A stretch of DNA of 64,000 nt, from assembly GCF_022045235.1 (NCBI RefSeq), contig NW_027266308.1, positions 54,746,001 to 54,810,000 of the forward strand, read 5' to 3'. How positions within the stretch are numbered: the first letter of the stretch is position 1; the number at the start of each line of letters is the position of its first letter. Positions 1 to 64,000 of this stretch are shown one piece after another. The translations under genes were made by a program, and so were the position numbers. This DNA comes from Haliotis cracherodii (taxonomy: Eukaryota). The notes beneath the pieces were generated by a model. It saw only the letters and a program-made list of their open reading frames with translations, had not been told where the DNA came from and searched no databases.

Positions 1-323
1 TCAGAAAGGCAGAATATAGAGATTAACTGGTGGGTTGGGGCTGTTTCCTGCCTGTGGGCTGTGTGCTGCTCTTGTATCCAACTCTGTTAGCACAGTCTTG
101 AATAATAATTTTAAGTTACAATGTTGCTTTCAGTGCGGGTGCCATGATCTACAATACAGATACCGATTAAATGTGGCACAGGTTGACTCGGAGTGTAACG
201 CGGCTTCGAACAGTATTTCAGTCTTACCACGGCATGCCTGTTTGATGTGGGAGAAAAGCTCCAAGTGGCGCAGATCGTAGACCTTCGTCTCTAACCTTGC
301 ACCGACGCATTCTGTTCTTAATA

Positions 324-604
324 AGTGAGTGAGTGAGTTGGGTTTAACGCCGCTTTTAACAGTATTCCAGTTGTATCACGGCGTGTCAGCTTTATGTGAG
401 AGGAAAGCCCGAAGTGACGCAGGTATCAGACGTTTACCACTTCGATGAAACCCACGAGCACGGGTATGGTGCTGACAAACCTAGAAACATAATCGGAGCG
501 AACCGGGATTCGAACCCACGATCATAGGTTTCTGGCGTGTCCAAGGGACGCAACTCTGCACACCGAATCGCGGCGCTTTAGACGACTGTGCCAACCGTGG
601 CCCC
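324..604 (-). mobile_element. SINE family A (tRNA-derived, ~280 bp, (CTCA)n tail)
   Basis: A-box/B-box-like head (GGTGGCCCAGTCGTCTAAGGCGC...GGTTCGAATCCC), body TTTCCTCCCACATTAAGCTGACACGCCG and shared stem-loop tail. Many copies in the window. Confidence 0.85.
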
Positions 605-750
605 CTGTTCTGAATAAGAGCCACAGTGGAAACTAATGTTGTCCCAATGCACACACGCGAATACATTAACTTTTTTCTCAGATTGTACAAAATACGCGAA
701 GTGTAACTTGTTAGCATACCACAACAATCAGTGCATGCGCACCAAGGAAG

Positions 751-785
<35 letters not shown>

Positions 786-890
786 CCCCACCCCACCTCA
801 TACCTTAACATTTGATAAATAAGAGTAAGACAGTGGGCACAGACATAGTTTGTGTGGTTTGTTCTGCTATTAAGGCTGCTGTTTAATGCT

Positions 891-3800
891 TTATTCTACA
901 GCGTCGTCGTCATGTTTCCAGTCTCTGTCCACGGAGACGCTGAAGAGGATGCCGGACACGAGGTAGAGTCCCCCAGCCGCCAAAGTCAGCCAGAAGGCGA
1001 ACAGGAAATTGATCGAGGCGTCGAGTATCTTAGCTTGAACTCCGTATAGGGTTAATCCTGCGATCAACAGAATAGCTGCAAAAATAAAGTGTAGTACTTT
1101 AGGTGTTGATATCATGACCAATCTTCGTTTAATCCACGCAACAATCTGAAACATTGAAATGATAAAAGCAATCGATGACGTACCCTTAGAAGCATTACAA
1201 TCTTTGATATGCACACTAGTTTGTATGGGAGGTGAGCTACTTTAGTTTGCTAAGAACGGCCGGCGTACATGGCTACTCACTCACTAAAATGTTTGTGAAT
1301 AAGAAGTTAGGATATATACAGTTAATAATTTTTGTACCGCGTAGGAGGACACTATTCATCGCGCAAATGAACACCTGTCCTACCAGAGGAGCGTGATTTG
1401 TGAGGATTTAAACCCTTCCAGACCAGAAGACGCGCATTGTGAGGATTTAACCCCTTACATACCAGAAGACGCGCATTGTGAAGATTTAACCCCCTACATA
1501 CCAGAAGACGCGCATTATGAGGATTAAAACCCTTACATACCAGAAGACGCGCATTGTGAAGATTTAACCCCCTACATACCAGAAGACGCGCATTATGAGG
1601 ATTAAAACCCTTACATACCAGAAGACGCGCATTGTGAAGATTTAACCCCTTACATACCAGAAGGGTGTCCTGTGCGAGGATTTAAACCCTTTCCGACCAG
1701 GAGGACGTACATATTGAGGATTGAACACATCAGCAGCCAGACGGGTCTGCATTGTGAGGATTTTACCCCTTTTCGCTAAGGATGACGTATATAGTAAGGG
1801 TTGAACACGTTAGCAGCAAGAATGACGCATATAGTGAGGGTTGAACACCTTAGCAGCAGGAAGGACGTATATAGTGAGGGCTGAACACTTCAGCAGCCAG
1901 CAGGACGTATATAGTGAGGGCTGAACACTTCAGCAGCCAGCAGGACGTATATAGTGAGGGCTGAACACTTCAGCAGCCAGCAGGACGTATATAGTGAGGA
2001 TTGAACACCTTAGCAGCTAGAAGGACGTATATAGTGAGGATTGAACACCTTAGGAGCCAGCAGGACGTATATAGTGAGGATTGAACACCTTAGGAGCCAG
2101 CAGGAGGTATATAGTGAGGATTGAACACCTTAGCAGCTAGAAGGACGTATATAGTGAGGATTGAACACCTTAGGAGCCAGCAGGACGTATATAGTGAGGG
2201 TTGAACACCCTAGCAGCTAGAAGGACGTATATAGTGAGGATTGAACACCTTAGGAGCCAGCAGGACGTATATAGTGAGGATTGAACACCTTAGGAGCCAG
2301 CAGGACGTATATAGTGAGGGTTGAACACCCTAGCAGCCAACAGGACGTATATAGTGAGGGCTGAACACTTCAGCAGCCAGCAGGACGTATATAGTGAGGA
2401 TTGAACACCTTAGCAGCCAGCAGGACATGCTCAGTTAGAATGACTGAATCCCTTACCTGCCAGAAGGGCATGTATAGTGAGAAGGATCCCGCAGGTGTTG
2501 AAGCAGTTGAACAGACAGGCAGAGCACATTATAGACAGTGCGATGATAACGCCGATGAAGGCCAAACCAAGACCGACTGTCTGCAGCACTTGGTTAGCAA
2601 TGAACCAATCAGAACCTGTCAACAACACATAGGAAAAGGAAATATCAAATATGTTCTGAATGAATTAGGGTGCCGACATCTCTTATGTGAAAGGCTGCTA
2701 ATACTATAATGCTATAATGTTTACCAAACTGTGATATTGGAAATCCTTACTCGACATAACTACCATATCAACCGACAAATATACGGATATATATATATAA
2801 TACTAAAGCACATCTTATCATATAAGAAACTACAAAGGTTGTCAGATATGAATAAATCATCACTTTCATACATGTATATAGAAATGTCACTTTCAGACGT
2901 GTATAAGAACGTCACTTTTCAAACGTGTATAAGAACTTCACTTTCAGACATGTGTATAGGAACGTCACTTTCAGACTTGTATAGGAACGCCACTTTGAGA
3001 CATGTTTTGAAACGTCACTTTCATACATATATAGGAACGTCACTATCAGACATGTGTATAGGAACGTCACTTTAAGGCATGTGTATAGGAACGTCACTTT
3101 CAGGCATGTATATAGGAACGTCACTTTCAGGCTTGTGTATAGGAACGTCACTTTCAGACATGTGTATAGGAACGACACTTTTAGACATGTGTATAGGAAC
3201 GTCACTTTCAGACATGTGTATAAGAATGTCACTTTCAGACATGTGTATAGGAACGTCACTTTCAGACATGTGTATAGGAACGTCACTATCAGACATGTGT
3301 ATAGCAACGTCACTTTCAGGCATGTGTATAGGAACGTCACTTTCAGACATGTGCATAGGAATGTCACTTTCAGGCATGTGTATAGGAACGTCACTTTCAG
3401 ACATGTGTATAGGAACGTTACTTTCAGACATGTGCATAGGAATGTAACTTTCAGACTTGTGTATAGGAACATCACTTTCAGACATGTGTATAGGAACGTC
3501 ATTTTCAGACTTGTGTATAGGAACGTCATTTTCAGACTAACGGGATCGGGTGGTCAGGCTCGCTATTTGGTTGATGCAAGTCATCGTATCCCAATGGCTT
3601 GGATCGATGCTCATGATGTCAATGACTGGATCGTGCGGCGTTAAATAACAAATAAACAAAACAAACATCCGTAAAATACGGACAAACGAGTACGTATCAA
3701 CGTTAATGTCATATCTATACGTTATTGTTATGTATATATTACTGAACGTCAGACCCGTGAAGATCCGGGATAGAATAGGTCTTCGGGAACCCATGCTTGC

Positions 3801-6279
3801 CGTAAAAGGCGACTATGCTTATCGTAAAAGGCGACTAACGGGATCGGGTGGTCAACCTCGCTGACTTGGTGGATGCATGTCATCGATCCCAATTGCGTGG
3901 ATCGATGTTCATGATATTAATCACTGGATTGTCTGGTCCAGACTCGATTATTTACAAACCGCCGTCATATAGCTGGAATATTGCTGAGTGCGGCGTAAAA
4001 CAACAAACAAACCAAACCAAAAGGCACTGCCACAGACGTACACGTGTTTATCTGCACGTCACTACCATGCGTGCACGTCCTGACGTTAATGAAATGCGCG
4101 TATGCGTGCCGTGGTTGCTATGTTTCAATAGAAACAGATGTGCGTTGCCTATTTGCTAAACACGTGTATGTGTGGTGAATTATGCGGTGACATGTTTCAT
4201 ATTTCAACGTGATTTCATTCTTTGTTGCAAAACAGTAAGCAAACCCATATCCCACTGTGTGTACACACAAAACATTTGCGCATCTGTAAAGTACTCTAAT
4301 ACTAGGGTGTTTTTTAAATCATCAGACAAGATACGTGATGTTTATGACGACACGTGACTTGACTGCCACACATTTCTCGACGTGGCGGACTCTGGCATTG
4401 TATGGAGGTACCATATCATTATTGTTGGCTTAAAATGTTTTATATATAATTTACATTTCCTTCTTTGAGAGGCATTTAGAAGCCGCAGTACTAAGTGAGG
4501 ATAAGATTTATGGATGAAAAACTTGTTTATAACAATTAGGAGCGACGTTTTGATGTAGGTACTAACACCGTTATCAAGCAAGTGATGTACAGAGTATGGT
4601 GCATCACTTGCTTGATAACGGTGTTAGAACCTACATCAAAACGACGTTCCTAATTCTAATAAAAAAAGTTGTTCATCCACAAATCTTGTCCTTACTTAAT
4701 TTACATAGTTTGGGGATTATTATATTTGTTAACAATTTACGCTGTAAAGTCAATTCGTTTAAATTTATTGATTTTCAGTTATGATTGATGACCATATGTA
4801 TATAACATAAATTCATAACACGTCCAAATTAAAGTAAGAAAACTACAGTGACGTACAATGTTAGTTTGATTTAAATTGGACGTGGTATATTCCAATGTAA
4901 GAAACATGTTATTTTTGTTTGTTGTTTAACGTCGTATTTAGCACGTGGCGGTGACGTTCAGTAATATATACGTAACAGTAACGTATAGATATGACAATAA
5001 CTTTGATACGTACTCGTTTGACAGCTTGATGCACACATATGGCGGTGACATTCAGTAATATATACATAACAGTAACGTATAGATATGACAATAACTTTGA
5101 TACGTACTCGTTTGACAGCTTGATGCACATAACATGGCGGTGACGTTCAGTAATATATACATAACAGTAACGTATAGATATGACAATAACTTTGATACGT
5201 ACTCGTTTGACAGAATTTCACGGATGTTTGTTTTTGTATTTGTTGGTTTAACGCCGCACTCAGTAACATTCCAGCTATATGACGGCGGTCTGTAAATAGT
5301 CGAGTCTGGACCAGACAATCCAGTGATTGATATTATGGACAACGTCCCACGCCGTCGGGGTACGTTGACACATCAACCAGGCCACCAATTAGTTGCCTTT
5401 AATTACCAGCATTACCAATGCTAACCCGATTCCCCACGGGGCGACACAGATCAGGACGTTGACCACCGTGATGTACCCAAGAACACGGGTCTTGTCCTGA
5501 GAGACCAAGACACATATTCGGAACCATTTTGAGATTCGAACCCACGGCCAGCTATAAAGCTACCTAACTGATACTAACATGCCTCAATCGAGGTATTATC
5601 GAGATGAATAGGTCTATACAAAGTTTGTGTAGCCTAGCCTGTCTTCAATGGAAGTGTGGACTGGTGTCTCGGTTGTTACAATGCTAGTGCAAAGGGAAGA
5701 GAATTTTATGGATGTCAACTTCTTTATTATGTCTGTTTGTTTGTTTGTTTGTTGTTTAACGCCACACTCAGCAATATTACAGCTAAATGACGGCGGTCTG
5801 TAAATAATCGAGTCTGGACCAGAAAATCCAGTGATTGACGTTATGAACATCGATCCACGCAATTGGGTCTTGGGTCTTGGGACCCGATGAAGCAGTAAGC
5901 ATATACTCCGAAACGTTGTGTTTCCTCATAATAAAGAAGTTGATAGCCTTAAAATTCTCTTCCTTATGTCTATCACTTCTAAATGCCATTCAAAAAGACT
6001 TGATATCAGGCAAAGGACGTGTGTAATTGTTTGCCGTGGCTTGGGTTTTAATAATTTAACGGTTAATAATTTATGGGCGAATCTGCACTTACTTGATAAA
6101 GGATTAAACACTGTTCCTTCACAGACTCCATTGCCGCAGATCTGCCACAAGCCTTCGATGTCCGGCGATCTGTTTGACCAAAATGGCGAAGCAAATCCAA
6201 TCGCATTGACGATGAGGCCAAGGAACAGTATGAGAGAAGCTACCTTGAACAGCCTCGAGCATCCCACCAAGCATCCCAT
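891..6279 (-). CDS. PMP22/EMP/claudin-superfamily tetraspan membrane protein, paralogue 1 (3 exons, 176 aa)
   Basis: Exons 6279-6093, 2615-2457 and 1075-891. Both introns are GT-AG, phase 1. The protein MGCLVGCSRLFKVASLILF...FASPFWS...EGLWQICGNGVC... has the W-GLW-C-C first extracellular loop signature, four hydrophobic segments and a short acidic tail ...DRDWKHDDDAVE*. Confidence 0.9.
1380..2430. repeat. 39-40 bp minisatellite in intron 2 of paralogue 1
   Basis: Unit TTGAACACCTTAGCAGCCAGCAGGACGTATATAGTGAGGA with a variant gradient; about 25 copies. Confidence 0.95.
2860..3536. repeat. 27-bp minisatellite
   Basis: Unit TCACTTTCAGACATGTGTATAGGAACG, about 24 copies. Confidence 0.95.
3753..4020 (+). 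mobile_element. SINE family B (no tRNA head; begins ACCCGTGAAGATCCGGG)
   Basis: Full-length copy of the most abundant repeat in the window, ending GCGGCGTAAAACAACAAAC. Confidence 0.85.
4492..4699. mobile_element. Palindromic short element (Penelope-like-derived or MITE)
   Basis: About 95-bp imperfect inverted arms around a short spacer; architecture resembles 34911-35156. Confidence 0.6.
4947..5213. repeat. ~94-bp tandem repeat, about 3 copies
   Basis: GGCGGTGAC recurs at 4947, 5041 and 5136. Confidence 0.9.
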
Positions 6280-6996
6280 CTTTGCTGAACGTTCTGATAG
6301 TTTCTGGCTTCTAAAAGTATGATTTATGACCACTTTCTCATTACTAGAACTGGCGTGATGTGCTTGAAGGGTTGAGGTGTGGGTTAGTTTGCCCCAAAGG
6401 ATAACTGTTGATTATTTATTAGGAATTGGACAACTTGCAGATCACATGACATGTACATTCGTTTTCATTGGTCCAATAAATGTCGTCTGTTTTTCCAAAT
6501 ACATGACTGTACTATCAAATAATTTGAACAGGCGTGGTATGAATAAACGACATTTGCGAATATGATTTATTCTTAACAGGTTGCTTCCAAACAGACCCGC
6601 CCAGCTTAAGTCCCACTTTTATTGGTATCTGTATCGAGGCTGGTCTATTAGGGAGATGGTTGTCATCCATAATATATCGGCCAAAATGTAATGAAAATCG
6701 TATGGATATTTTAGCCCAGTTTCTATCACACTTGGCAGAGCCCCACTCCTACATGAACCTCTCACTAGAAACGCTTTGATGATGTGGCCATACTCCTAAT
6801 GCGTGGACTTAACCATAGTTACCGTCCTGAGAACGTGTAATTATGTCCAGTGACCATCACTGAAGCAGTATCCTGCAGGTAGACATCCAATCCACTGCCC
6901 CCCCCCCCCCCCCCCCCCTCATCCCCCAAACCACCTGGTATCATCATTGTTTCCACGAAATCGTGTTAGGAGAATGTGTAGCTTCCATTTCGTTTG

Positions 6997-7145
6997 GGGG
7001 CGGTCGGGTAGCTAAGTGGGTTAAAGCGTTCACTCGTCCCGCCAAGGTCCCAGGTTCGAATACCGACATGGGTACAATGTGTGAAGCCCATTTCCGTGAA
7101 ATTGCTGGAATATTGACAAAAGCGTAAAACCATGCTCACTCACTG
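6997..7145 (+). mobile_element. SINE family C (tRNA-Asp-like head, ~165 bp)
   Basis: GGGGCGGTCGGGTAGC..GGTTCGA..ACATGGGTACAATGTGTGAAGCCCATTTC..tail; flanked by an imperfect direct repeat. Confidence 0.8.
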
Positions 7146-7765
7146 ACTCCATTTTGCTTGGTTCTTGTTCTCTTTAAAACCAAAAAGCATTCTGATTCCA
7201 ATACCAAGAGAATCTTTGTCGCCACTACTGACTAATAACCACACTCCTTTAGACTCGCAATAGGGTTTACTTAATATATATTTAAAGGTTTCAATAAGTT
7301 TGTATTAACGCGAATTCGCTGTAATCATTAATCAGTGTATGAATTGTTAAATTATTACTTATACAGCTTGATTCATTCCCAATCTATGAGAAGTCTGCCA
7401 CGGGCAATGCATACACTTGATATCTTATTCCTGGTATTAAAAACACATGTAAAAATGGCAGCAGTTGTCTACAGCGCCGCCATTCGCTGTGTAGAGTTGC
7501 GTCCCAGAAACCCATGATCGTGGTTTGCCTTCATTATGTTTCTAGGTTTGTCAGCACCATACTCGTGCTCGTGGGTTTCACCAAAATGATAACTTTCTAA
7601 GACCTGCACTATTCAGGGCTTATTACACAAATTAACCTGACACGCCGTGATATAACAGGAATATTCATTTCAAAGTGGCGTTAAACCAAACTCTCCCCCT
7701 TACTCACATTTAAAATTCAAATGTTCTGGCCAGAATGATAAACAATATGTCGAAGGCGGTCCGGT

Positions 7766-8365
7766 TACTTACTTACTTACATATATTGGAGATTTAACGT
7801 GTGCTTTCCGACTGCTAGCGTTTGTCGCACACAGGCTCGGCCAGGCCATTTAATGTGTTTCCGAAAATGGGAAAAGAGAGTTTGCGCAATCCAGGAGGGG
7901 GGCTTTAGGGGTTGCTTATATAGTAATTTTGATTTGGAATAAATGCCAAGAGTGGGTGGAGGACGAACTAAGGGAGCTGTGTGTGATGGGTGGTTGTTAG
8001 ATTAGGTAGTTTTGGTTTTAATATTTTATTTGGGGTTTAAATGCGACTAATTAGTCCTGGTTTGTAATAGGGATATGCCTAAGCCTTTGAATTTTCCTAA
8101 TTTATTTTGTGGATTTAGGATTGAATCTAGTGTAAGTGTGTTTTTAAGATTTAGGGTGGTCTATAGTGTTGTTCGGTGTGTTTGGTAGTGTGTGCAGTGA
8201 ATGAGTACGTGTTCGGGTGTTTCTTGTTGTTTGCAATGTGGGAAGTTTCCTGTTGTGTGTAGATGAGTTAATTTACGGTGCTTATTTTGTTTGGTGTAGC
8301 CTGTTTGTAGTTTAGTAATTATTCTGTCGATTTTCTTGGATGGGTGGAGTAATTTGAGTTGGTTC
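7766..8365 (-). mobile_element. 5'-truncated LINE 3' end (I/Nimb-like clade)
   Basis: Minus-strand translation IITKLQTGY...PHCKQQETPEHVLIHC matches the C-terminal CCHC region of RNase H-type LINE ORF2. It is followed by a 3' UTR with a stem-loop and a (GTAA)n tail. Confidence 0.7.
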
Positions 8366-8999
8366 AGGTTTTAATTAAATAGTCTCCTCGCATTCAATAT
8401 AACTGAATATAACTTGGTAAAACTTTTAGGCTTGGTCTTCACGATTAACTTGATAACTGTGTTCTCAGCAATATCAAATATGCATCAGCCAGTTGTACGT
8501 GACCTATTATAGACATATCCGAAATGAATATAAACTAATTATGTGTTTTGAAAACAAATAGTAGACACAGTCTGATCGCTGCCATGTAAATCAACTTACT
8601 TTGATGATCTCAGCAAATATTTTCGCCAAATAATATTCAATCAATTGTATTGCTTTGTACTATGTCATCATATAACGTCTAGACTTCAGCCGTCTTACCG
8701 ATACAAAGATGGCATTCACTTAAATGCGCAAGACAACATTTTGATATATTCATTCAATAAGATATTCATGTAAAAAGATAAGATAATATAAGACTTTATT
8801 ACCCTGAAGGATTTCGGGGGAATGATCACCTCAAGGTCCTAAGCTTATTGAAAAAAAAACTACAAAAAAAGAGCATCACAAACGTAATTAGCATTGAATG
8901 CGTCACTAGAGAATATATACTCTGGTTATGAAATACAAGTCTCGGTACGTTCCTAAAGGACCCAGACAGGCATTTTTATCAATCACCTGGGTATACTTG

Positions 9000-9262
9000 T
9001 GAGTGTGTGAGTTGGGTTTAATGCCGTTTTTAACAGTATTCCAGTTATATCGCGGCGTGTCAGCTTAATGTGGGAGGAAAGCCGAAGTGACGCAGGTCTC
9101 AGACGTTTGCCACTTTGGTGAAACCCACGAGCACGGGTATGGTGCTGACAAGCCTAGAAACATAATCGGGGCGAACCAGGATTCGAACCCACACTCATAG
9201 GTTTCTGCTGTGCCCAAGGGACGCAACTCTGCACAGCGAATCGCGGCGCCTTAGACAACTGG
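9000..9262 (-). mobile_element. SINE family A
   Basis: Near full-length copy. Confidence 0.85.
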
Positions 9263-9622
9263 GCCCACTTGTTCAAAGCGATCTACCTTAGCACTACATG
9301 CTTCAACATTGACTTACAACTTACTTAATATTGGGCCTATTATCAGCAAACATAAGTTCTGGTCATTAAACGAGTACTTTATTACTATCGATTACTGTTT
9401 TCTTTCATAAAAAATAAACTTAACTATGAGTATTGAGTAGGGAATCTTATATAGAATATAGAATAGGAGTGTAACTATATACTGCAAACTGATTGGTTAA
9501 AAAACACGTTTTTAAAAAAGATTCGAAGCTCGAATAATACTAAAACAATTATATAACCATACGCTTTACGACCGGGACCGTATGCGTACACATGTACAGG
9601 TGTAATATCCTTTTAAGAAAAG

Positions 9623-9972
9623 GACCGCCTCCGTGGTCTAATGGTAGAGCCACCGCCCGGAGAGCGGAACGTCCGGGGTTCGATCCCCAGACGATAGACG
9701 ATAAAAAATGGTACTTGTTGTTACCCTGTCTGGCGCTCGGCATTAAGGGGCTAAAAGAAGAACTGGTCGGCTCGGAGTCAGTATACTGTGTCTGAGTGGG
9801 GTATTCATGTTAAACTGCGGCATGGTATCTCAGTGTGCTAGCACTATAGATCGGCATCAGTCCGGACTAGTACAAGCAGCCACACACACACACATACACG
9901 TGCATGCATGTCGCTATATAAGTGCAATAATCTTGGACACGACGTTAAACCCCATTTCACCTCACCACCACC
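9623..9972 (+). mobile_element. SINE family D (tRNA head + Meta/RUDI-like central domain, internal (CA)n)
   Basis: GACCGCCTCCGTGG..GGTTCGATCCC head; AAAAATGGTACTTGTTGTTACCCTGTCTGGCGCTCGGCATTAAG central domain; CACCTCACC tail. Confidence 0.8.
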
Positions 9973-10099
9973 TTTCAAGAAAGTGAGTGAGTGAGTATGG
10001 TTTTACGCCGCTTTTAGCAATAATCCAGCAATATCACGGCGGGCCTTTGAAGAAAGAATGGCCACACTGGCTGCTGTGGTTTTGACGAACTGAATCCTT

Positions 10100-10950
10100 G
10101 CTATCTGGCTTTTTGGCAACCCATACAGAAGGACATTACAATAGTCTTGACGAGATATCACGAATGCCTATATGAGAGATGCAGCCACACGTGATATTGA
10201 GGCATTTCCTGATAGGCCAATATCTCAGATATTGAAATATGTCAGGATGTAGACGATACCGGTGTGATCGCCAAGGCTGAAAGTAGAGCCCTCTATAGCC
10301 AATATTGCACACAGTTGTGCTTGGCTCCATAACACTGTCGCCTAATTTGAATGACAATAGTGACAGACTGGCAATCTGGATTGAGGGCTTCTCGTCAAAG
10401 AGTTGACAGAAATAAAGTATTCTCTGATATCAGCAAAAGATATGCGCCACCGATGTTCTGCTGCACGGTGTGCATGTCATGTACAGTTGAGTGGCGTCTG
10501 CATCCATATGGAACTGCGAACCAGATCGTCTGATAATGTGTTCCAGAGGTGATATGTAGATAGTGAACAGACTCGGTCCTAGGAAGGATCCCTGCGGAAC
10601 ACCGAACAGTAATGTCTTCTTTCTTCGAACCAATTCCATCAATGTAAACAGATTGCTGTCGACCTGAGATGTAAGATGTAGTCCATACCGTAGGTTTTTT
10701 TCTGCTGATACCAATTCTCTTTTCGAGCAATGACAGGACAGACCTAACAACACGCGAATGAGAGCTTCCTCGGCACATTGCAGACTGGTAATTGGAACTA
10801 ACACTAATACAGTTTCAGTACTATGATCCTGTTTCGACATAGCGAAAGGGATATCACGTTAATTAAGTTTTATCAGTTACGATTTAGTTGCATTTGCCTC
10901 ATTCCTAACCAGATGGGTCCACCTATCACGTAAACATATTCCATTATCCA
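10100..10950 (-). pseudogene. Decayed LINE reverse-transcriptase fragment (CR1/L2-like)
   Basis: Frameshifted ..HSTET..; SYISGRQQSV; GVPQGSFLGPSLFTIY..FHMDADATQLY (degenerate YADD). Confidence 0.8.
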
Positions 10951-10982
10951 TTATATCATGGCATGTTCGCATTCTCTCCACT

Positions 10983-11515
10983 GTGACTATGACAGTCGTC
11001 AAGTGTGAGTAAAACAGTCGTCAAGTGTGACAGTGTGAAAGTCAAGTTTGAGTAAAACAGTTGTCAAGTGTGACAGTAAAATATGTCAAGTGTGAGTAAA
11101 ACAGTCGTCAAGTGTGAGTAAAAAAATCGTCAAGTGTGACAGTAAACAGTCTTCAAGTGTGGCAGTATGGCAGTCGTCAAGGGTAACAGTATGACAGTCG
11201 TAAAGGGTGACAGTATGACTGTCGTCAAGTGTGACAGTATGACAGTCGTAAAGTGTAACAGTATGACAGTCGTCAAAGCTGACAGTGTGACAGTCGTCAA
11301 GGCTGACAGTGTGACAGTCGTCAAGTGTGACAGTATGACAGTCGTCAAATGTGACAGTATGACAGTCGTCAAGTGTGACCGTAAAGCAGTCGTCAAGTGT
11401 GAGTAAAACAGTCGTCAAGTGTGACAGTAAACAGTCTTCAAGTGTGACAGTAAACAGTCTTCAAGTGTGACAGTATGACAGTCGTCAAGGGTGACAGTAT
11501 GACAGTCGTCAAGGT
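10983..11515. repeat. 21-24 bp minisatellite (GTCGTCAAGTGTGACAGT...), left part
   Basis: Directly visible; the same array resumes at 13265-13592. Confidence 0.9.
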
Positions 11516-11539
11516 TGAGAGTCTTTCAGAAAAGTTCTG

Positions 11540-13072
11540 GCAGTTGATGTAAGAGCTACAGTTGACATGTGTGTGGCAGTTGATGTGGGAGTTACAGTTG
11601 ACGTATGTGTGGCAGTTGATGTGGGAGTTACAGTTGACGTGTGTGTGGCAGTTGATGTGGGAGTTACAGTTGACGTGTGTGTGGCAGTTGATGTAAGAGT
11701 TACAGTTGACATGTGTGTGGCAGTTGATGTGGGAGTTACAGTTGACATGTGTGTGGCAGTTGGTGTAAGAGTTACAGTTGACATGTGTGTGGCAGTTGAT
11801 GCGGGAGTTACAGTTGACATGTGTGTGGCAGTTGATGTAAGAGTTACAGTTGACATGTGTGTGGCAGTTGATGTAAGAGTTACAGCTGACGTGTGTTGCA
11901 GTCAATGTAAGAGCAACAGTTGACGTGTGTGTGGCAGTTGATGTAAGAGTTACAGTTGACGTGTGTGTGGCAGTTGATGTAAGAGTTACAGTTGACATGT
12001 GTGTGGCAGTTGATGTAAGAGTTACAGTTGACATGTATAATGCAGTTGATGTAAGGGTTACAGTTGACGTGTGTTGCAGTTGATGTAAGAGTTACAGTTG
12101 ACATGTGTGTTGCAGTTGATGTAAGAGTTACAGTTGACATGTGTATGGCAGTTGATGTAAGAGTTACAGTTGACATGTGTGTGGCAGTTGATGTAAGAGC
12201 TACAGTTGACGTGTGTGTTGCAGTTGATGTAAGAGTTACAGTTGACATGTGTGTGGCAGTTGATGTAAGAGCTACAGTTGACGTGTGTGTTGCAGTTGAT
12301 GTAAGAGTTACAGTTGACATGTGTATGGCAGTTGATGTAAGAGTTACAGTTGACATGTGTGTGGCAGTTGATGTAAGAGCTACAGTTGACGTGTGTGTTG
12401 CAGTTGATGTAAGAGTTACAGTTGACATGTGTGTGGCAGTTGATGTAAGAGCTACAGTTGACGTGTGTGTTGCAGTTGATGTAAGAGTTACAGTTGATAT
12501 GTGTTGCAGTTGATGTAAGAGTTACAGTTGACATGTGTGTGGCAGTTGATGTAAGAGTTACAGTTGACATATGTTGCAGTTGATGTAAGAGTTACAGTTG
12601 ACATGTGTGTGGCAGTTGATGTAAGAGTTACAGTTGACATGTGTTGCAGTTGATGTAAGAGTTACAGTTGACATGTGTTGCAGTTGATGTAAGAGTTACA
12701 GTTGACATGTGTTGCAGTTGATGTAAGAGTTACAGTTGACATGTGTTGCAGTTGATGTAAGAGTTACAGTTGACATGTGTTGCAGTTGATGTGGGAGTTA
12801 CAGTTGACATGTGTGTGGCAGTTGATGTAAGAGTTACAGTTGACATGTGTATGGCAGTTGATGTAAGAGTTACAGTTGACATGTGTTGCAGTTGATGTGG
12901 GAGTTACAGTTGACATGTGTGTGGCAGTTGATGTAAGAGTTACAGTTGACATGTGTATGGCAGTTGATGTAAGAGTTACAGTTGACATGTGTTGCAGTTG
13001 ATGTAAGAGTTACAGTTGACATGTATGTTGCAGTCGATGTAAGAGCTACAGTTGACATGTGTGTGGCAGTTG
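11540..13072. repeat. 37-39 bp minisatellite
   Basis: Unit GGCAGTTGATGTAAGAGTTACAGTTGACATGTGTGT with variants, about 40 copies. Confidence 0.95.
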
Positions 13073-13264
13073 GCTTATGTGTTACAGCTACCTGTGACGA
13101 TCCGGGTTATAAATTGGTCTTCAGAAACCCATGTTGGTCGGGTGGTCAGGCTCATTGATATAATATTGTATCCCAAATGTGTAGATCGATTCTCATGATG
13201 TGAATCACTGGCGTATTTGGCCCAGACTCCATTATGCACAGATGGCCGCCATATAGCTGGCATA

Positions 13265-13592
13265 AGTGTGACAGTATGTCAGTCGCCAAGTGTGACAGTA
13301 TGTCAGTCAAGTGTGACAGTCGTCAAGTGTGACAGTAAAACAGTCGTCAAGTGTGAGTAAAACAGTCGTCAAGTGTGAGTAAAACAGTCGTCAAGTGTGA
13401 GTAAAACTGTCAAGTTTGACAGTAAAGCAGTCGTCAAGTGTGATAGTAAAACAGTCGTGAAGTGTGACAGTAAAACAGTCGTCAAGTGTGAGTAAAACAG
13501 TCGTCAAGTATGAGTAAAACAGTCAAGTTTGACAATAAAACAGTCGTCAAGTGTGACAGGAAAACAGATGTCAAGTGCGACAGTGTGACAGT
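13265..13592. repeat. 21-24 bp minisatellite, right part
   Basis: Same unit as 10983-11515. Confidence 0.9.
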
Positions 13593-14196
13593 TGCTTTAT
13601 TGCTGTTTTGGATTACAGAAATGAAGAGAGAGCTCAATATCGTTCTTGCAATTTATTGATCATCTTACAAGTTATGGTTTACAAATATGGAATGTGTTGC
13701 TTTCTCGAACAAACTAAACCTTTGTTCATACGTTTTCGGAAGCTGTAAACAGACATAAACACACAACTAGGTTACTTTCTCTTATGAAGATTCTCCATGG
13801 AGTGTCCTATTTCACGCAGCGATACATCCAAGTTCATGCACACAGGCCCTTAGAGGTCACAGGCAAATTTAAATAATGGATCCAGTTTGGTAATAAGCTA
13901 ACGTTCAAGATCGTAGTAGTAGTATTTTACAGTTCAACAGAATGATGAACTACAAATGATTAATCTAAAAGTGCCCTGAGGGAAACAGGAATTTCATACA
14001 GCGTATGTAGACAAACTTAGATATAATCATAATAAATTCAAAGATGATATATTGGTTCGGATTGTACAGTAAGGATAGTCTGCTATACCCTTCATACAAT
14101 TGTGGAGTGTGCCTGGCTTTCACATGGGCTGTGATACTAGGGCAAGAAGGTTGGTCATATGTCATTGTTGTGGGAGTGAGTTGGTTTGACTGCCGA

Positions 14197-17100
14197 TTAA
14201 ACATCGTTGTTCACGTTGTTAACGCTGCTCGCGTTGTTCGCGTTGTTCATGCTGCTCGCGTTGTTCGCGTTGTTTGCGTTGTTCATGCTGCTTCCATTGC
14301 CCGAGTTGTTCCCAGCGCTTGAGCTGCTCATCACGGAGTCCTCGGCCATGTTCCCCATATCTGATCTGGAAGCGGTTGTTTCTTCCTCAGCATTGTTGGC
14401 CACAGACTCATCGGCTTCAGCGTCAGCAGCTTCTCCGCTCTCGGCGTCTCCTTCGCCCTGGGAAATATAAACCGTTTGAGTGAGTAAGTAAGTATAGTTT
14501 TACACAGCGAATAGCAATGCTCCAGTCACATCCCGGCAGGGGGTGGGGTGGGGTGGGTTGTGGTGGAAATCAGAAATCGGTTTCACACTTGAACCTCTGT
14601 GTGGAATCGAATCCGACTCTTGGACGTGACGAGCCAACACTATAACCAATTAGTTTACCAAATCGCCCATTACCGCGTTACATGTACTTCTTCAGTTCGT
14701 CCCGAAGCCATGCCAGAAACGTGTGATTCGTGGGGTCGAATCCCGATTAGGCATGATTATGTTTTTATTCCTGTCTTTCCATATCCAACTGACACACAGT
14801 TGAAATACTGGTCAAATTCATTCACAAACAAACTCATTGTAAATTGTCGAATGACAAGAAATCTAAACTGAAGGGCAAAAGAAAGTATAGTGTCTTTTTT
14901 TGTAATAGAAAATTGAAAGAACAGAAATGTGATTATGTCTATTTGACCATCGCTTATTCCTGCAACAATTTGTAAAAAGTAATCTTTGGCTGGGTGTCTT
15001 TGTTTTAGATTATGGTTAAGATTGTATGATATGAGGTATCATGTGTCAATTTTTACATAACCACAATTTATGAAAATAAAGAAAATCTAGGTTTGGATTG
15101 ATATAATTTCAATCCATAACCACATTATCATATTCACTCTCTATGTACTAATCTGATTAATCACCCTGGAATATTTTACGTCCTACATATTTACAACCAA
15201 GGAGAGAATACTGTTTAACGACGCAGTATATGACGAAGGCCTGTATGTTATTGGGGTTGGACCAGGCAATGAAATGACTGGCAACATGAGCAACGGTCAT
15301 AAGACGGTGGCATGTCGCCAGGACGGTCAACCACTGAAACCTGACGATTTACATTAATCGGTTCTTTTGACAATCATGGGATACTGCGGATTCCTTGTAA
15401 CTCCTACAGAGATTTCCTTCAAGGCTGTCATCTTCTTGGGGGCACGGGTGGCCCAGTCGTCTAGGGCGCCGCAATTTGCTGTGCAGAGTTGCGTCCCTTG
15501 GGCATGACAGAAACCTATGATTGTGGGTTCGAATCCCGGTTCACCCAGATTATGTTTCCCGGTTTGTCAGCACCATACCCGTGCTCGTGGGTTTCACCAA
15601 AGTGGTAAATGTCTAAGACCTGCATCACTTCGGTCTTTCCTCCCACACTAAGCTGACACGCCGCGATATAACTGGAATACTGTTAAAAGCGACGCTAAAC
15701 CCAACTCACTCACTCACTGTTATCTTCTGACAAGATAATTTGAGTCTTTAAGTTTAGAAATTGGAACAATATGAATACATGACCCTTTATATAGATTCAC
15801 CTGCTGAAGGGACAATAATTAGCCCTGAACCGTCTTACAAAGACTAAAGAAGTTGTATCATTTTAAAAGTGTCTTGTAGTCAAGATAATTTGGTTAGAAT
15901 CCAAGATTTGCCTGGACTGTAATCCTTAGTGTGATTCTACACATCCAGGTTCGTGGTTTTACAATACGTAAGTAGCTGGATAGAATTGTTTGAGGGGTAT
16001 TCTAAAAGTTGGTGAGTAAATAATAAAAATGGATAACAACTTCTGGTTTACTGCATGTAGCCACGTGTCAGTCAGTGGAGGTTCTTACACCGTTATCTTA
16101 ATAGAGATAGAAGTAGCAAGCTCGGGTTACTGTATTCCCATATAAACTGAGTGGCAGCGTTGTGACTGAAACGACGTCATATAAAACACTCGTCTAGCGG
16201 GGATACACGTGGTCCTGTTGTCAAAGGCGCCACAAGTCGCCGTGCATATATGCCATGAATTTAATGATAAAATCCAATGATAGAATCCCATAATAGAATT
16301 CCATGATAGAATCCCATAATAGAATTCCATGATAGAATTTCATGATAGAATTCCATGATAGAATTTCATGTCAGAATTTCATGATAGAATTCCATGACAG
16401 AAGCCCATGATAGAATCCCATGATAGAAATCCGTGATAGAATCCCATGATAGAATTTTGTGATAGAATCCCATGATAGAAGCTTATTATAGAATCCCATG
16501 GTAGAATTCCATAATAGAATCCCATGATAGAATCCCATGACAGATTCCCATGATCGTGCATTCGAATAGCAGATTCGCCCTGATTCTGATTCTTAGTTTT
16601 CAAATACCATCCGCATTCTTGGGTTTCGCCTAATTGAAAACGTCACATCAGACCTTCCTTTCACAATGTACAATGTGTAAAGCCCATTTCTGATGTCCCT
16701 CACCGAGATATTGCTGTGATATTGCTAAAAGCGGCGTAAAAGTCCACTAACTCACTCACTAACTTCCGATGTAAATGACATGCCGATATATCACTGAACT
16801 ACTGTTCAAAGAGGCGTTAAACCAAACTCACAACACATAATAATCTCTCAGAACGTACGAAGAGTTTACCTCGCCACTCTCTCTGTCCTTGGTCACTTTG
16901 TGGTCAATATCAACAGCCAGCATGAGAGCCACAAGGAAGTAGCCGAAGATGGAGATGACTGACAGGATGTAGGCGAAGCCGACTTCGAACTCTTGACCAA
17001 ACAGATCTTCAAACAGCACACTGGCCTGAACTCCATACACCGCCACGCCGATCAGGATGAAGATACCTGTGAAGTACAGACATTGATAGTTTCTCAAGAT

Positions 17101-18648
17101 CGATGATTTGATTGGTTTGTTGCTTAACGCCGCACTCAGCAATATTCCAGCTATATGAAGGCGGCCTGTAAATAATCGAGTCTGGACCAGACAATCCAGT
17201 GATTAATGTCATGAGCATCGATCCACGCAATTGGGATCGATGACATGCATCAACCAAGTCAGCGAGACTGACCACCCGATCCCGTTAATCGCCTTTTACG
17301 ACAAGCATAGTCACCTTTTATGGCAAGCATGGGTTGCTGAAGACCTATTCTATACCCCGAAATCTTCACGGGTCAGATCGATGAAAGCTATTAAGCGTAA
17401 AACTACAAAGGTATGTTTTACTGCCAGTGGGTGCACCTGTACGTTGTTCGAGTGCTGCAAAAGAGACCTTTGTTGCAATCAAGATCCTGTCGAGACCATA
17501 TATTGCTGAAACGCCATCTTGTCAATGAGTTCATTGAAACCATACACTGTTTAAACGGTATTTTGAGTTCAGAGATGTAAAGTTTACAAGCTTGCACTGC
17601 GTATGAACCTGTCGCCCAACATGAACAGATGCGCAAGGTTTGAAGACCGAAGCTGTATATAGACACTGTAGCGAATGTGTTGATGACGGTTCATGTTTTC
17701 AATGAAGCATGCTTCATCATCAAAATCGGCACCATGGCCGATGGTTTCACAAATTGGTGACTTGCACTACTTCGGGTTTTCCTCCCACGTGAGGACACAC
17801 CGTGACATAACTAACCGCCTCGAAATAACAAAGAGGCGTTAAACTAATTTCACAAACTCACTCCATAGTGAGTGTATTACCTGTGCCTACGGCGAACGCT
17901 AGTGCGGCAATGATGAGAGGTACACATCGTGCCAGGGATGCAGCAAACAGTAACACCAGCGTCAGGATGACTGTGACTACAGCAGTGATGAAGGAGACGA
18001 TCATCACCCCTTGCACTGCCTTGAACCATTCTTGAGCTGGAATACATCAATATGTGTCTGTTAATAAATACTTCTTGCATTGGATTCCATCCCGACTGTC
18101 CATTTTCCAACATTGTATTATTGTAAGGATTCGACATTCAGCATTCTGTGAAGCGACCGGGGACTGTTTGAGACAGGTTATTTTTCCGGTTACTGCTTCA
18201 AAACATATTATCATAGACTACAGGGCATCAGAAAGTAAACACCGTGTTTGTTTGAGGGTGGCTAAAATGAAATGAACAAGAAAAAGGCAATCGTACAACT
18301 CTATTTTTAACCTTTCCTATGATGCTTAAAAGAGTTTTTCGCCTATATTTGGTATCAATTACACTCATCGAAAAATGAATTTCTGACTTTAATCGACGCA
18401 TGCTAATATATCTGCCATGAAAAAAAAAACAGGACAAAATCCTATAAAAACTTACTCTGCAGAAGAGGCGATGAGTCAGTGGACAGACATATTCCTGCTT
18501 GACAAGCTTCCCAAAGACCTTCATTTGAGTTGAATCTCTGACTCCAGAATGGTGAGGCAAATCCAATCAAATGAAGGATAAGCGCAATGAAGAGGACAAG
18601 TGCTGACACCTTCAGAAGCTTGGAAGTCTTTCCACAACATTTGTGCAT
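14197..18648 (-). CDS. PMP22/EMP/claudin-superfamily tetraspan protein, paralogue 2 (4 exons, 268 aa, extended acidic/Asn-rich tail)
   Basis: Exons 18648-18456, 18036-17881, 17066-16870 and 14457-14197, phases 1,1,0, all GT-AG. Contains FASPFWS...EGLWEACQAGIC. Exon 2 reads TQEWFKAVQGVMIVSF... Exon 4 is in frame after the GAG|GTAAAC donor and the tttcccag acceptor. Read-through of exon 3 to the stop at 16828 is an alternative ending. Confidence 0.85.
15439..15716 (+). mobile_element. SINE family A
   Basis: Full length, with TSD CTGTCATCTTCT / CTGTTATCTTCT. Confidence 0.9.
16260..16553. repeat. ~14-bp minisatellite (CCATGATAGAATC/T)
   Basis: Directly visible. Confidence 0.9.
17112..17373 (-). 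mobile_element. SINE family B
   Basis: Full length, TSD AGATCGATGA. Confidence 0.9.
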
Positions 18649-20029
18649 GATTGCTGTGTTGTTTCGCCGACGCTAAAGCTGAACGTTCTTATTCTTCCAG
18701 GCTCCTGTGAGTTGCTTCTTCTGCTCAGTGATGATGGTAGGCGCTGGTCTGATCAATCATAACACTGGCGCAGGGAGTGACGTCTATGGCCTCTAAACGA
18801 AAAGCAGTATACCCAAAGCTTTATATCGATACAGTTCACATACATACATCGTGTCGCGACTACTCATTGCATACTGTCACTCAGGTCACATCATACTGCC
18901 TGAAACTTGACGTATAAGTTTACATACTAATCAGTATAGCTGCAATGATCCGGTTTAATGTTTGCTTCGCCAGCAATTTATGTGTTCCATTCCAAATTAT
19001 GCATAGGGTGTGGTTAGGTTTTGGTTTAACGTTAAGGGCAAACTTAGAAATGTCAAATCCTGTCAGGCTGTGATCACACTGCGTACAGCGCAGTCAAATT
19101 ATCTGGGGCTTTGTTTCTTTTATATGAAATAGTCACTGGAGGCAGTTCCATTAATAATGAAGTAAAAAGTTTATATGTTTTTACTGTTCAATGGTGTGTT
19201 CCGAATGCATAACATTCCCCTGAAAACAAGAGTTATGAATATTTTAGTTCTAAATAAAGAGTTAATCTCCAAGAAACTTCCACTCCGACCTTTTCGAGTT
19301 TTTTCTACCCTACCCGGGGATTCCGAGGCAAATTAGGTCCCTGTCATTCACGTTTGTGTCGTTTGTGTAAGTAAAATGGCGTGAATGTTCAAAATTGATT
19401 GTGTGGCATCGTGTGCTATGTTATAACCATTGTTTGACTAATGTCAAAACACAGTTTGAAACAATCATAATGTATTTTTGACCAAATTTCTGGTTGGAGT
19501 CTCCGATGAAACCAGTTATCAGCATGTTTAAGCCTAGCTGTAATGATAATAAAAGCGACTAAACCCTTTCCATGATCATTGGAAATCTCTGTTAAAGGCA
19601 GAGTCCATTGTACCATTCCGATTACATTAGAATTATGTGTTAATGAATCACTATCAAACAGTGATGATAACAAGTGTAGTCTGCAGTGTATCTGGTGGCA
19701 CCCGTTACAAACACATACAAAGGCAAGTCAAGTATTCACCTGAACAAACTCGGGAACAAAGTTTGTTTGTTGTTTAACGCCGCACTCAGCAATATTACAG
19801 CTACATAACGGCGGTCTGTAAATAATCGAGTCTGGACCAGACAATCCAGTGATTGATAACATGAGCATCGATCTACGCAATTGGGATACAATGACATGCA
19901 TCAACCAAATCGGCGAAACCATCCGATCCCGTTAGTCGCCTCTTACCACAAGCATCTTAGTCTTTAGTTATCTTTAAGTGTGTCGTGTGGGATAGTGGTG
20001 AACAGTGTTCAAAAGTCAATGTTTTGACA

Positions 20030-20730
20030 GAACTTAGTTCTTTTATGAGATTCCAAGCAAATCCTTTGATGTTTTGATAATCCACATGGTATTAATTCCA
20101 CTTGCCTCAAATAAATACTTTACTGTTAATAAAAAGAAAATACTTCCTTGATTGTATAAGGATTATGGTTAATCTTTGAGACAGGGATTTGGTGGTACAT
20201 TAGCTGGAACCAGCAATATATATCTATTTGTATGGATTTTCATGGCTCTTTGGTCAAGTTCAAAGTTGATAGAATTAATGGGTGGTTAGTGCGGATTCTT
20301 TCTTCTGTTAACATACTGGCTGTATATGTGGCGTTATTTGATATGTCACTTATATCAAATTCTTTTAACAAACAATTAATGTAGTGATGCTTACATATAA
20401 TGTTTATTCTATTTGAGGCCTTGTCAGTGGGAACAACTACAAACTTGTCATGTAGGACAGGAAGATTTTGGATGAATTATGGTTGCGACAGAATAAGTTT
20501 ATTCCAATTCTGTTTTGTCTTTTTCAGTTTGTGCATTCTACCAATGACAACATCACGCACTGACCTAACCAACCCTGAAACACATTCAAGGATTCATCTT
20601 CCCTTTTGACCCATTTTGGGGCATATATGCTTCGACTGCATCCGTAATGATTTTAAAGTTGTGATCCCAATTGGTAGGAGGGTGTTCATGATATTATGGT
20701 CCATATTTAAATAACGGACGAAGGTTGTTA
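20030..20730 (-). pseudogene. Penelope-like element ORF fragment (decayed)
   Basis: Minus strand encodes fragments ..YGP*YHEHPPTNWDHNFKII.. and HDKFVVVPTDKASN..CKHHYINCLLKEFDI, resembling the region N-terminal to Penelope-like RT. Confidence 0.55.
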
Positions 20731-22882
20731 TTTATTATATACTTCAGTGTGAAAGACTGGGTTTTATGAAGTTGAGAAAAGTGATATTTTCCCTGCTGTG
20801 AACATAACACTTGATATTTCACCGCAGTGAACATGACACTTTGACGGAACTATTGTCATTCAAAAGTTACCTCCCCTTAAATTGTCTCCCTTCATCGTAA
20901 GTGTCTAGCCCGTACACAAACTGTTGACGTCCTTTTTACGTGATGGTGATGGTAATGACCGATGGTCATTTGTGGAGTTAATATCACTTCTTGCCGTTTG
21001 TTATTTTCTCGAAAATGTTTCGTTCTAAACTGCAAATTTCTCATTTAACTCATCAATCGAGACTGTTCCTTTCGCAAAGCGCCATATTTGTTACTTGACC
21101 AGCGTGTATTCTTTCTCTCCCTACAGCTATCTCGTAGGGTGGTAGAGCAGTCTCATCAGTCGTCGCAGCCGAAACAAGTGAAGCTTACATAAATAGCTAT
21201 TCACGTTCTGCAAACTTTTCCTATAATTGACCATCAAGGGTAAAATTGTGTCGTATAGGAAAATGAAATTGTTGGTAGTTCAGGAAATTTCAAATAATGT
21301 GGGATCTTTAGGGACTCTGCGTCTTGTCTGAGAATGGTACTTATAAAACATCATATGCTGTATCACCTAATGGCGCTCGCATTTTGTTATGTATGGAAAG
21401 TCATCTTTGTTAACTGTTTTGTAAAAATGTGCGATTTGTTAGAGATTCAAATGTTGTTGGTTTTGTTTTACAGATTTTGACGAATCTCCAGCCAGGGGAA
21501 ATACCGCCAATATCTTTCTGAGACCTTAGCTATGGCATATCAAGCTGTACTTGATGGAATGTCGGTGAGGAAGGCTGCACTATTCTTCTCAGTTCCGTTT
21601 GTCGCCTTGCTTGATCATCGCACCAGCGGAGAGTCGGAATAGGTCCCACGTAGGTAAAGGCCATGCCTGGTGTCTCCAGTGGTGATGTTGCTGGAATATT
21701 GCTTAAAGCGTGTAAGACCACTCACACACAGCCGACAAAGAAAAGGAAAGTCATCGGTGCACTCGCTGGAAGGAAGGAAGTTACGGAGGACTTGATTTTG
21801 GCGCCAGTCAATCAGGGAGAGGTCGGAATGAGTTGGATATATCAACAAACACGTCACTTAAACCTGACACAAAGCCTAACGTCTACGTGACGTCGTCGCA
21901 ACATCGAATCTCAAGACCTAAACGATGGAGTCGATGGAGACGAACTGTTGCCACAACTTTCAGATTGTTGGCTATCACATGGTAGAACAGTCGTCATAGT
22001 TTTCTTAAATACATTAACAAAAATAAAGTTAACAGGTAAGATAAAACTATATTAATGCAATCGTCCTCAGTGCGGGGCAATATTTCTTGTGTGATCGAAA
22101 ACCGATGCAGTATACTGATATGCCTCGGATCTTAATTGTGTGGATTGATGCTGATGGTGTCGATTATGAGGTTTAAAACCCGAATCCAAAGGATAGGTTT
22201 TATTCCGAGGATGAAGGTTTTAAATCTCACAAACACCCGATTGTAAGTGTTTCATCTGACTTATAAAGCGAAAGATGAAACTTTAAACAACATCTATCAA
22301 CAATTTTATGTTTCTAACATACTTTCCAGGAACCTTAGAAAACGGACGTAAAATATATGTTGCTGTCGTACGGGTGCTTGATAAAGCATTCTTAAAAGCA
22401 TTGGTTTATCAGCGCGTCTGTAGTCTAGTGGCACACTCACTGGGCAAGTGATAAGAAGGTGGCTTGTTCGATCCGCGTGAATATCAAACACATTTATCGT
22501 TTGATTTTACATTTCGTTACATTGTGTTCATATGCAAAATACATTTCTAGCGAGAGACATTCATATTCTTCTAGACCACACCAAACTCTAATAATCATCT
22601 AAAACAACACAACACAAATATACACTAGACGGGTGTGCGGTACACGGCAGTGTATTTACGAAACGCAACACACAACACACAGTGACATTACGTCACTCCA
22701 TAGACCATTATTACATATGATATAGCATATGGAAACATACAGATGGTAACGGTGGCTGAAGCTCGACACGTAAAACCAGAGATAAAAACGTTTGTGAATA
22801 CAAAAAGCTCTGGAACCGTGTTCTCCCTACGAATGCAGCCACAATACACATGTGATAGTAAACACAATTATACCAATGAGTA

Positions 22883-23046
22883 CAGTAAACTACGGTTATA
22901 ACGAACACGCTTATAACGAACTGACCGATATAACGAACTTACTTGTTAGCCCCGGCCATGTGTTGCATATATGCTTATAACTTACTACGGTTATTGCGAA
23001 CTAAAACGGGTGGTCCTTTTGAGTTCGTTATAAACGTAGTTTACTG
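22883..23046. mobile_element. Tc1/mariner-pogo-type MITE
   Basis: TIR CAGTAAACTACGGTTATAACGAAC with TA target duplication. Confidence 0.9.
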
Positions 23047-23417
23047 TATTATAACAGCTATCCAGTATCATCAACATACATGGCCTGTCAACAGAGACAT
23101 ATGGCCATAACAGAATGTGGCCTCACCGCCATACGTCCACATCTAAAAGGAAAAGTCTGAAACATATAAAAAGATATTAGAAACGGAATAATAAAAAAGA
23201 AAGAAGCAAACATCATAAATTTACATGTTGTTAATTGAACTGCCGTGAGAGCATGGGAGAGAGGCGACAACATAAAGCCCTACCCTTACATACCCCAAAT
23301 ATCAGCGCCATCTACTGGCATAATTACCTCGCTTTATTATAGAACGTACCTCTAGGAGAAAGTAGTTTCCCTCTAATTCAATACTTCAAACGAGGGAAAC
23401 ATCATTGTTACAATATA

Positions 23418-23582
23418 CAGTAAACTATGGTTATAACGAACACGCTTATAACGAACTGACCGATATATCGAACTTACTTGTTAGCCCCGGCCATGTGTTG
23501 CATATATGATGTATATGTGCTTATAACTTACTACGGTTATAATGGTTGGTCCCTTTGAGTTCGTTATAACCGTAGTTTACTG
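23418..23582. mobile_element. Tc1/mariner-pogo-type MITE (same family)
   Basis: Same TIR and TA TSD. Confidence 0.9.
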
Positions 23583-24264
23583 TAAACGGAAGTTGTGTTA
23601 ATATTAACATAACACGATGTGTGAGGTTGCAGGTTCGATTCACGTCATGGAATTTTCATGTTAAAAAAAATTGTGACTTTTTACCAATCATCAAACACAA
23701 TTGTGTTCACATCAAGGGGCAACTTTATAAAACGTTAATTGTTAAATCTAGATGTTACAATTGAAATGTATTCAACAGGTCCTGGGCATGGTTGATATTG
23801 CCTGCCTTGGAAGTTAACCAATTTTTTAAAGCATCTTCTGTTACTTTAGAGTGACGTCACCGGAGGTTTATAAGTCGATCTATCAACTGTCTATCACGTC
23901 TGTCTTATCCAGACATGGACATCACCCTTAAAGCCTTGATCTCAATCGATCAGGCTCACTCTTTACAGAACAAGTGGCGTAAATGTCATCAGATAGTTCG
24001 CGTGCGTCTTTTTCAACAAGAAAAGAAAGAAAACACGTATTTCGTGAAAACAAATGATGAAATAGTTCACAGTGCACTTGTATAACTGTTTTAAGGTTCG
24101 CTTCAAATTAAAATATGACAACAAACTTATTTAGATATTTTTCAGATAAATAATCAGCAATTATTTTCAACGCCTTCTGTTATCACTATCAAAGCATGGA
24201 ATAAATCCAGGACATATACACGAGTACATCAATATGTAGATGTTCTACTCCGTTAACCAACTCG

Positions 24265-24523
24265 TTAAAAGATGGTGCTTGTTGTTACCCTGTCTGGCGC
24301 TCGGCATAAAGGGGCTAAAACAAGGACTGGTTGGCTCGGAGTTACTGTGTCCGAGTGGGGTATTGATGTTAAACTGTGGCATGGTATCTCAGTGAGCTAG
24401 CACTATAAATCGGCATCAGTCCGGACTAGTACAAGCAGCCCCACACACACATACCCGTGCATGCACGTCGCTATATAAGTGCAATAATCTTGGACGCGAC
24501 GTTAAACCCAATTTCACCTCACC
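24265..24523 (+). mobile_element. SINE family D, 5'-truncated
   Basis: Central domain plus tail; TSD CCGTTAACCAACT. Confidence 0.8.
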
Positions 24524-24962
24524 GTTAACCAACTAGCATTAAAAAACAACTGAAAATAACCCACGTTGAAGGACGCCACCCCCAGGGACTCCAGGGTAGA
24601 ATATGTTCCCAGTGTATTACGCTTGCCCTGAGAGCCGACTGATGACTTTGGGGTTGTGTGGCCTGGCAGTTCTCTGTCATAGTGAATCGTGTTGGGTGCG
24701 CAGTCAGCCGCTGATATTTTCAGGACGCCAACATGTAGCTGTAAAATTGCTGACTGGCATAAAATAACATTAACCCTTTAAAGGACAAATCGGGACAAGA
24801 TACGTCAATGGCAGAAATATATCCAGTGTAGCCGTAAGGATTAATTGTGTAACGGAAAGTTTTTATTGTGTAACGGAAACTTATTTTTGTGTAACGAAAA
24901 GGATTTATTATGTAACGGGGATGATCTACTGGAAATGAGAACAACATATTGTATAATGAACA

Positions 24963-25235
24963 AGGTGAGGTGGGGTGAGGTGAGGTGAGGTGAAATTAGG
25001 TTTAACGTCACGTCCAAGATTATATAGTCCACTTATATAGCGACGTGCATGCACATGTGTGTGTGGTTGCTTGTACTAGTCCGGACTGATGCCGATTTAT
25101 AGTGCTAGCTCACTGAGATACCATGCCGCAGTTCCCACTCCGAGCCAACCAGTCCTTGTTTTAGCCCCTTAATGCCGAGCGCAAGACAGGGTAACAACAA
25201 GCACCATCTTTTAACTTCTTTTGGTATGACGCAGG
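24963..25235 (-). mobile_element. SINE family D, partial
   Basis: Reverse copy abutting a family A head (25232-25384). Confidence 0.75.
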
Positions 25236-25384
25236 GACACGGGTGGCCCAGTCGTCTGAGGCGCCGCGATTCGTTGTGCAGAGTTGCGTCCCTTGGGCAC
25301 GCCAGAAACCTATGACAGTGGGTTCGAACCCCGGTTCTCCCCGATTATGTTTCTAGGTTTGTCAGAAGCATACCCGTGCTCGTG

Positions 25385-25922
25385 TACTCTGTAACAGTGA
25401 GGATGTAGTCTGTAACAGAGAGGATTTACTCTGTAATGGGAAGGATTTACTCTGTAACAGAGAGGATTTACTCTGTAATGGGAAGGACGTACTCTGTAAA
25501 GGAGAAGATTTACTCTTTAACTAGAAAGATATACTTTGTAATGGGGAGGATTTATTTTGTAACCGGGAGGATTTACTCAGTAACGGGAAGAATTTACTCT
25601 GTAACGGAGATGGTTTACCATTTTTTGGGGAGGGTTTTCTCTGTAACAGATATGATTTACTCTGAAATGGTGAGAATTTACTTTGTAATGGGGAGGATTT
25701 ACTCAGTAACGGAGTGGATTTGCTCTGCAACGGGGAGAATTTACTCTGTTACTAGGAGTGTTTACTCTTTAACGGAGAGGTTGTATTCTGTAACGGATAT
25801 AATTTTCTCTATAAAGGATAGAATTTACTCTGTAACGAGGAGGATTTACTCTTTAACGGAGAGAATGTATTCTGTAACAGGAAGAATTTCCCCGTAACGA
25901 GGAGGATTTACTCTGTAACAGT
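25385..25922. repeat. 21-bp minisatellite (ACTCTGTAACGGAGAGGATTT)
   Basis: About 25 degenerate copies. Confidence 0.9.
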
Positions 25923-26030
25923 GAGCTGTTCATAATATCCGAATATTGGTTTTCACATAAACTGGCAACATTGGTACACGTGGGTTAATGATACCCGATG
26001 GTGTGTTATGACAGCAGTTGGCATGTGAGT

Positions 26031-26062
<32 letters not shown>

Positions 26063-26305
26063 ATAGTGCAATGGTTGTCTCCCTTCACCAAGTGTAGGCG
26101 TCACCAGACCTACACCCAATTAAGCTTAAACCTAACGCCAATCAACGACCAGTACAGACTGATTATTGTAGTGGCATTTTAGTAGCAGATGATACAAGAC
26201 AAGGCAGATATAAAATTAGTTTAATAGACAGATATACATCAGCGTATGATACGCCTTCGTTTCATCGACGTGCTGGCTACAGCGTGCCCTTGACCCTGTT
26301 CTGGT

Positions 26306-28221
26306 CTAGGCATGTTCAGGTGTACTTGCTGCTTCAGAGTGCGCTTCTGGCATGTCGGCAGCTTCTTCATCGTGATCGTTGTGGATGCGGTCGAGGTCGA
26401 CGGAGAGGAGGATCCCAGCGACCACGAAGACGATTGCGGCACTAAGAGTGATCCCCCAGGAGAACCCCAGATAGAAGACGGCGAAATAGATCTCGCCTCT
26501 GATCCAGTAGACAAACACACCGCACAACAGCAAGGCAGCTAAAATATTAATAAAAATATTCAGCACGTTTTCTTGAGAATGCCATTCATATTGGTAGTCT
26601 TATTGTATTCCTGTATAAGCTCACAAAAATGTTACCTTTGCTCGAAGGGCTATCTATCGACATTTTTCGGTTATGAAAAAATATTCAAAGTTCGTCAGAT
26701 AGTGAGGTGTTTATAACTGGGACCGTTCATTAAAACAACATTTTATCAGGGTTTTTTATTGTTCTCGTTATGTCTATTTCGACAATAATTGCTACTACCT
26801 GGTGCAAAGGCGTGAACGATGGCTGCAATCCGGATTGCCTTTTTGTGTGCACATGCGACGTCAAACATGATGATGAACGATAGTATGACTCCGGCCAGAC
26901 CAAGGATCAAGCCAATCGTTACAAGTGCTTGCACGGCCACAAACCAGACTTGATCTGTAACATATAGGGAATAATTATATAATCACATGGTGTGTGCCTT
27001 GTCCAATATAACTAAATGGACCAGACTTGATCTGTGATATACAGAGAATAGTTATGCAATCACACGGTGTGTGCCTTCCCCAATAGAACTAAATGGACCA
27101 GACTTGATCTGTGATATACAGAGAATAGTTATGCAATCACATGGTGTGTGCCTTCCCCAATAGAACTATATAAACAGGTTTAATCTGTAACATACTGGGA
27201 ATAATTATAAAAAACACATGGTATGTGCCTTGTCCAATAGAACTATAAAAACAGGTTTAGTCTGTAACATACTAGGAATAATTTTTAAAAAAACACATGG
27301 TGTGTTCCTTCCCCAATAGAATCTTAATGTATGTAAACAAGCCTTTCTACGAGTGAGTGAGTGAGTTGGGTTTAACGCCGCTTTTAACAGTATTCCAGTT
27401 ATATCGCGGCGTGTCAGCTTAATGTGGGAGGAAAACCCGAAGTGATGCAGGTCTCAGACGTTTACCACTTCGGTGAAGCCCACGAGCACGGGTATGGTGC
27501 TGACAAACCTAGAAACATAATCGGGGCAAACCAGGATTCGAACCCACAATCATAGGTTTCTGGTACAAGAATACTGTAACCCTGATCAAACAAGGGAATT
27601 GTATCGGACATCATTTTGGTCACTGATGCATCAAATCCAGAAATATCATCTACACGTCTTCCATTAGAGAGTGAGTGAGTATGGTTTCGAACCCCACAGC
27701 CCCGTCTTCCCATAAACCGTTTTGAAAGCTTTACACATGCCTTGTTGTAATCCTGATCAAACACGTCGTATGAACTTTGTAAGTTAATGGAGTTCGCGTT
27801 AACGAGGTTTCAGTATCAGGATTAAAAATACGGTTATTTCTGTCAACGCTGAGTTAACCGAATCCTTTCTACGTCCAAGTAAGTTGTCATCCATGAACCC
27901 TAGTTTTCATTATGTTACAAGGAGGTTAATGTTATCATATTCATACACGTGAATAAGAACATTGTTCACTTTTACTTTCGTTTATTTAAATCGTAATTTT
28001 GGAACATTCCAGGTTTTAGACATACCTCCAAGCGGATCATCGAGGGTTGAGACACATAGGCTCCCGGTGCACCTCTCCCAGAGTCCTTCGTTCTGACCTC
28101 CTCTAGTACTCCATAGTGGCGTCCCGAACCCCAGCAGGAGGAGGACAAAAGCAAAGAGAAACAAGAAAGCTGATACCTTGACGAAGACCGAAGTCTTACC
28201 ACAACACCCTGCGTGTGTCAT
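26306..28221 (-). CDS. PMP22/EMP/claudin-superfamily tetraspan protein, paralogue 3 (3 exons, 194 aa)
   Basis: Exons 28221-28026, 26954-26799 and 26538-26306, phase 1/1, GT-AG. Contains FGTPLWS...EGLWERCTGSLC. Intron positions match paralogues 1 and 2. Confidence 0.9.
26943..27322. repeat. 77-bp tandem repeat containing the exon 2 acceptor of paralogue 3
   Basis: ACCAGACTTGATCTG at 26943, 27020 and 27097, plus two more diverged units. Confidence 0.9.
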
Positions 28222-28274
28222 CTTGGACGTCTCCGGGGAGTAATTCTATATCCGATTCTTCAACAAATTCGGCA

Positions 28275-28357
28275 TAGTTATATACCATTTCATAGAAGAA
28301 TACTGCGGTTTCATTGGTCGCAAGATAATTAATATGCAAATAAACTGGTCACGTGAT
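28275..28357 (-). promoter_or_regulatory. Putative core promoter of paralogue 3
   Basis: Minus strand has TATATAA about 60 nt upstream of the ATG and CCAAT about 30 nt further up, followed by an octamer ATGCAAAT and an E-box CACGTG. Motif-only evidence. Confidence 0.35.
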
Positions 28358-28676
28358 AAAATATGTTATGATGCTTGTGTTTTACACGTGCTTAGGGTAA
28401 GAATACTGTTTTAGTGTCTGTGCAGCATGTACACATATTTGTGGCACGCCCATAGTTCGACGGATGTAGGTGACTGTAGCGTCTGAATACTGATGTTGTC
28501 ACGCTCAATGTAGTCACATTGTAAACGAAATAGTGTTAATTAGGAGCTTATTTATTTATCATGAATTCAATTTAAATCAAAACGTATGTGACATGAAGAC
28601 TCGTGTAGGTTAATATATATATATGGTTTTGCTTTAACCATTCACAGGTGTATTAACAGTATTCATTGTGTAGAGG

Positions 28677-28955
28677 TAGCACGGGTGGCCCAGTCGTCTA
28701 AGGCGCCGCGATTCGCTGTGCACAGTTGCGTCCCTTGGGCATGCCAGAAACTATGATTGTGGGTTCGAATCCCGTTTGGCCCCGATTATGTTTCTAGGAT
28801 TGTCAGCACCAAACCCGTGCTCGTGGGTTTCACCGAAGTGGTAAACGTCTGAGACCTGCATCACTTCGGGCTTTCCTCCCACATTAAGCTGACACGCCGT
28901 GATATAACTGGAGTACTGTTAAAAGCGGCGTTAAACCCAACTCACTCACTCACTG
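28677..28955 (+). mobile_element. SINE family A
   Basis: Full length, TSD TGTGTAGAGGTAGC. Confidence 0.9.
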
Positions 28956-29697
28956 TGTAGAGGTAGCCCTAAACAGATGTACATAATTATTATAATCAAC
29001 AACAACATCGATACTTTGACAATGAGTCAGAGTAAATGTTGTTTGACGACGCAGCCAGTAATTTTGCATCAGTCCATGCTCGACCCGGCAATACAGTGAC
29101 CTGTTAGGGAGCATGGTGACATACTCGACCACGCTGTACAGACAGTGATTCTAACCACTCACTCCAAATTTTAGGTTCCAGTTAGAGCAGGTCTGATGTA
29201 AGCTATATAAGAGTGACGGGCGAGTAAACTGGATCTGGTGGTCAGGTTTGGTGACGAAGTTGATTACATGACTGTCAAACTGTTATCCATATTGAACATC
29301 GATATCGTTATCCGTGTTTTCAGAAGTCAAGAGCGCATCTTCCAGACGGCTTTCCTTCATATTTCCGACTGGACGCGAATGATACTATGTTCTTAGACAT
29401 ACATTCTGTTTAAAAATCAGAGGGCGCTTTATTAGTTTTCGAGCATGTATGTACAGAAAATGGGCAGTTTCATGTTGCTTTGTTGGTAAAAACGTAGATT
29501 CAGTATAGCGAGTTACAACCAGCCGTTATCGTGCGTGTACTAAACTGACTTCAAAAACAGAACATGCGTGATTTGGTTGCATGTGTGACTATGAGATGAC
29601 CATATCATATCTTTTGTTTGCTGTTTTAACGTCGCACTCAGCAATATTCCAGCTATTTGACGGCGGTCTGTAAATAATCGAGTCTGGACCAGCCAAT

Positions 29698-30410
29698 CCA
29701 TGCATCGTGCAACTGTGGCGTGCATCCCTGTCCCGGCTCTCGCCCATGCATCGTGCAACTGTGGCGTGCATCCCTGTCCCGGCTCTCTCCCATGCATCGT
29801 GCATCTCTGGCGTGCATCCCTGTCCCGACTCTCTCCCATGCATCGTTCATCTGTGGCGTGCATCCCTGTCCCGACTCTCTCCCATGCATCGTGCATCTGT
29901 GGCGTGCATCCCTGTCCCGACTCTCTCCCATGCATCGTGCATCTGTGGCGTGCATCCCTGTCCCGGCTCTCTCCCATGCATCGTGCATCTGTGGCGTGCA
30001 TCCCTGTCCTGGCTCTCTCCCATGCATCGTGCATCTGTGGCGTGCATCCCTGTCCCGACTCTCTCCCATGCATCGTGCATCTGTGGCGTGCATCCCTGTC
30101 CCGACTCTCTCTCATGCATCGTGCATCTGTGGCGTGCATCCCTGTCCCGACTCTCTCCCATGCATCGTGCATCTGTGGCGTGCATCCCTGTCCTGGCTCT
30201 CTCCCATGCATCGTGCATCTGTGGCGTGCATTCCTGACCCGACTCTCTCCCATGCATCGTGCATCTGTGGCGTGCATCACTGTCCTGGCTCCCTCCCATG
30301 CATCGTGCATCTCTGGCGTGCATCCCTGTCCCGACTCTCTCCCATGCATCTTGCATCTGTGGCGTGCATATACCTGTCCCGACTCTCTCCCATGCATCGT
30401 GCATCAGTGG
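29698..30410. repeat. GC-rich ~46-bp minisatellite
   Basis: Unit CCATGCATCGTGCATCTGTGGCGTGCATCCCTGTCCCGACTCTCTC, about 15 copies, starting at a truncated family B SINE. Confidence 0.95.
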
Positions 30411-30879
30411 TGCGCTCTTTGAAATCTGTGTGGAAAGAGCCTGCTCGATTGTGCCTCAAAAGTTTTTAAATGTAAACACATAGACTGGTGCTGCTGGGGT
30501 ATTGTTCGACATAAAGGGACAGTTGACTATTATTGTTAATCTGTGCTCCGATCTAAATATATAAAAGATGAGACCTCATTGGTGTCCTATATTTCCTGTT
30601 CAGATGGGTAAATCAAGGGAAGGGAATTGTTTATGTGATGGTCATTGAACGAATTAAAAAAAAATCTTAAATAACTCTGAGGATGACCAATTCCTAAATT
30701 ACACACAAGATAACAAATTACATAATCACCCAGAGGATTAAACTATCGCCAGTCACAACAGAGGACCACTAAAGCTTATGTTAAAAATAACAAGGATAAC
30801 AGATTCCTAAATTATCCACATAACAATTTTTGTTTAAAATAACAAGCAACGTCGTCAACAAACGAGAGGTTTACAAATT

Positions 30880-31358
30880 CCATATTCACCCAGCAGAACA
30901 CTTTGCTCAATCACCAAGAGAATAACAAACAAATGATTCAGTCACCAAGAGGAAAACAAACACATTCCTTAATCACTAAGAGGATAACAATTTCTTAAAT
31001 TACCAAAAGGCTAACAAACATGCTCCTCATCAAACACCCAGAGGATAATAAACAAATTCTTATATCACCCAGAGGATAATAAATAAATTCTTCAATCACC
31101 CTGAGAATAACAAACACATTCTTCAATCACCCTGAGAATAACAAACACATTCTTCAGTCACCCAGAGAATAACAAACACATTCTTCAATCACCCAGAGGA
31201 TAACAAACACATTCCCCAATCACCAAGAGGATAACAAACATATTCCCCAATCACCAAGAGGATAACAAACACATTTCTCAATCACCAAGAGGATAACAAA
31301 CATATTCCTCAATCACAAGAAGGATAAAAACACATTCCTTAATCACCAATAGGATAAG
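30880..31358. repeat. ~31-bp minisatellite (AATCACCAAGAGGATAACAAACACATTC..)
   Basis: Directly visible and degenerating leftwards. Confidence 0.85.
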
Positions 31359-31870
31359 CACTGCAATAGCCAGGGGTAAAACCATCTCCATCACCCATCT
31401 CTATGCAGAATTGCTTCCCTTGAGCATGACGGGAACATATGATTGTGGGTTCGAACCCCGGTGGCCCACTATTATGTTTCTAACAAGCACATACCCGTGT
31501 TCTTGGGTTTCTCCAATATGACAAACGTCCCTGACCTGAATCACTTCGGATTTCCCTTCCACATTCAGTTGACACCGTGCTATAACTGGAATGCTGTTCA
31601 AAGCGGCGTTAAACAGACCCCACTCACTCGTCAACCAAAATGCCCCAGAAGAGAATATAGAGTAACTATTCACCTCTTAGGGATATATATGCGTATAAAG
31701 TGTGTTAAGTGTAATTATAGCTCATATTAGGGAGCTATTAATTTAAGTCAGATAATTTAATTGGATTAAATCCTCGACAAACACCGACAAGTTTTAAATC
31801 ATACGCGGAGATATTGATAGATGTGTTCCGGATATATAAACCTAAAGCAATAATGCTATATCGAGATATA

Positions 31871-32046
31871 CAGTAAACTACGGTTATAACGAACTCAGGG
31901 GGACTACTAATTTTAGTTCGTTATAACCGTAGTTCGTTTTAAGCATATATACAGCATAACTACAGCAAATAGTCGGGACCAAAAAAGGAAGATCGTTATA
32001 TCCGTCAGTTCGTTATAAGCATGTTCGTTATAACCGTAGTTTACTG
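31871..32046. mobile_element. Tc1/mariner-pogo-type MITE (same family)
   Basis: TIR CAGTAAACTACGGTTATAACGAAC, TA TSD. Confidence 0.9.
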
Positions 32047-33630
32047 TACATTAATCTAAACTAATATATAACGGGGCAGGATATTGTCACAACAATGAAC
32101 AGCCATTAGCTTCGACGTAAAGTTTATGAATGAATAAAAAAAGTTAATTATTAAAATCAATTTGTTGCTTTAAATTTAAACATTAAAACGTATACGTCAT
32201 AACAACAAGAACTGGAAGCATGTCATCTTATCATGAACGGTTCTATCGTAATGAACGAATGGGGCCATGCTAATGTTTTAGACCACTGACATGAAACATC
32301 TACCCGTCTAATATCAGGTAGCATTTGGCGGTGTTATTATTAGATCTTAACGAGGGGGGAATGAAGATCTAAATAATGCTGACTATTCCTCTTCATTGAT
32401 TCAATTCGGCTTCGCCCTATCATTTCCCGTTCCCGAGAATACAAACCGAAAGTTGCTTCCCTTAGACTGTCGTGTCATGTCTAAATTTAGACCATTCATA
32501 TAAGCGTTTCACATTCTCACGACAGTCAGATCAATTGGCCTGTTTGAAGGAGGTAGGTGGTTGTCTAGCCATGATCTTGAAACAAACTTAGCCTTCATAA
32601 TGTGTAGTGTTGTCGCACAGTATGACGCTGATCTTGCAGGGTTACCTGCATATATATTTAAATAGAAGTACTCGGACGAAGCAGGAAGTTTGTCACATAA
32701 TAAGTCACATATATTCAATAATTACACTGTACTTGGTGAGAATTATGTTATAGCATATGTAACAGGTCGATGTTTATGCTATGTCCAATGTGAACCATTT
32801 ATGTGGTAACTGGTACGGATATCTGCATCGTTCCCTGTATTGTGGACATATGCTTGTCAGCTCATGATATACAGAGATACATGTTAAGGTGACGTCATTT
32901 GATCGCTGGTGCATTGTGTGCAGATATTCTTGTAGTGTTGTGTCATTGCGATCTATGATAACACGGTTAGGTAATCTTTGTTACACATTCTTGTATCACG
33001 TGACTAACTATGACCTATGACCCTCCACTACTGGTCACGACTATGTATATTGCTTTAATGGCTTCATCTGTTGCGCTATGGAAACCTCTTCCGGACATGA
33101 ACGTATGTGACTAATATTTCACAAATTCATGTGTTCATGAATGTGTTTCATACACACCAAGACACATTAGGTTGAAATTGTACACAATGAGAGAGAGAGA
33201 AAGAGAGGAGTGGGCTGACAAAACGATAGTTGCTTATCTGTGACTATCTATCGTGTCACGTTTAAATTTAGAAAAAAAAGGTTATCGATCAAATTACGCG
33301 TTACCCAATCTTACGACAGTGAGTGTAATCGGCCTGTTTGAAGGATTCTGAATGCGAGAGTGTGGAAACTGACTGTCCATATTCTGAATGCAAGAGTAGG
33401 TACTGTACTGTGTGGCCGAGTGGTACGAACCTTGAACCTTATGGACGAAGTACTTTGTGTTACGGTTGCGGTTGCGGGTCGAGATCTTTTTGACAGTTCT
33501 CCTCTGTATCCTGATATTAATTATAAGCGTTTTGTTTGTTTGGGGGGGTCGAAAAGGTAGTATAAGGTAGTAAAATATATATGTTAAACCTCCTTGGTTA
33601 AACTTGCAATCGTGTTGTGGTATGGATTTG

Positions 33631-33790
33631 GAGTGAGTGAGTGAGTATGGTTTTACTCCGCTTTTAGCAATATTGCAGCAATATCACGGGGGGGGGGCAC
33701 CAGAAATGGGCTTCACACATTGTACCCATGTCGGGAATCGAACCCGGGTCTTCGGCGTGACGAGCGAACGCTTTAACCACTAGGCTATCC
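33631..33790 (-). mobile_element. SINE family C
   Basis: TSD ATGGATTTGGA. Confidence 0.85.
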
Positions 33791-33844
33791 GATGGATTTG
33801 GACAACAACTTTAATGATAATCGAGGAGAAGAAGAAGAAGGTGC

Positions 33845-34190
33845 CAAGTTGTCCGACTCCCCATTGTTCTCGGTCCCTTAGGTTTGGTACCTCCCAATCT
33901 GTTGACTGGGAGAGTACCCGGGTTTACTGCCAGGAATACAGCCCTTCTGACAATCTGGGTAATGCAGAAGGCAGTGTTGTCACATTCACCGAAAAGTTCT
34001 GGGTGGGTGTGACAAGAGAGCGCTTCATGGGAGAAGTCCCATTCTCTGTCTGGGCTGCGTGTAGAGGGGGCAAGGTCCCTGAGCTGGTGATGAGCCTAAC
34101 CAGCCTGACTTTGTCAGGATCACCCAAACCCCCTTTTGCTGCCTTTTTTAATTTTTAATCTATAAATAATGATAATAAAGGTAATTGTAG
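33845..34190 (+). mobile_element. 3' end of an R4/Dong-like (restriction-like endonuclease) LINE
   Basis: Reads VVRLPIVLGPLGLVP...MQKAVL, then a 3' UTR homologous to 46340-46480 (-). Flanked by (GAA)n and (GAT)n. Confidence 0.7.
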
Positions 34191-34518
34191 TGTTAAAGTA
34201 ATGATGATGATGATGATGGTGGTGTTGATGATGATGATGATGATGATTCTTTCATAAGGGGGGGGGGGGGGGGGGGGACCGATGATTGTGGGTTTCCAAT
34301 CCCGGTTCGCCCCGATTATGTTTCTAGGTTTGTCAGCACCATACCCGTGCTCGTGGGTTTCACCGAAGTGGTAAACGTCAGAGACATGCATCACTTCGGG
34401 CTTTCCTCCCACATTAAGCTGACACGCCGTGATATGACTGGAATACTGTTAAAAGCGGCGTTAAACCCAACTCACTCACTCACTCACTCACTCTTTCACA
34501 AGGGTAACTGCGGTCAAC

Positions 34519-37500
34519 ATGGATATCGGAACACGGGTACTACGTGGCCCTGATTGGTCAGGAGGTGACAGTGACGGAGGTGAAGGTCACCTCGGGACTG
34601 TTGTCAGTGTAGGAGGCGAGCCAACCTGCGAAGTGCTATGGGACAATGGAAACAGTGGTACATATCGCTATGGAACACATGGGAAACACGACTTGCTTGT
34701 GTTCGACACTGGGCCCACAGGTGAGATAATGGTTGCACCACATGTGTCATCTAATATATCATTCCAAAGTATGTTTTAATTATTTTCCCTGTGAATTGAA
34801 TCTAGTCTAATAGGGATACTGTGGCTATATATGTATGTGTATGCAAACGCGTGTAAGATTTAAAGCATATGTTTTGAATCAAGCATTTGAAAGGCATTTA
34901 GAAGTGATACACATGAGGAAGAGAAGTTATGGATGTCAACTTCTTTATAATGAGGAACACAACGTTTCGGAGTATTTGCTTACTCCTTCATCAGTTGAAT
35001 GAATGATATGAGGCAGAAAGCATATATATGTACATGTAAGAACAACAAAAGCCTCATGGCATTCATTCACCTGATGAAGGAGTAAGCATATACTCCGAAG
35101 CGTTGTCTTCCTCATAGCAAAGAAGTTGACGTCCATAAATTATCTTCCTTACATGTTTTGAAGGTTGAAATATTTATTGTGGTCAACATGCTTTCCTTCA
35201 TATATAGAACTGAATAAAAAGAAACTATCGTATTTGTCATCACATCTGCAAAAGATTAGTTTTCATATAAAAAAGCGAAAAATTGAAATACTCATTAGAC
35301 CCAAAATTAAAAGAATGTAACAACTTCCTCTATCTTATTTTATGTGGTGTAAAGAGGAAATATATGTCCCATGGCTATATTGTCGGTTTTGCTTTTCACG
35401 TACTTTCCAGGACTTCAACATACTGGAATTCTTTGTAACGGATGTGACGTATTCGGAATAGCAGGAACACGCTGGGCGTGCAGCACGTGCAAAACGTGCA
35501 ACCTGTGCAGTGTGTGCTATGGGAACGCTGAACATGATATCGCTCATGACTTCGTCAGATATGACACGCCGGGATGCGAAGGGTAATATTCTTTAACTAG
35601 TCGCACATTTTTGTTTTTACATATCCAACTTCCTAATGACCGCAATATATATTATGAAGATAATCTAGTTACAAGTACCTCGAACCTATCGTAGGTAATG
35701 AGTGAGTGAGTGAGTGAGTGAGTATGGTTTTACGCCGCTTTTAGCAATATTCAAGCAATATCACGGCGGGGGACACCAGAAATGGGCTTCACACATTGTA
35801 CCCATGTCGGTCGTATGTAATGAGGTTGTTTACGATGTGGTGTAAAGTTAGGTCTGTTTGAAACGGCACGAAGATTTAAGAGACGAGGTTTAGGAGGTCA
35901 TAGTGAGGCCTTTGTGAAACGTGGACCAGGACAAATTGGGACGATCTTCACAAAAGTGTTGTGATATGCTTCATAAGGCCACAACAATATTATTTCCTCT
36001 CACTTGGTTTTATGTTCTAGTGTCAGTGTCCCCCCACGGAGAAAAGGTGTTCGAATACAAGCCATGGGCTTATTCCCGAGAGCAAGGGTTGCGCGGGGAA
36101 TTAACTGGTCATCGAAAGATGAAGATGGTAAACTGCATTTATAAATACTACTGAAAAAGTGAGTGAGTTAGTTGAGGTTAACGCCGCTTTGAACATTATT
36201 CCAGTTATATCACGGCGTGTCAGCTTAATGTGGGAGGAAAGCCCGAAATTCTGCAGGTCTCAGACGTTTACCACTTCGGTGAAACCCACGAGCACGGGTA
36301 TGGTGCTGACAAACTTAGAAACAATCGGGGCGAACCGGGATTCGAACCCACAATCATGGGTATTGGTGTCCCGGATATGACACGCCGGGATGCGAAGGGT
36401 ATATTCTTTAATTAGTTACCCTTTTTTTCTAAATATCCAACTTCCTAATGACCCACAATCATGGGTATTGGCGTGTCCAAGGGACGCAACTCTGCACAGC
36501 GAATCGCGTCGCCTTGGACGAATGGGCCACCTGTGCCCCTACAGAACACTCGCAAGGTTGTGTGTTGCACCAGACATGACAGATCAACTATAGTCATTTG
36601 AAAAAATCGGGTGTTCTTCAACTTCTTTTGAGTAGTACATATCAAAATGATAATTGCTGAAATTACGTGTATCCTTAGTTTGGCACACTTTAGAGTCTTA
36701 CAATCGTGAGTGAGTTACTAGTATTTAAAAAAACCCATTCCTCTGTATACTTTGCGGGAGTTAATTCTTCTTTAAGGTCTTTTTCTGGTCTCTTGGAAAC
36801 AATTCTTCATTTGCAGAGTATGTAGTTTTAAACGCCTTATATCTAAATATTCCGAAAATAAACGACTCAAAACTTGACGGTGGTTTGCTCATACAAATAT
36901 CAAGAGTTGTGTCCCACGAGCCGTGCTTCAATGTATGACCGGATCATATGACCGACATGATACAATTTTGATGTCGCAGGCGGAAAAGACGCTGAAGGTG
37001 AAGTGAAGTGTGTTGAGGACCACCCGAGTGGAACCTCATTTAGGAGCATGGTGAAAGTGGAGTGGAACTGCGGCAACACTGGGTCGTACCGAGCTGGACA
37101 TGAGAGCAAGGTGGAGGTCAAGGCTGTCACAGAGTTTCCAGGGACGTTTTACTACAGGGATCATTTACGATTATTCACCGGGTCCGAAAGTGCAGCAACA
37201 CATGGCGCAAAGAATGGTATAGATATATATTGTTTTATTTGATATAAAAAAACGAGATATCAATACCTGAACTCTAACACATGAAACATATCTAACGCGG
37301 CTTTCAAATGTAGAGGGGGCGGTCGGGTAGCCTAGTGGTTAAAGCGTTCGCTCGTCACGCCGAAGATCAATGTACTGGCTACAATGTGTGAAGCCCATTT
37401 CTGGTGTCCCCCGCCGTGATATTGCTGGAATATTGCTAAAAGCGGCGTAAAACCAAACTCACTCACTCACTCAAATGTAGAGTTGTTATATCGGGTGGTA

Positions 37501-38581
37501 TCAGCTTATTTTGTAGAAACGTCCACATCAATGCACGCACGGACAAAACCGAACCCACAACCAGCGGATCCTGGTACATTTGTAAAATGACGCGGTGATT
37601 GAGACCACTGGGCCACTCGTTCCCGTAGTCAGTGATAATATATCCAACAAAGAGGAAGGGAATTAATATATGTTTTCTGTACGTAGAAAAGTCGCCTCCG
37701 TAGTTCTTATCGCAGAAGGGACGGTGGGGTAGCCCAGTTGTTAGAGGGTTGGCGCGTCTCGCCGAAGTGTTCGATTCCAAAAATGAGACATATTTGATGT
37801 TGTTGGTATAATTCTAATGACGGTGTAAAACTTACTCAGTTTCATCACAGGAATCAGATATTCGTACATAGCCATGTTGTATGGTTTAATATTTCTACCG
37901 ATCCATTCGTATTACAGTAAACTACGTTTATAACGAACACGCTTATAACGAACTGACCGATATAACGAACTTATTTTTTAGTCCCGACCATTTGTTGCAT
38001 AGATGCTGTATATACGCTTATAACAAACTACGGTTATTACGAACTAGTGGCCCCTTTGAGTTCGTTATAACCGTAGTTTACTGTACTAGCACCAACACCT
38101 TTCTTCATTAAGAACAGCCACAGTCTGCCCAACGGTCCCAGCTGTCCCCGGGGGACCGGGTGTGTATCCGTGTGACCGTGGAGGAACTACAACAGCTTCA
38201 ACAGAACATCAGCCATTGGGATCCCCATGTTCTCCAGGTGTTTCAACATCATCCTTATAACCATTTTTCTGTTAGACTAGGGTAACTGTAGCAGACATCC
38301 CATTGATAAACAGTACACCATGTCTATTCATATATTGGCGACCGCCTCCGTGCTCTTGTGGTAGAGCGTCCGCCCGGAGAGCGGAAGGTCCGGGGTTCGA
38401 TCCCCGCCCGCGTCATACCAAGAGACTTTAAAAGATGGTACTTGTTGTTACCATGTCTGGCGCTCGGCATTAAGGGGCTAAAACAAGGACTGGTCGGCTC
38501 GGAGTCAGTATTCTGTGTCTGAGTGGGGTATTCATATAGCTAGTACTATAAATCGGCATCAGTCCGGACAAGTACAAGCAG

Positions 38582-38630
<49 letters not shown>

Positions 38631-41600
38631 ATATAAGTGCAATAATCTTGGACGCGACGTTAAACCCAATTTCACCTCACCTCACCTCATATATTGGCAT
38701 CAATCTAATCTGTATAATTAATATGATCACATGAATAGACATAATGTTGGTCCCATACTTTAACAGATTTAGAATTGTTTTCGACGTATGTTTCTATAGG
38801 CTCTCATACTATTCGTGGCATTAACATTACTTGACGGGGCCGCGTGGATCCGCAAACTAAGTAATATCTTAAAGAAGGTCAAGCTGCAAGCTATCCAGTT
38901 AATCGTCACGAAGATAAAAACTACAGAAATACATTTTCAGTTACTTCATCATGCCACAAATTAGGATAAGGGCATTCTTGACCCACTGCAAATATCAAAT
39001 TTGTAAGTTCCGAACACTTTTATTGTTCTATCTAAATACTATATCTAAATACATGACATCTAGCCTTTAATTTTCTTGGACTTGCTCGTTTCGGACTTTT
39101 TGGCATCGCCAAGTACATATGAATGGCTATGACTGAAACTATCAGATTTTTCAAAGGAATGAGGGAGACTTTTACCCCATGTTTGTGTTGTCTCCATCTA
39201 CAACGCCTGAAAAAAGACTTTTTCGTGTTCAAGTATTATTTTAGAAAACCTCTAACATAAGTTGTTTTAAAACATTTTAGCGGCAACTGTGCATTTAGTG
39301 TTATAAGTCCAAGACACACACCTGTTGAATACACAAATTGCACAAGTTATATAATGATTTCTGATAGCGTAGCTCATTCCTCAGATGAGGCAGATACTGT
39401 AGGCCGAAGAAGGACCTTACTGTACCCTGTCCTCTCCTTTCTTCACAGAAACTTATCTAGCAATTTCAATTACGCCTTGACACACATCAAATTCAAATAG
39501 TTTCAAATGGTAGTATACTGACGCTAATGGCCATGTTCCCGGTGTACACAGTGTTTGCCGATGTTGGGAACTGTGAAAGGCTGCAAGAAGCCAGGCCAAG
39601 TGGAGGTGGCGTTCCAGTGGCCAATCAGAGGACTGTTGGAAATTGGAACGCATATCATTAATGAAAAGGCGTTGAAAAAGGTAGCGTATAAACTCGCTCC
39701 AGGAAATATGATAATCATCATGTAAAATGAAAACTCATTCACTCACTCTAGTCATTGTCTATTCGCTACTGAACCGCTTTCGTGGCCTAGTGGTAGAGCG
39801 TCCGCCCGGAGAGCGGAAGGTCCGGGGTTCGATCCAATTTCACCTCACCTCACCTATTCGCTACTGAGACACACTCCTTCTCCGGTATGGGGAAACAACA
39901 GTATCGCCTGCAGTACAACTTTAGGCGTCCTGGTGACAACACACCTATAGAGCTGGCGTGGACGACTGTCGTAGTAATTAATTGGATACGCGTTAGAACT
40001 GTTTGTTTGTTTAACGCTGCACTCGGCAATATCACAGCTATATGACGGCGGTCTGTACATAATCGAATCTGGACCTGACAATCCAGTGATTGACATCATG
40101 AACATCGATCTATGCAATTGGGATCAATGACATGCATCAACCTAGTCAGCGAGCCTGACCACCGATCCCGTTAGTCGCCTCCTACGACCAGCATTGTCGC
40201 CTTTGATGGCAAGCATCGGTTGCTGAAGACCTATTCTACCCCGGATCTTCACGGGTCGGATACGCGTCAGACAAACCAGTAGTTGATAATATGAGAACTG
40301 AACCGAGTCGTCCCCACATTACGCCGACAAGATGACATGATACTGTTTAAATTAGCTTTTTACCAAGCTCATCCTTTAATCTTTCGACACTTTGTATACA
40401 GATTGACACCATCAAGGAAGGCGATAGTGTGCGGATCATTGAAGATGTCAATGAAATGAGACGACTTCAATTGGGCCATGGTGGATACAGCCCCATTATG
40501 TCAATGGTGGGTCTACAACACCTACTTTCCTCAAAAGCACACCAATACCGTTTAAATATGTTAAATCTATCTCTGCATTTGGTAAGTACTGATGTTGACA
40601 TATACCTTCAACCAGAGGTGTCGCATTGTACTTCCTTTTATCATAAAGCTGACGCCGTAAGTCTATGATAGCTTTTGTTTGCCATGTTGGCAACGTTCCA
40701 ATAAGAAAAGATAACTCATCCTCAAATCCGGACATCCTGGCATTCATATCCGGATAATACCGGATTAAAACAGATACAAAATCAGACATTGGGCAAAAAA
40801 ACACCTCTTCCTCACTTACGGGCCTGAAATCGTTCAAACGTAACAGGAGCGGTCGGGTAGCCTAGTGGTTAAAGCGTTCGCTCGTCACGTCGAAGACCCG
40901 GGTTCGATTCCCGACATGGGTACAATGTGTGAAGCTCATTTCTGGTGTCCCCGCCGTGATATTGCTGGAATATTGCTAAAAGCGGCGTAAAACCATACTC
41001 ACTCACTCAAACGTAACATGTGTCATTACCTGCACAACGATTTGAAATATTTGTATGACCGTTTCGTGACTTCTATGATTGAATTCATTGAACCTAAACT
41101 CACTCACTTCACAATTTGCTAAACTGAATCTTACGGTCATTCAGACATTGAGCAAAAAGATCACCTCACCCCCACTTACGGGCTGAAATCGTTCACATGT
41201 TACATGTTTCATAACCTGCACAATGATGAGAAATATTTGCATGACCGTTTCGTGACTTCTATGATTGAATTCATTCAACCTAAACTCACACACTTCACAA
41301 TTTGCTAAATTGAATCTTACGGTCATTCAGACACTTGGCAAGGTTGGAAAGGTCCGTGCGGTCAACCCACTCGGTGATGTAGTGGTCAGTTTCGGCAGAG
41401 TTGTGTGGCACTTCAGTCCTGCCTGCTGCAGTCGAGTCCAACCACAGCGAGAGGACAACCTGGAAGAGCTGGATGATGGACACAGCACATTGATAGGTTA
41501 CCATAAGATAACCTCAAGACTTAAGATAGATTTTGTTTGTTTTTGTTGTTTAACGCCGCACTCAGCTATATTCCAGCTATACTACGGCGGTCTGTAACCA

Positions 41601-44600
41601 GACAATCCAGTGATTGATATCATGAGCATCGATCTACGAAATTGGGATACGATGGCATGCATCAGCCAAGTCAGCGAGCATTTGCAAGTTATAAAACAGC
41701 GTTAAAGGTTCAAAACATGTAGTCACCTTTTATAGTCCGGTTTATGTAATATTTATTACAAAGAAACTTGAAGTCTTGGGAAGCATTGACAGTATATCGA
41801 GTTATCCGCACTTTGAGACAACTAAACCTTAGTCCCTCAGGTGATTCTACTTGAAGTTACTCTGTCTCTATCGATTGAAGGAGTGCGAGTTAATGAAGCT
41901 TTACTGAAATTTTAACAAATTATGGTGAACAGGTGCGATATGATTTCAGGTGACTCCAGCCCTGATGTGTTCCTACCCACCATGGTGGACGGTAGCCCCA
42001 CGACAGACGAAGGCCTGATTGCAAAGGCAAACGGCATGTTTGATGCTTTTTCCAAACAGAACTTCAGCCTCTTCATGATGATTTTTAAGTTGGATGAGAG
42101 ACTGGTAAGTGCAGGCTCTAAAAAATTAATACCGTATTTCCTCTATTTGACGTCGAGGATCTAAAACACGCCAGCCTCTAATTGACGCCGGTGCACTAGG
42201 CTCAAACGACTCCCCCTAAATTTGAATCTTGACTCATATGGACCTAGGCCCCCACATGACTCCCCTAGCCAGGCTCAAAACACTCCCTCTAGTTCAGCTA
42301 ACTCCCCCACTGGGTTCAAATGACTCCCCTTGTTTGGAATTAAAATGATTACAGAAAAGATGAAACATATCTTGTATTATAAAGGTTTCCAACCCCTCTT
42401 CCTCATTTTCTATTCTAAAATGTCAGGTTAAGAACAATCCCCAATATTGTGTGTCAGATGTTTAGTACCAGTTATTTTATTTTATTAAAGTTTTATTTTT
42501 AACTTTATTTGGGAAAAACTTAAATCACTAAAATAGAAGCCGGGCCTCCATCAGACGTCGGGGCCATCGTTTGATGAAATTAATTATCCCTATGACATTT
42601 AATTACGTGATGTAATGATAACTCCCTTCACACAATAATAACTGTTTCCTGCAAGTGTAACCTGTGTATGCCTGTAGAATGTGGGATTCAGTGAGGTAGT
42701 GAATTGCCATTGTGCCAGCATGAAACAGATTAGACGCCTCTCATAGACGTCGGGTCAACGGCTTGTACGTAATTAATAGACGCCCGGGCATCTAATAGAG
42801 GAAATACTATAGCTTCTTTACGAAGACTGTCAATTTTCATAAGGCTGCGCGGCTTCTTCCGCATGGAAATAATTGAGAGGTTGAACGACGTCGTGCATTT
42901 TCTGTCAGTTAGTATAATTTTACCACAATGAATGCTCTTATCGCGTCACAAAACGGTTCCTTCTGTCATCATGTAACGTGGTGGGCATCGATCTAATACA
43001 GACCGCATCTACATTGTAATGACAAATGAAATCAACATGTATCAAGTTTTTTAATGTAAACATAGTGTTTATTTGTCTCGAACAAGCAGGTGTCTTTCCT
43101 TTCAGGACCAAAAACAGAATTTTTATTTTGATCATTGTTGTTTTTTTCCTTCCAATTAGAAAAATATCATTCATCATGGAATAACGCCCCTGATTCTCGC
43201 CTGCTCCGCCGGCGTTGTCGATGTCGTGAAGCAATTGTTGGATGAAGGAGTGGACATCAACCAGAAGGATGTGGGACAACAGACGCCATTGTTACACGCC
43301 CTCTTCAGGTAAAAGCCCACTGCGCTACACCTTATGTATTGGTCTGTGGCGAATACCAGTGGTGAATTTTAGGGATAAACGTATTGCCTTTTCCGATATG
43401 CGTATTTGGAGTATTTGAAACCTGGGTATTTTATTTGAACCTACGGCAACATGTGTCTCAGGTCAGATCAGGTCCAGAATATTACATTAAACATTTACTC
43501 CTGCAGAGACGCAGATGATGTCCTCGAGATCTTGTTGGCGCGAGGCAGTGACGTGAACCTGGCGGGTCAGCAAGGCATCACTCCGTTACACATGACTGTC
43601 ATAAATAAAGGGACGAAACACGTCAGTCTCCTGGTGGAGAGGAAAGCAGATGTCAACATTCGGGTAAACTGAAACACGCATCTCAGTTTGTTAGTAAGGA
43701 CGCTGTGAAAGCCCTTTATCCATCCAATGCTGATGCACTACTAATTATTTCAGTCTCATTGATGATGCACTACACTTCAAATTTGACTTCACCTCGATCG
43801 CGATCCCGTCGCTTCAGAATAGCGTCCGTTCCCGTTACCATCTCTTCGACATATATTATACTGTGTTCCAACTTCATCGCGTTCCCGTCGCGTCAGAAAA
43901 GCGTCCGTTCCCGTAACCAATCTCCTCAAGATATATATTGTGTTCCAACCTCATCACGGTCCCGTCGCGTCAGAATAGCGTTCGTTTCCGTAACCAATCT
44001 CCTCGACGTATATATTGTGTTCCAACCTCATCGTGATCGGAACGCGATCGACTTCCATGACCTGATTGGGCCCGTGAAGATTCCGGGGTAGAATAGGTCT
44101 TCAGCAACCCATGCTTGCCGTAAAAGGTGACTATGCTTGTCGTAAAATGCGACCAGCGGGATCGGGTGGTCAGGCTCGCTGACTTGGTTGATGCGTGTCA
44201 TCGATCCCAATTGCGTGGATCGATGCTCATGATATTAATCAATGGATTGCCTGGTCCAGACTCGATTATTTACAGACCGCCGTCATATAGCTTGAATATT
44301 CCTGAGTGCGGCGTTAAACAACAAACCAAACCAAACCATGACCTGATTGCGATCGATTATGTAGAAATCCTTAACACTGGCATTCGAGTCGTCCTTGTTT
44401 GAGGTTAGCAAGGATTAATATCAGTACCAAAGTCATCTTATGTTCATTGACCTTCATTGCTAGTGGTAAGAGGCGACTAACGGGATTGAGTGCGGCGTAA
44501 AACAACCAACCAACCAACCAAACTATGGAGTCAGTTTTGGGAATATCTGAGACTAATTATTATTCTTTTCAGTTCGTAGCTTGTCCTTCAAAATACGTTT

Positions 44601-45984
44601 TCGCGAGAGCTTGTCAATGAGCTAAACGCGGTTTAAAAAATATTGTGCCTATTTCCCAAGGTAAATAGATTACGGATGGTTTTGAAATTGGTTTACATAA
44701 AGGCTTATTTATTATTAGACCGCCGTCATACAGTTTGATATTGCTGACAACAAACCAACATTAACCATTGCCTTTTCTTTGGCTAACACAACACATAATG
44801 CGTGTCGTCGATGCCCCATAAGGTGAAATACTAACTCCTTAACAAAAATTACTCCCTACCTAGTGTAAAAAATAGACTGATAAAGGCTTGACAGTCTCAA
44901 TCCTGAAGATGCGTATTACATAGGCGACCCCGGGAATATCTAGTTCCTTGAAGCATGATTTATATGTTCGTCTCATTAAAATGGATGCGGTAGGACCTAT
45001 CATAAACGATTGACATATTCCGTTGGCATACATTCCAAAAAGGTGGATCAATATTATTATAACCAGATCGTTTACTCCGATACGATACCCGTGTCAAGCA
45101 CGGCGACAAACAGAGAGGTATCATATTGGAGTAAACCATGGGTCTATAATGAGATTGATCCACCGTTGAGAATGTATGCCAACTGAATACTAGTATATAC
45201 AAGGCTCGTGAAGATCCGGGGTAGAATACGTCTTCAGCAACCCATGCTGGCCGTAAGAGGCGACTAACGGGATCGGATAGTCAGGCTCGCTGACTTGGTT
45301 GATGCATGTCATCGATCCCAATTGCGTGGATCGATGCTCATGTTGTCAATCACTGGATTGTCTGGTCCAGACTCGATGTTTTTACAGGCCGCCGTCATAT
45401 AGCTTGAATATTGCGGAGGGCGGCGTTAAAGGAAGATGTAGATAATAATCCATCAACTCCAGAGAATAATATGTCTCCAGCACTTGCCGAAGCAAATGCC
45501 ATTGGAGGTAAAAGGCAAAATAGTGGTGAAAATTATTTGAACGGATCACTGAATCTCAATAATGACACCAGGTGTTCGCGAAAAGGGTAAGCATGTCCTG
45601 CTTTACCACTATAACACTTTCTCTTTTCTTTCTCTCCTAGGACAAGAATGGAAACACACCCATTCATGTCGCGATAGGAATGGGTAAAAAGGACCTGCTG
45701 TCTTTGCTGCTCAAAGCTGAAAATATTGATCACAGAATATGTAACCAAAGCAACTTCAACAACCTGCAGTTGGCATCACTGACAGGGAACTATGAGTAGG
45801 TTGATCCATTTGATAATTACTGCTTTGAATGGGCATATATACAAAACGCTTAAGGGTTACCCTTCTTCGTACAGGCAGCTTAGGCTGTATACTCCCTAGG
45901 GAGCTGAGAATGAAATCGAGTGCTCACTGATACTTTGGCCGAGGTCATAATGATGTAACGCTTGTGTGGTGTTTAAGTATTGTA

Positions 45985-46019
<35 letters not shown>

Positions 46020-46227
46020 CTAGTACTAGTACTAGTACTAGTAGTAGTAGTAGTAGTATAAAAAAAATATTTTTATTATTCACAGGTTAAAATAAATAAA
46101 TAAATGCAGCAAAGAGGGTTTGGATTATCCTAGAACAGTCAGACTGGTGAGAATGAAATCGACTGCTCACTGATACTTTGGCCGAGGTCATAATGATGTA
46201 ACGCTTGTGTGTAGTTTAAGTATTGTA

Positions 46228-46277
<50 letters not shown>

Positions 46278-46284
46278 CTACTAC

Positions 46285-46322
<38 letters not shown>

Positions 46323-49300
46323 TAAAAAAAATATTTTTATTATTCACAGATTAAAATAAATAAATAAATGCAGCAAAGAGGGTTTGGAATATCCTAGAAC
46401 AGTCAGGCTGGTTAGCTCAGGGCCCTTGCCCTCTCTAAACGCAGCCCAGACAACGAATGGGTCTCCCCCGAAGAAGCCAAACCTAAGACACCGAGAACAA
46501 TGGGGAGTCGTACAACGTGGTACTTGGGATGCAAGCGTGACATTTCGAAAGCGAGCTCCGCATATTTGCCATGTTTTTCCTGAATTTTGTCGAACACATT
46601 AGTGTCAAAGGGGACAAAAAAATTCAATGATTAACATTATTTTATTGGATTTATCAAAAAGGACAAGATCAGGTTTATTGGCCTGGATACGTCTGAGGCT
46701 ATATACGGGCCTATTCCAACGTATTTATCATTTTCCCTGACGCCCTCTACATATTCTGGGTTGTACCATGGATGGACCTCTGTGTTTAAACCACAAGCAT
46801 GACGAAGACGGTAATAAAAGGATCGATCCACTCCATCATGTCGCTTAAGATACTATGTTTGTGCCAAAGCTGGGCATCCACTGACAATGTTTTGTCTCAG
46901 TAAATTCATTGCATAATCCACATTTTATATTTACATTTTCATGCAAAATCACACATAGACGGTTTCGAGTGGGAAGTGACTATTCCTGAGCATCAAACAG
47001 AAAGCCTTCTGTTTCACTTTTCAGGCCAGCCGAATTCAGCGAAGGACTCTGCAGGGTTGCTGATCACCCCACTGCGCATAAACTCGATGCAGTGGTCGTT
47101 CAGATAGCCACTCCTTCAAAAACTAGGCCGATTTGATTTGGCACTTCGTTTGGTTGACACTCATTTCTATATCGTCCAGCAGTACAGAACCATCAACAAA
47201 ATCAACATTGATATTGAGATTATGTCCCACATTATTATTTTCTACGGGATATCGTTCAATTGATACTAGTTATCCTTTTGATTACCTGTTACGATAACAA
47301 TGATCTTCACAATAAAAGTGATTATTGTGCCATAGGGACAGCTTCAAACAAAAATGTTTTCTGTCGAATACATGCTTCATCTTCTGGTGTGTTATTACAG
47401 AATTCTCCAACGGGTGATGGCCGTGACGCCACTCGATGTTGTCGACCTCGGGATGGTGGATACAAGGTTCACGGCGCTACATATTGCTGCTAACAATGGC
47501 CACACCGACTGTGCCACTATTCTCATCGAAAAGGTAAGACGATGATTAAATACAGAAATGACGGACTCTATTAAAGATGTATTATTCCATTGTTTTTCAT
47601 TACATATAGTTTGGCTTGGTTACAAGCGTATTAGGGGCGGTCGGGTAGCCTAGTGGTTAGAGCGTTCGCTCGTCACGCCGAAGACCCGGGTTCGATTCCC
47701 GACATTGGTACAATGTGTGAAGCCCATTTCTGGTGTCCCCCGCCGTGATATTGCTGGAATGTTGCTAAAAGCGGTGTAAAACCGTACTCACTCACTACAA
47801 GCGTATTAATACGTGTCCTAGATTTCACACATCCTCGATTGTCCCTGCTATTTTGATTAATACCCCAGACCCACGTCACAATAGCTTCGTGTGGAGTCCG
47901 ATAAAAATAGTTTTTCTCTTCAGCGAGATTGATGCAGTGATAAGCTGGAGATATATGATGACGTCACTTGCGAGATATCCCTGGACAATAGAGGATGTCT
48001 GACACAATCAGACACGTAAAACCCTATCTTGGTATCCTCCATCACGACCAAGATTCCTTCTCCCTAAGCCAATATCATCTTCCGTGCATCACAAAAAAAC
48101 AGAATGAAGGGTAATACTCGCAACAGATATGTTTGTTTTTCAGGGTAAGGCGAATGTTAATGCACAAAACATTCATGGAGTGACACCTCTAATTCTGGCC
48201 TGCTCGGGGCTGTATGACACTACTGTGGCTCTACTATTAAGGAAAGGTATTTGAAACACATCATGCCGCTGGTTCTGTAATTAATAATACTTACATCGTA
48301 TAAACTAATACTTAGTGGGGGCACGGGTGGCCCAGTCGTCTAAGGCGCCGCGAATCGCTGTGCAGAGTTGCGTCCCTTGGGCACGCCAGAAACCTATGAT
48401 TGTGGGTTCGCCCCAATTATGTTTCTAGGTTTGTCAGCACCATACCCATGCTCGTGGGTTTCACCGAAGTGGTAAACGTCTGACACCTGCAATCACTTCG
48501 GGCTTTCCTCCCACATTAAGCTGACACGCCTCGATATAACTGGAATACTGTTAAAAGCGGCGTTAACCCGACTCACTTACTCACTCACTAATACTTAGTA
48601 GTTTGAACCACCAGCTACAGGGGTCTCACACTCTGTATGCATCTGTAGTGCTACTCCTAGTATGTCTCCCAGACCCAAGAGACGAAATTAAGAAATGAAT
48701 TTAACTCAAGTCTAAAATGACATTCAGCATTGTTCTGGCTCCATTTTGATTTTATGTTCTATTTTGTAGATACGCTTTCAAATAAGATGACTTAACTTTG
48801 TTTCTGGGACTAGTAAAACACCTATTAATGAAGCATTAATCATAATCGAAATCACATGGGGAGTGATATATGTATGGTACATCATTTGGACACCACGTGC
48901 CACCGTCACACGTGCATGATTGTTGAAATGATAAAATACATTATCATGGGTGATGTTTAACTTGACAAATATGTGACATTTACTGTATGGATATACGTGA
49001 CATGACTGCCATGTACAGACGGGGCTTATACTAGTTCCAGACAAATAATGTTTTGATAAGGGGCGACCATTTTATAGTATGAGGGAACGGGATGGGGGCA
49101 AAGGATTTGTTTTGAAAACAAATTTGTCCTAAGGTTTTCCCCCTCAGAAACAGGCTCCTTCTTTCAGAGATAAATATGCGTGTTTTAAAGCATAGAATAA
49201 TCTGTCTCTTATATAAATCCCAGCCCAGAGTCATGCACGGTGTTGCACAGTCAGACCTAGGTAGAAGTGTTGCACAATCAGACCTAGGTAGAAGTGTTGC

Positions 49301-52300
49301 ACAGTCAGACCTAGGTAGAAGTGTTGCACAGTCAGACCGAGGTAGAAGTGTTGCACAGTCAGACCTATGTAGAAGTGTTGCACAGTCAGATCAAGGTAGA
49401 AGTGTTGCACAGACAGACCTAGGTAGAAGTGTTGCACAGTCAGACCTAGGCAGAAGTGTTGCACAGCCAGACTCAGATAGAAGTGTTGCACACTCAGACC
49501 CAGATAGAAGTGTTGCACACCCAGACCGAGATAAAAGTGTTGCACACTCAGACCCAGACAGAAGTGTTGCACAGCCAGACCTAGGAAGAAGTGTTGCACA
49601 CTCAGACCCAGATAGAAGTGTTGCACACTCAGACCCAGATACAAGTGTTGCACACTCAGACCCACACAGAAGTGTTGCACACTCAGACCCAGATAGAAGT
49701 GTTGCACACCCAGACCGAGATAGAAGTGTTGCACACTCAGACCGAGATAGAAGTGTTGCACACTCAGACCCAGAAAGACGTGTTGCACACTCAGACCCAG
49801 ATAGAAGTGTTGCACACTCAGACCCAGATAGAAGTGTTGCACACTCAGACCCAGATAGAAGTGTTGCACAGCCAGACCCAGATAGAAGTGTTTCACACTC
49901 AGACCCAGACAGACGTGTTTCACACTCAGACCCAGACAGACGTGTTGCACAGCCAGACCCAGACAGACGTGTAGCACAGCCAGACCTACAGTATAGATCA
50001 AAGTATATCACAGTCGGACCTAGGGTCATCTCGGCATATCCAGACCAGGCGTGGCATAATGTACATTCATTCATTTGAAGACCAAAGATCAGATCGGTCG
50101 TTGGTAAAGATTGACGTCATTTGAACTAGGACTATACACCTCAGTGAATATTTCTGTCAACATTATCTTCTCATCGTTACTTTCTCTTAGGTGCTGATGT
50201 CAGTGTCGCCGACAACGCAGGGGACACGCCTCTGCACTTCACCATCCGTCCACAGAGGGACCCGGCTATTCGATTCCTTATGGTACGGCATGTTACCAAG
50301 ATACAGCGCCTTTGGCGTATTCTTTGGCAGTTACACCTCATGTACCTACAAGAACATAAGGGGCGGTCGGGTAGCCTAGTGGTTTAAGCGTTCGCTCGTC
50401 ACGCCGAAGACCCGGGTTCGATTCCCGACATGGCTACAATGTGTGAAGCCCATTTCTGGTGTCCCCCGCCGTGATATTGCTGGAATATTGCTAAAAGCGG
50501 CGTAAAACCATACTCACTACAAGAACATAAATCAAAGGCTACGTGTTCTGTTTCGGGCGTTTAGAATAAATAAGTAATAATAAGTTTGGATTAAAGAATT
50601 ATGGGTATGGAGTTGTGTCTATGTAAAGCATACCAAATTAAATTGTCGGGTAGGCAGGCTTTTCCGCTGAGCGTTATTCATAATACTGCAGCTCACGATA
50701 TTGCAACGAAACTACATGGTGCGTGTAATTTTTAAAAAACACATTACTTTTCGGAAATCCCAATTGATGTAAAAACTTTACCCATGGATACGCCATGTTT
50801 TTTACTCTCATTCCCGTTACTCCATATAAACAGATAACTGGTTTAGGCTGTGTATTTATCGTGAATGCAGTCTTTTAACACGTTCGTGGAGTCTCATAAC
50901 CGTTACAATAGTCTTTTGAACGGGTGAAATAGTCTGGTGGATTAATTGGGACAGTGATGTGGAACTGGCCAGGTACACGAACTGTGGTACACAGCCATGG
51001 AATTGAGGTTCATACATGTTGTTTTAGGTTCCGAGACCTGACGAAAGCAAGGTGCGCATCAAAATAGCGTGCCTCCTCTTACAGAAAGGAGCGAACATAT
51101 ACAGAAGAAACGCCCAGGGGAGAACAGCCCTTGACTGTAACGACGACTCAACTATCAGGACAGCCGTGTTAACATTCACGGAACAGATGTACATCAATTT
51201 AGCACATTTAACATTATTGTACCGTATCATACACTTTAATTTGTGACTTGTGACTTGTGATGTGCGAAATATTCGTGATCTGATTACGTTTGTTTGTTTG
51301 ATGCTTTACGTCGCACTCAGCAATATTCCAGCTATATGACGGCGGTCTGTAAATAATCGAGTCTGGACCAGACAATCCAGTGATTGACATCGTGAGCATC
51401 GATCCACGCAATTGGGATACGATGACATGTATCAACCACAGCGATCCCGACCTCCCGATCCCGTTAATCGCCTTTTGCGACAAGCTTGGCGTGCTGAAGA
51501 TCTATTCTACCCCGGATCTTCACGGGTCCAATAATTTAGGGGAAAGGCTGTCGTATCTGGCCTGGTGTTTGTAAATCATAACGTTAGAGCCATGAGGTGC
51601 GGACAGGGTCTGTACAAACTACAGACAAGTCAAACAAACGTCAGCAATGGCCCCCCTTTTCAGTGCGTTATGTTACATCTCTGGATATGAGCGATGTGGA
51701 TGTGTGGATCGAATGTTGTCATATCACCATGTGTTGTTGCAGAAACCGTACAGTGAGTCTCTGTTAGTCTGGAAAAACAGTTTTCCAGACGTTAGCTGTT
51801 TTGGAGGTCTTTATATAACATTCAGGATATTACACATTCGTGACATTCGTGTTATTCCGGGACAAGCCGAATAGCAACTCGTGCTCCTCTCGTGACCATT
51901 TTTGCGACTGGGTTCCGTCTAACTCTTTGCGTATTATTTCCCCCATATATCATATATATTTCAGATGTTATTTAAAACACATCGGGGCATACAGTATCAT
52001 ACAGTATCATTGAACACATTAAACTGCATCTTGGGTATATTTTTTAATGCAATACATATGTAAAATCAACATTTTGTCCGAAGTACTTGAAGTCATACGC
52101 GCATTGCATTCTGGTTGGTTTGTCGTATTTTCGCACATAACAATCATCGATAGGGGGACGAGTCTTCGGTTACGGAAAGGGTCGAGTGGTGACAAATAGA
52201 TATTACATAGTTGTGAAGCCGGCGAGTTCACTGGGAATACGTCTGTCCGGATTGACGATGGTCTACTATACACAATTAACCATTTATTGTTTTACATGGC

Positions 52301-53852
52301 GGGGATAAATTTCATATGTAGTATATGTTTACATGGCGGCGATATATTTCATATGTAGTCTATTTTCCGTTCTTTCTAAACCCCAATATTCATTTTCAGA
52401 TATGTATAAATATATGGGTAGACGTATTCCCGCCATGTACGAATGATATCTACACAGACATGTGTATGGTGATTGATGTGTCGGTAATGTGAAGTGTAGC
52501 TGACTGTGCATACTGGTTTCATACAACAGTGCATCTGTGCTGAAGTGGGAGTTTAGTTGATGTAGGTGGTGAGGTCGCCCGAGTTTCGGTCGGTTGCAGT
52601 TGGTTGGAGAATAATCAAAGTAAGCACACACAATGTCTACACAACCAGAGAGATTGCGTGAGTTGGACTTTACACGCTATTTTAGCAATATTCCAGCAAT
52701 ATCAAGGCAGGCCCACCAAAAATGAGTAAATATGGTACATTGTATTTTTTATTACTATCGAGTGGGTTTGGTCGCTTGTATTTACTCGCATTGTATCTAA
52801 GGGGGGAATCAAGCCCGCATCTCCAGTGTGACGTCGCTTGTATTTACTCGCATTGTATCTAAGGGGGGAATCAAGCCCGCATCTCCAGTGTGGCGATGTT
52901 TTAACCACAAGGCAACCCCACAGCCTGTTGCAAAGATTTAGATTTCTCTTAAAAGTTGTATCTGTAATAAGGTTGTTTTTTTAGGGGACAGTCATCTTCG
53001 TCAGCATCAGGTGCTTCAGCGTCCCCGTCAACGAGCACGTCTACTCAACACGAAGCATCAACGCCAGGTGGACCAACTCTATCCCTTCCTTGTTCCAACT
53101 GTTTGACCAGAATAGTGGACATCCAACTCAGGCCATGTGGCCACAGGTTCTTGTGCAGAGCGTGTGTGGCGACCGTTAAGCAGTGCCCCTCCTGTAAACA
53201 GGACATCAAGGATGTGGATGAGATTCAGGGTGAGTGTTAACAGTCTCAGGGTGAGTCTCAACAGTCTCAGTGTGAGTCTCAACAGTCTCAGGGAGAGTGT
53301 TAATAGTCTCAGGGTGAGTCTCAACAGTCTCAGGGTAAGTGTTAACAGTCTCAGGGTGAGTCTTAACAGTCCCTGGGTGAGTCTCAACAGTCTCAGGGTG
53401 AGTGTTAACAGTCTCAGGTTAAGTGTTAACAGTCTAAGGGTGAGTCTTAACAGTCCCTGGGTGAGTCGCAACAGTCTCAGGGTGAGTCTTAACAGTCTAC
53501 GAGTAAACATACCCCCAAACAAACAAGCAACTTGTTGGAATACATATCTTTCGTTTTTTAATAACTGGTTATCATGTGAACTTCATGTCTATTTTGACCG
53601 CCTCCGTGGACTAGTGACAGATCGTCCGCCCGGAGAGCGGAAGGTCCAGGGTTCGAACCCCGCCCGCGTCATACCTAAAAACCTGAAAAGATGGTACTTG
53701 TTTTTGCCCTATCTGGCGTTCGGCATTAAGGGGCTAAAACAAGGAGTGGTCGGCTTGGAGTCAGTATACTGTGTCTGAGTGGGGTATTCATGTTAAACTG
53801 CGGCATGGTATCTCAGTGGGCTAGCACTATCACTCCAGACTACAACCAGCAG

Positions 53853-53934
<82 letters not shown>

Positions 53935-54027
53935 GTACATGCACGTCGCTATATAAGTGCAATAATCTCGGACGCGACGTTAAACCTCATTTCACCTCAC
54001 CACCTCATGTCTATTTTGTTATCCAGG

Positions 54028-54072
<45 letters not shown>

Positions 54073-54202
54073 GTACATGCACGTCGCTATATAAGTGCAA
54101 TAATCTCGGACGCGACGTTAAACCTCATTTCACCTCACCACCTCATGTCTATTTTGTTATCCAGGTTCAGGACTTAAAGATCAGTCGTGTAAAGTACAGT
54201 GA
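34519..54202 (+). CDS. Mind bomb family (MIB2-like) E3 ubiquitin ligase: MIB/HERC2-ZZ-MIB/HERC2, two Mib repeats, ankyrin repeats, one C3HC4 RING, C-terminal CaaX; 18 coding exons, 876 aa
   Basis: Exons 34519-34720, 35411-35582, 36021-36127, 36980-37216, 38113-38237, 39552-39680, 40402-40506, 41331-41496, 41950-42104, 43160-43308, 43507-43663, 45641-45795, 47401-47533, 48144-48246, 50191-50282, 51028-51188, 52985-53229, 54165-54202. All introns are GT-AG with matching phases, total 2631 nt. Motifs: GTRVLRGPDW..DGGEGHLGTV (MIB/HERC2); CNGC..CSTC..CSVCY..H..H (ZZ); GDRVCI and GDSVRI..LQLGHGG (Mib repeats); TPLILAC, TPLH, TALHIAA (ankyrin); CSNC..PCGH..CRAC..CPSC (RING). Confidence 0.92.
34911..35156. 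mobile_element. Palindromic element with two hammerhead-like cores (Penelope-like derivative)
   Basis: About 95-bp inverted arms, each containing CTGATGA-A-GGAGTA-loop-TACTCC-GAA(A/G)CGTTG. Confidence 0.65.
36158..36538 (-). mobile_element. SINE family A carrying an internal insertion
   Basis: Family A sequence interrupted at 36374-36452 by a copy of the MIB exon 2 donor region. Confidence 0.85.
37315..37472 (+). mobile_element. SINE family C
   Basis: TSD TCAAATGTAGAG. Confidence 0.9.
37915..38083. mobile_element. Tc1/mariner-pogo-type MITE (same family)
   Basis: TIR and TA TSD; lies about 30 bp upstream of the MIB exon 5 acceptor. Confidence 0.9.
38340..38687 (+). mobile_element. SINE family D
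   Basis: TSD TCATATATTGGC. Confidence 0.9.
40000..40256 (-). mobile_element. SINE family B
   Basis: Full length, TSD GGATACGCGT. Confidence 0.9.
40846..41008 (+). mobile_element. SINE family C
   Basis: TSD TCAAACGTAACA. Confidence 0.9.
42132..42808. mobile_element. Non-autonomous DNA transposon (pogo/Tigger-like TIRs)
   Basis: Ends TA|CCGTATTTCCTCTATT ... AATAGAGGAAATAC; subterminal GACGYC motifs. Confidence 0.6.
43797..44035. repeat. ~78-bp tandem repeat, 3 copies
   Basis: CCCGTCGCGTCAGAATAGCGTCCGTTCCCGTAACCAATCTCCTC recurs. Confidence 0.85.
44069..44336 (+). mobile_element. SINE family B
   Basis: Full length, TSD CCATGACCTGATTG. Confidence 0.9.
46325..47190 (-). pseudogene. R4/Dong-like LINE fragment (restriction-like endonuclease domain)
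   Basis: Frameshifted RH..VDRSFYYRLRHACG..NKPDLVLFDK..IIEFFVPFDTNV..KHGKYAELAFEMSRL..VVRLPIVLGVLG (PD-(D/E)xK-type motifs); the 3' end abuts a (TAG)n tract. Confidence 0.75.
47634..47795 (+). mobile_element. SINE family C
   Basis: TSD TACAAGCGTATTA. Confidence 0.9.
48317..48588 (+). mobile_element. SINE family A
   Basis: TSD ACTAATACTTAGT. Confidence 0.9.
49239..49990. repeat. 27-bp minisatellite in MIB intron 14
   Basis: Unit AGAAGTGTTGCACACTCAGACCCAGAT, about 27 copies. Confidence 0.95.
50359..50518 (+). mobile_element. SINE family C
   Basis: TSD CTACAAGAACATAA. Confidence 0.9.
51289..51527 (-). mobile_element. SINE family B
   Basis: Near full length; forms part of the inverted repeat with 57186-57650. 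Confidence 0.85.
53222..53505 (+). repeat. 21-bp minisatellite made of repeated 5' splice sites
   Basis: Unit ACAGTCTCAGG|GTGAGTCTCA/GTTA starting at the RING exon donor; about 13 copies. Confidence 0.95.
53596..54005 (+). mobile_element. SINE family D
   Basis: TSD TCATGTCTATTTTG; long internal (CA)n. Confidence 0.9.
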
Positions 54203-55261
54203 ACTGTAGACGGTGCCACAGTAAAGAACCAGACAGATTCATCCATGGAAGAACAGAAATTTACAAAACAATATTTTTGCAAAACATGAAACTTAGCGTC
54301 CCGTCAAGTTGTTCATGATTAATAGTGAGTTACTTTTAACGTTGAATGTTTTCCTGCCGCACACATCGGCTTTTTCACCAAATATTAAACACATAATAAA
54401 CAAGGCCGCACAAACCATCGGCTACGTGCCCAGATCAACGACAGCCATGAGCATTCTTCAGTTATCGTTTGTCCCACGTTCATACAGATTTGACCCTCAA
54501 AGCCGAAGTCAGCTCTTCAATGTTTGTTAGTGTCTTTGTACGTATGTACCGTATTTCACCACCGTTGTAATATTAACGTATTTCGATGTCATGGGAGACA
54601 ATTTGTCATTACGATCAGACTAAGTCTGAAACAGCATAAATTATATCCAGACTAACACTTGTGGCTTTATTCACTCGGGTACATATGAAACGTCCATCGT
54701 GGGTGGTTGTTGTAGCATGCCATCAGTACTGTAATTATAACGATTAGCTTTTGTTTCATTTTGGCAGTGTCGTATTCTGAACAGCGTTCATACACATGTA
54801 GAATACTAAACGAGCTCCCGTGAATACCAAATGTATGAAAGGAGTGTGTAGTTCTGGTATCTGTCAGATACCAGAACCATTCACGAGTGTAACAGAATAA
54901 TACTTCAAACAGCTCAAAAGTTTATACTTATTAATTTCATGCCATACCATGGCCCACCTTCAGGGGTCTGTTTCATAAAAGATATCTCAGCGATAAGCTC
55001 GGGGATGTTGAGAGTTTTCAATATTTTTTCGTAAAATTTTATTTTTCACATTACATAAGCACGCGCTTTGGTATTACACAATGTGTGATACAGCTGTATG
55101 TTTATTAAACGAGGGATTTCTTCACGGGCAAATAATAAACTTATTTCTTTGAAAATGCATGTACATATAACTACACGGTATAACCAATGATATGAGTGTA
55201 CACAATAACTGTGTGAAACAAGGTTAAAGTCTGTGCTAACATATAGGTTGCTTACATATAG

Positions 55262-55555
55262 GTTATCTCCATATATCGGTTAAGACGACGCCATTGTATA
55301 TGACCCAAGTCGAATTCCTGTTGGCACCATGGTCCAACATCGACAGTCTGCTTGTCTCGTACTCCGTTATCTCGATATGTCGTTTAAGACATGCCTCTCC
55401 AAGCAGAATTCCTGTCGGTATCATCGTCCAACATCGACAGTCTGCTTGTCTCGTACTCCGTTGTTATCTCGAGAAGTCGTTTAAGACGATGCCTCTCCAA
55501 GCAGAATTCCCGTCGGCATCATGGTCCAACATCGACAGTCTGCTTGTCTCGACCT
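55262..55555. repeat. ~100-bp tandem repeat, 3 copies
   Basis: GTCCAACATCGACAGTCTGCTTGTCTCG recurs three times. Confidence 0.85.
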
Positions 55556-56688
55556 ACTCATCACTCTATGTAATACTTTGGTCACAACCACTTCGACTTT
55601 TTATGACATTGTATTTTGTACATTAGTTAGAGCTAATATCATCGTCATCATTGTTATTCTCATCTTCAAATCAATACAGCATAAGAAAATCTGCTTGTTT
55701 TGTTTTTATTACTAATGTTATTATCATAAAGATCTGCAACTCTTTGTGAAGGGAAAAAACACTTGACCATTACAAATAACATTCCGCAAAGTGAGATGAA
55801 TGTTGCCGCAGACAGCAATCTCCGAGTTATTTCCTTTGGCGAATTGTATATGTCGTGAAATATTGTGGCACCAAAAAAAGGTAGTATTGTTTTACCTGTC
55901 TGTGTATAACGTCTGTATGGTTTCAGAGGACAGGATGATCTCATTGTGACAACCTTTAAACATTTATAAACAATATAGATTCTTTCAAAGTATCCATTTA
56001 TTGGGTGAAGCAATTTCTTAGATGTATTTCGCATAATCGTTAACAATGACTAAGTTGCCTAAATAAAATTGTCAGACACAAAGTTTCAGTTGGGTCACTT
56101 TAATATTCTTTAAACAATACTTTACACTCTTCGCATTTCACAAGATGAACCTTCATTCTTAATCTAAGTAGCATAATCAGCAAGATAGGCTGTCAGAATA
56201 GCAGCTTTCTCGACCTGTTGGAAAATGTTTTAAAAATTCTAAAATATAACTTCGGTTCTGGGGAGCCCAAAAAATTCAATTGTTTTTGGTTAATATCAAA
56301 TATAAACATACTTAAACTCGAGTATCACACGAATTATGTGAAGATTGTTTTACCTCATTTAGAAATACATACACATCAAAACGTATACCCAGGCTATGAA
56401 AAGCGTTTGTAAGGTTAAACATTTCCGGTACTGCCCACATGGTATTAACTGAATACAGAGACAATTCATTCGAACTGCAACAGATAATGTTTTTTTAAAA
56501 CTGTGCTATGAAGAATTGTCAGTCCTTGCAATCTTGGTCTACCTCGTGAACGGTTCAAACTGGTTATCTGCTCAATCAACCTTTGTGTATGATGCCTATG
56601 TTAATGATTTCCATAATTACACAGAGACAATGGCTTAGTTTTTACACATGACATTAACTACGTCTCAGCCTACACTAGAATTGGGCTC

Positions 56689-56789
56689 CAGGGCCCACTT
56701 GCACAAAGCGATCTTAGCGCTGAGATGATCTTAACATAGGATCTTACGATAGTCTTAGCGCTAAGATCGTTTTGTGCAAGTGGGCCCTG
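56689..56789. mobile_element. ~100-bp palindromic MITE
   Basis: CAGGGCCCACTTGCACAAAGCGATCTTAGCGCT...AGCGCTAAGATCGTTTTGTGCAAGTGGGCCCTG; related fragments near 9260 and 57930. Confidence 0.8.
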
Positions 56790-56935
56790 ATCGTGGAGTA
56801 TTGTCCCCTGTTAGAGCAGGATGTTGTGATGCCGATATAAAATTTAAGTAAAGGCCAACATCTATAAATATGATCTGTACTTACAACTACTTACGACATA
56901 CTAGTATTCATACTTGACCTTATTCAACATATGTT

Positions 56936-57186
56936 CATCCGGGGTAGAATAGGTCTTCAGTAACCCATGCTTGCCGTAAAAGGCGACAATTCTTGTCGTA
57001 AGAGGCGACAAACGGGATCGGATGGTCAGGCTCGCTGAATTGGTTGATGCATGTCATCAATCCCAATTGCTTGGATCGATGCTCATGATATCAATCACTG
57101 GATTGTCTGGTCCAGACTCGATTATTAACAGATCGCCGTCATATAGCTGGAATATTGCTGAGTGCGGCGTAAAACAACCAACCAAC
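56936..57186 (+). mobile_element. SINE family B
   Basis: Near full-length copy. Confidence 0.85.
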
Positions 57187-57389
57187 CATGGTGATACGAC
57201 AACATTCGATCCACACATCCACATCGCTCATATCCAGAGATGTAACATAACGCACTGAACATGGAGGACATTGCTGACGTTTGTTTGACTTGTCTGTAGT
57301 TTGTACCGACCCTGCCCGCACCTCATGGCTCTAACGTTATGATTTACAAACACCAGGCTAGCAACAACAGCCTTTCCCCTAAATTATTG

Positions 57390-57650
57390 GACCCGTGAAG
57401 ATCCGGGGTAGAATAGATCTTCAGCAATCCAAGCTTGCCGTTAAAGGCGACTATGTTTGTCGTTAGAGGCGACTAACGGGATGGGGAGGTCGGGCGCGCT
57501 GTGGTTGATGCATGTCATCGTATCCCAATCGCGTGGATCGATGCTCACGATGTCAATCACTGGATTGTCTGACTCGATTATATACAGACCGCCGCCATAT
57601 AACTGGAATATTGCTGAGTGCGGCGTTAAGCAGCAAACCAACCAACCAAC
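57390..57650 (+). mobile_element. SINE family B
   Basis: Full length; shares diagnostic variants with 51289-51527. Confidence 0.85.
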
Positions 57651-58226
57651 CACACGCACTTGCCAACATTCAAGTGCAACAATTGTGAACAGGACGGTAA
57701 ACCCCATTTCATCTCACCTCACTTATTTAACTCGTGATAGCGCCATGAATGTGATTGCAATAACCTGTTTCCCTTCGTAAAACGGGCACGCCCAGGATCT
57801 ATTTTTGGAAAACACGGGTAGTTACCAGTCTCGTTACCAAATAAGGAACAGTCCGTTATGCAGGTTATGTCACGTGGAAGACGCGATGGAATGAATGCGG
57901 ACGAATTGTGTTACACAAATGATTACTGGGTGTTCACGTGCGTAAAGCGATCTCAGCGTTACGACTATCCTATCTACCACACGTTAACGTAGATTTACAA
58001 TAATCGGTGCCCTACAACCGCATTGTGAAAGCTGGTCCTATCGATGTAATTGATATTGATTGATTATTTGGGTTTTTTTAGAGAGACATGATATGTTTTA
58101 AGCTCATTGACAAACTCGTTCACAGTGTACGTGTAGTCGAAAGGTATTTTGAAAGACACGTTACGAACTGGAAACGTCAACGCCAAAGAATAATCAGTCT
58201 CAGATATTCCCAAAACTTTCTCCATA

Positions 58227-58523
58227 GGTTGGTTGGTTGGTTTGTTGTTTTACGCCGCACACAGCATTATTGCAGCTATATTACGGCGGTCTGTAAATAA
58301 TCGAGTCTGGACCAGGCAATCCAGTGATTGATATCATGAGCAGACAATCCAGTGATTGATATCATGAGCATCGATCCACACAATTGGGATACGATGACAT
58401 GGATCAACCATAGCGAGCCTGACCACCCGATCCCGTTAGTCGTCTCTTACGACAAGCAGTGTCGCCTTTTTTTGGCAAGCATGGGCTGCTGAAGACCTAT
58501 TCTACCCCCGGATCTTCACGGGA
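58227..58523 (-). mobile_element. SINE family B
   Basis: Full length with small internal duplications. Confidence 0.85.
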
Positions 58524-58949
58524 TCTTCACTCTATTCAGCATTAAAAAAAATGCTGAATAGCGATTAAAAAATGACTCGAATATGTCGTGCTCTGCCGGT
58601 AGCAACCGCCTCTCGCACAGTTTTCATTAATAATAGTAAGCGTTTGTTTGTTTGCTGTATGACGACGCACTCAACAATACTCCAGTCCTATGACGGCGGT
58701 CTGAAAACAATCAAGTTTAGACCAAACAATCCAGTGATTAATATCATGGGCAATGATCCACGCGGTCGTGGCACAACGCCACGCCATCAACCGATCACTG
58801 AGCCTGACCACCCGATCCATTATTGTAAATTACAAGGAGTAAGGAGGTGTGAATAACCCAGGTAAAATTACTTTTAGTTATAAAACAGTACATCTCCAGT
58901 TGATCAATCAAATTTCCAAAACCGTTTATAGTACTAGAGAACATAACCA

Positions 58950-60230
58950 TATCATCAGCTAAACGCAACAAAAACTATCTCAACAGTACTGGATGCAGCT
59001 GTATACGATCAGTACAATTAGCCTTATTTTATGCAGCAAGTTTATTGATGGAAACAGAGCGAAAGGGGCCAAGAATACAGCCTTGGCGTACAGCGATGTA
59101 ACATGTAAATATATCAGGTTTCTAACACATTTTCATGAATATTGCGTAATTATTTTCCCATTTTATTACTCACATCATTTGAATGAAACAATGACCACAT
59201 TTAATTTGTTAACGGGATAAAAATCTACAAATATTGCAAAATGTTTCGCCTTTTCTACATACATTGGTGAATAATCACATGAAGTATAAAAAAAAACATT
59301 TGTCCGTGCATGAGTAAGCTTGTCTAAACATGATTGTTCTTCCGAAATTTTATCTAGTGAATCTGACAGAGTAAGCCTTTTGTTGGTGTCAGAAACAAAT
59401 ATGTTGCTAAAACCACTCAGAAAAGAAGTTCCTTGATAACTGTTTGTTGCATCAGTACATGATACCGATTTATGTATTGGAATTATCACACCACTAGTAC
59501 ACTCTTTTGCGACATAAAACCTTTCTAAAAACGTAATTCAAGGATGGGTGTATAATATAAACCAAATGTTTAAAACACTTGAATTAGATCACCCATGCAG
59601 GGTCTATTACCGTTTTTTAATCCATAGATAGCATTTTGAATGTCCTCCTTTGTAATTGGCAAATCAGGAATCATTTGTAGCATCATTACCACTGAAAATA
59701 GTTTTGAAATGATCATACCACTTATCAATTTCAATATTAGTTTTAGATCCGTAATTTGAATGTATTGTTCCAAGGGTTGTCAAAATTTCTTCCAACGGAC
59801 TTAATGTTATCTTCCAAACTATTTTCTTTCAAGAAATGCAAATTTCTTTTCCCGGCTCGTGGTTTTGTAAATATTTGTAATTCTAGTATCGCACGTCTTT
59901 GTCTCTTATGAATTTGTTGAGGTATGTACATATCTCTTGTTTGAGTAATTGACATACCCATTAAAACCATTGCTTTTCATATGAATTGGAACTGCTTTCT
60001 TCATTCTTCACAACAAAGGAGAGTGCCTCACCAAAATATTGCGATTCTTTCATCATTATTTGTAAATACGGCATCATATACTTTTTCAACAAGAGATATA
60101 AAGTGGATAAATATTTCTTCTTCACCAGTCTCCATTTAAATCTAAATGAACTTGAATAATTGACATCATTATGACTATCAAAGGTTGAAAGAAGCGTACG
60201 TAAAGGTATCGCTAATGGAAAGTGTCGCGG
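58950..60230 (-). pseudogene. Heavily decayed LINE ORF2 fragment (RTEX/L2-like); 55660-56450 may be its continuation
   Basis: PITKEDIQNAIYGLKNG..; IIPIHKS..NSYQGTSFLSGFSNIF..NKRL..ISEEQS resembles LINE RT N-terminal motifs (NYRGISLLS..Q.GF). Confidence 0.55.
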
Positions 60231-60485
60231 CTCGTGCAACCATTCATGATATGAATATTTAAGGCGGAGCCCAGTTTATCAAACATTTATCAATAGTATT
60301 CTGGAAATCACATAAGTCCAGAATGTCGTCCTCCACAATCTGGCTCTGTCCAAGTTCCAGAATTAAAACAGCAAAGACGTTTCATGACCACAGGGCGTTG
60401 TCTATCCGAGCTTCGTTGACCTACGTATACTCTGTGTGCCCGTTCACTGTCTCTTGGAACGAGTACTAGTATGTCAATAGTATTG

Positions 60486-60763
60486 TATGTATGTATGTGT
60501 ATGTATCTTGTTGTTTAACGCCGCACTCAGCAATATTCCGGCTATATGACGGCGGTCGGTAAAATAATCGAGTGTGGACCAGAGAATCCAGTGATTGACA
60601 TCATGAGCATCTATCCACGCAATTGGGATCGATGACAAGTATCAACCAAGTCAGCGAGCCTGACCCTCCGATCTGATCTGTCGCCTCTTACAACAAGCAT
60701 AGTCACCTTTTACGGCAAGTGTGGGTAGCTGAAGACCTATTCTACCCCGGAATCTTCACGGGT
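60486..60763 (-). mobile_element. SINE family B
   Basis: Full length, TSD ATAGTATTGT. Confidence 0.9.
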
Positions 60764-61313
60764 CATCTATAGTATTGTCCTCCCTGCCATTGTTCAACAT
60801 TTTCAAAGTTCTATTTGTGCATATTCAGTAGGATTCGCTCGGTCACTATGGGATATCATATGATATGCAACATTGCAGACGTTTGACGTATCTGTAGTAT
60901 AAAATTGACCCGCCCTGAATGATCAAAACATTTTTTGCTTTCTTTTCGTATTGGTATCTCTGTCCGAAAATAGACATACGACAACGTCTCAGAAAAGCAA
61001 AGCGGCGCCCCTACCAGCAATAGAATGTCATTGACCACCACTGTGAAACTTGTTGGATTTTGACGTCCTCTTCTCAGCAAACTATCAGTACAGTTTGAGA
61101 TGTACAGTGGATTCTCGCAAAGCAGAAACATTTTAAGTGGAAAACACTTCTTTTAGATGCAGATACCTTTCTTTGATCCTGGCACGCTCACTACATAATT
61201 ATCATTATATTCCATCTCCTAAAAAGTAGAAATCTGTTAGTGGAAAAACAATTGTTATATATACATTTACTTGTTCCACAGAGACATGGTACACTGTTAA
61301 TTTGACTTGATAA

Positions 61314-63074
61314 TGGCCCTGTCACACTGCAACGTTCTCGAGTAACTTGCCCCTAGCGTATAAAAAACAGTGAGTACTCTGTCATACGTCGAGCCTTCAT
61401 AAAAAACATGATTTTGGCGTATCCACGAGTTTACCGTATATGTAACGCATGTCTAACGTATTAGTAGCTTATCACTGACTTAAACATAACTTATGAAAGC
61501 GTATAAAAGCGTATTGCCAGCGTGTGTCTGGCGTGTTCAACGTATGGTCAGCGTATGCCCAGCGTATGAGTAACGTATGACTAGCGTGCTCAGAGTAGAG
61601 GAAAAATGCCTAAAACGGGTAGAATAACTTGCTGTGTACACTCATTCATCAAATTACTTCATTCAAGCAGTAGTCGCCCTGTCAACATCATCAAGATGCC
61701 TCCCAAGAAACCTGCCAGGGACCGAGCAAGATCTGGTAAAGTGTCAATTGGAGGATGTCATGCTAATGTTGGCGAATGGTTTCTTCTTGGTGCAGCCTCT
61801 CAGGATCAAGCAGTAGTCGCCCTGTCAACATCATCAAGATGCCTCCCAAGAAACCTGCCAGGGACCGAGCAAGATCTGGTAAAGTGTCAATTGGAGGATG
61901 TCATGCTAATGTTGGCGAATGGTTTCTTCTTGGTGCAGCCTCTCAGGATCAAGCAGTAGTCGCCCTGTCAACATCATCAAGATGCCTCCCAAGAAACCTG
62001 CCAGGGACCGAGCAAGATCTGGTAAAGTGTCAATTGGAGGATGTCATGCTAATGTTGGCGAATGGTTTCTTCTTGGTGCAGCCTCTCAGGATCAAGCAGT
62101 AGTCGCCCTGTCAACATCATCAAGATGCCTCCCAAGAAACCTGCCAGGGACCGAGCAAGATCTGGTAAAGTGTCAATTGGAGGATGTCATGCTAATGTTG
62201 GCGAATGGTTTCTTCTTGGTGCAGCCTCTCAGGATCAAGCAGTAGTCGCCCTGTCAACATCATCAAGATGCCTCCCAAGAAACCTGCCAGGGACCGAGCA
62301 AGATCTGGTAAAGTGTCAATTGGAGGATGTCATGCTAATGTTGGCGAATGGTTTCTCCTTGGTGCAGCCTCTCAGGATCAAGCAGTAGTCGCCCTGTCAA
62401 CATCATCAAGATGCCTCCCAAGAAACCTGCCAGGGACCGAGCAAGATCTGGTAAAGTGTCAATTGGAGGATGTCATGCTAATGTTGGAGAATGGTTTCTT
62501 CTTGGTGCAGCCTCTCAGGACCCTTCACCTCTATCTTCGATGATGTCTCCATCAGAAGTGATGAGGAGGTATTGACCGGGACCCAGTATATACAGAAACC
62601 TCCAAAACTCTGGTACAACGGTACAAATACGCTAGCTAAACGTTAGAAATACGTTAAATAAGTTATTTTGTCGTCAGACATACGTCTAATACGCCATATA
62701 CTTTTGGATGTATACGTAAGACATACGTTAGAAGTAAGTTACGCATACGTTACCAAACGTTAGCTGTACAGTACACCTTCGGCCAACTTATGTCGACGTA
62801 TATCAGCGTATAGGTAACGTATATCTGGCGTATGTAAACGTACTTAGAACGTACCTCTAACGTATGCCCAAAGTATAATTCATACGTTCCCATACGCCGA
62901 AAAGATTTTGCATTCACAAAAATATTTTTAAGCCTCGGCGTACTACAACGTATACCAGCGTGCTTTTAACGCATACAACTTACACCTAACTTATCCATAG
63001 CGTGTTTCAGCGTTGGCAAAAATTCTCATACGTCGACATACGTTACTGCTATACGTTGCAGTGTGACAGGGCAA
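61314..63074. mobile_element. Non-autonomous PIF/Harbinger-type DNA transposon
   Basis: TIRs GCCCTGTCACACTGCAACGT (61316) and ACGTTGCAGTGTGACAGGGC (ending 63072), TAA on both sides, and subterminal RCGTA/TACGY motif clusters. Confidence 0.8.
61663..62520 (+). repeat. Six near-identical 143-bp tandem units inside the Harbinger element
   Basis: Units start at 61663, 61806, 61949, 62092, 62235 and 62378; only two substitutions were noticed. Confidence 0.95.
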
Positions 63075-63419
63075 TAAGTAGAAAAGCAGCCTGTTTGGTT
63101 GCAAAACCAGATAATGACTAAGCCGTTACTACCCTATTGAGTAATTAACAGACACATGGAAGTGCTGCTCCCCTCCCGAAACGAAACTGACGTCCAAAAG
63201 GAACTTTACCAGAGTTTGAAATCACTCTTGCTCAAAAACATCAAAACATACATGCATGAAGTAAAGTGTATTGAGAAGATCAATATATCAACATAATCAA
63301 CACTGAAAATGACAATCATACCGCGACCGAGAATGACGTTAGAGCACCAAAAGTTGGGTGTGGTACACAACTCGAGCTTTCAGAATCATGGACAATAGGC
63401 AGAGTACATGAACAATCGC

Positions 63420-64000
63420 TCAAGTTCCATAACAAGTCATTAGTAGCGTGTGTGACCACTCAATACACGCAAAAACTCTTCGACGAACAGAAAAAGTCAG
63501 TCGTCTGATGAGGTCACGTGGGATTTGACGCCATTCTTTTTGGAGGGCCAAGATCAGTTCTTGCCGGTTGGCTGGAGAGTGTGGTCGCTGTCGAAAAGGA
63601 CGATCCATCAAGTCCCAGAGTTGTTCTATGGGGGACATGTCGGGTGAGCGTGCAGGCCACGGCAGGACGTTGACGTTGTTGGCTGCGAGGAAGTTAGTGA
63701 CAATTCTGGCTGTATGGGCTCTAGCGTTGTCATGCTGCTAAATGACACCACGTGGTTGCTGTTGGAGAAATGGTAGGACAACCGGACGAAGAATGTTATC
63801 CATGTAAGGCTGAGCTGTCAAGTTTCCGTCAACGATGACCAGCGGTGTGCTCTCCTGCCCACAGATCCCTCCCCACACCATGACACTCCCTCCACCATAT
63901 GGTCCGACCTCCTGCACGCAACACACCGCCGTTCGTTCACCCCTTTTGGCGGTAAACACGTTGTCTTCCATCAGCCCTAAACATACAGAATCGACTTTTG
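63420..64000 (-). pseudogene. Tc1-family (DD34E) transposase pseudogene, runs off the window
   Basis: GGGSVMVWGGI...ILRPVVLPF...(stop)QHDNARAHTAR...WPARSPDMSPIEQLW; in-frame stop at 63738-63740. Confidence 0.9.

Follow-up and report, generated by a model that had tools for sequence, protein, structure and literature searches.

The window (the whole stretch of DNA analysed, 64,000 nucleotides from the abalone Haliotis cracherodii) contains a Mind bomb-like gene on its forward strand, from 34519 to 54202. Our hand-built model of this gene has 18 exons; 17 of 17 introns are GT..AG, and the frame is open for 876 codons. The 876-residue product has the same sequence as an abalone protein (P0001 = XP_071079435.1) that carries the NCBI label 'MIB2-like'. 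The gene is laid out as follows.

34519..34720, + strand: first coding exon, with the start codon and the first Mib_herc2 (model, Pfam)
35411..35582, + strand: exon 2, ZZ zinc finger (model, column comparison with MIB1 and MIB2)
36021-36127 and 36980-37216, + strand: exons 3-4, second Mib_herc2, completing the MZM module (model, Pfam)
38113-38237, 39552-39680, 40402-40506 and 41331-41496, + strand: exons 5-8, two Mind bomb SH3 repeats (REP)
41950-42104, 43160-43308, 43507-43663 and 45641-45795, + strand: exons 9-12, ankyrin region
47401-47533, 48144-48246, 50191-50282 and 51028-51188, + strand: exons 13-16, ankyrin region (continued)
52985..53229, + strand: exon 17, linker and RING1/2-type C3HC4 finger (model, Pfam, contigs)
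about 52986-53075, + strand: Ser/Thr-rich disordered linker in exon 17
53091-53195, + strand: single C3HC4 finger, C819-C853, in exon 17
53230..54164, + strand: last intron (contigs)
54165..54202, + strand: coding part of the last exon (model, contigs)
54188-54199, + strand: CaaX motif, Cys873-Lys-Val-Gln; stop codon at 54200-54202
54203..55360, + strand: 3' UTR at least this far, following on without a break from the coding bases; AATAAA at 54395 and 55134

We found that the protein has the features of the broad Mind bomb family: the MZM module (Mib_herc2-ZZ-Mib_herc2), two REP and an ankyrin region. Pfam recognizes two Mib_herc2, two SH3_15 (REP), ankyrins and one zf-C3HC4_3 at residues 818-860. 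The ZZ finger falls under the Pfam threshold and retains 17 of 18 columns conserved in MIB1 and MIB2. The MIB N-terminal architecture, ankyrins, Ser/Thr-rich linker and one C3HC4 RING of the original prediction are all present in the 18-exon model. MIB1 (4XI6/4XI7, 8V0E) is the best sequence and fold match for both the MZM-REP head (E 5.6e-69) and the ankyrin region (TM-score 0.85 against 8V0E). In the head, where Notch-ligand-binding Mind bombs have their N-box and C-box contact residues, the fold residues are retained and several positions invariant in MIB1 and MIB2 are altered; W26, Q29, V49, N59, Y60, W184 and T305 are not conserved in the group of related proteins described below.

The C-terminus differs from that of both known family members. 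MIB2 shares the MZM-REP-ANK-RING order with the abalone protein (30-41% identity by domain). However, MIB2 has a second, RING3-homologous ring and a coiled coil, whereas the abalone protein has neither and ends in a CaaX motif. MIB1 has three rings and the abalone protein one; the missing part includes the coiled coil-RING3, the sole source of MIB1 activity and of its dimerization.

We verified the last splice, which joins EIQG to the terminal SGLKDQSCKVQ, with sequence reads. The 53229-54165 junction, on which the predicted ending depended, was found on spliced contigs in 6/6 different runs (4/4 and 4/4 in two read comparisons; 6 runs, 5 organisms, 5 studies). The RNA status of these runs is a guess ('RNA?'), and only contigs without the intron were relied on. 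The read check covered splices from exon 12 onward, with exons 12 and 16 on spliced contigs; earlier junctions come from the model. SINE matches were abundant in the first read comparison, and its depth and difference tables were therefore left out. Over the coding part of the last exon, which holds the CaaX codons, 4/4 runs list no difference. The contigs with the junction continue into the 3' UTR. The 38 nt given earlier for the last coding exon is correct as a coding length, but the exon itself is longer, with a 3' UTR part that reaches at least 55360. No further RING exon is spliced in downstream, and we found no RING-like motif on either strand within 53230-64000.

The last intron opens with a 22-nt minisatellite of donor-like copies. 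Among 13 candidate phase-1 acceptors for the last exon, only one places a Cys at position -4. A duplicate acceptor at 54027, which would give a non-CaaX tail, was used in the contigs of 0/6 runs.

We found that the CaaX motif is a family trait. In a tree, the abalone protein groups with gastropod and bivalve proteins, and this clade is distinct from both MIB1 and MIB2. Cys at -4 is present in 38/50 proteins of this clade, orthologues included, in contrast to 1/88 non-clade matches and 3/117 other ankyrin-rich matches. Neither outcome named earlier as refuting the prediction, a splice to more RING exons or a Cys missing from orthologues, was therefore observed. In the same 50 proteins, Cys occurs at -2, -3, -5, -6 and -7 in 0, 1, 1, 0 and 0 cases, respectively. 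The endings include CKVQ, CIVM, CVIM, CSIM and CTIL, among others. The final residue of the 38 motifs is Q in 26, M in 8, L in 2, S in 1 and T in 1, and the a2 residue is V or I in 29/38. Spacing from ring to CaaX varies from 17 to 25 residues. The abalone protein itself has the Cys fourth from its true C-terminus, permissive a2 and X residues and conservation of the motif, and residues 865-876 are disordered in the structure model (pLDDT <50). CKVQ is the CaaX motif and farnesylated terminus of CENP-F, as originally noted, and functions as a farnesylation motif when grafted onto Spindly (PMC4384735).

The remaining 12/50 clade proteins have no CaaX, and for 3 of these 12 the absence is probably a real loss. 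The H. rubra model P0003 is not among the losses; we counted it as a likely model error because its tail matches the last exon of the window read one base out of frame.

The sequences indicate that the abalone gene is a member of an old, multi-copy gastropod and bivalve subfamily. The split between gastropods and bivalves is of Cambrian age. The genome has seven copies from this clade as well as its own MIB1 (at C34) and MIB2 (at C14), both distinct from the gene studied here. The earlier description of a lineage-specific MIB-like paralogue is too narrow. Trees were made with FastTree and quick IQ-TREE LG+G4, without a mixture model. Origin from mollusc MIB2 itself was rejected (p-AU 4.4e-06), and neither MIB1 nor all bilaterian MIB2 was rejected as sister group (p-AU 0.21 and 0.23). 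Homologue searches scored only 7992 and 7996 candidates, and a profile search of cluster representatives, crowded by ankyrin-rich proteins, gave 24 new MIB-like proteins among the 150 matches listed; searches of this reach are no evidence that cephalopods, annelids or other phyla lack the subfamily. Matches in the ESM Atlas were limited to MIB1/MIB2 clusters and generic rings, and our literature searches found no description of a CaaX-ending Mind bomb family.

The pattern of introns suggests a MIB2-type gene that was truncated shortly after the start of its last exon. All 15 introns of the genome's MIB2 are matched in the CaaX gene by order and phase, and 11 align within one residue; the CaaX gene has two introns beyond this pattern. 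In contrast, MIB1 of the same genome has 21 introns, of which 9 align. These counts are from the hand model, C16b, MIB1 and MIB2, the last two as automatic spliced-alignment models; the C29, C15a and C20 genes were left out of them. The CaaX gene and MIB2 also have in common an intron in phase 1 that lies 10-11 codons past the first ring (in the abalone gene, the exon 17 donor, 11 codons past the last Cys of the ring). This intron was compared by codon count from the last Cys, as MAFFT misaligned the C-terminus. The last exon of MIB2 opens with a split Asp-Gly, as do those of two CaaX paralogues. The gene thus likely arose from a MIB2-type gene that gained a stop within the first few codons of its last exon; the tree's rejection of mollusc MIB2 as the source counts against this.

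By its sequence signature, the retained ring is of the RING1/2 type. C-x-H-x3-C is present in 33/33 clade rings, 47/47 MIB1 RING1, 46/47 MIB1 RING2 and 14/14 MIB2 RING1, and no clade ring has the pattern of the last rings. In MIB1, ubiquitin transfer is by the coiled coil-RING3 only; RING1-2 were inactive with UbcH5B, the single E2 assayed, and loss of RING3 in flies is dominant negative (10.1101/2024.03.01.582834). The MIB1 residues V965, M989, P993, I994 and R996 correspond to abalone N821, V847, P851, S852 and K854. The C3HC4 zinc ligands are intact in all 33 matched clade rings. The E2-contact proline is found in 31/33, compared with 1/47 MIB1 RING1, 0/47 RING2 and 0/14 MIB2 RING1. The linchpin Arg is found in 3/33 clade rings, compared with 47/47 and 14/14 last rings of MIB1 and MIB2, and 18/33 have D, E, G or N there. 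An aromatic residue 11 places past the last Cys is found in 0/34 clade proteins and in 69/71 of the comparison set. Two clade members, from Patella and a caenogastropod, appear to have no ring and still carry the CaaX (P0294 and P0126; one is a predicted gene, the other an assembled transcript).

The ring needed for MIB1 activity is missing and the CaaX is conserved, which argues for an adaptor or decoy rather than an ordinary ligase. Our preferred reading, to which we give a probability of about one half, is that the abalone protein, with the target-binding head and ankyrin arm retained, would be a prenylated adaptor or decoy of the Mind bomb family, weakly associated with membranes and transferring little ubiquitin itself. 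Farnesyltransferase would very probably modify Cys873. Membrane anchoring is likely weak, since no polybasic or palmitoyl second signal was found upstream of the CaaX: the net charge of the preceding 15 residues averages -0.7 (maximum +3, n=31; -2 in the abalone protein), and only 1/31 clade members has an upstream Cys. Rheb offers an analogy in localization only, its fold being unrelated; it has one prenyl group and no second signal, and its membrane binding is weak and non-selective (10.1101/513473). A lone lipid would likewise be expected to give loose, exchangeable binding. The MZM-REP head may well bind cytoplasmic tails of membrane proteins, with a specificity that has probably shifted, and the RING1/2-type finger seems on balance to be a poor activator of E2~ubiquitin, or none. 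Bound targets would therefore be held, shielded from MIB1 and MIB2, or handed to a partner.

A less probable but serious alternative is an active, prenylated monomeric E3, in which the ring would recruit an E2 and co-localization by the lipid would replace the coiled-coil dimerization of MIB1. The intact zinc ligands (33/33) and the E2-contact proline (31/33) look like selection for E2 binding, which counts against a decoy; the hydrophobic helix residue is also mostly retained, and monomeric MIB1 I957E is still partly active (10.1101/2024.03.01.582834). The linchpin in the abalone protein is Lys, second best in an RNF38 assay in which D, G, N and E were among the five weakest (PMC12326332), and linchpin-insensitive E2s exist (PMC7667886). 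On the other hand, a hydrophobic first-loop residue (V/L/I/M) is kept in 15/33 only (Asn821 in abalone), Ser852 stands in place of MIB1 I994, the linchpin position shows no constraint and is acidic in many members, the terminal aromatic is missing, and ring-less members exist. The term 'ligase' is doubtful, with the coiled coil-RING3 missing and a ring of the type inactive in MIB1.

The lipid might instead mediate binding to another protein, as it does in Spindly, making the abalone protein a soluble adaptor on a prenyl-binding partner, which we consider improbable. The lack of a polybasic stretch and the scarcity of upstream Cys would fit, as would the source of CKVQ, a kinetochore protein; PMC4384735 describes CKVQ supporting kinetochore targeting of Spindly, with the lipid in CENP-F and Spindly, both unrelated to Mind bomb, tied to kinetochore function and not to membrane tethering. 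The same source reports that Spindly does not accept geranylgeranyl motifs. A tight prenyl pocket therefore fits the CaaX drift of the clade less well, since its endings include CTIL and CKQL, which are likely of the geranylgeranyl type, as well as CVIM and CVVM. The latter two are familiar from Ras proteins. 'Membrane-tethered', as first proposed, is too strong, because the CaaX has no second signal before it and CKVQ has its precedent in a kinetochore protein. It is very improbable that the terminal Cys is unprenylated, whether because the ending arose by chance, because the model is wrong there, or because the Cys binds zinc or forms a disulfide. The 12/50 clade proteins with no CaaX would favour this, but the splice is seen in every run, the position of the Cys is constant when counted from the C-terminus but not when counted from the ring, and the three residues after it vary inside known CaaX space.

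The Mind bomb family is taken to consist of two soluble ligases, MIB1 and MIB2, with an indispensable last ring. The multi-copy gastropod and bivalve clade has no last ring and has a prenylation signal instead, and in databases its members are labelled 'MIB2-like E3 ligase'. Counts of Notch-pathway and immune E3 genes in farmed molluscs consequently mix in proteins of different design. The clade is also a natural test of a question raised by the MIB1 structure work, the purpose of the ankyrins and RING1/2. The two possible answers are that fingers of the RING1/2 type are capable of catalysis, or that animal evolution has produced lipid-anchored pseudo-ligases by which the targets of Mind bomb are tuned.

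A broader and rather unlikely extension of our preferred adaptor or decoy reading is that the clade might be a third ancient Mind bomb branch, in which a lipid anchor replaced the catalytic module, giving natural membrane-bound dominant negatives that capture the tails of Notch ligands or immune receptors and so keep MIB1 and MIB2 away from them. The branch would then be one of several outcomes of a more general pattern in which the Mind bomb head is reused and its tail exchanged for a lipid anchor, a PARP or a kinase. Mind bomb offshoots with PARP (molluscs) or kinase (sea urchins) have the same head and ankyrin arm with another C-terminal module; they end in the enzyme domain, with no ring and no CaaX, and fall outside the CaaX clade.

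We found that the Mind bomb-family gene at 34519-54202 (+) consists of 18 coding exons and 17 GT..AG introns, with a single open frame of 876 codons (34000-57999 was read and the boundaries fixed; upstream of exon 12 the junctions are based on reading frame and the NCBI model only). The translated product is identical to XP_071079435.1 (our P0001), which NCBI names 'E3 ubiquitin-protein ligase MIB2-like [Haliotis cracherodii]'. Pfam identified two Mib_herc2 domains, two SH3_15 repeats, ankyrins and one C3HC4 RING finger (818-860). In both sequence and fold, MIB1 is the closest relative with a solved structure (4XI6 for the head and SH3_15 repeats, E 5.6e-69; 8V0E for the ankyrin region, TM-score 0.85). 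In the AlphaFold model (mean pLDDT 79), the Ser/Thr linker (787-813) and the final 12 residues are disordered.

The original prediction of a single RING followed by a CaaX motif (CKVQ) on its own last exon was borne out. The join across the last intron (53229-54165) was found in 6/6 runs, from two read sets that together cover 5 coded organisms and 5 studies; the RNA label of all runs is a guess, and the contigs themselves are without the intron. In all four runs of the first read set, a single contig joins 53228 to 54164, with a shared G that moves the join by one base; three of these runs also contain the join from 51188 to 52985, and one contig continues to 55360. In the second read set (4/4 runs), a loose end at 54164 matches the end of exon 17. 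That set lists no differences in the 38 last coding bases, and 38 substituted positions and 7 deletions in 54203-54654. A search for a RING motif downstream within the window found none.

A 22-nt minisatellite at the start of the last intron (53230-53500) is built of copies of the exon 17 donor, and the contigs splice at the first copy. A tandem duplication with CA repeats (53860-54164) carries a second copy of the last acceptor at 54027. Splicing there would end the protein in Thr-His repeats; this acceptor was unused in 6/6 runs and was rejected.

The observation is confirmed, and is larger than originally reported. Among the 120 homologues listed, proteins with one RING nearly always end in Cys-x-x-(Q/M/L). 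Thirty-eight proteins form one clade in a 68-row tree (support 98), recovered with 20 rows (SH-aLRT 99) and again in a third set. A Cys is at position -4 in 31/38 of these and in 7/12 added proteins (10 of the 12 placed by tree), or 38/50, compared with 1/88 non-clade matches. Elsewhere in the same 50 tails, Cys is rare (-2, 0; -3, 1; -5, 1; -6, 0; -7, 0). The clade has 19 CaaX forms, 17 to 25 residues past the RING; CKVQ occurs 13 times, and others include CRVQ, CQVQ, CKMQ, CIVM, CVIM, CVVM, CSIM and CTIL. CKVQ is kept in the close orthologues of H. rufescens (94% identity) and H. asinina (74%). We infer from these tails that the Cys would be part of a prenylation signal and not a metal ligand. 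Of the 12 proteins without CaaX, one H. rubra model is apparently frameshifted, 8 appear truncated or read-through, judged from protein models, and 3 (Pomacea, Littorina) look like real losses.

Members come from gastropods (Haliotis, Patella, Gigantopelta, Babylonia, Nucella, Pomacea, Littorina, Batillaria) and bivalves (Crassostrea, Saccostrea, Ostrea, Pinctada, Mytilus, Mya, Dreissena, Potamilus), with none from other classes or phyla among the matches listed. The original prediction was too narrow in describing one paralogue, as this is a multi-copy subfamily. The window gene is a member of the broad Mind bomb family that is neither MIB1 nor MIB2. The subfamily, in which a conserved CaaX replaces the catalytic module, is apparently undescribed so far: we found no description in the literature searched, including passages of PMC2770060 and PMC12577249. 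Subscription journals and supplements lay outside this search, and gene lists in supplements may already name subfamily genes.

A Mib_herc2 search of the abalone genome gave 42 matches. The genome has one MIB1 (contig C34), one MIB2 (C14) and six further single-RING CaaX genes (C16 and C15 carry two each, C29 and C30 a single one). In all six, read by eye from the DNA, a phase-1 donor closes the RING exon 8-12 codons past the last Cys. Four have a last coding piece of 38-41 nt; in the other two, the CaaX was located by scan and the acceptor position is not fixed. About a dozen weak Mib_herc2 matches, unlike full Mind bomb genes, cluster at C1:47.33-47.73 Mb.

Abalone MIB2 shares the phase-1 intron of the CaaX genes, in its case 10 codons past the first RING. 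The last MIB2 exon opens with a split Asp-Gly, as in two CaaX tails. Each of the 15 MIB2 introns can be paired with one in the window gene, and the pairs agree in order and phase; 11 pairs align to within one residue and the remaining 4 sit in poorly aligned linkers. Of the 21 MIB1 introns, 9 aligned with the window gene. On this evidence, the window gene would most simply be a MIB2-type gene with a stop a few codons into the last exon. A recent origin from mollusc MIB2 is opposed by the trees, as grouping the offshoots with mollusc MIB2 was rejected (p-AU 4.4e-06). Placement as sister to all bilaterian MIB2 (p-AU 0.23) or to MIB1 (0.21) was not rejected. Either the branch predates molluscs or fast evolution has misplaced it; the intron pattern shared with MIB2 may be ancestral.

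The original prediction also called the protein a ligase. According to Cao et al. (10.1101/2024.03.01.582834), MIB1 activity and dimerisation require coiled coil-RING3, RING1-2 gives no ubiquitination with UbcH5B, and a dominant-negative effect of fly RING deletions is cited. The RING3 module is absent from the clade. We compared 38 clade rows, 5 of which had no pattern match; all 33 matched RINGs have the three-residue spacing of RING1/2, compared with two residues in last RINGs. Dimeric IAP-type RINGs contact ubiquitin with an aromatic residue 11 places past the last Cys, present in 69/71 last RINGs and 0/34 clade RINGs. The linchpin (MIB1 R996) is Arg in only 3/33, Lys in 6/33 and D/E/G/N in 18/33. 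RNF38 data rank Arg best at the linchpin, then Lys and Met, with D, P, G, N and E the weakest binders (PMC12326332), and certain E2s are described as insensitive to it (PMC7667886). The position of MIB1 V965 is V/L/I/M in 15/33; the window protein has N, V, P, S and K at the five MIB1 contact positions named by Cao et al. The main fact favouring activity is the E2-contact proline (MIB1 P993), which is conserved in 31/33 clade RINGs, is missing in nearly all MIB1/2 inner RINGs, and would suit an active prenylated ligase, a reading we consider the less likely one. Judged by these residues, the clade RING probably has weak or no ligase activity. We favor the reading (probability about 0.5) that the window protein would be a prenylated adaptor or decoy. 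Two clade models without a RING keep the CaaX: P0294 (Patella vulgata) and P0126, ending in CSMQ and CKQS. The RING is likewise missing in P0184, a protein of another Patella species.

The proposed membrane tether is too strong a reading. CKVQ is the CENP-F motif and supports farnesylation-dependent targeting on Spindly (PMC4384735). The 15 residues preceding the CaaX have a mean net charge of -0.7 (maximum +3; window protein -2; n=31), and only 1/31 has a Cys there. Farnesyl alone is described as giving weak, non-selective membrane binding, as for Rheb (10.1101/513473). Prenylation being predicted, loose membrane association would be more likely than a firm tether.

Target specificity has likely shifted, to judge by 27 clade proteins compared at the 118 head columns that hardly vary among 17 MIB1 and MIB2 proteins. 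The clade head keeps zinc and core residues and does not keep W26, Q29, V49, N59, Y60 and W184. The first SH3_15 repeat is largely altered (5/21 columns kept). Mean identity within each group is 41% for the clade, 56% for MIB2 and 77% for MIB1.

Other abalone Mind bomb-like genes have a PARP catalytic domain in place of the RINGs:

C20:4419045-4469198, two PARP-ended genes
C15:3521277-3543042, one PARP-ended gene

P0103, a PARP-ended Mind bomb protein, matches Pfam PARP (E 1.3e-20), and a separate clade holds the relatives from Pinctada, Littorina and Potamilus. Per gene models, a protein kinase domain is joined to the Mind bomb head and ankyrins in P0227 and P0278 (sea urchins Lytechinus pictus and Diadema setosum). 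These PARP and kinase fusions fit a picture of Mind bomb proteins with swapped tails. The long bivalve Mind bomb-like proteins P0125 and P0131 (Mya) and P0186 (Argopecten) have repeated heads and one divergent RING; they are without CaaX and were placed outside the CaaX clade.

Elsewhere in the window, an open frame at 894-1241 (-) has a hydrophobic segment at its end and no Pfam match; we take it to resemble a terminal exon of the kind found in claudin/PMP22-type membrane proteins. A degraded DDE (Tc1/mariner-type) transposase remnant is at 63423-63998 (-) (Pfam DDE_3, E 1.1e-08).
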